Shown here: positions 1-64,000 of the stretch, piece after piece
How positions within the stretch are numbered: position 1 is the first letter of the stretch
How the letters are laid out: every line of letters starts with the position of its first letter
Assembly (NCBI GenBank): GCA_965246975.1
Contig: OZ251996.1
Location: 473,102-537,101 of the forward strand
From: Phototrophicaceae bacterium
GTDB lineage: Bacteria; Chloroflexota; Anaerolineae; Aggregatilineales; Phototrophicaceae
DNA length: 64,000 nt
Direction: 5' to 3'
Notes under the pieces: generated by a model
The model's input: only the letters and a program-made list of their open reading frames with translations
The model's database searches: none
Told to the model about the DNA's origin: nothing
Made by a program: the position numbers and the translations under genes

Positions 1-2
1 GC

Positions 3-881
3 AGCACACAGCTCAACTCGCTGCTGGCCGGTGAAACCCAGATCGCCGATACCATTCTCGCCAGTGACAAGGAGAAGGCGGACGAGGCGGAAGGATTCTT
101 TATTACTGAGGATCCTGGGCTGTTCACCAACACCCTCAAGATCAATACCCAGGGCGAATACACCAGCGACCTCAACGTACGCAAGGCCATCGCCCATGTG
201 ATGAACTATCCCGCCCTGCCGCAAGTGCAGGACGTGAAGGTGACGTTGCTGCCTGGACCCACGCCGGCCAACTTCCCCGGCTTCGTCCCGGACCTCGACA
301 TTCCGGACTACAACATCGAAACGGCGCGAGAATATCTGGCGCAGTCTCCATGGCCGGATGGCGGTTTTGAGCTGGACTACGTGTATGTAACCGATTTTGT
401 TCGGGAGGAAATCCCGGGGCTACTGCTGCTGGAAGGCCTGAGTGAACTGAACATCACGCTCAACATGGTGCCCACGCTCTGGCCGGACATGGTCGCTTCC
501 TGTGGCGATCCTGCCACCGGGCCTGACCTCATCAACATCTATACACTGCCGCCATTCTCGGACCCGCACGCCCATCTCTACAACCAGTACAACTCCAGCC
601 AGTGGACGAGTGGCGCAGGTAGCTTCCAGTCCTGCAGCTTCTACCAGAACGAGCGTGTGGACGAATTGCTCAACCAGGCTCGCTCACTGGGCGACCAGGA
701 TCAGCGCATGGAACTTTACGCCGAGGCCCAGACCCTGATCGCTGCTGACCAGCCAGCCATCTGGATGTACACAGAAGACAGCCTCATGGCCTTCAACGAC
801 TGCATCAAGGGCTACGTGTTCTCGCCCTTCTATCCCATCACCGTGCTCTTCCAGGACCTGTGGATGGACAATTGCGGCTGA
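3..881 (+). CDS. ABC transporter substrate-binding protein, peptide/nickel/opine type (family-5 SBP); C-terminal part, 5' end lies outside the window
   Basis: Frame 3 is open from base 3 to the TGA at 879-881; the listed ORF 198..881 only starts at an internal Met. The C-terminal sequence is DppA/OppA-like (ELYAEAQTLIAADQPAIWMY). It is followed by two DppB/C-like permeases and two DppD/F-like ATPases. Confidence 0.75.
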   Translation, partial: STQLNSLLAGETQIADTILASDKEKADEAEGFFITEDPGLFTNTLKINTQGEYTSDLNVRKAIAHVMNYPALPQVQDVKVTLLPGPTPANFPGFVPDLDIPDYNIETAREYLAQSPWPDGGFELDYVYVTDFVREEIPGLLLLEGLSELNITLNMVPTLWPDMVASCGDPATGPDLINIYTLPPFSDPHAHLYNQYNSSQWTSGAGSFQSCSFYQNERVDELLNQARSLGDQDQRMELYAEAQTLIAADQPAIWMYTEDSLMAFNDCIKGYVFSPFYPITVLFQDLWMDNCG

Positions 882-948
882 TGCTGCGACTGCATAAAAA
901 CGGGTTTGCGGGGCGTTCCCGTTCAAAACGCCCCTGCTGGACTCTTGC

Positions 949-1962
949 ATGACCCTGCGTCTGTATCTGGCTCGGCGCGCCCTGATGGTCGTGCCATTGC
1001 TGCTGGGGCTAAGTATCTTGACCTTCACCATCTCGCGGCTGGTGCCCGGCGACCCGGTCGGGCTTGCGGCCGGGCCACAGGCGACAGTTGAGATCCGCGA
1101 GGCGCTGCGTAAGCAGTTCGGCCTTGACCAGCCATTGCCCGTGCAATACGCGACCTACATCACTGGCATCTTGCGTGGCGATTGGGGCCAGTCGCTCTAT
1201 ACCCGTCGCGGCGTTATAGATTCGTTACGGGTCTACTTTCCGGCCACGCTGGAATTGACGCTGGCCGCCGTCATCCTTGCCACTGGCGTGGGCGTGCCGG
1301 CCGGGGTCATCTCGGCGATGTATCGCAATCGCCTCCCGGACCACATCGCCCGCGTAATTTCACTTTTTTTTGTCAGCTTCCCGGCCTTCTGGCTGGCCAT
1401 GATTATGCAGACCGTGCTTGGGCGCTATGCAGGGCTGGTGCCCATCGGACGCCGTTTTCCGGTCCTCATGGCACCACCGCCAACTGTGACCGGCCTCTAT
1501 CTCGTGGACAGCCTGCTCGCGCTGGACCTGGCGGCCTTTAGCGTCGCGCTCAATCACATTGTGGTGCCGGCGCTCGTACTTTCCTTCGGCGCGCTGGCCA
1601 GCATCACGCGCATCACACGCGCCAGCATGATCGAAATCCTCGAACGCGATTTCGTGCGCTCCGCCCGCGCCATTGGCATTCCCGAGCGCGTCGTCATCGG
1701 CAAGTACGTGCTGCGCAACGCCTTCATCGCCACACTGACCGTCATCTCGCTCAATTTCGGCTGGCTGATGGCTGGCGCCATTCTCATCGAGACAATCTTT
1801 GACTGGCCGGGCATCGGCCTCTACGCCGTGGACGCCTCGCTCAGCCTCGATTTCCAGCCCATTATGGGCATCACCATCGTCTATGGCGTCCTGTTCAGCC
1901 TCGTCAACATCCTGACTGATGTGGCTTACGGCATCCTGGACCCAAGGATCCGTTATGGCTGA
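949..1962 (+). CDS. ABC transporter permease, DppB/OppB-like
   Basis: 337 aa multi-TM protein. N-terminus (RLYLARRALMVVPLLLGLSILTF) and C-terminus (TDVAYGILDPRIRY) are typical of BPD_transp_1 peptide permeases. Confidence 0.85.
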   Translation: MTLRLYLARRALMVVPLLLGLSILTFTISRLVPGDPVGLAAGPQATVEIREALRKQFGLDQPLPVQYATYITGILRGDWGQSLYTRRGVIDSLRVYFPATLELTLAAVILATGVGVPAGVISAMYRNRLPDHIARVISLFFVSFPAFWLAMIMQTVLGRYAGLVPIGRRFPVLMAPPPTVTGLYLVDSLLALDLAAFSVALNHIVVPALVLSFGALASITRITRASMIEILERDFVRSARAIGIPERVVIGKYVLRNAFIATLTVISLNFGWLMAGAILIETIFDWPGIGLYAVDASLSLDFQPIMGITIVYGVLFSLVNILTDVAYGILDPRIRYG

Positions 1963-2863
1963 GTCGACCGGGCAATCTCTGCGCGAACTGCAGGCGGCGG
2001 CGCGCTCCGCGCGCCAGGAAAATCTGCGCCGCAGCCTCTATCGCTTCCGCTCCAACGCCCTCTCCATGATCGGCCTCGCCATCCTGCTATTCATTCTCTT
2101 TATCGCCATCGCAGCGCCCTTGCTGGTGCCCTTCCCGGAAGACTCGAGCGGCGCGACTCACTTTATGGATCGTCTGCTGCCGCCTGGCCCCGAGCACCCC
2201 TTCGGCACGGACAAGGTCGGGCGTGATATTTTCAGTCGCGTGCTGATGGGCACCGGGCTGGCGCTGCAGGTCGGCGTGGTCATCATTGTACTCGCCACCA
2301 CCATCGGCGTCACCGTGGGCGGGGTAGCCGCCTACTTTGGCGGTACCGTCGATGATCTGCTGATGCGCATCACCGACATCTTTCTTACCGTGCCGGCGCT
2401 CGTGCTGGCCATCGCCTTCTCGGCTGCGCTGGGCAAGGGCATCATCAACGCCATGATCGGCATCTCGCTGGTCTGGTGGCCGGGCTTTGCGCGCCTGACG
2501 CGCAGCCTGGTGCTCTCCCTGCGCGAGGAAGCCTTTGTGGAAGCCGCCTATGGCATTGGCGCCAGCCACGGGCGCATTCTGTTTCGGCATATCCTCCCCA
2601 ACGCCGTCTCCCCCATCATCATCAAGATGACCACGGACTTCGGTTTCGCGGTGCTGACTGCCGCCGCGCTCGGCTTTATAGGCATCGGCGCGCAGCCGCC
2701 CACCCCTGAATGGGGCGCGATGATCGAGGACGGGCGTCATTATTTCCCGGACGAATGGTGGGTAGCGACCTTCCCGGGCATGGCCATCTGGCTGCTGGTC
2801 TTCAGCTGGAACCTGCTGGGCGACGGCCTGCGCGACGTCCTTGATCCGCGTGCGCGCCGCTAG
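1955..2863 (+). CDS. ABC transporter permease, DppC/OppC-like
   Basis: The ATG at 1955 overlaps the upstream stop (ATGGCTGA). The C-terminal motif NLLGDGLRDVLDPR is typical of DppC/OppC. The listed ORF start at 1919 is probably an upstream extension. Confidence 0.85.
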   Translation: MAESTGQSLRELQAAARSARQENLRRSLYRFRSNALSMIGLAILLFILFIAIAAPLLVPFPEDSSGATHFMDRLLPPGPEHPFGTDKVGRDIFSRVLMGTGLALQVGVVIIVLATTIGVTVGGVAAYFGGTVDDLLMRITDIFLTVPALVLAIAFSAALGKGIINAMIGISLVWWPGFARLTRSLVLSLREEAFVEAAYGIGASHGRILFRHILPNAVSPIIIKMTTDFGFAVLTAAALGFIGIGAQPPTPEWGAMIEDGRHYFPDEWWVATFPGMAIWLLVFSWNLLGDGLRDVLDPRARR

Positions 2864-2880
2864 GCGGGTGAGAGGATAGC

Positions 2881-3909
2881 ATGAGCGAAGCACTGCTGGA
2901 CATTCAGGACCTGCACCTGGAATTTGACACCTTTGACGGTGTCGCCAAGGTGCTGGCCGGCGTCAACCTGACCATGCAGCGCGGCGACGTGCTGGGCCTG
3001 GTGGGCGAGACCGGTTGTGGCAAGTCCATGACCGCGCTGGCCATTCCACGCCTGATCCGCATGCCACCGGGCCGCATCACGCAGGGCCGAATCATGTTTA
3101 ATGGCGAAGACCTGCTGGAGCGCCCGGCCAGCGCCATGCAGAGCTTTCGGGCGCACCACCTTGGCATGATCTTCCAGGACCCGGCCACCAATCTAAACCC
3201 GCTCTTCACCATCCGTGAACAGCTGATGGACGCAGTCTTCTACCAGCAGACCGATGTTCAGCATGTGCCCGGTCGCTGGCGCGGCTTTCTGCCGTCGGCG
3301 CGCCAGCTAAGGCAAGATGCCCACGCGCGCGCCCTCGAGCTGATGCGTCTGGTCGGCATCCCGGACGGCGAACAACGCATCAGCGACTACCCGCACCAGT
3401 TCAGCGGCGGCATGCGCCAGCGCGTACTGATCGCCATGGCCCTGGCCGGAGAGCCCGACCTGCTAATTGCCGACGAGCCAACAACCGCGCTTGATGTAAC
3501 AATTCAGGCGCAAATATTACGCCTCATCCACTCGCTGGTGCGCCAACTGGGACTCACCGTGCTCCTGATTACGCACAATCTCGGCGTGGTCGCCAACACC
3601 TGCGACAAGGTTGCCGTGATGTATTCCGGTCGCGTCATCGAACAGGCGCCGGTGCGCGAGCTCTTCAGCAAACCAAGCCACCCCTACACGCAGGGGCTGA
3701 TTCGCGCGGTGCCTTCCAGCAATACGCGGCGCGGCGGGTTGCAGGGTATCCCCGGCCTGATCCCCAATCTGATTTCACCGCCACAGGGCTGTCGTTTTCA
3801 TCCCCGCTGCGAGCATGTACTCGCGCATTGCAATAGCCAGGTGCCTGGCCCGGGCCGCATTGGCGCCGACCATCTCGCCTTTTGCCACCTCTATCCGGAG
3901 GGTGGATGA
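2881..3909 (+). CDS. ABC transporter ATP-binding protein, DppD/OppD-like
   Basis: Walker A GETGCGKS, signature FSGGMRQR, Walker [14 protein letters not shown]-terminal oligopeptide-type extension with CRFHPRC. Confidence 0.9.
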
Positions 3910-4883
3910 GCGAGACCCTGCTGGAGCTGCGTAACCTGCGCAAGGACTTTCCGCAGCGGAGCGGCCTCTTCGGTCGTCAGAAACAGGTGTTGCGTGCCGT
4001 CGATGACGTCAGTCTGAGCGTGCCACGGGGCAAGACCCTCGGCCTGGTCGGCGAGTCGGGCTCCGGCAAAACGACCATCGGCAAGTGCATTCTGCGCCTG
4101 GTCGAGCCCACGGCAGGCGAAATCCTGTATGACGGCGAGGACCTGCGTTCGCTAGACGCGCGTCGGCTGCGGGCACGGCGCTCCGACATGCAGATGATCT
4201 ACCAGTCGCCCGCGGACTCGCTGAACGGCCGCATGACCGTCGGCCAGATTATTGGCGAGCCGTTGTGGATTCACGAAAGCATCGGCGCCAGCGCGGCGCG
4301 CGATCGTGTACTGGAGCTGATGCACGTCGTTGGCCTCAAGGAAGAACACTACTTCCGCTATCCGCATGAGTTCAGCGGCGGCCAGCAGCAGCGCATCGGC
4401 ATCGCCCGCGCGTTGGCAGTACGTCCCCGGATGGTCATCCTCGACGAGCCGACTTCCGCGCTCGACGTTTCTGTGCAGGCGCAGATTCTAAATCTGCTAC
4501 AGCAGTTGCAGGACCAGTTCGCCCTGACCTACCTCTTCATCTCCCACGATTTGAGCGTGGTGCGCTACATGTGCGACGAGGTCGCCCTGCTCTATCTCGG
4601 CAAGATCGTCGAGCAGGCGCCTGTCCAAACCATTTTTGAAGACTCGCGCCACCCCTACACCCAGGCGCTCATCTCCGCCATCCCGGAGCCAGAACCGGAT
4701 GAGCAGCGCGAGCAGATCTTGCTTCGGGGTGACCTGAGCGCCGGGCGTCCCGACCAGGGTTGCCCCTTTGCGCCGCGCTGTCATGCGGATACGCTGGCGC
4801 GCTGCGAGACGGTGGAGCCACCGCTGGTCGTGGTGGACACTGCCCACCAGGTCGCCTGCCATCTGCATCCAGGAGTAGCCTGA
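3906..4883 (+). CDS. ABC transporter ATP-binding protein, DppF/OppF-like
   Basis: The ATG at 3906 overlaps the upstream TGA (ATGA). Walker A GESGSGKT, signature FSGGQQQR, Walker B ILDEPTSALD, C-terminal CPFAPRC. Confidence 0.9.
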   Translation: MSETLLELRNLRKDFPQRSGLFGRQKQVLRAVDDVSLSVPRGKTLGLVGESGSGKTTIGKCILRLVEPTAGEILYDGEDLRSLDARRLRARRSDMQMIYQSPADSLNGRMTVGQIIGEPLWIHESIGASAARDRVLELMHVVGLKEEHYFRYPHEFSGGQQQRIGIARALAVRPRMVILDEPTSALDVSVQAQILNLLQQLQDQFALTYLFISHDLSVVRYMCDEVALLYLGKIVEQAPVQTIFEDSRHPYTQALISAIPEPEPDEQREQILLRGDLSAGRPDQGCPFAPRCHADTLARCETVEPPLVVVDTAHQVACHLHPGVA

Positions 4884-5974
4884 TGCTGACTCAGGTAACA
4901 GTTGATGACATTGAGCCCATCGCGATTGGCGCCGGCATCCTGGGCACGGGCGGCGGCGGCAACCCCTACCAGGGGGGACTGCACCTGCGCGCCGTTCTGT
5001 GTGAATACGGGCCGCAGCCCGTCGTCAATCCCTGTGAGCTGCCCGATGATGCTCGCCTGGTCGTGGTCGGCAGCATTGGCGCGCCAACCGTCAGCATTGA
5101 GAAATTGCCCCAGGGCCAGGAAATGTCGCGGGCCATCCGCCATCTGGAGCGCCATGTTGGCCATGCCTTCGACGCGGTGGCCATTGCGGAAATCGGCGGC
5201 GCCAACTCCATGCAACCGCTCATCGCGGGCAGACAGTTGGGTATTCCCACTGTTGATGGCGACGGCATGGGCCGCGCCTTCCCGGAGATGCAGATGTCCT
5301 CTTACCTCTATGAGAGTGATGTGAGCGTCGCGCCCTACGCGATGGTGGATGTCGGCCATCGTCGCATCCTTGTGCCACACACCATCAGCGAAAAGTGGGG
5401 CGAACGCGTGGCGCGCAACATCGCTGTCAGTATGGGCGCGCGCGCAGCCCTGGCCGGTTATGTCATGAGCGGCGCCGAGGTGCGCGCTACTGCCGTGAAG
5501 CATACACTGAGCCTTGCCCACAGTCTCGGCAGTGCCGTGCTGGCCTCCCAGGGCAACGATGTGCCCGCTGTCGTGGCCGAAATGCTGCAGGGTGAAATCA
5601 TATTCCGCGGCAAAATCAGCGATGTCAACCGCCGCATTGTGCGCGGCTTCGCCCGCGGCAACGTGGTCTTCAAGAGCTTCGACGGAGCCGACGAATTGAA
5701 AATCGCGTTCCAGAACGAGTATCTCATTGCCTGGCGTAACGGCGAGGTTTGCGCCACAGTGCCTGACCTGATCTGCATTGTCACTGCCGAGACAGGTGAA
5801 CCGGTTTCAACCGAGATGCTGCGCTATGGAACGCGCGTGGTGGTTATCGCGGTGCCGGCGCCCACCGAACTGCGCACGGCCGCCGCGCTGGAGGTTGTCG
5901 GGCCGCTTGCCTTTGGCTATGACGTCCCATGGCGCCCGCTGCCTGGCGGACGCATTGGGCTGCCCGTTGCCTGA
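4883..5974 (+). CDS. DUF917 family protein, paralog 1
   Basis: The ATG at 4883 overlaps the upstream TGA. Motifs GAGILGTGGGGNPY, GAPTV and DGDGMGRAFPEMQM are shared with the two paralogs downstream. Family recognised from memory as Pfam DUF917 / COG3535. Confidence 0.75.
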   Translation: MLTQVTVDDIEPIAIGAGILGTGGGGNPYQGGLHLRAVLCEYGPQPVVNPCELPDDARLVVVGSIGAPTVSIEKLPQGQEMSRAIRHLERHVGHAFDAVAIAEIGGANSMQPLIAGRQLGIPTVDGDGMGRAFPEMQMSSYLYESDVSVAPYAMVDVGHRRILVPHTISEKWGERVARNIAVSMGARAALAGYVMSGAEVRATAVKHTLSLAHSLGSAVLASQGNDVPAVVAEMLQGEIIFRGKISDVNRRIVRGFARGNVVFKSFDGADELKIAFQNEYLIAWRNGEVCATVPDLICIVTAETGEPVSTEMLRYGTRVVVIAVPAPTELRTAAALEVVGPLAFGYDVPWRPLPGGRIGLPVA

Positions 5975-6002
5975 GGCCTTGCCATGCCATTACCGATGAA
6001 AC

Positions 6003-7568
6003 ATGGATGCGAAAGGAGCAAGTGTGCGCATAGGAATTGACGTCGGGGGTACCAACACAGACGCGGTGCTGATGGACGGCCAGACCGTCATAGGCTCGGC
6101 CAAGACCCCGACTACAGCCAACGTGACCGACGGCATCACCAGCGCCCTCAGGACCCTGTTGCAGCAAAGCGCGCTGGAGGTTAATCAGATCGACGGCGTC
6201 ATGATCGGCACGACACATTTCACCAACGCCGTCGTCGAACGGCTCCACCTCACCCGCACGGCCTGTATCCGTCTCGGCTTGCCGGCCACAGCCTGCCTGC
6301 CACCCATGGTTGACTGGCCGGAGGGGCTGCGTGAGGTCATCGGCGGCCATGTGTATATGGCGCACGGCGGACACGAGTTCGACGGTCGCGAAATCTCCGC
6401 CTTCAAACCGGAGGAAGTTCGCGACATCGCAGCGCAAATCCGTGATAAAGGCATCAACGTCGTCGCCATCTCGTCTGTCTTCTCACCGGTCAATTCCAGT
6501 TTTGAGGAAGACGCCGCCGCCATCGTGCTCGAAGTCATTCCCGACGTGACCATCACGCTCTCCAGTTCCATCGGGCGCATTGGGCTGCTGGAGCGCGAGA
6601 ACGCGGCCATCATGAACGGCTGTCTGCGCAACCTGGCGCAACAGACCATCAATGGCTTCCGCGCAGCGCTGGCCGACATGAACATCAAGGCGCCTTTCTA
6701 CCTCAGCCAGAATGATGGCACCCTGATGGCGGCGGACTTTGCGGCGGACTTTCCGGTGCTCACCTTCGCCTCCGGCCCGACCAACAGCATGCGCGGCGCG
6801 GCCTTCCTCAGCGGCCTGCGCGACGCCATCGTCGTCGACGTGGGCGGCACAACGACCGACATTGGCGTGTTGCGTCACGGCTTTCCGCGCGTGGCAGCGC
6901 TGGCCATCGAGATCGGCGGCGTGCGCACCAACTTCCGCATGCCCGACACCATCTCCTTCGGCCTCGGCGGCGGCAGCCTGATTCAGGCGGAGCCGCTGCA
7001 GGTTGGCCCTCGCAGCGTGGGCTACGAGCTCACCACGCGCGCGCGCGTTTTCGGCGGCGATGAACTGACTGCGACCGACATCGTGGTCGCAGCGGGCCAT
7101 GAGGACATCGGCGCTGCCGGCCGGGTTGCCGAGCTGGACAGCACATTTGTCACGGCGGTCGAGGATCGCATCGAGGAGATGGTCAACGTCTCGGTAGATC
7201 GCATGAAAACCAGCGCGACCGAAGTGCCGGTCATCGTGGTCGGCGGCGGCAGCATCCTCATCCAGCGTAAAATCGCCGGCGCCTCGGAACTGGTACGGCC
7301 CGAGCATTTCCCGGTGGCCAACGCCATCGGCGCAGCCATCGCCCAGGTTGGCGGCGAATGCGACCAGATTTTTTCGCTGGCCGAGATGAGCCGCGATCAG
7401 GCGCTTGAGCAGGCCAGGCAGATGGCTGCCGGCCGCGCAGTCGCTGCCGGCGCTGACGCTGCCAGCGTGGAAATCGTGGAAGTCGAGGAAGTGCCGCTGG
7501 CCTATCTGCCTGGCAACGCGACGCGCATCATGGTCAAGGCCGTCGGCGACCTGGTGGAGGCTGATTGA
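6003..7568 (+). CDS. Hydantoinase/oxoprolinase family protein (HyuA-like ASKHA-fold ATPase)
   Basis: 521 aa. It has ASKHA phosphate-binding motifs GIDVGGTNTDAV near the N-terminus and VVDVGGTTTDIG mid-protein, as in Hydant_A_N/Hydantoinase_A. No HyuB-like partner is present in the window. Confidence 0.8.
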   Translation: MDAKGASVRIGIDVGGTNTDAVLMDGQTVIGSAKTPTTANVTDGITSALRTLLQQSALEVNQIDGVMIGTTHFTNAVVERLHLTRTACIRLGLPATACLPPMVDWPEGLREVIGGHVYMAHGGHEFDGREISAFKPEEVRDIAAQIRDKGINVVAISSVFSPVNSSFEEDAAAIVLEVIPDVTITLSSSIGRIGLLERENAAIMNGCLRNLAQQTINGFRAALADMNIKAPFYLSQNDGTLMAADFAADFPVLTFASGPTNSMRGAAFLSGLRDAIVVDVGGTTTDIGVLRHGFPRVAALAIEIGGVRTNFRMPDTISFGLGGGSLIQAEPLQVGPRSVGYELTTRARVFGGDELTATDIVVAAGHEDIGAAGRVAELDSTFVTAVEDRIEEMVNVSVDRMKTSATEVPVIVVGGGSILIQRKIAGASELVRPEHFPVANAIGAAIAQVGGECDQIFSLAEMSRDQALEQARQMAAGRAVAAGADAASVEIVEVEEVPLAYLPGNATRIMVKAVGDLVEAD

Positions 7569-8650
7569 TGCGCATCATTAACGAGGCTGTCCTGGAGGAC
7601 ATCGCGCTGGGCGCCGCGGTACTGGGCACCGGCGGCGGTGGCGATCCCTACATCGGCAAGTTGATGGCGCGTGAATCGATTCGGCGTTACGGGACAGTCG
7701 AGCTTTACACCCTGGACGAGCTGGAGGCAGAGGACCTGATCGTGCCCACGGCCATGATGGGCGCGCCAACCGTGATGGTCGAGAAGATGCCCAACGGCGA
7801 CGACATCATCAACGCCTTTCACTCCGTGGGCAAGTACATCGGCAAGCCCATTCGCGCCACGATGAGCATCGAGGCCGGCGGCCTGAATTCGGTCGTGCCC
7901 ATCTACGCCGCCGCTCGCCTGCGCCTGCCGATGGTTGATTGCGATGGCATGGGGCGCGCCTTCCCCGAGATTCAGATGGTGACGCACACCCTGCACGGCA
8001 TTTCGGCCACGCCCTTCGCCATGTCGGACGAACGGGGCAACACGGTCATCATGGAGACCATCGACAATCACTGGACGGAGACCTTCGCCCGCAGCGTGAC
8101 AGTAAATATGGGTGCCATGGCCATGATCGCCCTGTATGCCGCCACGGTCGCCGAGCTGCGCGATGCGGCCGTTCCCGGCACCATCAGCCTGGCGCAGCGC
8201 ATCGGGGAGACCATCCGTAACGCCCGTTTGTATGAGGAAGACCCGGTGCGCACAGTGCGCGAAGCGGTCGGCGGCTTCACTATCTTCAGAGGCAAGATTA
8301 GCGATGTGCAGCGCCGCACCGAGGCCGGCTTCGCCAAGGGGGAAGCCTTCATGGCCGGAATCGGGGAATACGACGGTCAGGAGTTGCGGCTAGCCTTCCA
8401 GAACGAACATCTGGCCGCCACTATTGACGGCGAGGTGTGTGTTACCGTGCCGGACCTCATCGCCGTGCTGGACATCGAAACCGGCGAGCCCATCACAACC
8501 GAGGGATTGCGTTACGGCTTTCGCGTGGAGGTGATCGCCTTCCCCTGTACGCCCCGCTGGCGCAGCCCTGACGGCCTGCGGCTGGTCGGCCCGCGGGTGT
8601 TCGGCTACGACGTCGACTATGTTCCGGTCGAGGAGCGATACGGCCAGTGA
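7565..8650 (+). CDS. DUF917 family protein, paralog 2
   Basis: 4-nt overlap with the HyuA-like gene. Motifs GAAVLGTGGGGDPY, GAPTV and DCDGMGRAFPEIQM. Confidence 0.75.
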   Translation: MMRIINEAVLEDIALGAAVLGTGGGGDPYIGKLMARESIRRYGTVELYTLDELEAEDLIVPTAMMGAPTVMVEKMPNGDDIINAFHSVGKYIGKPIRATMSIEAGGLNSVVPIYAAARLRLPMVDCDGMGRAFPEIQMVTHTLHGISATPFAMSDERGNTVIMETIDNHWTETFARSVTVNMGAMAMIALYAATVAELRDAAVPGTISLAQRIGETIRNARLYEEDPVRTVREAVGGFTIFRGKISDVQRRTEAGFAKGEAFMAGIGEYDGQELRLAFQNEHLAATIDGEVCVTVPDLIAVLDIETGEPITTEGLRYGFRVEVIAFPCTPRWRSPDGLRLVGPRVFGYDVDYVPVEERYGQ

Positions 8651-9750
8651 TTCGCAGTATAGGACTTGAAGACACGGAGGCTCTGGCGCTGGGCGCCGGC
8701 ATCCTCGGCACCGGCGGCGGCGGCAACACCTATATCGGCCGGCTGCGCCTCGATCGTCAGCTGCGTTTGAGCGGAGTGCCCAGCCAAATACTGGGCGCAG
8801 ACGATCTGTCGGATGACGCTCTCGTCGTCGGCGTTGGCACCATGGGCGCGCCCACGGTCGGCATTGAGAAAATCGAGTCCGGCACTGAGGTCGCCAGCAC
8901 CGTGCGCGCGCTCGAGTCACACCTGAAGCGCGACTTTGATGCGTTGGTCATCAACGAGATCGGCGGCTCAAATGCACTTGAGCCGCTGGTTTGCGGACTG
9001 CAACTGGGTCTGCCAGTGCTGGACGGGGACGGCATGGGACGCGCCTTCCCGGAGTTGCAAATGGACACCTTTTCCATCGGCGGCATCCCGGCCAGCCCTA
9101 TGGCGTTGGGCGACTGCCATGGCAACATTGCCATTTTCGAACGCCTGGACAGCCCGCTGCAGGCCGAGGAGTGGGCGCGCAACCTGACCATCGAAATGGG
9201 CGGCAGCGCTGCGCTGGTGATGTCAGTGATGACAGGTGCGCAGCTCAAGGCGACGCTGGTGCGCGACACGCTCACACTCGCACTAAGTATGGGGCGCGCC
9301 GTGTTACGCTCGCGAGAGCTCAAGGAGGAGGCGCCCGCCTCAGCCATCGCCGGGCTGGGCAACGGCAACGTGCTCTTCGAAGGCAAAATTGTGGATGTGG
9401 AACGCCGCACCGTACAGGGCTTCGCGCGTGGCCGGGTTCGTCTGCAGGCCTTTGATGATCCGCAGCATCTGCTGGAAATCGTCTTTCAGAATGAAAACCT
9501 TGTTGCCTGGCGCGGGGACGAGGTGCTTTGCAGCGTGCCGGATCTGATCACCATTGTGATGCTTAAGGATGGCACGCCGCTGGGCACCGAGATGTTGCGC
9601 TATGGCCTGCGCGTGGGCGTGATCGCCATGCCGGCGGTGCGTGAGCTAAAAACGCCGGCCGCGCTCGCTGTCGTGGGCCCGGCCGCCTTCGGCTACGAAG
9701 AGGTTTCCTTCCGACCGCTGCCGGGAGACCTGTTGCCGGCAACTTCCTGA
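8647..9750 (+). CDS. DUF917 family protein, paralog 3
   Basis: 4-nt overlap with paralog 2. Motifs GAGILGTGGGGNTY, GAPTV and DGDGMGRAFPELQM. The C-terminal region closely parallels paralog 1 (LRYG.RV.VIA.PA..EL.T.AAL.VVGP.AFGY). Confidence 0.75.
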   Translation: MIRSIGLEDTEALALGAGILGTGGGGNTYIGRLRLDRQLRLSGVPSQILGADDLSDDALVVGVGTMGAPTVGIEKIESGTEVASTVRALESHLKRDFDALVINEIGGSNALEPLVCGLQLGLPVLDGDGMGRAFPELQMDTFSIGGIPASPMALGDCHGNIAIFERLDSPLQAEEWARNLTIEMGGSAALVMSVMTGAQLKATLVRDTLTLALSMGRAVLRSRELKEEAPASAIAGLGNGNVLFEGKIVDVERRTVQGFARGRVRLQAFDDPQHLLEIVFQNENLVAWRGDEVLCSVPDLITIVMLKDGTPLGTEMLRYGLRVGVIAMPAVRELKTPAALAVVGPAAFGYEEVSFRPLPGDLLPATS

Positions 9751-10799
9751 GCTCGCGCGCGTCCCAGCCAGAGCAACACAGCCAGACCGAAAAAAATAAT
9801 CAGGGACAGCAAGACCAGCGAGGCCAGCTTGAACGTCCGGCTCTCGAGGACGAGTGTCAACGTACCAAAGCAGGTGCAGAAGAGATAGTAGCCCAGCACG
9901 ATCTGGCGTTGACTGTAACCCAGGTCCAGCAAGCGGTGATGCGCGTGGCCCCGGTCGCCGCGGAAGGGGCTGCGCCCGGCCAGCGCGCGATTAATCATCT
10001 GCCAGATGGCATCCAGGATTGGCAAGGCCATGACCATCAACACCGTCGCCATCTTCGCGCCGCCGATGATGCTCAGGCAGGCGATAAGAAATCCCAGCAG
10101 GTAGGCGCCGCTGCCGGCGAAAATACGCGCCGGGTAGAAATTGTGGACGAGAAAGCCCAGCGTGGCACCCATCAGCGCCAGAGGCAGCAGGCTCACACTC
10201 AGCTGTGGCGGTTCCAAGATCAGGGCGCTGTTGAGAAACAGGACGCTGGCCGCGATGAACACCACCCCGTGGGACAAGCCGTCCAGGCCATCCAGAAAGT
10301 TGACCGTGTTGGTCATGCCAACGATCCACAGCAGAGTCAGCGCAAAGGTAACCGCGAAGGGCCAGGCGGGCGTCTGTGTGCCGGTCAGGGGATTGTTAAA
10401 GCTCTCGATGAAGATTTGGTGATGAATGGCGATACCGGCCGCCAGAAACTGGGCAAGAAACCACCAGTGTGGCTTCAGCTCACGCCAGTCATCCAGCAGG
10501 CCTGCGATGAAAATAACCAGGGCGCCTAGCATCAGCCCGGTGAGACGCAACGGCTCTTCCGGATCGAAGCGAGGCACATACAGCAGCTGCGCCAGAATTA
10601 CGCTGGTCGTGAAGCTGAGGAAGAGCACGCCACCGCCCAGGCGCGATAGCTGACGTTGGTCGCCTTCGTGACGGCGTCGCGCTGACATCTGCGTAACGAT
10701 GCCGAGGCGCTTCCCCAGCCAGATCATCGCCGGGCTGGCCACTATTGCGAGCGCCAGCGCCAGGAAGAAAGTGATGACAAAGGCGGCAGCTACATTCAA
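9693..10799 (-). CDS. Polyprenyl-phosphate glycosyl-1-phosphate transferase, MraY/WecA family (GT4)
   Basis: 368 aa polytopic membrane protein. Motifs GLLDDW, NFLDGLDGL and VHNFYPARIFAGSGAY are typical of WecA/MraY. The start is TTG at 10799 without a clear RBS, so the start is uncertain. Confidence 0.75.
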   Translation of the reverse strand: MNVAAAFVITFFLALALAIVASPAMIWLGKRLGIVTQMSARRRHEGDQRQLSRLGGGVLFLSFTTSVILAQLLYVPRFDPEEPLRLTGLMLGALVIFIAGLLDDWRELKPHWWFLAQFLAAGIAIHHQIFIESFNNPLTGTQTPAWPFAVTFALTLLWIVGMTNTVNFLDGLDGLSHGVVFIAASVLFLNSALILEPPQLSVSLLPLALMGATLGFLVHNFYPARIFAGSGAYLLGFLIACLSIIGGAKMATVLMVMALPILDAIWQMINRALAGRSPFRGDRGHAHHRLLDLGYSQRQIVLGYYLFCTCFGTLTLVLESRTFKLASLVLLSLIIFFGLAVLLWLGRARAQEVAGNRSPGSGRKETSS

Positions 10800-10828
10800 G
10801 GGAGTTCACCCGCCCACGGGTGACAGGC

Positions 10829-12280
10829 TCATGCCTTGTAGGAACCGGCAGTGACATCGCCGCCAGAGCCAGTCCAGTTCGTGTGAAAGAACTCGCCACG
10901 AGGCCGGTCAACCCGCTCATAGGTATGGGCGCCAAAGTAATCGCGCTGCGCCTGCAAGAGGTTTGCTGGCAGGCGCTCATGCCGAAATCCGTCAAAAAAG
11001 GACAGTGCGCTCGACATGGCGGGCACCGGGATCCCCGCCAGCGAGGCCCAGGCGACCACGCGACGCCAGCCGCTCTGGGCGTTCTCAATCTGCTCCCGGA
11101 AGTAGTCGTCCAGCAGCAGGTTGCCCAACTGTGGATTGTTGTTCCAGGCGGCGGTGATGTGATCCAGAAAGCCCGAGCGGATGATGCAGCCCTCGCGCCA
11201 CATTTGGGCGATGCTGCCGTGGTTCAGTTCCCAGCCCAGGGCCTCGTCAACTGCATGCAGCAGCATGTAGCCCTGGGAATAGGAGATGATCTTCGAAGCG
11301 TAGAGAGCCTGCTCTACATCTTCCAGCAGCAGGCTGGCCGCATCCGGGGTCACGCCTGGACCGGAGAGCACGGTAGATGCACGCCGACGTTCATCCTTGA
11401 GGGCTGACAGAAAGCGGGCGAAAACTGCCTCGCTGATGAGCGTGAGCGGCGTACCATGTTCGAGCGATGCGTCCGCCACCCACCTGCCAGTGCCCTTCTG
11501 GCCGGCAGTATCCAGGATTTTTTCGACCAGGGGATCGCCAGCTTCATCACGAAACGCAAGAATGTCGCCGGTGATCTCGATCAGGTAGGAATCGAGCGGG
11601 CCATCGTTCCAACGGCGAAAGGCCGCGCTCATCTGCTCATGATCCATGCCGAGGCCAGATTGCAGCAAGTGAAAGGCCTCGCTGATAAGTTGCATGTCGC
11701 CGTATTCGATACCGTTGTGCACCATCTTTACGAAGTGTCCGGCGCCATCGCGGCCAAGCCAGTCGCAACAGGGCGTGCCATCCGCCACCTTCGCCGCGAT
11801 GGACTGGAAGATTGGTTTGAGGTGTGGCCAGGCGGCCGGCGACCCGCCGGGCATGATTGAAGGGCCGAAGCGGGCGCCCTCCTCGCCGCCAGAAACGCCG
11901 ACTCCGGCGTAGAGGAAGCCCTGCGCCTCCAGCTCCTGCGCCCGCCGGCGCGAATCCTCGTAGTTGGAATTGCCGCCGTCGATAACGATGTCGCCTGGCT
12001 CCAGGTGCGGCAGAAGCTGCTCAATCACGACATCCACCGCGCGGCCCGCCTGCACCATCAGCATCACCCTGCGCGGCCGCCTCAGGGCGGCGCAAAGATC
12101 TGCCATCGTATAGGTACCAATGATGTCGCGGCCCTTCGCCTCACCCTCGACGAACCGCGTGACCTTTTCCGTGGTGCGATTGTAGACCGCGACCGAGAAG
12201 CCGTGGTCGTTCATGTTCAGGATCAGGTTCTGGCCCATCACCGCCAGCCCGATAAGACCGATGTCCGCCTTTGCAGTCAT
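10829..12280 (-). CDS. gnd: 6-phosphogluconate dehydrogenase, decarboxylating
   Basis: N-terminal IGLIGLAVMGQNLILNMNDHGF Rossmann motif and full-length Gnd-like sequence. The ATG at 12280 follows GGAGAGGG; the listed start at 12319 is probably an extension. Confidence 0.9.
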   Translation of the reverse strand: MTAKADIGLIGLAVMGQNLILNMNDHGFSVAVYNRTTEKVTRFVEGEAKGRDIIGTYTMADLCAALRRPRRVMLMVQAGRAVDVVIEQLLPHLEPGDIVIDGGNSNYEDSRRRAQELEAQGFLYAGVGVSGGEEGARFGPSIMPGGSPAAWPHLKPIFQSIAAKVADGTPCCDWLGRDGAGHFVKMVHNGIEYGDMQLISEAFHLLQSGLGMDHEQMSAAFRRWNDGPLDSYLIEITGDILAFRDEAGDPLVEKILDTAGQKGTGRWVADASLEHGTPLTLISEAVFARFLSALKDERRRASTVLSGPGVTPDAASLLLEDVEQALYASKIISYSQGYMLLHAVDEALGWELNHGSIAQMWREGCIIRSGFLDHITAAWNNNPQLGNLLLDDYFREQIENAQSGWRRVVAWASLAGIPVPAMSSALSFFDGFRHERLPANLLQAQRDYFGAHTYERVDRPRGEFFHTNWTGSGGDVTAGSYKA

Positions 12281-12337
12281 TCCCTCTCCATTACGGGTGA
12301 ACAGGACCGGCGAAAGCATAACGCAGCAGGCAGGGTT

Positions 12338-12739
12338 TCAACAGCGCCGGTTTTTGCTCCTGAGCGCCGCGGCCACCAGTTCCACCGGATGCTGCACGTC
12401 GATGCCGGCCTCGAGAATCTGCGTACGGCAGGAGCTGCCCGGCGCAGCAACCAGCGCAGCCGGCTGCGCGCGCAGCGCCGGCAGCAGGCGCTGTTCGCCA
12501 ATTTTGAGCGACAAGTCGTAGTGCTCGTAGCCGAAACTGCCGGCAACGCCGCAGCAGCCGGAGTCAATCTCACGCACCGTCGCGCCAGGGATGCAGCGCA
12601 ACAGGGCCATAGTATCCGCCGTGCCCCAAAGCGCCTTCTGATGGCAGTGTCCGTGCAGCAGAATCTCGCGCTCCTGCCCGTCCCAGTCCGGCACGCGTTC
12701 GGCCAGTTGCTGCATCAGCCAGGTTCCGCGCTGATGCAC
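12338..12739 (-). pseudogene. C-terminal fragment (second CCG domain) of the upstream FAD/Fe-S oxidase, in a different frame
   Basis: Contains LLHGHCHQKA and DSGCCGVAGSFGYE, the second cysteine-rich CCG repeat of GlcF/HdrD-like domains. It overlaps the 3' end of 12715..15228 in the -1 frame. Confidence 0.6.
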
Positions 12740-15228
12740 TGCTGCGCCAGGGCATTGGCGCGCGACCTCAACGCGGGCTCAACCAGGCCTGGCAGATCGT
12801 CCCCGAAGGCCGACTGGCAGCTCGGCTCAAGGAAGATATAGGGGCCCTGCGCCGGATCCAGTTGACGGACGTTGTCCGTCGCCAGCGACTTTGCCAGATC
12901 AAGCATACCGTTTGATATGGCCGGGCGGCCGCAGCAGCCCTGCCCCGGGAGGCGAAGCAGGCGCAGGCGCAGACCCAGCGTTTCGGCGATCTGTAGCAGC
13001 GCCAGGCCCGGCGCCGGATGATTGAACTCGGTGAAGGTGTCCACGATGAGCGTGGCGTCGGCTGTGCCTGAAGCGCAGGCAGCCATGTGGGAAAAGCGCT
13101 GCGGACTTATGGCAGGCAGCGGACGCGCGACCGACAAGCCCAGCCGCTGCGCGAGCGTCTGGCCGACCTTGCTGCGCAGCGCCAGATTCGCAAGGCCCGG
13201 CCACAGGCTGCCGAGGGCATTCAGCCGGTGAATGTTTGCGAACAGGCGCGTCTTCAGCGGCACGCCGCGCAGGTCGTGGCGCAGGGCCAGATATTCGGAC
13301 TTGATGCGCGCCATGTCGACCGCCGAGGGGCACTCGGCCTTGCAGGCCTTGCAGGAGAGACAAAGTTCAAAGACTTCATGCAGGGCGTCGCTGCCAAGCC
13401 CTTCCGGCTGCAAGTGGCCGGACATGGCCAGGCGCAAGGCGTTGGCACGGCCGCGGGTCGCGTGATCCTCGTCGCGCGTCGCCATGTAGGAGGGACACAT
13501 CGTACCTGCGTCTTCCTTGCGGCAGACACCAGCGCCGTTGCACATCTCGACAGCGCCGGCCAGTCCGCCGTCAGCGCTCCAGTCAAAGCGTGTGCGCGGC
13601 TCCTGCATAACAACGGTCGGTGAGAGGCGCAGGGTCGACTCGTCATCCATTGCGCTGAAGTCGACGATCTTGCCCGGATTCATCATGTTCTCCGGGTCGA
13701 AGGCTCGCTTGACTTCGCTGAAGGCCGCCATCAGCGAATCGCCGAAGAGCTTGCGATTGAACTCGGCACGCACCAGGCCGGTGCCATGTTCGCCACTTAT
13801 TGTCCCGGCATACTTCACTGCCGCGTCCGTAGATGCCTCGGCAATGTAGCGATACTGTCTGCGTCCCTCGACTGACTTCAGGTTGACCAGCGGGCGCACA
13901 TGCAGGCAGCCCGCGCTGGCGCGCGCGTAGATGGCACAAGTTGTGCCCGCTTCGCGCATAATGGCCTCGACGTCGCTGATGTAGTCAGGCAAACGCTCGA
14001 CCGGCACCGCCGCGTCTTCGACGAATGCGATGGCTTTCTCGGGACGCCGTTCGCTCATCAGTAGCCCGAGACTGGCCTTGCGCACCGACCACACCTGCTG
14101 CTGCTGCGCCGGCGTGTGTGCCAGGGTCAACGCGCCACGGTGCCCGTTGGCTCGCGGCATCGCCCGCAGCCGCACGATGTGGCTGTCCAGCTTGCGTATA
14201 CTTTCGCCGTAAAACTCGACGACCTGCACTGCTGCAGGATCACCATCGATGAACTCCGCCAGTTTGGGCGCGAACTCGGCGCTGGCGCGCGTGCGCTCCA
14301 TCAACATGCGGTCCATCATCTCGATCGCAGAGGGCTTCAACTCAAGCAGAGCCGGCACTGCCTCCAGCGCGGCGCGCAGTTCATCGAAATGTACCAGCGC
14401 GAGGCGGCGCATGGCCGGCGTCGGCACCAGGTTCAATTCGGCAGCGACGATCGTGCCCAGCGTCCCTTCGGAGCCGGCGAGCAGCCAGCGCAGGTCAACG
14501 TCAGCGGGATCGATCGGGTTGAGTGCGTAGCCCGCCACTGTGCGGAATGTCTGTGGCCAGCGCAAGCGCATCTCGGCAGCCTGCTCACGGGCCAGTTCGG
14601 CGACGCGTGTGCGGATGGCCCGCAGGCTGGCGCTGTCTGCATCCAGCCAGGTGCGCTCGCCACTGGCCAGCACGACTTCGAGGCGCTTCACATGGTCAGC
14701 CGTCATGCCGTAGAGGATGCTGTGCGCGCCCGTCGCATTGTTGCCGATGCAGCCGCCAATCTTCGCGCGTTCGGCGCTGGCCGGATCGGGGCCAAACATC
14801 AGCCCAAGACCTGCCAGCTGCTGATTCAGTTGACCCAGTACAAGCCCCGGCTCGGCCACCACACTCGACTCTTCAGCGTTGATGGCGAGCACGCGACGCA
14901 GCCATTTGCTGAAGTCCATCACAATGGCGCGACCAACGGTCTGCCCGGCGAGGCTGCTGCCTCCGCCACGCTGCAACAAGGGCGTACCATAACGACGCGC
15001 CAGCTCGTGGATTGCAACGACCTCGTCCGCGTCGCGCGGCACCGTCACGCCAACCGGCATGATCTGGTAGTTGCTGGCGTCGGTGCTGTAGAGCAGGCGT
15101 GACAAGTGGTCGAAGCGGACCTGCACCGCGCCAATCGCGCGCTCAAGGTCGTTGAGCAGATCGCGCGTCGCCTCTTGCTGTTCAGCAAATGCAACTGTCA
15201 TAACCATTCCTGTATCGATACAAGGCAC
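12715..15228 (-). CDS. FAD-binding oxidase fused to an Fe-S/CCG domain (GlcD-GlcF-like; D-lactate/glycolate-type dehydrogenase), truncated by an apparent frameshift
   Basis: FAD_binding_4-like N-terminus (GGGSSLAGQ). Cys motifs CNGAGVCRK...MCPS and CLSCKACKAECPS, plus a first CCG motif GQGCCGRP. The more likely start is ATG 15201 or 15207; 15228 is a GTG. Confidence 0.8.
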   Translation of the reverse strand: MPCIDTGMVMTVAFAEQQEATRDLLNDLERAIGAVQVRFDHLSRLLYSTDASNYQIMPVGVTVPRDADEVVAIHELARRYGTPLLQRGGGSSLAGQTVGRAIVMDFSKWLRRVLAINAEESSVVAEPGLVLGQLNQQLAGLGLMFGPDPASAERAKIGGCIGNNATGAHSILYGMTADHVKRLEVVLASGERTWLDADSASLRAIRTRVAELAREQAAEMRLRWPQTFRTVAGYALNPIDPADVDLRWLLAGSEGTLGTIVAAELNLVPTPAMRRLALVHFDELRAALEAVPALLELKPSAIEMMDRMLMERTRASAEFAPKLAEFIDGDPAAVQVVEFYGESIRKLDSHIVRLRAMPRANGHRGALTLAHTPAQQQQVWSVRKASLGLLMSERRPEKAIAFVEDAAVPVERLPDYISDVEAIMREAGTTCAIYARASAGCLHVRPLVNLKSVEGRRQYRYIAEASTDAAVKYAGTISGEHGTGLVRAEFNRKLFGDSLMAAFSEVKRAFDPENMMNPGKIVDFSAMDDESTLRLSPTVVMQEPRTRFDWSADGGLAGAVEMCNGAGVCRKEDAGTMCPSYMATRDEDHATRGRANALRLAMSGHLQPEGLGSDALHEVFELCLSCKACKAECPSAVDMARIKSEYLALRHDLRGVPLKTRLFANIHRLNALGSLWPGLANLALRSKVGQTLAQRLGLSVARPLPAISPQRFSHMAACASGTADATLIVDTFTEFNHPAPGLALLQIAETLGLRLRLLRLPGQGCCGRPAISNGMLDLAKSLATDNVRQLDPAQGPYIFLEPSCQSAFGDDLPGLVEPALRSRANALAQQCISAEPG

Positions 15229-15265
15229 AAATGAAATGCTACATGTCTATATTGGCAAAATTACT

Positions 15266-15294
15266 TTGTCATACTAAACAAATCATGTTACACT
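15266..15294 (+). promoter_or_regulatory. Putative sigma-70-type promoter (TTGTCA-17 nt-TACACT)
   Basis: -35 TTGTCA at 15266-15271, 17-nt spacer, -10 TACACT at 15289-15294, in an AT-rich spacer about 50 nt upstream of the GTG at 15344. Confidence 0.35.
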
Positions 15295-15343
15295 CTGCTT
15301 GCAGCATCCCGTATAGAACTTATGCAATGAGGGGGGAATAGAA

Positions 15344-15751
15344 GTGGATATGAACAAACTGCACAGGGGAGGGATACTCGGCATCATAGCCAGCTTCCTG
15401 TATCTCGCCTATATGGGATCAGGAGAAATCTCCGTGATCGCCGGCATTCTGGGAGCGGGAAGCGCAGCCATTATTGGCTTCACTCTGTTTTTGATCGGTA
15501 GCGCCATCTTCGGTGCCATTTATACCGGTTGGGTTGAGAACCTGGCCACTGGTGGTTGGCAAACCCTGGTGGTCGGCCTGGTCTACGGAATAATCTGGTG
15601 GATCATCAGTGCCAACATCATTGTTCCGGCGGTAACAGGTGGTGATGTGCTCGCGCTTGACCTTGGAGGCGCACAATTCTACGCTCATATCATTTCCGGT
15701 GTTACGCTGGCGTGGATATCAGAAGTTACCGCAAAGAGCGGCGATGGCTAA
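15344..15751 (+). CDS. Hypothetical small integral membrane protein (about four Gly-rich TM segments)
   Basis: 135 aa. GAGGGGGG lies 7 nt upstream of the GTG at 15344. Third codon positions are visibly richer in A/T than in neighbouring genes. I recognise no family. Confidence 0.55.
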   Translation: MDMNKLHRGGILGIIASFLYLAYMGSGEISVIAGILGAGSAAIIGFTLFLIGSAIFGAIYTGWVENLATGGWQTLVVGLVYGIIWWIISANIIVPAVTGGDVLALDLGGAQFYAHIISGVTLAWISEVTAKSGDG

Positions 15752-15775
15752 GGTCTGCTGCTTTCTGCAGAAAGG

Positions 15776-15810
15776 AAACGGCGTCCGCCAGTCGGGCGCC
15801 GTTTTCTTTG
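15776..15810. terminator. Bidirectional intrinsic terminator between convergent genes
   Basis: AAACGGCGTCCG-CCAGT-CGGGCGCCGTTT forms a 12-bp stem with one mismatch. It is followed by TTCTTTG on the + strand and by TTTCCTTTC on the - strand. Confidence 0.75.
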
Positions 15811-15815
15811 CATAG

Positions 15816-16550
15816 TTAGTAAGTGGCGCGCCCGCCGGAGAGATCGAAGATGCAGCCAGTGTTGAAACTGGCCTCGCGCGACACAATCCAGCAGGCCAGC
15901 GCCGCCACTTCCTCAATGGTGCCAAGGCGCCCCATCGGGATCCTGCTCTCCATGTAGGCCACCATTTCTGGCGCTATGTTCGCTATCATCGGCGTGCGAA
16001 TGACAGCCGGCGCCAGGCCATTGACCGTGATGCCGCTGGTCGCGTACTCCTTGCCCACTCCCTTGATGAGCCCGGTCATACCGGCCTTGGAGGTCGAATA
16101 GCCGACCATGCCTGGATTGCCTTCCTTGCCGCCGATCGAGACCAGATGCAGTATGCGTCCGTAGTTCTGCGGCACCATCGCTGCGATGGCCGCCTTCGTG
16201 GTCAGGAAGGCGCCGCGCAGATTTACGGCCAGCACCCTGTCGAAATCCTCCGCGCTGTAGTCCGCAAGATTAACGCTGGTCGGCCCAGGGATGCCCGCGC
16301 AGTTGACCAGAATGTCCAGGCGTTCATACCGTGAGAGAACCGCTGCCACTCCGCGCTGCACTGACTCTTCGTCACGCACGTCCAGCAGCAGCGATTCCGC
16401 GATGTCCGGCAATTCAGCAGCGTTCACATCACCGACGACGACACGGCCACCCTCGCGAGCGATGCGCCGCGCAATGCCGGCCCCGATGCCGCTGGCGCCG
16501 CCCGTGACCAGCGCGACCTGGCCGCTGAAGCGCTGTTCAGCCATGCTCAC
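15816..16550 (-). CDS. SDR family oxidoreductase (FabG-like)
   Basis: TGGASGIGAG cofactor motif and YSTSKAG catalytic motif; 244 aa. Confidence 0.85.
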   Translation of the reverse strand: MSMAEQRFSGQVALVTGGASGIGAGIARRIAREGGRVVVGDVNAAELPDIAESLLLDVRDEESVQRGVAAVLSRYERLDILVNCAGIPGPTSVNLADYSAEDFDRVLAVNLRGAFLTTKAAIAAMVPQNYGRILHLVSIGGKEGNPGMVGYSTSKAGMTGLIKGVGKEYATSGITVNGLAPAVIRTPMIANIAPEMVAYMESRIPMGRLGTIEEVAALACWIVSREASFNTGCIFDLSGGRATY

Positions 16551-18183
16551 TCACGTAAAACAGTGGCGGGCGTTGCCGGTGGAAGTCAGTCGCGTCCTGA
16601 AAGGCCTGTGCCACAGAGAGCAGCTCGGCCTCACGATTCAGGCCGCCGATGAAGCTGATGCTGGTCGGGGTGCCTGTTGCGCTGAAGCCGTTGGGCAGCG
16701 CCAGCGCCGGATGCCCGGTCAGATTGGTAAGCGGCAGAACGTTACCGGCGAAACAGGGTGTCACCAGCACGTCAATTTCGCTCATCAAGGTACTCATCTG
16801 CTGCATCATAAGCATACGGTAGCGGTTGGCCTGAATGTATTCGACCGCCGGTATCAGGCGCGCTACGCGCAGCTGATTGGGCCAGGCTTCTTCATCCTGG
16901 CGGCGCAGCTGATCGTCAATATTCAGGCGCGTCATCTCGTCAAAGGCGGCTGCGGCCTCGGCGAGGTAAACGACCGCCAGCGCTTCCAGGTCGTCCGGCG
17001 GCAGGGACACTGGCTGCAGGTGCGCATTCAGCACGCGCAGCGTCGCAAGCACATTGATGTCGTTCTCGCGCGCAGACTCGTCGTTGCCCTGTGCGGCGGT
17101 TTCAGGAGCAAATGCGGCCGGGACATAGCCGATGCGCAGGCTTCCAAGGCCGCGTTGTGGCTGCCAGCGAAAGGGCACATCTGTCACAGTGGGGTCGTGG
17201 CCATCCGGGCCATAGATCGCAGTGAGCACCAGCGCACAGTCCTCGACCGTGCGACAAATCGGCCCGAGCTTGTCCATCGACCAGCTGAGCGTCATGGCGC
17301 CATGGCGGCTGACGCGGCCAAAAGTTGGACGCAAGCCGGTCGCTCCGCATCGCGCCGAAGGCGAAACGATTGAACCCAGGGTTTCGCTGCCCAGGGAAAA
17401 GCCCACCAGTCCGGCCACGGTTGCCGAAGCCGAGCCCGCCGAAGAACCGCTGGAGCCCTCGTCCAGATTCCAGGGGTTACGCGTCATGCCGCCGAACCAG
17501 ACATCGCCGTTGGCCAGCGCGCCCAGAGTCAGCTTGGCGACGAGCACGGCGCCGGCCTCCTCAAGACGCTGCACAACAGTGGCATCGACATCCAGCATTT
17601 GCTCGCGCCAGGGAGTCGCGCCCCAGGTCGTGGGGTAGCCCTTCGTCGCCAGCAGATCCTTGGCGCCCCAGGGGATGCCATGCAGCGGGCCGCGCCAGAT
17701 GCCGCGCGCGAGCTCCGCGTCGGCGCGCCGCGCCTGCTCCAGCGCCAATTCCTCCGTCAACGTGACTACACATTCCAGCCGGGGCCCGAAGCGCTGCAAA
17801 CGCCCCAGGTACATCTCTGTGAGCTCGAAGGAGCTGAGCTGTCTGCTACGCAGCAGGCGCGCCAGTTGACTGATCGGCCAGAAAGCCAGCGACTCAAGGT
17901 CGGCTGGTCGCTGCGGCACGGGAGCGTCGTCGATGTTGTACTTGCGCTCTACGGAAGCAGGCGTTGCGCTGCCCGGCAGTTGCGGGTTGAAGTAGAGCGG
18001 CGGCATGTCATGATTGGCCAGACGCGCCAGGGGGCCTTCGCGCAGTTCAGCAAAATGGCGGGCGCGTTCGCCGACCTTAGCCGCCATAGCTTCGCACTCA
18101 GTACCCGTGAAGTCCAGCCCGATGAGTCGAGCGGCTGTCGCGATCTGTTCGGTAGTCGGCAGCTGTTGCGCGTCCTCGCTCAT
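16537..18183 (-). CDS. Amidase (amidase-signature family)
   Basis: GAKD lysine context, GSSGSSAGSASATVAG signature and GSETLGSIVSPS. 14-nt overlap with the downstream SDR. Confidence 0.85.
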   Translation of the reverse strand: MSEDAQQLPTTEQIATAARLIGLDFTGTECEAMAAKVGERARHFAELREGPLARLANHDMPPLYFNPQLPGSATPASVERKYNIDDAPVPQRPADLESLAFWPISQLARLLRSRQLSSFELTEMYLGRLQRFGPRLECVVTLTEELALEQARRADAELARGIWRGPLHGIPWGAKDLLATKGYPTTWGATPWREQMLDVDATVVQRLEEAGAVLVAKLTLGALANGDVWFGGMTRNPWNLDEGSSGSSAGSASATVAGLVGFSLGSETLGSIVSPSARCGATGLRPTFGRVSRHGAMTLSWSMDKLGPICRTVEDCALVLTAIYGPDGHDPTVTDVPFRWQPQRGLGSLRIGYVPAAFAPETAAQGNDESARENDINVLATLRVLNAHLQPVSLPPDDLEALAVVYLAEAAAAFDEMTRLNIDDQLRRQDEEAWPNQLRVARLIPAVEYIQANRYRMLMMQQMSTLMSEIDVLVTPCFAGNVLPLTNLTGHPALALPNGFSATGTPTSISFIGGLNREAELLSVAQAFQDATDFHRQRPPLFYVSEHG

Positions 18184-18185
18184 GG

Positions 18186-27347: not shown

Positions 27348-28531
27348 ACGGCGCGCCCGTGCTGCCGGACGGAAGTCTGCATCAGGGCGGCCAGTTGCTG
27401 CACAACCTGTTGCTCTTCGGGCGTATGTGTCGCGCGCTGGGCATGGCCGCCACGCCCAACCGCATGATCGAGGTGGCCCACGCCCTGGGTCACATCGACC
27501 TGGGCCAGCGACTCGATGTGTACCACGCCATGCGCGCGCTCATCGTTTCGCGCCAGCGCGACCTTGAGCTCTTCGACAGGGCCTTCGATCTCTTCTGGCG
27601 GCGCCCCTTCGACGACTGGACGAAGATTGATATGCCGCCGCTCGTCGAGGACGACCCCAAGCGCATGAAATTTTTGCTGCCGGCTGGCGCGAGCGCGGTG
27701 GACTCGCAGAATTCGAACAGCGCTGCACCAGATCTGAAGATGACGGCCATCGTGCCAACCTGGAGCGCGCGGGAGCAATTGCGCTACAAGGACTTCTCGG
27801 AGATGAACGCGGACGAACTCGCGCTGGCCAGGCGCGTGATGGAGCGACTGCCGCGCTCGCTCGACTTCCGACGCACGCGCCGGCTGCGACCGGGTCGGGG
27901 CAGCCGCATCGACCTGCGCCGCGCGCTGCGCCAAAACCTGCGCCATGCAGGCGAGCTCTTCACGCTGCCTACGCGCGCGCCAGGGCTCAAGCCACGGCCA
28001 CTGGTGCTCATCTGCGATATCAGCGGCAGCATGGAGCGTTACACGCGCATCTTTCTGCACTTCATGCACACTTTTGCGACAGGTATGCAGCAGGTGGAGT
28101 CCTTTGTCTTCAGCGTGCGCCTGACGCGCATCACGCAGCAGATCCGGCACAAGTCCGTCGATCAGGCGCTGAAGGACGTAGGCAGCAGCGTCAGCGACTG
28201 GGGCGGCGGCACGCGCACCGGCGAGGCCTTGCGCGACTTCAACTATCGCTGGTCGCGCCGTGTGCTGGGCCGCGGCGCCATGGTGCTCATCATCACCGAC
28301 GGCTGGGATCGCGGCGACCCAGTCTCCCTGCGCCAAGAGATGGAACGGCTGCAACGCAGCTGCAACCGCCTGATCTGGCTCAATCCCCTGCTCGATCTGC
28401 CGCAATACGAGCCCCTGACGCGTGGCGCCAGGGCCATGCTGCCCCACACCGACGACTTTCTGCCACTGCGCAATCTCGATAATCTTGAGATGGTGGTTCA
28501 GGAACTGCAGAAACTGGCCAGGCGGCGCTGA
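27344..28531 (+). CDS. coxE: VWA domain protein (CoxE-like)
   Basis: ATGA overlap with coxD. MIDAS-like LICDISGSM and a C-terminal VWA_CoxE-like region (LIWLNPLL). Confidence 0.8.
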   Translation: MNGAPVLPDGSLHQGGQLLHNLLLFGRMCRALGMAATPNRMIEVAHALGHIDLGQRLDVYHAMRALIVSRQRDLELFDRAFDLFWRRPFDDWTKIDMPPLVEDDPKRMKFLLPAGASAVDSQNSNSAAPDLKMTAIVPTWSAREQLRYKDFSEMNADELALARRVMERLPRSLDFRRTRRLRPGRGSRIDLRRALRQNLRHAGELFTLPTRAPGLKPRPLVLICDISGSMERYTRIFLHFMHTFATGMQQVESFVFSVRLTRITQQIRHKSVDQALKDVGSSVSDWGGGTRTGEALRDFNYRWSRRVLGRGAMVLIITDGWDRGDPVSLRQEMERLQRSCNRLIWLNPLLDLPQYEPLTRGARAMLPHTDDFLPLRNLDNLEMVVQELQKLARRR

Positions 28532-28544
28532 AAGGACAGGTGCC

Positions 28545-29561
28545 ATGCTCGACATTCTGGATACAGTGAACCGCTGGTTGCAAGAGGGGCAAAATGTGGC
28601 GCTGGCGACCGTGGTGCAAACCTGGGGATCGGCGCCACGCGGAGTTGGCTCGAAGATGGCGGTGACACAGGACATGGCGCTGGTTGGCTCGGTGAGCGGC
28701 GGTTGCGTCGAGGGGGCCGTCGTCGAGAACGCGCTGGAGGGCCTCGAGGACGGGCGGCCGCGCATGTTGACCTTCGGCGTCAGCGACGATGAGGCCTGGG
28801 ATGTCGGCCTGACCTGCGGCGGCAAAATCAGCGTTTTCGTCGAAGCGCTGGACGCGGACTGGTGGACGCAGCTGGCGCCGCACGTGCAGCAACATCGTCC
28901 GGCTACCACCATCACGCTGCTAGATGGTGAAGCTGCCGGCAGCAAGGTGCTCATCGGCCCGGACGACAGCCTTGTATATCAGTCAGCGGAACTCGCGCCC
29001 GCTGCCGCGCAGTCGCTGGCTGAGAAGGTCAGCGCCCGCAGCGGGCACATGGAACACAATGGCCAGGCCATCCTGGTCGACCGGCATCAACCCGGGCCGC
29101 AGCTGATCCTCGTCGGCGGCGTGCACGTGGCCATGCCCTTGCAGGCCTTCGCGCGCGAGCTGGGATTCCGCGTCGCGCTAATCGACCCGCGCAAGGTCTT
29201 CGCCACGCGCGAGCGCTTCCCGGACGTCGAGCAAATCCTGCACAGCTATCCGGACAAGGCGCTGCAGCAGCTGGGGCTGGACAGCGACAGCTACCTGGCT
29301 GTGTTGACCCATGACCCCAAGATTGACGACCCGGCCCTGCTGACTGCCCTGCCCAGCCCGGCGCATTACGTCGGGGTGCTCAGCAGCCCGCGCACGCACA
29401 AACAGCGTCTGCAACGTTTGCACAATGCCGGTCTGACAAAAGCGCAGACGGACCGCATACGTACGCCCATAGGCCTCGAAATCGGGTCGCGCACGCCAGA
29501 GGAAATCGCGCTGAGCATCATGGCCGAGATCGTGTCCGTGCGCAGCGGAGCCATCGCGTGA
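28545..29561 (+). CDS. coxF: XdhC/CoxF family molybdenum-cofactor insertion accessory protein
   Basis: N-terminus LATVVQTWGSAPRGVGSKMAV, and a Rossmann-like LILVGGVHVA in the C-terminal half. The ATG at 28545 follows AAGGA. Confidence 0.8.
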   Translation: MLDILDTVNRWLQEGQNVALATVVQTWGSAPRGVGSKMAVTQDMALVGSVSGGCVEGAVVENALEGLEDGRPRMLTFGVSDDEAWDVGLTCGGKISVFVEALDADWWTQLAPHVQQHRPATTITLLDGEAAGSKVLIGPDDSLVYQSAELAPAAAQSLAEKVSARSGHMEHNGQAILVDRHQPGPQLILVGGVHVAMPLQAFARELGFRVALIDPRKVFATRERFPDVEQILHSYPDKALQQLGLDSDSYLAVLTHDPKIDDPALLTALPSPAHYVGVLSSPRTHKQRLQRLHNAGLTKAQTDRIRTPIGLEIGSRTPEEIALSIMAEIVSVRSGAIA

Positions 29562-30598
29562 AATTCGGCCCGGTGCCGCTGGCCGAGGCAGTTGGCAAAC
29601 TGCTGGCACACAATCTGGTCGACGCCCGCGGTCACAGGTTGCTGGGCAAGGGACGCCTTTTGAGCGCAGCAGACATCGAGAAGATCCACGCGCTGGGGAT
29701 GCAGCGCGTCGTCGTCGCTGCGCCGGGGCCGAACGACCTGGATGAAAATGAAGCCGCGCGCCGCGTCGGCGCTGCTGTCGCCGGAAGCGGGATACGGCTC
29801 GTCACGCCGGGGGTGGGCCGCGCCAACCTCGTTGCCATGCATCACGGGCCAGTCTCCCTGAACGTGCCGGCGCTGACCGTGCTGAACAACATTGACCCCG
29901 GCATCACGCTGGCCACGCTGCGCAACCACACGCTTGCACAAAGGGACGAGCTGGTAACGCTGGTCAAGATCGTGCCTTTCGGCATTTCCGAAGCACGCGT
30001 CGTCGACGTCGAGACCACTGCACAGCGACTGGCGCCAGTCGTTGCGCAGCGGCCAATGCGCGAGCTGGATGTCGGCCTCATCATCTCGGGCCCGGCGCGC
30101 GCCCAGGAACGCCTGCAACTGGCTTTCGAGCCGCCCACGCGCGCACGTCTCCAGCAGCTTGGCAGCCGGCTGGCCAGGCTCACCCTTGCCGCCCACGAAG
30201 CGCAGGGCATTGCTGCGGCCATTCGGGAGCAGCTGGCCGACAATATGCAGCTTCTGCTGATTGGCAGCGTTTCGGCCATAATGGACCGCGACGACGTCGT
30301 CCCAGGCGGCCTGCGACTTGCCGGGGGCACGGTCACCCATTTCGGCATGCCGGTTGATCCGGGCAGCCTGCTGCTGCTGGGTTACGTCGGCGCGGTTCCG
30401 GTGATAGGCGCGCCGGGCTGCATCCGATCGCCGCGCACAAACGTCATCGACCTGTTACTGCCGCGTCTGCTGGCGGGAGAACGTCTGACGCGCGCCGATC
30501 TGGTGGCCCTGGGGCATGGCGGCCTGCTGGAGGACATCAGCGAACGACCCATGCCGCGCTCGCAAACCAAAGGGCAGGATGCTCATGCAAGCGACTGA
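29558..30598 (+). CDS. Molybdopterin-binding (MoeA/MoCF_biosynth-like) protein
   Basis: GTGA overlap with the XdhC-like gene. 346 aa, resembling the molybdopterin-binding proteins commonly found after coxF/xdhC. The assignment is from general sequence resemblance only. Confidence 0.5.
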   Translation: MKFGPVPLAEAVGKLLAHNLVDARGHRLLGKGRLLSAADIEKIHALGMQRVVVAAPGPNDLDENEAARRVGAAVAGSGIRLVTPGVGRANLVAMHHGPVSLNVPALTVLNNIDPGITLATLRNHTLAQRDELVTLVKIVPFGISEARVVDVETTAQRLAPVVAQRPMRELDVGLIISGPARAQERLQLAFEPPTRARLQQLGSRLARLTLAAHEAQGIAAAIREQLADNMQLLLIGSVSAIMDRDDVVPGGLRLAGGTVTHFGMPVDPGSLLLLGYVGAVPVIGAPGCIRSPRTNVIDLLLPRLLAGERLTRADLVALGHGGLLEDISERPMPRSQTKGQDAHASD

Positions 30599-31787
30599 GG
30601 CCGCCCTGACAAGCGCGCTTTCGCACCTGGAGTGTGGCTGGTGCGCGGCAACCTGGCCGGCAGATCAACTGATGAATCTCTGCCCGGACTGCGAGCGGCC
30701 GCTGCTGGCGCGTTATGACATGGCTCAGGCGGGCAAGACTCTCACGCCCGCCGCGCTGCGCAGTCGGCCGTCCAGCCTGTGGCGCTATGCGGAAATGTTG
30801 CCGGTGCGCCAGCCTGCCATGCGCAAGACGCTTGGCGAAGGCTACACACCGTTGATTCCCCTGCCGCGCCTGGGCGCGGCGCTGGGCCTGACACAGCTCT
30901 ACGCCAAAGACGAGGCCGCCAACCCGACCAACTCCTTCAAGGCGCGCGGCCTGGTGGTGGCCGTCAATCGCGCGGCTGAGCTGGGGGCGCGGGCCATCGC
31001 GATCCCGACAGCCGGTAACGCGGGCAGCGCCATGGCTGCGGCGGCGGCACGTCATGGACTTCCCGCGTATATTTTCATGCCGCGCGACGTGCCCGCGCCA
31101 TTCCTCGCCGAGATGCATGCGCTGGGCGCAGACATTACGCTGGTGGATGGCCTGATAACCGACTGTGGTGCGCTGGTACGGGCCGGCGCGCAGGACGGAC
31201 GCTGGTTTGATGTCTCCACCCTGAAGGAGCCCTACCGCATCGAAGGCAAGAAGACGATGGGCTACGAGCTCTATGAGCATTTCGACGGTGCGCTGCCGGA
31301 GGTCGTCATCTATCCCACCGGCGGCGGCACCGGGCTCATCGGGATGTGGAAGGCGTTCGCAGAAATAGAGCAGCTTGGTTGGCCGGGACTTCAACAGCGT
31401 CCCCGAATGGTCAGTGTTCAAAGCAGCGGCTGCGCGCCCATCGTGCGTGCCTGGCAGCAGGGAGCAGAAACTGCGCCACTTTGGGAGGGGGCGACGACCA
31501 TTGCTGATGGATTGCGCGTGCCGTCAGCAGTCGGTGACTTTCTCATTCTGCGCGCGATCCGGGAGAGCGGCGGCAAGGCGGTCGCCGTCGCTGATGATGA
31601 TATTCGCGCAGCCATGCTGGAGTTCGGACGACTGGAAGGAATGTTCGTCGCGCCCGAAGCGGCGGCCACGCTGGTGGCGCTGCGCAAGCTGCTGGCCCAG
31701 GGGGCAATTCAGCCGGAAGAGCGCGTCGTGCTCTTCATCACCGGTGGCGGCCTCAAGTACTACAATCTGAGCATGCCGCCGGCCTGA
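30579..31787 (+). CDS. thrC: Threonine synthase-like PLP enzyme with N-terminal Zn-ribbon
   Basis: CGWC...CPDC Zn-ribbon, PLP-lysine motif NPTNSFKARG and GNAGSAMAAAAA. The start (ATG 30579 or 30585) overlaps the upstream gene end at 30598. Confidence 0.75.
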   Translation: MLMQATEAALTSALSHLECGWCAATWPADQLMNLCPDCERPLLARYDMAQAGKTLTPAALRSRPSSLWRYAEMLPVRQPAMRKTLGEGYTPLIPLPRLGAALGLTQLYAKDEAANPTNSFKARGLVVAVNRAAELGARAIAIPTAGNAGSAMAAAAARHGLPAYIFMPRDVPAPFLAEMHALGADITLVDGLITDCGALVRAGAQDGRWFDVSTLKEPYRIEGKKTMGYELYEHFDGALPEVVIYPTGGGTGLIGMWKAFAEIEQLGWPGLQQRPRMVSVQSSGCAPIVRAWQQGAETAPLWEGATTIADGLRVPSAVGDFLILRAIRESGGKAVAVADDDIRAAMLEFGRLEGMFVAPEAAATLVALRKLLAQGAIQPEERVVLFITGGGLKYYNLSMPPA

Positions 31788-31793
31788 AATCGT

Positions 31794-32834
31794 CTAGATG
31801 ACGGGGGTTGCGACGCCGTATTCCCGTGCCAGGGCGCAGACATCATCCCACACGCCCTGCGGCAGCGGGACGCCAGCCCTGCTACGTTCAGCGGTGGAAC
31901 GTTGCTCTTTCTCGCCAGGTAACAATACCTCTTCAAATCCCGGAGCTGGTTCGACTGCCTTGATTCTCACCAGAAATTCGCGCGTCAACTGTTCGAAGCG
32001 CTCCAGGTCGGTGAAGGCCGCGACGTCCAGCGCGAGGATCATGGTGGGATTGCCGGAGCGAAACTCTGTCGATGAGACGGGACTGAAGCCACACATGATT
32101 CCGGGGATGAGCTCCATCATCAGCGACAGACCATAACCCTTGTAGCTGCCAAAGGGCAGCAACATGCCGCCGTCCTGGATGGTGGCCGGGTCAGTCGTGG
32201 GATTGCCGTCGCGGTCCAGCAACATCCCCTCCGGGAAGGCCTCGCCCTTGCTGAGCGCAACCTGCACCTTGCCATTGGCCACGACCGAGGTTGCGAAGTC
32301 CAGCACGAAGGGCATGGCGCCGGTTCTGGTTGGTAAGGCCCAGGCCATCGGATTGGTGGACAGCAGCGGTTCGCGCCCGCCCCACGGGGCAACGGACACG
32401 CGCACCACAGTCCCGCTGGTGAACACCATGCCGACCAGGCCCTGGCGCGCCAGCATCTCTGCGTATTCACCGAGACGGCCGACGTGATTGACTTCTTCCA
32501 GCGTAACGCAGCCAATCCCGTGTTCCTGTGCCAGTTCAGCCGCCAACGCCGTGCCAAATTGCGCGCCAACCTGCCCGAAGCCACGGCCGCAATCGACGCT
32601 GGCAATCGCGCCGGTCTGCTGCCTGAGATGAGGTCGCGCATTCGGGATAAGATCGCCCTTGCGCAGCATCTCAACGTAGAGCCTGACGCGCATGATGCCA
32701 TGCGAATCGTGGCCGGTCAGGCTGGTCTGCAACAGGGATTCAGCCACCATACGGGCAATGTCAGCGGGCGTCCCGGCAGCCGAGAAAATCGCCGCGCCGA
32801 GATCAGCAAGGATTTGTGGCTTAACGAGGGGCAT
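31794..32834 (-). CDS. Ldh_2 family (malate/L-lactate/ureidoglycolate dehydrogenase type 2) oxidoreductase
   Basis: GHDSHGI motif and overall Ldh_2-like sequence. The ATG at 32834 is preceded by GGAGA. Confidence 0.75.
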   Translation of the reverse strand: MPLVKPQILADLGAAIFSAAGTPADIARMVAESLLQTSLTGHDSHGIMRVRLYVEMLRKGDLIPNARPHLRQQTGAIASVDCGRGFGQVGAQFGTALAAELAQEHGIGCVTLEEVNHVGRLGEYAEMLARQGLVGMVFTSGTVVRVSVAPWGGREPLLSTNPMAWALPTRTGAMPFVLDFATSVVANGKVQVALSKGEAFPEGMLLDRDGNPTTDPATIQDGGMLLPFGSYKGYGLSLMMELIPGIMCGFSPVSSTEFRSGNPTMILALDVAAFTDLERFEQLTREFLVRIKAVEPAPGFEEVLLPGEKEQRSTAERSRAGVPLPQGVWDDVCALAREYGVATPVI

Positions 32835-32873
32835 TGTGTCTCCGGTCATTCGAGGCCGACGAACCTGCCGGGA

Positions 32874-34412
32874 TTACTGGCCGACACCCGCCATCATCAG
32901 GCCCAGACTTTCAACCCTGGCGTCTTCGCGCAGGACTTCACCAACCACACGTCCCTCGTAAAACACGACGATACGGTCCGACAACGTCATAATCTCGTCG
33001 AGGTCTTCGGAGATGAGCAGGATGGCGACGCCGTTGTTGCGCTGTTGCATCAGCATTTCGCGGATGTACTCCGAGGCGCCGACGTCAACGCCGCGCGTTG
33101 GCTGGGACGCCAGTACCAGCAGCGGCTGGCGCGAAAGTTCGCGCGCGAGAATGAGCTTTTGCACGTTGCCGCCAGAAAGATTCTTTACTGGCGTATCCTG
33201 ACGCGGCGTGCGAATGTCGTAACGTTTGATCAGGTCCGCCGTAAACTCGCGGATGGCGTCAAAGTCAAGGAAGGGGCCGTTTAGAAACTCTGGCGCGCTG
33301 TGCCGCTGCAGGATTGCGTTTTCGGCGACTGTGAAGCTGCCGATGGTGCCGTGACGATTGCGCTCCTCGGGGATGAAGGACAGCCCCGCACGCAGCCGAT
33401 CCTGCACCGGCAACTGCAACAAGGATTGCCCGCCGAGCAACACCTCGCCTCCCGTGGCTTCACGCAGACCGGCCATACACTCCGCCAGCTCACGTTGTCC
33501 GTTGCCGGAAACACCGGCAATGCCCAGGATTTCACCCGCGCGCACCGACAAATTGATATCCTGCAAGGCAGGCAAGTCGCGGTCATTCTGCGCGCACAGG
33601 CCCCGAATCTGCAACTGTTCGACACCAGCCTGCATCAGCATTCGGTCTGGCTGAAACTGCACGTCCCGCCCAACCATCATGCGCGCCAATTCACCTTGTT
33701 CAACACCGTCATTCGGGATGGAATCTACCACCCGTCCGTCGCGCATCACGGTTATGCGGTCGCTGAGTTCCTGCACTTCGTACAGTTTATGCGTGATGAA
33801 GATCAGGGCGTGGCCCTGTTCGCGCATTTGTTTCAAGGTCCTGAATAGCTCATCGACTTCCTGAGGCGTCAGCACGGCTGTGGGCTCATCGAGAATGATG
33901 AGCGCGCCACCGTGATACAGGGCCTTGACGATCTCAACCCGTTGCTGCTCACCTACCGAAAGCTGCCAGACCTGGGCGTCCGGATCGACCTTGAGGCCAT
34001 AGGTCTCCGAGAGCTCCAGCAGGCGCTGGCGCGCGCGGCCAAGATCGAGAAGCGGCCTGCCTTTCAGTCCGAGGGCGACATTTTCAGTAACTGTCAAGGT
34101 GGGCACGAGCATGAAGTGCTGGTGAATCATACCGATACCCTGCGTCAGCGCATCTTGAGGCGAGCGAATTTCGACCTGCTGGCCATTCAGGTGGATTTCA
34201 CCTTCATCCGGCTTGTAGAGGCCATAAAGCTGGCGCATCAAGGTGCTTTTGCCGGCACCGTTTTCGCCCAGCAGGGCATGGATTTCACCGGCACGCACAT
34301 CAAAATCGACCCGGTCATTGGCCAGCACGCCAGGAAATCTCTTTGTGATGCCAACCAGCCTGGCGTGGTCAATACGACGGTGGCCGGAAGGAAGCGAAGC
34401 GGGATCGTTCAT
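32874..34412 (-). CDS. ABC transporter ATP-binding protein with duplicated ATPase domains (BMP/sugar-nucleoside type)
   Basis: Two ABC cassettes (GENGAGKST, LSVGEQQRV, LILDEPTAVL; GVSGNGQ, LSGGNVQK, LLVLASQPTRGVD). The real start is ATG 34412; the listed 622-aa ORF carries a 110-aa non-coding-looking extension. Confidence 0.85.
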   Translation of the reverse strand: MNDPASLPSGHRRIDHARLVGITKRFPGVLANDRVDFDVRAGEIHALLGENGAGKSTLMRQLYGLYKPDEGEIHLNGQQVEIRSPQDALTQGIGMIHQHFMLVPTLTVTENVALGLKGRPLLDLGRARQRLLELSETYGLKVDPDAQVWQLSVGEQQRVEIVKALYHGGALIILDEPTAVLTPQEVDELFRTLKQMREQGHALIFITHKLYEVQELSDRITVMRDGRVVDSIPNDGVEQGELARMMVGRDVQFQPDRMLMQAGVEQLQIRGLCAQNDRDLPALQDINLSVRAGEILGIAGVSGNGQRELAECMAGLREATGGEVLLGGQSLLQLPVQDRLRAGLSFIPEERNRHGTIGSFTVAENAILQRHSAPEFLNGPFLDFDAIREFTADLIKRYDIRTPRQDTPVKNLSGGNVQKLILARELSRQPLLVLASQPTRGVDVGASEYIREMLMQQRNNGVAILLISEDLDEIMTLSDRIVVFYEGRVVGEVLREDARVESLGLMMAGVGQ

Positions 34413-34444
34413 GCTGCTTCTTTCCACATCATCATCAAGGGAAG

Positions 34445-34498
34445 TCGTCCCTCCTCCTTGCGGAAGAGGGACGAATCCATTGCGAATCCAAAGATTCG
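34445..34498 (-). promoter_or_regulatory. Two intercistronic stem-loops between the SBP and ATPase genes
   Basis: On the - strand: CGAATC-TTTG-GATTCG (34483-34498), then TCGTCCCTC-12 nt-GAGGGACGA (34445-34474). Neither is followed by a U tract. Confidence 0.6.
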
Positions 34499-34501
34499 GT
34501 C

Positions 34502-35485
34502 CTAGGCTGGCTCGCGCGCAACCATGATGTCGCCAGAGAGGATACCGGCCGCTGCCTGGCCTGCCGCAGCCAGGATGTCTGCGGAGATACTGACTGAGCC
34601 AAACACGAAGGACTGGCCACCGTTCGCCAGAGTGAGCTTGTAGGCTACCCCGCCCATCTGACCATCCTGATGGCGCTGGATCATGTCCTGCAGTACGGGG
34701 CCCCAGTTGTAGACCTGCGAGGCCACAACCGCATCCGGCCACTGCGGACTCTGGTCACTCTGGGTCGCGAACCAGTAGCCGCCCGCATTCTCCACGGCTT
34801 CAATCGCCCCGACCACCATCTGTGAAGTACCGGTCAGTATATCGGCACCGGCGGCGAGGTGTGTGTTGCCCACCTCGGTGCCAGCCGCGACATCACTGAA
34901 GGAACCCACATAGGCCAACAGTACCTCGACATCCGGGTCGGTGTCATTGACGCCCTGAGTAAAGCCGACGATGTAGAGCAGCGCATCACCGGCCGGGATC
35001 GGCCCGACGATGCCTATGACATTGGACTCGGTCATTTGAGCAGCCATCACACCATTGACATAGCCGCCTTCTTCAGCAGCTGCCTCATAGGCGAAAATGT
35101 TGCTCAGGCCCATTTCCTCGCCGGTATCACTGGCAGTACCCCACGCAAATGAGGTATCCGGAAAGTCCGGGGCCAGATCAAAGAGCGACGTGCCGTACTG
35201 CGTACCATGCGCGATGACCAGATCATAGCCATCCTCGGCATAGCCACGCAGGGTTTCGGCTGCAGCCGACACATCGAACATCCCTTCCGTGTAAGCAATC
35301 TCCATGGCGTCTGCGCCACCCAGCCCCGCCTGCACCTGCACCAGACCTTCATAGATGGCCTGACTCCAGGACAGGTCTGTAATACTGCTGGGCATCACAA
35401 TCGCCACCCGAACCTGATCTTGCGCTGACACCATGCTGGCGGCCAGCAGCGAAACCAGTACAACCAACAAAACAAGCTTGCGCAT
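34502..35485 (-). CDS. BMP family (Med/PnrA-like) ABC transporter substrate-binding protein
   Basis: Signal peptide MRKLVLLVVLVSLLAASMVSA. ITDLSWSQAIYEGL and GPIPAGD are typical of the Bmp family. AGGAGG RBS before the ATG at 35485. Confidence 0.8.
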   Translation of the reverse strand: MRKLVLLVVLVSLLAASMVSAQDQVRVAIVMPSSITDLSWSQAIYEGLVQVQAGLGGADAMEIAYTEGMFDVSAAAETLRGYAEDGYDLVIAHGTQYGTSLFDLAPDFPDTSFAWGTASDTGEEMGLSNIFAYEAAAEEGGYVNGVMAAQMTESNVIGIVGPIPAGDALLYIVGFTQGVNDTDPDVEVLLAYVGSFSDVAAGTEVGNTHLAAGADILTGTSQMVVGAIEAVENAGGYWFATQSDQSPQWPDAVVASQVYNWGPVLQDMIQRHQDGQMGGVAYKLTLANGGQSFVFGSVSISADILAAAGQAAAGILSGDIMVAREPA

Positions 35486-35544
35486 TTCATTCCTCCTGAT
35501 TGTCACGATTACAGTCGCCGGCCAGTGCCGACGGAATAACCAAC

Positions 35545-36507
35545 TCAGTTTTCACCACGTTCAAAGGGCCTCGTCAACGCTTTGGGTTCATGACGCTGAC
35601 GATCGCGAGCAAAGATCAGCACGATGATGGTAAGCACGTAGGGCATCATTATCAGCAGGTTGGCCGGAATTACCTCGCCCTGCACGCGCACGTCCAGCAC
35701 CTGAACCCAGATCTGCAGGTTGTTGGCCGCGCTGAACAAGAGTGCGCCCAGCATCACCTTCCATGGTGACCAGCCGCCAAAATAGACGAGCGCCACGGCG
35801 ATGAAGCCGCGCCCGGCGGTCATGTTCTCCTGAAACACGCCCGTCAATGCCAGCGACATTGAGGCGCCCGCCAGGCCAGCCATCACGCCGCCAAGGATTA
35901 CTGTCGAGTAGCGCACGCGGGCGACGTTGACCGCCATCGAATCGGCCGCGACCGGATTCTGGCCAACGGCACGGATCTGCAGCCCCCAGGTCGTCCGGTT
36001 CAGCGTCCAGACCGAAAGCGGGACAAGCAGAAAGGCGAGATAGACCATCGCGTTCTGATTGAAGAGAACTTCGCCCAGCACCGGTAGCTCGCTTAGCAGC
36101 GGGATGCGCAGCCTCGGCACAGATTCGGACACAATCACCCCGTCCGCTAGCACCCGAAACAGGAGCGTGGACATTCCCAAACCGAAGAGCGTCAGCCCGA
36201 TTCCGCTGATTCCCTGTTCCGCCTGCAAGGTCACGCTAATGAAGGCCATCAACAGACCCAGCAGGCCGCCAACCAGCATGCCGGTCAACACACCGAAGGG
36301 CAGGCCGGCATTCAGCCCCTTCTCCGAGACGACGTAAATTGATGCGAAAGCACCCATCAACATGATGCCCTCGACGCCCAGGTTCAAAACGCCCGAGCGT
36401 TGCGCAAACACTTCGCCGAGCGCAGCGAAGAGGAAGGGAGTCGCTGCTGCAAGGGTTAGCCCGGAGGCCGCGACCAGGATTTCCAGCAGCGTGCGTTCGG
36501 CGCCCAT
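35545..36507 (-). CDS. ABC transporter permease (BMP-associated, BPD_transp_2)
   Basis: Polytopic membrane protein. The ATG at 36507 lies 2 nt after the upstream stop. Confidence 0.8.
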   Translation of the reverse strand: MGAERTLLEILVAASGLTLAAATPFLFAALGEVFAQRSGVLNLGVEGIMLMGAFASIYVVSEKGLNAGLPFGVLTGMLVGGLLGLLMAFISVTLQAEQGISGIGLTLFGLGMSTLLFRVLADGVIVSESVPRLRIPLLSELPVLGEVLFNQNAMVYLAFLLVPLSVWTLNRTTWGLQIRAVGQNPVAADSMAVNVARVRYSTVILGGVMAGLAGASMSLALTGVFQENMTAGRGFIAVALVYFGGWSPWKVMLGALLFSAANNLQIWVQVLDVRVQGEVIPANLLIMMPYVLTIIVLIFARDRQRHEPKALTRPFERGEN

Positions 36508-36509
36508 CG

Positions 36510-37652
36510 TCACCCTGCTCCGGTTGGCCGGATACCGGCGACTTCGGGCACGGATTCCTGGCTGGAGGACGCACTGACCATCGTGGCCACTCGATGCGCG
36601 GCTCGTCGACGCACCCACAGGTCGCTGCTGACGACAAAGAGCACAACAATCCCCTGGATCGCAATGATCGTGGCGGAAGGTACCTGAATGGTGCGCTGCA
36701 TGCGCTCGGCGCCGGTCAGCATCGCGCCGAAAAAGAAGGCGGAAGGGATTGCGCCGAGTGGGTGCAGACGTCCGAAGAGCGCAACCACAATCCCGGCAAA
36801 GCCGTAGCCGACCGCGAACCCCTCAACCATACGATGGGGCACGCCGATCAGTTCCACAGCACCCGCCAGCCCGGCCAGCGCGCCACTCAGGGTCAACGCC
36901 AGCGTAAGATAGAGGGGCACCGAAATGCCGGCATAGCGCGAGGCATCCCGGTTCTGGCCAACGGCGCGAAGGCGGTAACCCAGCGGCGTGCGCCATAACA
37001 ACAGCCAGACCAGCACTGCAGTGATCAGGGCGATGAAGAGGCCCGAATGCAGGCGCGCGGGAGGCAACAGCCGCCCCAACCAGACGGCCTGGGGCAATCT
37101 GGCCGATTGTGGAATGCGCGTCCCCAGTTCAACCTCGCGGGGATCAATCAGCGGGCCGCTTAGAAGGAACAGTACCATCTGGATGGCGATCTGATTCATC
37201 ATGACTGTGCTGAGGATTTCGTTAACCGCGAAGCGCGCCTTCAAATAGCCGGGCACAGCACCCCAAAGTGCCCCGGCACCGGAGCCAACCAGGAGCGCCA
37301 GCGGCACGAAGATCAGTGGCGGCAACCTGTCACCCACGGCCACCGAGAAGGCCGTCACCGAAATTGCGCCCATGAACAGCTGGCCTTCGGCACCGATGTT
37401 GATGACACCGCCACGAAAGGCAATGCAGATCCCTATCGCAACCAACAATAACGGGATCGAACGCGTGATCGTGCTGAACAGTCGTGTGGGGTTCCCGAAC
37501 GCCCCCTCCCACATCGAGACGTAGGCATCCACAGGATTGCGCCCGAGCGCAAGCAACATCAAACCGCCCAGGAGCAGCGCCAGAACGACGGCGACCACAG
37601 GCGCCAATACAACCAGGGGATCGGTATCAGTCAGGAATCTGCGTCGCTTCAT
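36510..37652 (-). CDS. ABC transporter permease (BMP-associated, BPD_transp_2)
   Basis: 380 aa polytopic membrane protein and first gene of the operon. Confidence 0.8.
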   Translation of the reverse strand: MKRRRFLTDTDPLVVLAPVVAVVLALLLGGLMLLALGRNPVDAYVSMWEGAFGNPTRLFSTITRSIPLLLVAIGICIAFRGGVINIGAEGQLFMGAISVTAFSVAVGDRLPPLIFVPLALLVGSGAGALWGAVPGYLKARFAVNEILSTVMMNQIAIQMVLFLLSGPLIDPREVELGTRIPQSARLPQAVWLGRLLPPARLHSGLFIALITAVLVWLLLWRTPLGYRLRAVGQNRDASRYAGISVPLYLTLALTLSGALAGLAGAVELIGVPHRMVEGFAVGYGFAGIVVALFGRLHPLGAIPSAFFFGAMLTGAERMQRTIQVPSATIIAIQGIVVLFVVSSDLWVRRRAAHRVATMVSASSSQESVPEVAGIRPTGAG

Positions 37653-37726
37653 GCAGCCGCACTGTCCTACGGTGGTGATTAAAGGTTACTGTCGGCGATG
37701 AGATACTATCACACGCTATTGCGATT

Positions 37727-37738
37727 GCCGAATATTCG
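37727..37738. promoter_or_regulatory. Perfect 12-bp palindrome CCGAATATTCGG (candidate operator)
   Basis: Located in the 297-bp divergent intergenic region. It overlaps the inferred -35 of a TGnTAGTAT extended -10 promoter (forward 37702-37707) that reads toward the transporter operon. Confidence 0.4.
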
Positions 37739-37811
37739 GGAGCTATTCACAGATTCTGGCGCCTCTCTTTCGTTATCCCATCCAGACTCACGTTGAGGTC
37801 GGCAAAGGAAT

Positions 37812-37840
37812 TTGCACATTGTTTTGCGCACTGCTACACT
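37812..37840 (+). promoter_or_regulatory. Putative sigma-70-type promoter (TTGCAC-17 nt-TACACT)
   Basis: -35 at 37812-37817, 17-nt spacer, -10 at 37835-37840. This leaves a leader of about 100 nt before the GTG at 37950. Confidence 0.35.
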
Positions 37841-37949
37841 GGATGAAGTCGTGTGCAGTCGGACATCTGCGGATGGTCGGCGCGGGTCCGCTAATCCCGC
37901 GAAAAGTGCTGCCTGATGTGACGCCCGATCATCCGGGGGGAGCGTCATC

Positions 37950-38873
37950 GTGCCGCTCTGGGAACGCTATCACACGCCACAAACTGTCGCCGATACCCTG
38001 GCATCGCTTGCCCGCTACGACGGCAAGGCCAGAATCATCGCTGGCGGCACAGATCTTCTCATTGACATTCAGCACATAAAACGGGACGAACATCCGCTAG
38101 CCGCGCTCGTCGATATCACCTCGGTGCCCGAGATGACGCGACTGGCTGCGTCAGAAAACTGGCTCTATATTGGTGGAGCCGTCACACATACTGCTATTGT
38201 CAACTCGCCGCTGGTTGAGCGAGAAGCGACCTGTCTCGTCGAGAGTTGCGGCGTGATCGGCGGGTTACAGGTGCGAAATGTCGCAACCCTTGGCGGTAAC
38301 GTCGCCCATGCCCTGCCAGCCGGAGATGGCACAACCTCGCTGGTGGCGTTGGGTGCCGAGGCCGATGTGGCGTGGCACGATGGCCGCCGGGAGTGGCTGC
38401 CCGTCACAGAAATCTTTCGTGGCCCGGGCGTTTCAGCGCTTGATTCCACGCGTGACGTGCTGGTTGGATTTCGCTTTCGGATCGGCAGCGCCGGTGCGGC
38501 GAGCGCCTTCAAGCGAATCATGCGGCCGCAAGGCGTGGCGCTGCCCGTCCTGGGATGCGCTGCGTGGGTGCAGCTGGACGAGGACAGGGACCGGTTTGAA
38601 GACCTGAGAATATGTGTCAGCCCGGTCGACCGGGTGCCGGTGCGCGCTCTTGCGGTGGAAGCGGACCTGCGGGGTCAGTTCATTTCATCCGAATCACTGA
38701 GTCGTGTGGCCGCAAGCGCCCGCGACAAGCTACATCCGCGCGCCAGCAAGTACCGGGCCAGTGCGGAGTACCGATTGCACATGATCGAAACCCTCCTCAA
38801 TCAGGTTCTGCCTTTGGCTATCGAACGTGCGCGCAGCGAGGTTGCGCGGGCAGAAGGCGTAGGACTTGGCTAG
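37950..38873 (+). CDS. FAD-binding subunit of a molybdenum hydroxylase (XdhB/CoxM-like)
   Basis: GTG start after GGGGGGAG. IIAGGTDLLIDIQ and ATLGGNVAHALPAGDG motifs. Confidence 0.85.
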   Translation: MPLWERYHTPQTVADTLASLARYDGKARIIAGGTDLLIDIQHIKRDEHPLAALVDITSVPEMTRLAASENWLYIGGAVTHTAIVNSPLVEREATCLVESCGVIGGLQVRNVATLGGNVAHALPAGDGTTSLVALGAEADVAWHDGRREWLPVTEIFRGPGVSALDSTRDVLVGFRFRIGSAGAASAFKRIMRPQGVALPVLGCAAWVQLDEDRDRFEDLRICVSPVDRVPVRALAVEADLRGQFISSESLSRVAASARDKLHPRASKYRASAEYRLHMIETLLNQVLPLAIERARSEVARAEGVGLG

Positions 38874-38894
38874 GTTTGTCATGGAGAGCAGACA

Positions 38895-41744
38895 ATGACC
38901 CGACTGACGCTGACTGTAAATGGCATCGAACATGACCTGGACGTGCCGGAATCGCGCACGCTGGCCGGATTACTGCGCAATGATCTTGGTCTGACCGGGA
39001 CCAAGATCGGCTGCGACGAAGCCGAATGCGGGATTTGCACGGTGCACGTGGACGGCGCGCCGGTAGATTCCTGCATTTACCCTGCCTTCAAGGCGCAGGG
39101 CAAGTCGATTCGCACCGTCGAGGGACTGGCCTGTCACAACGCGTGTGGCGAGGAGGTGCTGCACCCGCTGCAGCAGGAGTTCATCAACCATTGTGCCGTT
39201 CAATGTGGCTTCTGCACGCCCGGTCTGATGATGACTTCTGCCGCCCTGCTCGCCGAGAAGCCAGAGCCAGACGACCACGACATCAAGGTCGCGCTCAAGG
39301 ACACCTATTGCCGTTGCACCGGCTACAGCAGCGTGATGCGTGCCATCCATTCTGCCGGCAAGGTCCTGCGCGGCGAGGAGTCGCTGCCCGCCAACGAGCC
39401 CGCAATCGATGAGCCGCTGAAAAGCATTGGCCGCAGCGAACTGGTGCCCGACATCGTCGACCGCGTCACCGGGAGGGCGATGTACACGGATGACTACACA
39501 TTCCCGGACATGATCTATGGCCGCACCCTGCGCTCGGCACACCCGCACGCTGTGGTACGACGCATCGACACCAGCCGCGCCCGCGCCCTGCCGGGCGTGC
39601 ACGCGGTGCTCACCCGGGCAGACATCCAGGGAGAAAATGCCCATGGCATCGTCACGTTTGACTGGCCGGTATTGATTGGCGAGAACGAGACCGCGCGTTA
39701 TATGGGCGATGCGATCGCACTCGTTGCTGCGGAAAGCGCTGACATAGCGGAGCAGGCAATGCAGCTGATCGACGTGGACTATGAGCCGCTGCCGGTCGTG
39801 GCGGATCCGGTCTACGCGCGTACGCCGGAGGCGCCTCACGTTCACGCAGGACGCGAAGATGGCAACCTGCTCAAGCACATCAAGGTGCGCCATGGCAACC
39901 TGCAGCGCGGCTTTGACGAAGCTGACGTCATCGTTGAACGCACCTACCGGACGCCTATCATCGAACACGCCTTTCTTGAGCCGGAGTGCGCCATCGCCAT
40001 CCCCGCCGGTTTTGACGAGGAGCATCGCAAACTCACCATTTACGTCGGCTCGCAGATCCCTTACCAGGATCGTAACCAGATCGCGCGCGCAATGGACCTG
40101 CCGGACGAGGAAGTGCGCGTGCGCGGCACGCTCATTGGCGGCGGCTTTGGTGGCAAGGAGGACATCGCCGGGCAGATTCATGTCGCCATGCTGGCCGAAG
40201 CGGCACAACGCCCGGTCAAGTTGCTTTACACGCGCCAGGAATCGTTGCTCTTCCACCCCAAGCGCCACGCGACGGTCATCCGCCTGCGCACGGGCGCACG
40301 ACGCGACGGCCGCATAACCGCAGTGGAAGCCGAGCTTTACGGTGATGCCGGCGCCTACGCCAGCCTGAGCGACAAGGTGATGACGCGGGCAACAACGCAC
40401 GCGACCGGTCCTTACGACGTCCCCAACGCGCGTATTGACTGCTACGCCATGTACACCAACAATCCGCCCGCCGGCGCATTCCGCGGCTTTGGCGTGACGC
40501 AAAGCGCCTTCGCAGTCGAGCAAAACATGGACCTGATTGCCGAGGAACTTGGCATCGACGCCCTTGAGTTGCGTCGGATCAACGCGCAGAAGGTCGGCGT
40601 GATCACCGCTACCGGGCAGCTTCTGCGCGAAAGCGTGGGGCTGCTGGAGACGATCAGCAAGTGCAATGATGACATGCGCGGGCAGGCCAACGGCAACTTC
40701 CGCTGGGGCTGGCGCGAGGGAGACATCGCGTGGGGCTGGGGCGTGGCCTGCGCCTACAAGAACACCGGCCTGGGCGGAGGAGCGCCGGACAAGTCCGCCG
40801 CTGAAGTAGAGGCCTACGACGATGGCACCATCGAGGTGCGCACGTCATCCGCGGATATGGGTCAGGGCCTGGTCGCCGTGCTGGCCCAGTTCGCCGCCGA
40901 GGAACTGGGCCTGCCCTACAGCCATGTACGCGTGCTGCTTTCAGATACGGACCTGACGCCGGACGGTGGGCCCACAACCGCCAGTCGCCAGACCTTCATG
41001 AGCGGCAACGCCGTGCGCCATGCCGCCATCGGCCTGCGTGATTCCCTGAGCAGCGTCCTCTCCGAAGAGTTTGACCATCCGCCGGACCAATTGCGCTTTG
41101 AAGAAGGGCTTGTGCACGTAAACGGCACGAGCGTCAAATTTGGCGAGGCCGTACAAATGGCCCGCAGCCAGGGCATCCCAACCCGGATCCAGCATGAATA
41201 CTGGGGACCGAAAACGCAACCGCTGGGCACAGGTGGCGACATGCACTTCGCCTTTTCCTACGCCACCCAGATCGCACTGGTCAGCGTGAATCTGAATACC
41301 GGCAATGTCCATTGCGAGAAAATCATTTCGGCCACTGACGTGGGTCGCGCGATCAATCCGCTGCTGTTGCAGGGGCAGATTGAAGGCGGCATCGTGATGG
41401 CTATGGGCAACTGCCTGACCGAAAGCTATATTGTCGAGGATGGCGTCCCCTGGTCCACCCTGCTGTCGCGCTACAAAATGCCCAGTATCAAACACACGCC
41501 CGAGATCATCAGCCATCTGGTTGAACACCGTGCCTCGGAAGGGCCTTTCGGCGCCAAGGGAGTCGGTGAAATCCCTTCGATCAACACCATGCCGGCCATC
41601 ACCAATGCGATCTACAATGCCGTCGGTGTGCGGATATTCAGCCTGCCGGTCGACCAGGATGCGCTCTTGCTCGCCTTGCGCAATGGCGAAACCGAAGTGC
41701 ACACGGCCTGGCATGATGTGCGCGAGCAAAAGCAGCACGCCTGA
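38895..41744 (+). CDS. Fused [2Fe-2S] + molybdopterin-binding subunit (xanthine dehydrogenase / aldehyde oxidoreductase-like)
   Basis: N-terminus GCDEAECGICTV, CGFCTPGLMM, CRCTGY. Mo domain with AFRGFG and GAKGVGEIP. 949 aa. Confidence 0.85.
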   Translation: MTRLTLTVNGIEHDLDVPESRTLAGLLRNDLGLTGTKIGCDEAECGICTVHVDGAPVDSCIYPAFKAQGKSIRTVEGLACHNACGEEVLHPLQQEFINHCAVQCGFCTPGLMMTSAALLAEKPEPDDHDIKVALKDTYCRCTGYSSVMRAIHSAGKVLRGEESLPANEPAIDEPLKSIGRSELVPDIVDRVTGRAMYTDDYTFPDMIYGRTLRSAHPHAVVRRIDTSRARALPGVHAVLTRADIQGENAHGIVTFDWPVLIGENETARYMGDAIALVAAESADIAEQAMQLIDVDYEPLPVVADPVYARTPEAPHVHAGREDGNLLKHIKVRHGNLQRGFDEADVIVERTYRTPIIEHAFLEPECAIAIPAGFDEEHRKLTIYVGSQIPYQDRNQIARAMDLPDEEVRVRGTLIGGGFGGKEDIAGQIHVAMLAEAAQRPVKLLYTRQESLLFHPKRHATVIRLRTGARRDGRITAVEAELYGDAGAYASLSDKVMTRATTHATGPYDVPNARIDCYAMYTNNPPAGAFRGFGVTQSAFAVEQNMDLIAEELGIDALELRRINAQKVGVITATGQLLRESVGLLETISKCNDDMRGQANGNFRWGWREGDIAWGWGVACAYKNTGLGGGAPDKSAAEVEAYDDGTIEVRTSSADMGQGLVAVLAQFAAEELGLPYSHVRVLLSDTDLTPDGGPTTASRQTFMSGNAVRHAAIGLRDSLSSVLSEEFDHPPDQLRFEEGLVHVNGTSVKFGEAVQMARSQGIPTRIQHEYWGPKTQPLGTGGDMHFAFSYATQIALVSVNLNTGNVHCEKIISATDVGRAINPLLLQGQIEGGIVMAMGNCLTESYIVEDGVPWSTLLSRYKMPSIKHTPEIISHLVEHRASEGPFGAKGVGEIPSINTMPAITNAIYNAVGVRIFSLPVDQDALLLALRNGETEVHTAWHDVREQKQHA

Positions 41745-41804
41745 GCCGGCTTTCCCACAGAGCCGGGCGAGCCGGGGACGGCAGCAACAGCCTCCGGACG
41801 CCCG

Positions 41805-42983
41805 GTGAGCAAGGCCTTGCATCATCTTACGACACTGGCGCGGCACTGGCCTGTCGTATTGCGCCTGATGTTGGCCGCCCTGCTGTTCAACGCCCTGCAG
41901 TCGGCTGAACCGCGCGCGACTCCCCAGGCGCAGCAGACCGTGGCCAGCACCTTGCCGCAGCTTTGCGTACACACCCGACTCATCGACGAGGTGTGGGAGT
42001 GGAAGATCCAGCGCAGTCTGCAGCTGGTGCGGGAAATGGGCGCGGACACCATCGTCGAATTCTTCCCCTGGGCCTATTTTGAGCCAGCGCCGGGACACTT
42101 CGAGTGGCATCGGGCGGATCGCATCATGAGCCACGCCCGCAACCAGGGCCTGCAAGTCATCGCCCGCACGGGATTCGTGCCGGCCTGGGCCCGCCCGGCT
42201 GTGGATGAAGCGCAGCCGGGCACGCTCAACAGCCTGCCGCGGGCTGCCTGGGGCGACTTCGCGCATTATGTGGCGGAGTTTGCGCGCCGTTACGACGACG
42301 ATCTGCAGCATGTGGTTATCTGGAACGAGCCCAACCTCGCCTTTGAGTGGGGCTTCGACACTGTGACGCCTGACGACTATGTGGCGTTGCTGCAGGTTGT
42401 TCATGAGGCAGTGCGCGCGGCCAGCCCAGGGACCATCATCCTCGCGGCGGGCCCGGCGCCCACGCTGGAACCTCCCGGTAGCCCCTACGGCATGAACGAC
42501 CTGCACTGGCTGGAGGCCATGTATGCGGCGGGGGCAGCGGACTGGAGCGACGGGCTGGCGCTGCACAGCTACGGCTTCGCGGACGCTCCGGTGACTGCGC
42601 CGTCAGCCACGAGCCTCAATTTTCGCCGCGTCGAACTCCATCGTGAGATTATGTTGCGCCATGATGACCCGACACGGCCAGTCTTCCTCACCGAGACCGG
42701 CTGGAATGATGACCCGCGCCATAGCCAGGCCGTCAGCCCGGCGTGGCGCATTCGCCATACGCTCGACGCGCTCGAATATGCTGCGCAACACTGGCCCTGG
42801 CTGGACAAACTCTGCCTGTGGGCCTTGCGCTATCCCGCTCCCGCCTGGAGCTGGCGCGACGGTTTCACGCTGGTCACGCCGGAGTTCCTGACAAAGCCCG
42901 TCTACCACGCCATCCAGAACCTGGCCCTCGGCCGCGCACAAGGTGCTGAACTGTGGCTCGCCCCTCCTGCCGCGCCAGCCTGA
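41805..42983 (+). CDS. Glycoside hydrolase-like TIM-barrel protein (clan GH-A pattern) with N-terminal membrane anchor or signal
   Basis: FFPWAYFEPAPGHFEW, VIWNEPN (acid/base-type NEP) and FLTETGW (nucleophile-type) motifs. GTG start without a clear RBS, so the start is uncertain. Confidence 0.5.
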   Translation: MSKALHHLTTLARHWPVVLRLMLAALLFNALQSAEPRATPQAQQTVASTLPQLCVHTRLIDEVWEWKIQRSLQLVREMGADTIVEFFPWAYFEPAPGHFEWHRADRIMSHARNQGLQVIARTGFVPAWARPAVDEAQPGTLNSLPRAAWGDFAHYVAEFARRYDDDLQHVVIWNEPNLAFEWGFDTVTPDDYVALLQVVHEAVRAASPGTIILAAGPAPTLEPPGSPYGMNDLHWLEAMYAAGAADWSDGLALHSYGFADAPVTAPSATSLNFRRVELHREIMLRHDDPTRPVFLTETGWNDDPRHSQAVSPAWRIRHTLDALEYAAQHWPWLDKLCLWALRYPAPAWSWRDGFTLVTPEFLTKPVYHAIQNLALGRAQGAELWLAPPAAPA

Positions 42984-43726
42984 GCGCGCTCGCTGCCCTG
43001 GTGGTGGTGGCAGTCGCACTCTTGCCTCGGCCGGCGGCAGCGCCTTCAATTGCGACGCTGTTCCCACAGGGAGAACTACGCATCGGTGTGGAAGCGGCCC
43101 TACCTCCCTTCGTAAGCGAACATGATGGCGAGCTCACGGGGCTGGCCATCGACATGGGCAGGGCGCTGGGCCAAGAGCTCGGTCTGCCGGTTCGCTTCGT
43201 CAGCCTGGGGCTGGACAGTCGCTACGATGCCCTGCGCACCGGTCAAGTCGACCTGCTCGCCGTGGCCGATGCGCGCGCGAGCTGGCGCGAGCCGGAAGTG
43301 CTGGCGACGCGCCCCTGGTTCGATGCGGGCCTGGTGCTGGTCAGCCTGGCGTCACAACCCGTCGAGGCGATGCCGGAGCTCGCAGGGCGTTCGCTCGCGC
43401 TTGCCCTGGGGTCCGCCGCAGATGTCGAGGCACGCCGCTGGGGACGACGCATCGCCCCGTTTCAGACGCAGGCCTACGAACTGCCGGCGCACGCGCTGGA
43501 TGCCCTGCGATACGAACTGGCGGATGCGGCCCTGGTCGACGCGATCGATGCGCGTCTGCATATGCGCCAGTTCGCGTGGAAGGGACTGTTGCGCCAGGTC
43601 AGCGAGCGACAGATCGCACTGGCCTTGCTGGCAGAGTCGTCGGCGCGCTGGCACACAGTCGACAACACGCTCGAAGCTCTCATGGACAATGGCGTAGTGG
43701 CGGCGCTGCTGGATGCCTGGCTGTAG
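42953..43726 (+). CDS. Family-3 solute-binding protein-like (SBP_bac_3) secreted or membrane-anchored protein
   Basis: Hydrophobic N-terminus, then ELRIGVEAALPPFVSEHDGELTGLAIDMGRALGQELGLPVRFV. 31-nt overlap with the upstream gene. Confidence 0.6.
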   Translation: MARPSCRASLSALAALVVVAVALLPRPAAAPSIATLFPQGELRIGVEAALPPFVSEHDGELTGLAIDMGRALGQELGLPVRFVSLGLDSRYDALRTGQVDLLAVADARASWREPEVLATRPWFDAGLVLVSLASQPVEAMPELAGRSLALALGSAADVEARRWGRRIAPFQTQAYELPAHALDALRYELADAALVDAIDARLHMRQFAWKGLLRQVSERQIALALLAESSARWHTVDNTLEALMDNGVVAALLDAWL

Positions 43727-43770
43727 GCGCTGCATGGATATCCCTGTCCTCCACGGCTATACTGAGCCGC

Positions 43771-44871
43771 ATGCTACGAGTCGGCCTTGATGCGCGTCTG
43801 CCTGCCTATCACCAGGGGGGAATCACGACCTGGATCCGGGGGGTGGCAAACGCCTTGCAGATGCAGGAGCCGGCGCAACACCTCACAATTCTGGAAAGTC
43901 GCCGGGCACAGTCCTCCATCGCCGGGCGATATGCCAAAGCCACGCTCTGGACGCCCTGCCATCACCCCCTGGAGGCGCTGACACTCAGCGCCGAGCTCCT
44001 TCCGCACCGGCTTGACCTGCTGCACAGCCCGGATTTCATCCCGCCCCTGCGCGGCGCGCGTCGGCATGTCATCACCATCTACGACCTCAATTTCCTGCAC
44101 TACCCGCAGTTTCTGACGCGCGCCAGCCGCCGCTATTACAACGGCCAAATTCGCCGCGCCGTACGTCAGGCAGATCACATCATGACTATCTCGGAGTCTT
44201 CGCGGCGAGACATCGTAGAGCTACTCGACGTACCTCCCGAACGCATCACGACCCAACATCCTGGTGTCGATGACAGTTTCAGGCCCTTGCCCGCAGACAT
44301 ATTGAAGGAGCAGCGCCGACTGCTGGACTTGCCCGAGACCTTTCTGCTCTTCGTCGGCACCTTCGAGCCGCGCAAGAACATCGCCGGCCTGCTTGAGGCC
44401 TGGCGTCGCCTGAGAGTGCAGTTGCCCGATATGCCGCCGATTGTGCTGGCCGGGCGTCGCGGCTGGCTCTTCGAAGAGACTATGCAGCGCATCCGCGATA
44501 TGAAGCTCGACGAGCACATTCTTTGGCGAGAAAATGTGTCGCAAGGTGCGTTGCCGGCGCTCTTTAACCTGGCGACGGCACTGGTGCTGCCCTCGTTCTA
44601 CGAAGGCTTCGGCTTTCCCGCGCTGGAGGCCATGGCCTGCGGCACTGTGCCCATTGTCAGCAATGTTTCCTCGCTGCCCGAAGTGGTCGGTGATGTGGGG
44701 CTACAGGTCGACCCGCAGGACCCTGACGCGCTGGCCGCAGCTATGCTGCGCACACTGCGCGATTCTAACTGGCGGGCTGCACAGGAAGCGGCCGGCTTGC
44801 AGCGCGCCGCCGACTTCACTTGGGACAAGAGCGCCCGCGCCGTGCTCGCAGCCTGGGAACAGGTGCTCTGA
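43771..44871 (+). CDS. Glycosyltransferase family 4 (GT-B, group 1)
   Basis: C-terminal [25 protein letters not shown]-type motif (here ...GTVPIVSN). Start taken at ATG 43771; the listed ORF start is an extension. Confidence 0.8.
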   Translation: [366 protein letters not shown]

Positions 44872-44875
44872 ACCC

Positions 44876-46081
44876 GTGCGCATTCTGATGTTGACGCCCG
44901 CTCTGCCCTGGCCAACTCATCAGGGCGGCGCCATGCGCAATTTCGGCCTGCTGCACGGTCTGCATCAGGCCGGTCATGACGTCACTCTGCTCAGTTTGGG
45001 CAAAGGGCCGGAGTCGGCATCGCCGTTGTACAAGCTCTGTTCACAGGTCATCACCGTGCCAGTTCCGCAGCGTCGAACGATTGCGCGCCTGCGCGATGTG
45101 TTTCAGACGGGCGCTCCCGATCTGGCGCGGCGCCTGGACAGCGACCTTATGTGCGCCCGCCTGGAAGAGGTTCTGCAGGAGCAGCGCTTCGATCTGGTTC
45201 AGTTTGAGGGCCTGGAAATGTGCGCCCTCTTGCCTGCGGTTCGCAGCAGGCAACCTGGAGCGCCCTGTTGCTACGATGCGCACAATGCCGAATATCAACT
45301 GCAGCAGAATATTTTCGAGGTCGATCGGCAACAGCCGGCGCGCTGGCCGGCTGCGGCCTGGTCCTGGCTGCAGGCCCGGCGCCTCGCTCAATTTGAACGC
45401 GAGGTATGCCAGCAGGTGTCCGGCACCCTGGCAGTTTCTGTCGAAGACGCTGTTGCGCTGAAAGCTCTGGCACCCCGGCAAGCAATTCAGGTCGTGCCCA
45501 ATGGCATCTTCGTCCCGGACTACGACGCACCTGCCCCACGTCAAACCGCCGTGCCGACTCTGGCGTTTACAGGCAAGATGGATTACCGGCCAAACGTGGA
45601 TGCCATGCTCTGGTTTTGCGCCAGGGTGTTCCCGCTTGTGCACATGGAGAAGCCTGACTGCAGGCTGAACATCGTCGGCCAGTCGCCACACAGCAGTCTG
45701 CAACCGCTGGCTGAAAGTGAGCGCATCACAGTCACCGGCCGCGTAGACCGGATTCAACCCTGGTTGCACGATTGTGATGTCTACGTCGCTCCCTTGCGCA
45801 TGGGGAGCGGAACACGCCTCAAGATCCTGGAGGCCATGGCCTGCGGCTGCGCCATCGTGGCCAGCTCACAGGCGGCGGGCGGCCTGCCCGCTGCCCTGAA
45901 AGAAACGCTGCTCATCGCTGACAGCGAGTCGGCCATGGCCGCAGGCATCATCAGCCTGCTCGAAAACCCGTCGCGACGAAAGGACATGGGCAGCGCTGCG
46001 CGCGCAGCAGTGCGTGAGACCAGCGACTGGTCCGCCATTCTGCCGCAAATGCTGTCCGCCTGGGAAAGTTTTGGCATATGA
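44876..46081 (+). CDS. Glycosyltransferase family 4 (GT-B, group 1)
   Basis: VRILMLTPALPWPTHQGG N-terminus, and C-terminal GSGTRLKILEAMACGCAIVAS. GTG 44876 (or ATG 44888) lies just after the upstream stop. Confidence 0.8.
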   Translation: MRILMLTPALPWPTHQGGAMRNFGLLHGLHQAGHDVTLLSLGKGPESASPLYKLCSQVITVPVPQRRTIARLRDVFQTGAPDLARRLDSDLMCARLEEVLQEQRFDLVQFEGLEMCALLPAVRSRQPGAPCCYDAHNAEYQLQQNIFEVDRQQPARWPAAAWSWLQARRLAQFEREVCQQVSGTLAVSVEDAVALKALAPRQAIQVVPNGIFVPDYDAPAPRQTAVPTLAFTGKMDYRPNVDAMLWFCARVFPLVHMEKPDCRLNIVGQSPHSSLQPLAESERITVTGRVDRIQPWLHDCDVYVAPLRMGSGTRLKILEAMACGCAIVASSQAAGGLPAALKETLLIADSESAMAAGIISLLENPSRRKDMGSAARAAVRETSDWSAILPQMLSAWESFGI

Positions 46082-47298
46082 AGCGCGAGGAACTCGTTGC
46101 GCGCAACCTACGGGTCAGCGCCGCGCGACACTCGGTCTCGCCGCGACAAAAAGCCCGCCAGGCAATGCTGCGTTCCCTGGCCAGGATTCCTGTCCCCCCG
46201 ACCCCGGCAGACCTGCAGCAGCGCATTCTGCTCATTCGCCCAGACCACATGGGCGACGCCCTGTTGACCCTTCCGGCCATCACGGCCCTGCGCACGGCGT
46301 TTCCGGGCGCAGAGTTGCATGCCTTGGTCAGCCCCCAGGCAGCGTCGGTGTTTGCGAGTCTGCCGGAGCTGGATGCCGTGCAGACCATGGACTTTCCAGG
46401 CATCAGCCGCAGTGCGCGACGGGGGCGACTGGCGCCCTGGCTGCTGGCGCTGGGTACGGCAAGGCAGCTACGAAATCTCCGTATTTCGGCAGCACTTATC
46501 CTGCGCCCGGATCACTGGTGGGGCGCACTGGTCGCCTGGCTGGCCGGCATCCCGCAGCGCATTGGCTTCGACCTGGCGGAAACCACGCCCTTTCTGACGC
46601 ATGCCGTCCCGCTGCGCCACGAGCACGCCCTGCTGCGCAACCTGCGTCTGGTTGCTGCGCCAGACGGGCAAGCATTTAATGAGGGCGCGAAGTTGTGCTT
46701 TCCACTCACGGCAGCAGATCGTGACGCTGCAGCCGTCATATTGCGCGAGAATGGAGTTTCCCCGGACGAGCCGTATCTGTTTATCCACCCCGGAACGGGC
46801 GCCGCGCTCAAACATTGGGAAGAAGCGCGTTGGGCCAGGGTGGCCGACGAACCTGGCGTCCTGCCCGGCACGCAGGTGCTCTTCAGCGGCAGCGCGGCGG
46901 AGCGGTCGCTCGTGAAGCGCATCACCGCGCAAATGCAGCAACCCGCGACGAGCCTGGCGGGCAAGACCACTATCGCAGAGCTGGCGGCCTGCTACGAGAA
47001 CGCGCTGCTGGTGCTGGGCCCCGACAGTGGGCCGCTACATCTGGCCGCGGCCGTGGGGGCGCCCACGGTGTCGCTCTATGGCCCGGCCGACCCCGCGGAA
47101 TTCGGCCCCTGGGGGCCCGCTGAACGCCACATTACGCTCGCCTCGAACATAGGCTGCCGTCCATGCCGGGTACTGGACTGGGGCGCGGATGAAGTGGCCT
47201 GGCATCCCTGTCTGCGGGACATCAGCGTCAGCCAGGTTGTGGAGGCGGCGCAAGGCCTTTGTGCCGCTGCGCCTCAGTCCTCGCTGCCGGTGAAGTAG
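46078..47298 (+). CDS. Glycosyltransferase family 9 (heptosyltransferase-like)
   Basis: ATGA overlap with the upstream gene. ILLIRPDHMGDALLTLPAI and GPDSGPLHLAAAVGAPTVSLYGP are typical GT9 motifs. Confidence 0.8.
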   Translation: MKREELVARNLRVSAARHSVSPRQKARQAMLRSLARIPVPPTPADLQQRILLIRPDHMGDALLTLPAITALRTAFPGAELHALVSPQAASVFASLPELDAVQTMDFPGISRSARRGRLAPWLLALGTARQLRNLRISAALILRPDHWWGALVAWLAGIPQRIGFDLAETTPFLTHAVPLRHEHALLRNLRLVAAPDGQAFNEGAKLCFPLTAADRDAAAVILRENGVSPDEPYLFIHPGTGAALKHWEEARWARVADEPGVLPGTQVLFSGSAAERSLVKRITAQMQQPATSLAGKTTIAELAACYENALLVLGPDSGPLHLAAAVGAPTVSLYGPADPAEFGPWGPAERHITLASNIGCRPCRVLDWGADEVAWHPCLRDISVSQVVEAAQGLCAAAPQSSLPVK

Positions 47299-48056
47299 GA
47301 GCCGGAGCCAGTGCTCAGCGCCTCGTTCATGGGGCGCATCCCGACAAGAAAGACGCGGGTCTGCGGCGGTTGCAGCAGTGCGTAGAGCACGGCCTCGGCC
47401 ACGCCTTCCGGTTCCTGCATGCCCTCCAGCACCGGGTCGCCGGGAGTCCGCGTCCCGTTGTAGAAGCCGTAGTTCGTGTTGGTGCCGCCCGGAGCGATCA
47501 CGCTGACCTTTACATTTCTGGGCCAGGCCTCGTAATCGATGGACTGGGCGAATCCCATCTGCGCAAATTTGGTCGCGCAATAGATCGGCTCGTTGGGCAG
47601 CCCGTTCAGCCCGGCCACCGAGCTGACGAAGATCACCGCGCCATCCCTGCGCTCCAGCATGGGCGGAAAGAAGATCTTTGTGCACAGCCAGGTCGAGCGC
47701 ATGTTTGTGTTCATGATCCAGTCGTAGTCTGCCGTGCTGAGCGAGTTGACCGTGCCATTCTTGCCCACGCCGGCGTTGTTCACCAGGATGTCGATCTGGC
47801 CAAAGGCAGCGAATGACGCTGCTGCCATGTGCGCCACGGCCGCTTCGTCGCTGACGTCGGTTGGCAGGGCCAGCGCCCGCGCGTCGCCGGGCAGCGCGTC
47901 AATTTCATCAGCAAGTGCTTCCAGATCTGCTGCAGTGCGCGCAGCAAGCACCACATGCGCCCCTGCGCGCGCCAGCGCCAGCGCGGTCGCCCTGCCGATG
48001 CCCTTGCCCGCGCCGGTGACCACCGCTGCCTTGCCGGCCAGCCTGCCCTGCCCCAT
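47274..48056 (-). CDS. SDR family oxidoreductase
   Basis: VTGAGKGIGRA cofactor motif and YCATKFA catalytic motif; 260 aa. Confidence 0.85.
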   Translation of the reverse strand: MGQGRLAGKAAVVTGAGKGIGRATALALARAGAHVVLAARTAADLEALADEIDALPGDARALALPTDVSDEAAVAHMAAASFAAFGQIDILVNNAGVGKNGTVNSLSTADYDWIMNTNMRSTWLCTKIFFPPMLERRDGAVIFVSSVAGLNGLPNEPIYCATKFAQMGFAQSIDYEAWPRNVKVSVIAPGGTNTNYGFYNGTRTPGDPVLEGMQEPEGVAEAVLYALLQPPQTRVFLVGMRPMNEALSTGSGSYFTGSED

Positions 48057-48116
48057 GCACCGCTCCTCTCACAGTGTTCTGAGCGCGGGAGTATAACGCG
48101 TGGCGCAGCCACAAAA

Positions 48117-48145
48117 CTGACTCCAAGATGCTGCTATGTTAGACT
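48117..48145 (+). promoter_or_regulatory. Putative promoter (CTGACT-17 nt-TAGACT) for pfk
   Basis: The hexamers are spaced 17 nt apart and lie about 28 nt upstream of the GGAGG RBS and the ATG at 48173. Confidence 0.3.
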
Positions 48146-48172
48146 GGCTGGTTAAACAGTCGGAGGCACATC

Positions 48173-49297
48173 ATGTCGGAATCAATCGGAATTCTGACCG
48201 CAGGGGGCGACAGCCCGGGGTTGAACGCTGCCATCCGCGCTCTGGGCAAGACCGCCATCAGCAAGTATGACATGCGCGTCATCGGTTTCCGCCAGGGCTT
48301 TCGTGGCCTCATGCAAAATCGCACCGTCGACCTGCATGCCGGCGCGCTCTCTGGCATCCTGACCATGGGCGGCACTATCCTCGGCACCAGCCGCGACAAG
48401 CCCCACAAAATGCCCGTCGGTGACAAGGTCATGGACATGACCGACGCCATGCTTGATACCTACCAGCAGCATCACCTTGATGCACTTGTTTGCCTGGGCG
48501 GCGGCGGCACCATGCGTAATGCCTGGCGACTGGCCGGGAAGGGACTAAACATCGTCACCTTGCCCAAGACCATCGACAACGACGTCTACGGAACGGACGT
48601 CACATTGGGCTTTGATACAGCGCTCTCAATCGCCACAGAAGCCATCGACAGGCTGCACAGCACAGCACACAGCCACCACCGTATCATCATCGTCGAGGTC
48701 ATGGGCCACAATACCGGCTGGCTGGCGCTTGGGTCGGGCCTTGCCGGCGGCGCCGACGTCATCCTCATTCCAGAAATTCCCTACGACATTGAAGTGGTGG
48801 CGGACTCCATCATGCGCCGCAGCCAGGGAGGCAAACATTTCAGCATCGTCGCCCTCTCCGAAGGCGCATTCTCTGCTGAACTGGGAATTCAACTCACGCA
48901 GCTCAATGAAGAGATTCAACATGCGCCTGACAAGGCAACGCGCAAACGACTGAAAAAGAAACTGGGCGCGCTTCGTGCCGAACACGCGGACATCACGCAC
49001 GAACTCACCCGGCAGCTGGAGGAGATGACGCGCCTGGAAACGCGCGTGACCACGCTCGGGCACGTGCAACGTGGTGGCGCACCCACAGCGGCTGACCGCC
49101 TGCTCGCTACCCAACTGGGCACTGCCTGCGCAGACTATATCCACGCAGGGGCGTCCGGCGTGATGATCGCAGCGCGCAACGGTGGCACAAAAGCGATTCC
49201 GCTTGAGGACGTCGTTGGCAAACGCAAGACGGTCCCGCTTGATCATCGCTGGCTGGACACGGCGCGCGCGCTTGAGATTTGCCTAGGCAATCAGTGA
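48173..49297 (+). CDS. pfk: 6-phosphofructokinase family protein (PfkA family, atypical active-site residues)
   Basis: [24 protein letters not shown] and LGHVQRGG motifs. GGAGG RBS. Confidence 0.85.
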
Positions 49298-51009
49298 CGC
49301 TTGAACGTTTCGGGTGATAGCGGGCGCACCATCAATGTACGTTCGTTGCGATAGCTGACCATCCCCTGGCCGGCGCCGCGGATGCGCCGCACATGACGCC
49401 GCTGCGTCACATCTACCGGCACCCTCGCTTCGTCGCGCTGCGGGCTGAACCAGGCCGCCAGAGCCGCCGCCTGCTCGATTACGGGTTCCGGGACGGGGCG
49501 CCCGTCATCCCGGACGATGACATGCGCACCCGGCATGCCGCGGGCATGCAGCCACAGGTCCGCGCCGGTGCCGCGTTCAAAGGTCACCTGTTCATTCTGG
49601 CGGCTGTTGCGCCCGACCCAAACCACAAAGCCATCCGGCGTGACCAGGCGCAGCGCAGCGCTGCGCTCGCCGCCCGGGCGCACAGCGCGGCCGCCACGTG
49701 AGAGGCCCTGCGTCTGCAACGCCGACTGAACCTCATTGATGTCCGGCCAGCTGCTCGCCAGCTCAAGGTCACACTCCAGTTGCACCAGCGTCTGTAGCTG
49801 CCTGGTCGTCTGCCGCAACAGACGCGGCACATCCTTCAGCGCGCGTTTAGCCTTTTCATAACGGGTGAAGTAGCGTTGCGCATTTTCCAGCGGCGTCAAC
49901 CCTGTCTCGAGCGGGATCACCAGCTCTGGCCCGTCCGGGTCGTATTGCGCGCGCAACTCCGTCTGGCCGGGCGCCAAGGTGTACTGGTAGGCAAGCAGTA
50001 GTTCGCCACTCTGGCGCAGACGTTCACGCTCCCGCTCGTCGGTGAGCGAACGCTGCAGCGCCGCCTGCCGTGCTTCCAGCCGGGCGCGTGCAGCCCGTAG
50101 TGCCTCCGCAACCGGCAGTTTCGCCGCCTGATATGCGTCCTTGCCCGTGACTGCGCCATACCAGGCGACAAGGGCCTCGTTGACAGAAGCCGTCGGACGC
50201 CAGTCCGGCACACTCTGCAGCGGATAGACGCTGAAGGCTGTTGGCTGCTCCACTTCCCCTGCCAGGCCTGGTTGCCAATCGCGGGCAGCCAGAGGCTCGA
50301 GGAGACTGCGCAGCGCCGGCAACAAGTCCTCGGCCCGGGCATCCTGCGCACGCTGGTTTACTGCCGCGCCGCTGCGAAACACCGCCTCCTTCGCCAGCAA
50401 AGGGCTCACGCCCAGCAGCCCGCCGCTCAGGAGCTGATGGGTGCGCCGCTTCGGATTCTCGTTTTGAGCAAGCATGCTGCGCAACTCGTCCATGCTCAAC
50501 TTCAGTGGATCGTGGCGGCCGCGTTGCGGCGGTGGCGGCGCATAGTCGTGCGACGGCAGGCTGGTGCGCATACGATTTTCATCCGCATGCACGCGCCGCA
50601 GGCATTCCAGAATCACACCGTCCTGCAGCAGCAGCACGTTGCTGCGCCGTTCCATCGGCTCGACGACAATCTGGACTGCGCCTTCCGGGCCTGCAATATC
50701 AAACTGGACCACGCGCTCCCAGGGTGGTTGGGAAATCTGTGTCAGCCGACCGCCTTCCACGTAGCGGCGCAGCAGCAGGCCGACAGGCAAGGGTTTGTTC
50801 AGGCCGCGCCGCAAGCGATCCGGCAGCAGATGCAAACGCGGGACACGATTATCTGCGCTCAGGTAGAGCCAGTGGCGTTTACGCTGCGCGTAGATTTCCA
50901 GGCCGAGACCCGTCTCATCGACGTCGAGTACATCCTGGATGCGCCCACCGACGAGTTGTGCCTGAAGTTCCTCTACCAGGGCGGCGAGGGTGAAGAAGTC
51001 GAGATACAT
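49291..51009 (-). CDS. rqcH: NFACT family protein (RqcH / FbpA-like ribosome quality control factor)
   Basis: N-terminal [21 protein letters not shown], and a C-terminal NFACT-R/DUF814 region (GMPGAHVIV). Confidence 0.8.
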
Positions 51010-51035
51010 GCGCCATCAGGGGAGGCGGCGTCGGG

Positions 51036-51326
51036 TCAGTTGCCTGATGGATTTCCGCTGGCAGAGGCGCGTTTCACGCCCCTGTGCAAGAGCCAGAGCA
51101 CAATGCCGATTGTGAGGCCCATGCCCACCAGATTGACGAGGAGGAAGCCGACCATCAACATCAATTGCTCGGTCTGCCACGGGGCAGCCGTGAGCACGGA
51201 CGAATCCGGCGCAGTGGTTTGCACGATGAAAAAGCTGTCCAGCCCACCACCCTGCAGCAAACTCGTCAAACCGCCGCCGGCAAGCAGCAAAATCACCAGA
51301 ACGGCCAACAGTGCCAGTCGTCTCAC
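51036..51326 (-). CDS. Hypothetical small membrane protein (two TM segments)
   Basis: 96 aa. GTG start preceded by AGGGGG, with hydrophobic N- and C-terminal helices. No family recognised. Confidence 0.45.
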   Translation of the reverse strand: MRRLALLAVLVILLLAGGGLTSLLQGGGLDSFFIVQTTAPDSSVLTAAPWQTEQLMLMVGFLLVNLVGMGLTIGIVLWLLHRGVKRASASGNPSGN

Positions 51327-51400
51327 CCCGCTGCCCCCTGAACCATCCGCTCAACAATATGGCGCGAGTGTAGCGCAGCGGCCGGCGACTGACAAGGCCG

Positions 51401-52699
51401 TCACAGCGCGTCGTCCAGCCGGATTTGCTGCTCACGTTCCGGCCCCACCCCCACGGTAAGCACAGGCGTGTCGCAAAGCTCGCCGATGCGACGGACGTAG
51501 CGGCGGGCTGCCGCCGGCAGTTCACGTTGGCAACGCATGGATGAAAGGTCGGCATCCCAGCCGGGCAGGGTTTCGTAAACCGGCGTGGCGCACGCCATCT
51601 CCGCCTGGGTGCCCGGCGGCAAACAATGCTGCACCCCATCCAGTTCCCAGGCCACAGCGATCTTCAATTCCTCGAAGCCGCCAAGTACATCCAGCTTGGT
51701 CAGGAAAAGCTCGGTGAAGCCGCTCACCTGGGCAGCGTGGCGCAAGATCACAGCGTCCATCCAGCCACAGCGACGGCTGCGTCCGGTGGTAGTGCCAAAT
51801 TCATCCCAGAAGTTTGCCCCGGTGCCGCGCAGACATGCGGCCAGCGCGCCATCCAGCTCGGTCGGCATCGGCCCGGCGCCCACCCGCGTCGAGAAACACT
51901 TGGTCACGCCCACGACCTTGTCCACGTGCAGGGGCCCGAAGCCCAGGCCGACCAACGCGCCGCCGGCCACCGGTGAGGAACTTGTCACGAAGGGGTAATC
52001 CCCGTGATCCACATCCAGCATGGTGCCCTGGGCGCCTTCACAGACCACGCGCGCGCCTTCCCGCAGGCGGCGGTTGATGTACTGTGACGTGTCCTTGATA
52101 AAGGTCTTCAGCCTCTGCGCCGCGCCGATCCACTCCAGCGCAGTGGCCGCCGGGTCGAGCAGGCTGGCGCCCGCCCGGTCGAGCGCTTCGTTCGCCCGCA
52201 CGATGGCCTCAAGGACGGCGTCGGCGAAGTCCTCTTCGTTGTGCATCAGACCAGCACGGATGCCACGACGCCCCGTCTTGTCGAGATAGGCCGGACCAAT
52301 GCCGCGCAAGGTTGTGCCGATGGCCTGCGCGCCCAGGGCCTGTTCGCTGGCGCGATCCAGCGCGACGTGCGCCGGCGTGATGATGTGCGCGCGCGTGCTG
52401 ATGAGAAAGCGTTCCGGGGTGATGTTCACGCCACGCGCGCAGAGGCCGTCAATCTCGGCCAGCAGGTTGACGGGATTGATGACCATGCCATTGCCCAGCA
52501 CGCAGCTCACGCCCTCGTGCAACACGCCGGATGGCACCAGATGCAGTTTGAAGACCTCGCCGGCCACCGCAATCGTGTGACCGGCGTTATCGCCGCCGGC
52601 GTAACGCGCGACCACGTCGGCCTGGGCGCCCAGTACATCGGCAACGCGCCCCTTGCCTTCGTCGCCCCACTGCGCCCCGATGATGATCGTCGCCGGCAT
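51401..52699 (-). CDS. purA: Adenylosuccinate synthase
   Basis: GAQWGDEGKG P-loop, GGDNAGHT and TTGRSRRCGW motifs; 432 aa. Confidence 0.95.
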   Translation of the reverse strand: MPATIIIGAQWGDEGKGRVADVLGAQADVVARYAGGDNAGHTIAVAGEVFKLHLVPSGVLHEGVSCVLGNGMVINPVNLLAEIDGLCARGVNITPERFLISTRAHIITPAHVALDRASEQALGAQAIGTTLRGIGPAYLDKTGRRGIRAGLMHNEEDFADAVLEAIVRANEALDRAGASLLDPAATALEWIGAAQRLKTFIKDTSQYINRRLREGARVVCEGAQGTMLDVDHGDYPFVTSSSPVAGGALVGLGFGPLHVDKVVGVTKCFSTRVGAGPMPTELDGALAACLRGTGANFWDEFGTTTGRSRRCGWMDAVILRHAAQVSGFTELFLTKLDVLGGFEELKIAVAWELDGVQHCLPPGTQAEMACATPVYETLPGWDADLSSMRCQRELPAAARRYVRRIGELCDTPVLTVGVGPEREQQIRLDDAL

Positions 52700-52717
52700 T
52701 CTTGTGACTCCAGTCTG

Positions 52718-53377
52718 TTAATTTGTGTGCCAGGCAGTGCCCAACGCGATGCTGACCTGCTGTTCACCCCAGATTTCCAGTTCGCCGTCGGGCCCCAACG
52801 CCAGGGCGGATTGCGGCCCGATGCCCAGCGTGACGGCCGCGGGCGCTTCGGTCAGCAGGGCGCTCGCCGCAGGACTGGAAGCGACATCCGTCACACCTGG
52901 CAGGATCAATGCGCCTGGCAACCAGCCCAACCCGCTGTCGCAGCTTTCTGCTTCCCGCAGGACCCAGCTGCCCGCGCTCATCGCTGCCGGACCTTCCAGC
53001 AGAACGAGGGCGCCCTGTTGCCAGGCCATGCGAATACCTTCGCTGATCGCACCGGACAGGGCATCTTGCACGTGGCTTGCATCCGATTCGGCACCCACGA
53101 CCACGATGCCGGCCTCGGCCAAACTCGAGCGCAGCGTTTCGTCATCCTCAACGAAGGCGTCCACGATGTAGCCGGACTGGGCGCCCAGGTCCTCGAATTC
53201 GATCAGCAATTGCTCTACAGCCTCGTTTTCACCGGCACAGGCCAGAACAGCGACCCCGCCATCCGCGGCGGCGACCGCCAGCGCCCGCGCCCGAACAGCT
53301 TCGCTGCCACGCACGCTTCCAGCAAGTACCAGCCAGCCGCGCGCCTCAAGCCAACCTATCGCGGCCCGCGCCGGCAT
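52718..53377 (-). CDS. Hypothetical protein, possibly peptidase S51 / cyanophycinase-like (class I amidotransferase-like fold)
   Basis: 219 aa. Layout resembles S51 enzymes, with a possible nucleophile context GPAAMSAGSW. This is a weak assignment made by eye. Confidence 0.35.
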   Translation of the reverse strand: MPARAAIGWLEARGWLVLAGSVRGSEAVRARALAVAAADGGVAVLACAGENEAVEQLLIEFEDLGAQSGYIVDAFVEDDETLRSSLAEAGIVVVGAESDASHVQDALSGAISEGIRMAWQQGALVLLEGPAAMSAGSWVLREAESCDSGLGWLPGALILPGVTDVASSPAASALLTEAPAAVTLGIGPQSALALGPDGELEIWGEQQVSIALGTAWHTN

Positions 53378-54100
53378 CTACACGCGCAGGGTGACGACGA
53401 AGAAGGAATTGATGTGACGAGGCGCATCCTGCGGCGCGCGCGGATCGAGCGAACGCGAGCATATCCGATTGGCCAATCCATCCATGTCGCGAATCTGACT
53501 CTTGTGCTCGCGCAGAGAGCGAATCTGCGTATCTACGTAATCGGTTACGTCAACGAATGTGTTGGGGTTGACCGCGCCGGCAATGTAGACCTGGCGCGTC
53601 TTGTGGGCGGACAGTCCCTCGTCGCGTTCCATCTCGAGAAAATTCAGCCGGTCACGTGAGGTGGGGAAAACCGCAGCCAGCGTTGCTTCGCCGATGGCGC
53701 GGTGGTCCGGATGGTTGATGCGGTTTTCGCCGTACCAGTTGAGCGGGTCGCAGGTAACCACGACATCCGGCCTGAAGCGTCGAATGCCGCGCACGATTTC
53801 GCGCCGCAGATCCAGCGAATGCTCCAGCTCGCCATCGCCGAAGCGCAGAAAGACCACCTCCCGCACGCCCAGCGCCGCCGCCGCGCGCCGCTCCTCTTCC
53901 TCACGAATCTCAACCAGACGTTCATGGGTCATGTCCGGCTCTGAACTGCCCTTGTCGCCGCTGGTGGCCATCAGAAAGGTGATTTCCGCCCCTTCCGACG
54001 CCCAGCGGGCGAAGGTCGCACCGCAAAAAAACTCCGGGTCATCGGGATGGGCAAAGACGCCCAGTACACGCCGGATACTGCCCTGCACTTCATCGCTCAT
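53378..54100 (-). CDS. PIG-L family deacetylase (LmbE-like)
   Basis: VFAHPDDPEF metal-binding motif, NHPDHRA and SGDKGS; 240 aa. Confidence 0.85.
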   Translation of the reverse strand: MSDEVQGSIRRVLGVFAHPDDPEFFCGATFARWASEGAEITFLMATSGDKGSSEPDMTHERLVEIREEEERRAAAALGVREVVFLRFGDGELEHSLDLRREIVRGIRRFRPDVVVTCDPLNWYGENRINHPDHRAIGEATLAAVFPTSRDRLNFLEMERDEGLSAHKTRQVYIAGAVNPNTFVDVTDYVDTQIRSLREHKSQIRDMDGLANRICSRSLDPRAPQDAPRHINSFFVVTLRV

Positions 54101-55038
54101 GTGGTATCGCCTGCTCTCTGATCACTTTGACGTTCACCTGGTTTCTTGCCGCATTCACATGGCTCATCGCCATGTTTGCTGCAAGGCTCTTTGGCCTTCT
54201 GCTGCAGAGCCCGCAACTCGGCCAACGGCACGAGTTCCTCGCGCTGCACCAGCTTACGACCCTCGGGGGTAATGACCGTCACCGCGTCCTGCAGCGGATG
54301 CACATCGATGACCTTGCGTTCGCCCCAGGGCGTGCCCATCATTTTGCCGCGGCGAGGCAAATGTTTGCGCGCCTCCGCGTACTGCTCGTATTCGTAAACC
54401 AGGCAGCAGCGCAGGCGGCCACACATGCCGGTAATTTCGGAGGGGCTGAGAGAAATTCCCTGGGCCTTGGCCATCTTGATGGAAATCGGGCTGAAATCCG
54501 TGAGGAAGGTGCTGCAACACCTCAGCTCGCCGCAGGCGCCATAGCCACCCAGCAGCCGGGCCACGTCGCGCGGGCCTATCTGGCGCATCTCCACCGTCGC
54601 GCTGAATTCACGTTCTAGGGCACGCCACAACTGGTCCGGGTTAACATTCTCCTCGGCTGCGTAGAGAAAGGTCAGCAGACTGCCATCGTAGTTGTATTGC
54701 GCCGCGACAAATTTGACGTGGCGCAAGTTATTGAACCCGGCCGCCTTTTCACGGCAAATTCGCAGCGCATCGTCCTGCTGCGCTTCCCAGTGCTGGCGCA
54801 GCGCCATGTCACGCGAGGTGGCAAGGCGCAGGATAGGCGCGTGACGACGGCCCCGGTTGCCTTCCGGCTCCGTAAAGCCCATCACCTGGCCCATCTGACG
54901 GCCACGTACTGTTTCCACGATGACGTAGTCGCCGGCGCCAAGCTGCGGGAAGGCGCTGTGATCAAAGTGATAGAGCTTGCCCACCTTCGTAAAGCGAATT
55001 CCTGCGACAGTTGCCGTCGCTTCGATTGTGGCCTGCAT
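54097..55038 (-). CDS. ricT: PSP1 domain protein (RicT/YaaT-like)
   Basis: N-terminus VAGIRFTKVGKLYHFD, and a PSP1 C-terminal region with GACGELRCC and CGRLRCC cysteine motifs. Confidence 0.8.
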   Translation of the reverse strand: MQATIEATATVAGIRFTKVGKLYHFDHSAFPQLGAGDYVIVETVRGRQMGQVMGFTEPEGNRGRRHAPILRLATSRDMALRQHWEAQQDDALRICREKAAGFNNLRHVKFVAAQYNYDGSLLTFLYAAEENVNPDQLWRALEREFSATVEMRQIGPRDVARLLGGYGACGELRCCSTFLTDFSPISIKMAKAQGISLSPSEITGMCGRLRCCLVYEYEQYAEARKHLPRRGKMMGTPWGERKVIDVHPLQDAVTVITPEGRKLVQREELVPLAELRALQQKAKEPCSKHGDEPCECGKKPGERQSDQRAGDTT

Positions 55039-55067
55039 GTGGTCACCCTGTTTCTGTAAACGCGCTC

Positions 55068-55096
55068 ATGGTACCGCACAAGCGGTCAGCACTCAA
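55068..55096 (-). promoter_or_regulatory. Putative promoter (TTGAGT-17 nt-TACCAT) upstream of ricT
   Basis: Read on the - strand: -35 is forward 55091-55096 and -10 is forward 55068-55073. Confidence 0.25.
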
Positions 55097-55275
55097 GCAA
55101 TTGTGGCTGCAGCAGCTGTTGCAGTCACGAAAATGTGGGGCGACTCAATGATGCGAGGAAATTGCCGTCAGAAAGCAGGCCCACGCGCGCTGTTCGCTCG
55201 ATTCAGAATGGCGCGGCGGTGACGCCGAACTTGATTGACTGGTCAGGCAATCACTCATGGATGAAAGTGCCGGCC

Positions 55276-64000: not shown

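What the first reader, a model, noticed from the sequence alone, without database searches (positions are those of the whole stretch)
4883..9750. One HyuA-like ATPase bracketed by three tandem DUF917 paralogs, coupled to a Dpp-type importer and lacking HyuB
Seen in sequence:
- The order is DUF917 - HyuA-like - DUF917 - DUF917. Three of the four junctions in this stretch (ATPase/DUF917-1, HyuA/DUF917-2, DUF917-2/DUF917-3) overlap by 1-4 nt, and it directly follows a five-gene peptide/opine-type ABC importer on the same strand.
- The three paralogs share GTGGGG(N/D)xY, MGAPTV and D(G/C)DGMGRAFPE(M/I/L)QM. They are clearly diverged; paralogs 1 and 3 are the closest to each other.
- The HyuA-like protein keeps both ASKHA phosphate motifs.
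- No HyuB-like gene is present in the window.

Established: ATP-dependent hydantoinase, oxoprolinase, caprolactamase and acetone-carboxylase systems use HyuA together with HyuB. DUF917 (COG3535) is known mainly as a conserved neighbour of HyuA-like genes, and most members are uncharacterised. I have an unverified recollection that one member was linked to a thiohydantoin-desulfurase activity.

Inference: this may be a hetero-oligomeric ATP-dependent enzyme in which DUF917 subunits replace HyuB. It would act on a small cyclic amide or peptide-like compound taken up by the adjacent transporter.
Basis: partly seen in the sequence, partly recalled or inferred. Interest (0 to 1): 0.7.

Follow-up and report, generated by a model that had tools for sequence, protein, structure and literature searches.

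The report
HyuA-like ATPase with DUF917 partners
A peptide-type importer operon carries a short hydantoinase-A-like ATPase and three DUF917 genes; it is one lineage's version of a widespread module with one ATPase and two DUF917 types, fused in eukaryotes, of untested function.

Summary
Window 4883..9750 encodes DUF917 (D1), a short HyuA-like ATPase, DUF917 (D2) and DUF917 (D3). The genes are translationally coupled and sit behind a five-gene family-5 ABC importer. No HyuB gene occurs in the 64 kb window or within 10 kb of the short HyuA gene in near-identical relatives.

The three DUF917 genes are position-specific orthogroups. D2 is the "alpha" type, found in nearly every one of 82 related loci. 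D1 and D3 are two copies of a "beta" type (alpha|beta split 100/100 NJ bootstraps). The conserved core is HyuA-short plus alpha plus beta, usually with the same type of importer. It occurs in Chloroflexota, Deinococcota and Alphaproteobacteria, including Rhizobium and Mesorhizobium plasmids. The 1+3 layout is a clade-specific duplication of beta.

In eukaryotes the short HyuA and one DUF917 are fused in one ~1000-aa protein, which argues for a joint enzyme.

DUF917 shows no fold match to HyuB and has no invariant His or Cys in my alignment. The three proteins fall far below the NCBIfam cut-offs for thiohydantoin desulfurases.

Best reading, inferred and not shown: an ATP-dependent ring-opening hydrolase for an imported cyclic amide. 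It is a known unknown rather than a new discovery, but a good target for experiments.

The parts
3..881 (+). 3' part of the family-5 solute-binding protein gene (SBP_bac_5), cut by the left edge of the window
   Evidence: The frame-3 translation runs open to a stop at 881. The ortholog in L001 is a complete 531-aa SBP_bac_5 protein. It has no NCBIfam equivalog; the best hits (GsiB, NikA, Opp, Dpp) are far below cut-off.
949..1962 (+). ABC permease 1 (DppB/OppB type)
   Evidence: Pfam BPD_transp_1 5.5e-39 and BPD_transp_1_N.
1919..2863 (+). ABC permease 2 (DppC/OppC type). The real start is probably ATG 1955, as in the 302-aa call in L001.
   Evidence: Pfam BPD_transp_1 5.6e-37 and OppC_N; L001 gene call; junction sequence.
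2881..3909 (+). ABC ATPase 1 (DppD type)
   Evidence: Pfam ABC_tran and oligo_HPY.
3906..4883 (+). ABC ATPase 2 (DppF type). ATG 3906 has GGAGG upstream and overlaps ATPase 1 by 4 nt. The longest ORF starts at 3882.
   Evidence: Pfam ABC_tran and oligo_HPY; 325-aa call in L001; junction sequence.
4883..5974 (+). DUF917 paralog D1: beta-type, orthogroup beta1, always upstream of the ATPase gene
   Evidence: Pfam S-Me-THD_N 3.9e-51 and S-Me-THD_C 5.1e-63. NCBIfam desulfurase models give 110 and 92 bits against cut-offs of 450 and 440. Clustering and position; NJ bootstrap.
6024..7568 (+). Short HyuA-like ASKHA ATPase (514 aa from GTG 6024; 521 aa from ATG 6003). It lacks the Hydant_A_C domain.
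   Evidence: Pfam Hydant_A_N 8.1e-40 and Hydantoinase_A 3.2e-30. PDB sequence hits to N-methylhydantoinase, oxoprolinase/caprolactamase and acetone/acetophenone carboxylase subunits. 25% identity to a canonical 685-aa HyuA over the first ~360 residues. Phosphate motifs invariant.
7568..8650 (+). DUF917 paralog D2: alpha-type, the near-universal partner of the short HyuA
   Evidence: Pfam S-Me-THD_N 9.6e-60 and S-Me-THD_C 6e-71. Its cluster c1 has 82 members, about one per locus. AF2 model pLDDT 82.7 and pTM 0.85. The only fold match is 2o3i.
8647..9750 (+). DUF917 paralog D3: beta-type, orthogroup beta2, always the last gene. Its 3' end overlaps the convergent GT4 gene (9693..10799, minus strand) by 58 nt.
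   Evidence: Pfam S-Me-THD_N 3.3e-53 and S-Me-THD_C 6.3e-61. Clustering. GT4 gene.

Best explanation
The stretch is the catabolic end of one operon. A family-5 (peptide/opine-type) ABC importer brings in a small molecule. A multi-subunit enzyme made of a short HyuA-like ATPase and DUF917 proteins then processes it.

Shown by the data:
- The ATPase gene is adjacent to a DUF917 gene in all 82 related loci.
- The DUF917 genes fall into two ancient types, alpha (D2) and beta (D1, D3).
- The core set is ATPase + alpha + beta.
- Eukaryotes encode the ATPase and one DUF917 as a single fused polypeptide.
- No HyuB gene is present nearby.

Inferred mechanism:
1. As in oxoprolinase, N-methylhydantoinase and caprolactamase, the ASKHA ATPase spends ATP to activate a stable cyclic amide or ureide as an O-phospho-lactim.
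2. The DUF917 subunits, probably an alpha/beta heterodimer, carry out the hydrolytic step on that activated sp2 carbon.
3. This is chemically parallel to what stand-alone DUF917 enzymes do when they displace sulfide or methanethiol from C2 of (S-methyl)thiohydantoins.

In this lineage the two beta copies would give two isoforms (alpha/beta1 and alpha/beta2), perhaps widening the substrate range.

The substrate is unknown. A peptide-like cyclic amide fits the importer and the absence of any downstream pathway gene. Candidates are a diketopiperazine, a 5-substituted hydantoin, a pyroglutamyl compound or an opine lactam.
For: Domains and motifs.

Translational coupling and a single operon with the importer.

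Synteny in 82 loci from several phyla:
- Gene orders: H-beta-alpha 41, beta-H-alpha-beta 15, beta-H-alpha 5, H-alpha 5, H-alpha-a2 5, and others.
- An oligo_HPY ATPase is present in 64 of 83 loci (the 82 related loci plus the window) and an SBP_bac_5 gene in 50 of 83.

Alpha|beta split: 100/100 NJ bootstraps. Orthogroups are position-specific.

All three paralogs keep the family-invariant residues, so none looks like a dead copy.

Fusions:
- 56 of the best 150 50%-identity representatives of the short HyuA are 830 aa or longer.
- 9 of 9 tested are Hydant_A_N + Hydantoinase_A + S-Me-THD_N + S-Me-THD_C.
- They come from protists, animals, algae and fungi.

HyuB is absent from the window and from the 10 kb on each side of the short HyuA gene in a 97% relative. 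It is present near only 7-8 of 82 loci, and in the seven complete cases it sits next to a separate full-length HyuA.

Canonical phospho-lactim mechanism and A-B-B-A architecture: PMC8453981.

Family names for the desulfurase chemistry: Pfam and NCBIfam.
Against: - Nothing here tests a complex, ATP hydrolysis or a substrate.
- Going by the family names, and from my own recollection rather than any test here, the characterised DUF917 enzymes work alone and without ATP. The ATPase could therefore have another role.
- DUF917 shows no fold match to HyuB and has no conserved His or Cys metal site. "HyuB replacement" is therefore only functional reasoning.
- A few loci have the ATPase with only one DUF917 type (L021, L022, L040, L044, L062), and eukaryotes fuse only one. 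The alpha/beta heteromer is therefore not obligatory.
- The AF2 model of the ATPase was too poor to use (pLDDT 52.8).
- The binding protein has no informative equivalog.
Confidence: 0.55

Rival explanations
1. The short HyuA-like protein is an ATP-dependent activase or chaperone for the DUF917 enzymes, in the manner of GlmL/MutL or the BcrAD/BadFG activases. It does not phosphorylate the substrate. The DUF917 proteins do all the chemistry on the small molecule.
For: - Weak Pfam and NCBIfam hits of the ATPase to BcrAD_BadFG (5e-8), MutL (1e-7), GlmL and the acyl-CoA dehydratase activase.
- The DUF917 family contains named stand-alone hydrolytic desulfurases.
- The ATPase has lost the Hydant_A_C domain of canonical HyuA.
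Against: - The HyuA domains are by far the best matches (E 1e-40 and 1e-30).
- Signature stretches aligned with canonical HyuA are invariant (SGP..., GGGS).
- There is no sign of a radical or metallocofactor that would need reactivation.
- The weak hits are what any ASKHA fold would give.
Confidence: 0.15
2. The DUF917 paralogs are independent hydrolases for successive steps or for different substrates. They do not form a complex with one another or with the ATPase. Co-location reflects a shared pathway only.
For: - All three keep every family-invariant residue.
- Some loci carry one DUF917 type only.
- DUF917 genes also occur beside canonical HyuA + HyuB and nitroreductase genes.
Against: - Eukaryotic fusions of the ATPase with a DUF917 are widespread.
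- The ATPase is adjacent to a DUF917 in all 82 loci.
- The stop and start codons of the coupled genes overlap by 1-4 nt.
- The ATPase and alpha are both very conserved (about 75-80% identity across phyla).
Confidence: 0.15
3. The genes encode (S-methyl)thiohydantoin desulfurases of an ergothioneine-type catabolic pathway.
For: The only named relatives of the three DUF917 proteins are NF058532 and NF058529. The Pfam family is named after S-Me-THD.
Against: - Scores are 66-110 bits against equivalog cut-offs of 440-450.
- No lyase, urocanase-like hydratase or carbamoylase was seen among the window ORFs that were scanned.
- The 41 'H beta alpha' loci (mostly Alphaproteobacteria) show no further conserved catabolic gene; family labels cover only part of the 10-kb flanks.
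Confidence: 0.05
4. The system runs in a synthetic or carboxylating direction: ATP-driven ring closure, or carboxylation as in acetone and acetophenone carboxylases.
For: The HyuA superfamily includes ATP-dependent carboxylases (PMC8453981, PMC5214803).
Against: - The module is consistently linked to importers and to LuxR/MalT-, LacI- and ROK-type regulators, which is typical of catabolic operons.
- No HyuB-type metal subunit is present, and that subunit performs the coupling step in the carboxylases (PMC8453981).
Confidence: 0.05

Closest known systems
ATP-dependent HyuA/HyuB lactamases and hydantoinases (5-oxoprolinase, N-methylhydantoinase, caprolactamase CapAB; PDB 6yra, 7hk5)
   Same: The ASKHA ATPase has Hydant_A_N and Hydantoinase_A domains and both phosphate motifs (DxGGTxTD and DxGGT). 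It is encoded next to a second, non-ATPase subunit. The catabolic context suggests a stable cyclic amide as substrate.
   Different: - There is no HyuB.
- The ATPase is about 170 residues shorter, lacks Hydant_A_C, and is only 25% identical to a canonical HyuA.
- The partner is DUF917, which has an unrelated fold and no His-based metal site.
DUF917 / S-Me-THD family: thiohydantoin desulfurase and S-methyl thiohydantoin desulfurase (NCBIfam NF058529, NF058532); structure 2o3i (CV_3147)
   Same: Both Pfam domains are present at E<1e-50. The family motifs GxGGGG, GAP, E-x-GG, DxDGxGRAxP, QNE and PD are shared with 2o3i. The AF2 model matches 2o3i at TM 0.77.
   Different: - Scores are four- to six-fold below the equivalog cut-offs.
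- These proteins are always encoded with an ATPase, and usually as two paralogous types.
- There is no ergothioneine-pathway context.
Gene clusters with cyclodipeptide-oxidase (CDO)-like genes but no CDPS (Nat Commun 2024, PMC11055893 / bioRxiv 10.1101/2023.09.25.559410)
   Same: That paper reports DUF917 genes, hydantoin-racemase-like genes and dipeptide/oligopeptide ABC transporters as enriched around CDO-like nitroreductases, with Chloroflexota well represented. It states that DUF917 proteins are not experimentally characterised. Some related loci here carry nitroreductase and racemase genes (L022, L023, L025, L028, L031, L083).
   Different: The window has no nitroreductase, CDO or racemase gene. 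Neither do most of the 82 loci.
Firmicute triad of NCS1-type permease, DUF917 and hydantoinase (C. difficile CDR20291_1615-1617; L. rhamnosus WP_005715297-299)
   Same: The ATPase and DUF917 are paired next to an importer. In C. difficile the three genes change expression together.
   Different: The accessions listed show a single DUF917 and a cytosine/NCS1-type permease rather than an ABC system. I did not examine these loci with the tools.

Membership tests
Pfam S-Me-THD / DUF917 (PF06032 + PF20906) | Both domains match above the gathering score (27 bits) | tested here: met
   D1 scores 174/212 bits, D2 202/238 bits and D3 180/206 bits.
Pfam S-Me-THD / DUF917 (PF06032 + PF20906) | Fold of the only solved member (2o3i) | tested here: met
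   The D2 AF2 model (pLDDT 82.7) matches 2o3i_A at Foldseek E 3e-19 and TM 0.77. No other hit has E below 0.4.
Thiohydantoin / S-methyl thiohydantoin desulfurase (NCBIfam NF058529, NF058532 equivalogs) | Whole-protein score at or above the curated cut-off (440 / 450 bits) | tested here: not met
   The three proteins score 66-110 bits.
Thiohydantoin / S-methyl thiohydantoin desulfurase (NCBIfam NF058529, NF058532 equivalogs) | Desulfurase activity on thiohydantoins | not testable with these tools
   This needs an enzyme assay.
ATP-dependent hydantoinase/oxoprolinase/caprolactamase (HyuA + HyuB) | HyuA subunit with Hydant_A_N + Hydantoinase_A + Hydant_A_C | tested here: not met
   The N domain is present. 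The A domain matches only profile positions 1-173 of 291. The C domain is absent. A canonical neighbour, L025:14664-16721, has all three domains.
ATP-dependent hydantoinase/oxoprolinase/caprolactamase (HyuA + HyuB) | ATP phosphate-binding motifs P1 (DxGGTxTD) and P2 (DxGGT) | tested here: met
   DVGGTNTD (residues 6-13) and DVGGTTTD (272-279) are invariant in 48 sequences. Motif definitions are from PMC8453981.
ATP-dependent hydantoinase/oxoprolinase/caprolactamase (HyuA + HyuB) | HyuB (Hydantoinase_B) partner subunit encoded alongside | tested here: not met
   The HyuB HMM gives no hit in the six-frame window at E<=10. There is none within 10 kb of the short HyuA gene in L001.
ATP-dependent hydantoinase/oxoprolinase/caprolactamase (HyuA + HyuB) | ATP-dependent ring opening of a lactam or hydantoin | not testable with these tools
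   This needs biochemistry.
Dpp/Opp-type (family 5) ABC importer | SBP_bac_5 binding protein, two BPD_transp_1 permeases, two ABC_tran + oligo_HPY ATPases | tested here: met
   The binding-protein gene is truncated by the window edge but complete in L001.
CDO-associated clusters | CDO-like nitroreductase (CDOA/CDOB) in the cluster | tested here: not met
   Queries with nitroreductase and racemase sequences from related loci found nothing in the window.

The most novel reading that the evidence does not exclude
The short HyuA plus DUF917 is a third, uncharacterised architecture of ATP-dependent cyclic-amide hydrolase. It is conserved from bacteria (as ATPase + alpha/beta DUF917 heteromer) to animals, algae and fungi (as a single fused protein). 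In it a DUF917 dimer, not HyuB, hydrolyses the phospho-activated ring. One attractive substrate class is the 2,5-diketopiperazines, for which very few degrading enzymes have been described (PMC3852281).
Probability: 0.3. Interest if true: 0.8.

Novelty: new variant of a known kind. Interest (0 to 1): 0.55.

Why it matters
The short-HyuA/DUF917 pair is very widespread. The short HyuA query matched 9591 representatives (one per cluster at 50% identity) at E<=1e-3 and 1015 at E<=1e-30; these totals also take in more distant HyuA-type proteins. The pair occurs on rhizobial megaplasmids and as a fused gene in corals, molluscs, echinoderms, amphioxus, algae and fungi. All database names I saw for it are generic ('hydantoinase', 'hydantoinase/oxoprolinase', 'hydantoin utilization protein A', 'DUF917' or 'uncharacterized').

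Three results give a concrete experimental design for assigning a function to a large family:
- The bacterial module has two distinct DUF917 types.
- It travels with a family-5 ABC importer and a dedicated regulator.
- It lacks HyuB.

The design would be co-expression of three or four subunits, ligand screening of the binding protein, and work in cultured carriers such as Rhizobium, Mesorhizobium and Devosia.

If the ATP-driven mechanism holds, it would add a new partner subunit to the oxoprolinase/hydantoinase/caprolactamase class. Such an enzyme could also serve as a biocatalyst for opening stable lactams.

Tried and rejected
- An exact look-up of the window's HyuA protein found no record. 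Relatives were used instead.
- Literature searches for 'thiohydantoin desulfurase', PF06032, COG3535, S-Me-THD and ergothioneine catabolism returned nothing useful. The ACS Chem Biol paper I recalled is not held. The desulfurase link therefore rests on Pfam and NCBIfam family names only.
- The AF2 model of the HyuA-like protein was poor (pLDDT 52.8). I did not use it for fold search or domain claims.
- Foldseek with the D2 model found only 2o3i. It gave no hint of a relation to HyuB, tubulin/FtsZ or HAD folds, which I had considered because of the GTGGGG and DxDG motifs.
- The promoter and terminator scan of 1..11000 found no more sites than shuffled sequence does.
- NCBIfam gave no substrate clue for the binding protein.
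- Several apparent 'families' in my neighbour census (7, 8 and 17) looked like antisense shadow ORFs of the GC-rich transporter genes, judging by their composition and position. I discarded them without further checking.
- I considered that one paralog might be a degenerate, non-catalytic copy. I rejected this because all family-invariant residues are kept in D1, D2 and D3.
- A multimer prediction was not possible with the tools.

Full report
**1. What is in the sequence**

Window 4883..9750 holds four co-directional genes.
- D1 is 4883..5974, 363 aa.
- The HyuA-like gene is 6003..7568. Its start is more probably GTG 6024, which has an AAGGAG 6 nt upstream and gives 514 aa like its 97%-identical relative.
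- D2 is 7568..8650, 360 aa.
- D3 is 8647..9750, 367 aa.

The junctions are TGATG (second ABC ATPase to D1), TGATG (HyuA to D2) and GTGA (D2 to D3). Each has a Shine-Dalgarno-like purine run upstream. The D1 to HyuA gap is 28 or 49 nt, depending on the start chosen.

Pfam assigns S-Me-THD_N (PF06032, the former DUF917) and S-Me-THD_C (PF20906) to all three paralogs, at E 4e-51 to 6e-71. It assigns Hydant_A_N (8e-40) and the first 173 of 291 positions of Hydantoinase_A (3e-30) to the ATPase. The Hydant_A_C domain is missing. A canonical HyuA from a related locus has it.

The ATPase carries DVGGTNTD and DVGGTTTD. These are the P1 and P2 phosphate motifs defined for caprolactamase CapA (PMC8453981). 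Both are invariant in 48 homologues.

The paralogs are 49.5% (D1-D3), 43.6% (D1-D2) and 38.9% (D2-D3) identical.

**2. Surroundings**

Upstream on the same strand lie two BPD_transp_1 permeases and two ABC_tran + oligo_HPY ATPases. Further upstream is the C-terminal part of an SBP_bac_5 gene, which is cut by the window edge. A 97%-identical relative (L001) shows the complete five-gene importer. Ahead of it are gyrB, a hypothetical gene and a Peptidase_M23 gene.

Downstream, a convergent GT4 glycosyltransferase gene overlaps the end of D3. The operon is therefore SBP-P-P-A-A-D1-H-D2-D3.

I built a HyuB HMM from 10 HyuB ORFs found in related loci. One of them was verified as Hydantoinase_B at 1.8e-167. 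The HMM finds nothing in the six-frame window at E<=10. The window also has no long HyuA, nitroreductase or Asp/Glu-racemase gene.

The rest of the window holds unrelated housekeeping genes and molybdoenzyme genes.

**3. Related loci**

The ATPase belongs to a strongly conserved family: 74-78% identity between Chloroflexota, Trueperaceae and Burkholderiales MAGs. A scan of one genome per species returned 325 relatives, of which 80 loci were kept. The closest, at 96-97%, are Phototrophicaceae MAGs (Chloroflexota).

- Every one of the 82 loci analysed has at least one DUF917 gene next to the ATPase gene.
- Clustering of 178 DUF917 ORFs gives two deep clades of 89 each.
- An NJ analysis of 67 representatives supports the split in 100 of 100 bootstraps.
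- I call the clade with D2 'alpha'. Its main cluster has 82 members, roughly one per locus.
- I call the clade with D1 and D3 'beta'.
- Within beta, D1 and D3 define two orthogroups that keep their positions. Beta1 is always upstream of the ATPase gene (19 other loci). Beta2 is always the last gene (20 other loci).

Gene orders over the 83 loci, window included, are as follows:

| Order | Loci |
|---|---|
| H-beta-alpha | 41, mostly Alphaproteobacteria |
| beta-H-alpha-beta | 15, the window's type (Anaerolineae and relatives) |
| beta-H-alpha | 5 |
| H-alpha | 5 |
| H-alpha-a2 | 5 |
| H-beta | 4 |
| H-alpha-beta | 3 |
| beta-H-alpha-alpha-beta | 2 (a Trueperaceae MAG and an unclassified MAG) |
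| H-alpha-alpha-beta | 2 |
| H-a2-a2 | 1 |

The conserved unit is thus one ATPase plus one alpha plus one beta. '1+3' is a lineage-specific duplication of beta.

All three window paralogs keep every residue that is invariant across the family, so none looks degenerate.

**4. Conserved neighbours**

An oligo_HPY ABC ATPase is present in 64 of 83 loci and an SBP_bac_5 gene in 50 of 83. These are undercounts, because of contig ends and my crude ORF filter. A LuxR/MalT-like regulator of about 810 aa sits upstream in 22 alphaproteobacterial loci.

The same module lies on plasmids of cultured bacteria: Rhizobium leguminosarum and R. johnstonii, Mesorhizobium japonicum MAFF 303099 pMLa, Aureimonas and Shinella. 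It is always annotated only as 'hydantoinase/oxoprolinase family protein' and 'DUF917 domain-containing protein'.

HyuB occurs within 10 kb in only 7-8 of 82 loci. In the seven complete cases it lies beside a separate full-length HyuA (in L059 only an end-of-locus fragment scored). In five of those loci it forms a string of nitroreductase, DUF917 (a2 subtype), HyuA and HyuB.

**5. Fusions**

A full HMMER scan against 1.84 billion cluster representatives gave 9591 hits at E<=1e-3 and 1015 at E<=1e-30 for the ATPase.
- Of the best 150 representatives, 56 are 830 aa or longer.
- All nine that I scanned with Pfam are Hydant_A_N + Hydantoinase_A + S-Me-THD_N + S-Me-THD_C.
- My own HMMs find a C-terminal DUF917 domain in about 60.
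- The fusions are eukaryotic: Ancoracysta, Anaeramoeba and Pelomyxa, then Trichoplax, corals, sea anemones, molluscs, echinoderms, Branchiostoma, brachiopods, green algae and many fungi.
- All are labelled 'uncharacterized protein', 'hydantoinase' or 'DUF917-domain-containing protein'.

This is classical Rosetta-stone evidence that the short HyuA and DUF917 act together.

**6. Relation to known proteins**

*ATPase.* The nearest solved structures are N-methylhydantoinase (7hk5), the caprolactamase entry 6yra, and acetophenone and acetone carboxylase subunits, at E 1e-22 to 4e-9. The best NCBIfam hit, caprolactamase alpha, scores 101 bits against a cut-off of 1000. Identity to a canonical HyuA is 25% over about 360 residues.

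*DUF917.*
- The only solved relative is the structural-genomics entry 2o3i.
- The AF2 model of D2 (pLDDT 82.7, pTM 0.85) matches 2o3i at TM 0.77. Nothing else has E below 0.4. There is therefore no detectable fold relation to HyuB.
- The 51-sequence alignment has no invariant His or Cys. HyuB-type subunits bind their metal through Asp-His-Asp-His (PMC8453981).
- NCBIfam's equivalog models for S-methyl thiohydantoin desulfurase and thiohydantoin desulfurase score 66-110 bits against cut-offs of 450 and 440. The window proteins are family members but not those enzymes.

*Literature.* The only statements I found say that DUF917 proteins are not experimentally characterised. The same paper says they are enriched, with dipeptide ABC transporters and racemases, around CDO-like genes (10.1101/2023.09.25.559410 / PMC11055893). 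Other papers list permease, DUF917 and hydantoinase gene sets in C. difficile and L. rhamnosus.

**7. Most likely mechanism (inference)**

In the HyuA/HyuB enzymes the ASKHA subunit uses ATP to make an activated (phospho-)lactim. The intermediate passes through a tunnel to the partner subunit for hydrolysis, within an A-B-B-A heterotetramer (PMC8453981).

Going by the family names, the characterised DUF917 enzymes hydrolytically displace sulfide or methanethiol from C2 of a (S-methyl)thiohydantoin. That is an addition-elimination at an sp2 carbon that bears a leaving group. A phospho-lactim is the same kind of electrophile.

I therefore propose three steps:
1. The short HyuA activates an imported cyclic amide or ureide.
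2. A DUF917 alpha/beta pair performs the hydrolysis.
3. In this lineage beta1 and beta2 give alternative isoforms.

Beta is the less conserved component. D1 and D3 are about 43% identical to the alphaproteobacterial beta proteins. D2 averages 62% identity to all alpha-type proteins, and the ATPase is about 60% identical to its alphaproteobacterial homologues. This would suit a role for beta in specificity.

In the 41 'H beta alpha' loci (mostly Alphaproteobacteria) the family labels show only a regulator, the importer genes and the three enzyme genes around the module; they cover only part of the 10-kb flanks. The product should then be an ordinary metabolite, such as a dipeptide or an amino-acid derivative. 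A diketopiperazine would fit, and DKP-degrading enzymes are poorly known (PMC3852281). This is a guess.

**8. Rivals**

I considered four rivals: the ATPase as an activase or chaperone, independent DUF917 hydrolases, ergothioneine-type desulfurases, and a synthetic or carboxylating direction. I rank all of them lower, for the reasons given in the rival entries.

**9. Verdict**

However, the feature is one instance of a very widespread, already annotated and functionally uncharacterised gene pair.

The analysis adds five things:
- the alpha/beta paralog structure and its position-specific orthogroups;
- the cross-phylum link to a family-5 ABC importer;
- the systematic absence of HyuB;
- the breadth of the eukaryotic fusions;
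- the lack of any fold or metal-site similarity to HyuB.

The interest is moderate. This is a tractable known unknown that may represent a new architecture within the ATP-dependent lactamase/hydantoinase class.

Noticed in passing
L025:12890-18466; also L023, L028, L031, L082: Directly after the short-HyuA and alpha DUF917 genes, some Chloroflexota/Thermomicrobia, Saprospiraceae and Dormibacterota loci carry a second string. It consists of a nitroreductase, an 'a2' subtype DUF917, a full-length HyuA (685 aa, with Hydant_A_C) and HyuB. DUF917 therefore also co-occurs with the canonical two-subunit enzyme.
   Followed up: partly
L012, L013, L066 (Trueperaceae and relatives), L015 (Ardenticatenia): The alpha gene is also duplicated here. 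Where the upstream flank is present (L012, L013) this gives one ATPase with four DUF917 genes (beta1-H-alpha-alpha'-beta2); L015 has no beta1 and L066 is cut at its 5' end.
   Followed up: partly
L084:10535-11941 (Mesorhizobium japonicum MAFF 303099 pMLa): In the slot of the first DUF917 gene after the ATPase gene, only a 77-aa 'hypothetical protein' is annotated, followed by one intact DUF917 and a transposase. This looks like decay of one paralog.
   Followed up: no
L083 (Rhizobium johnstonii pRlX3): Here the H-DUF917-DUF917 set follows a different four-gene ABC system. An Asp/Glu-racemase-family gene and a divergent 335-aa nitroreductase-family gene lie upstream, and the LuxR-type regulator lies downstream. 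This resembles the CDO-type neighbourhoods described in PMC11055893.
   Followed up: partly
D2 model mcb2dedbbb230, residues ~20-30, 60-80 and 130-190: The AF2 confidence is lowest exactly at the most conserved motifs (GTGGGGD, MGAPTV..EK, DCDGMGRAFPE and the following loops). This may mean that these loops are ordered only in a complex or with a ligand bound.
   Followed up: no
window 9693..9750: The 3' end of D3 overlaps the 3' end of the convergent GT4 (Glycos_transf_4) gene 9693..10799 by 58 nt. No terminator-like site beyond chance was found.
   Followed up: partly
window 19659..22013(-), 23111..29561(+), 37950..41744(+): There are three separate sets of molybdoenzyme genes of the xanthine-dehydrogenase / CO-dehydrogenase family. 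One has CoxD-like AAA, CoxE-like VWA and XdhC accessory genes. They lie near a Bmp/PnrA-type ABC importer (32874..37652, minus strand) and an amidase (16537..18183, minus strand). This may be a heterocycle or purine catabolic neighbourhood. I saw no link to the operon.
   Followed up: no
window 29558..30598(+), 22625..23719(-), 52241..53659(+), 56833..57969(+): These ORFs of 346-472 aa have no Pfam hit at E<=1e-5. Some may be shadow ORFs in this 63% GC sequence.
   Followed up: no
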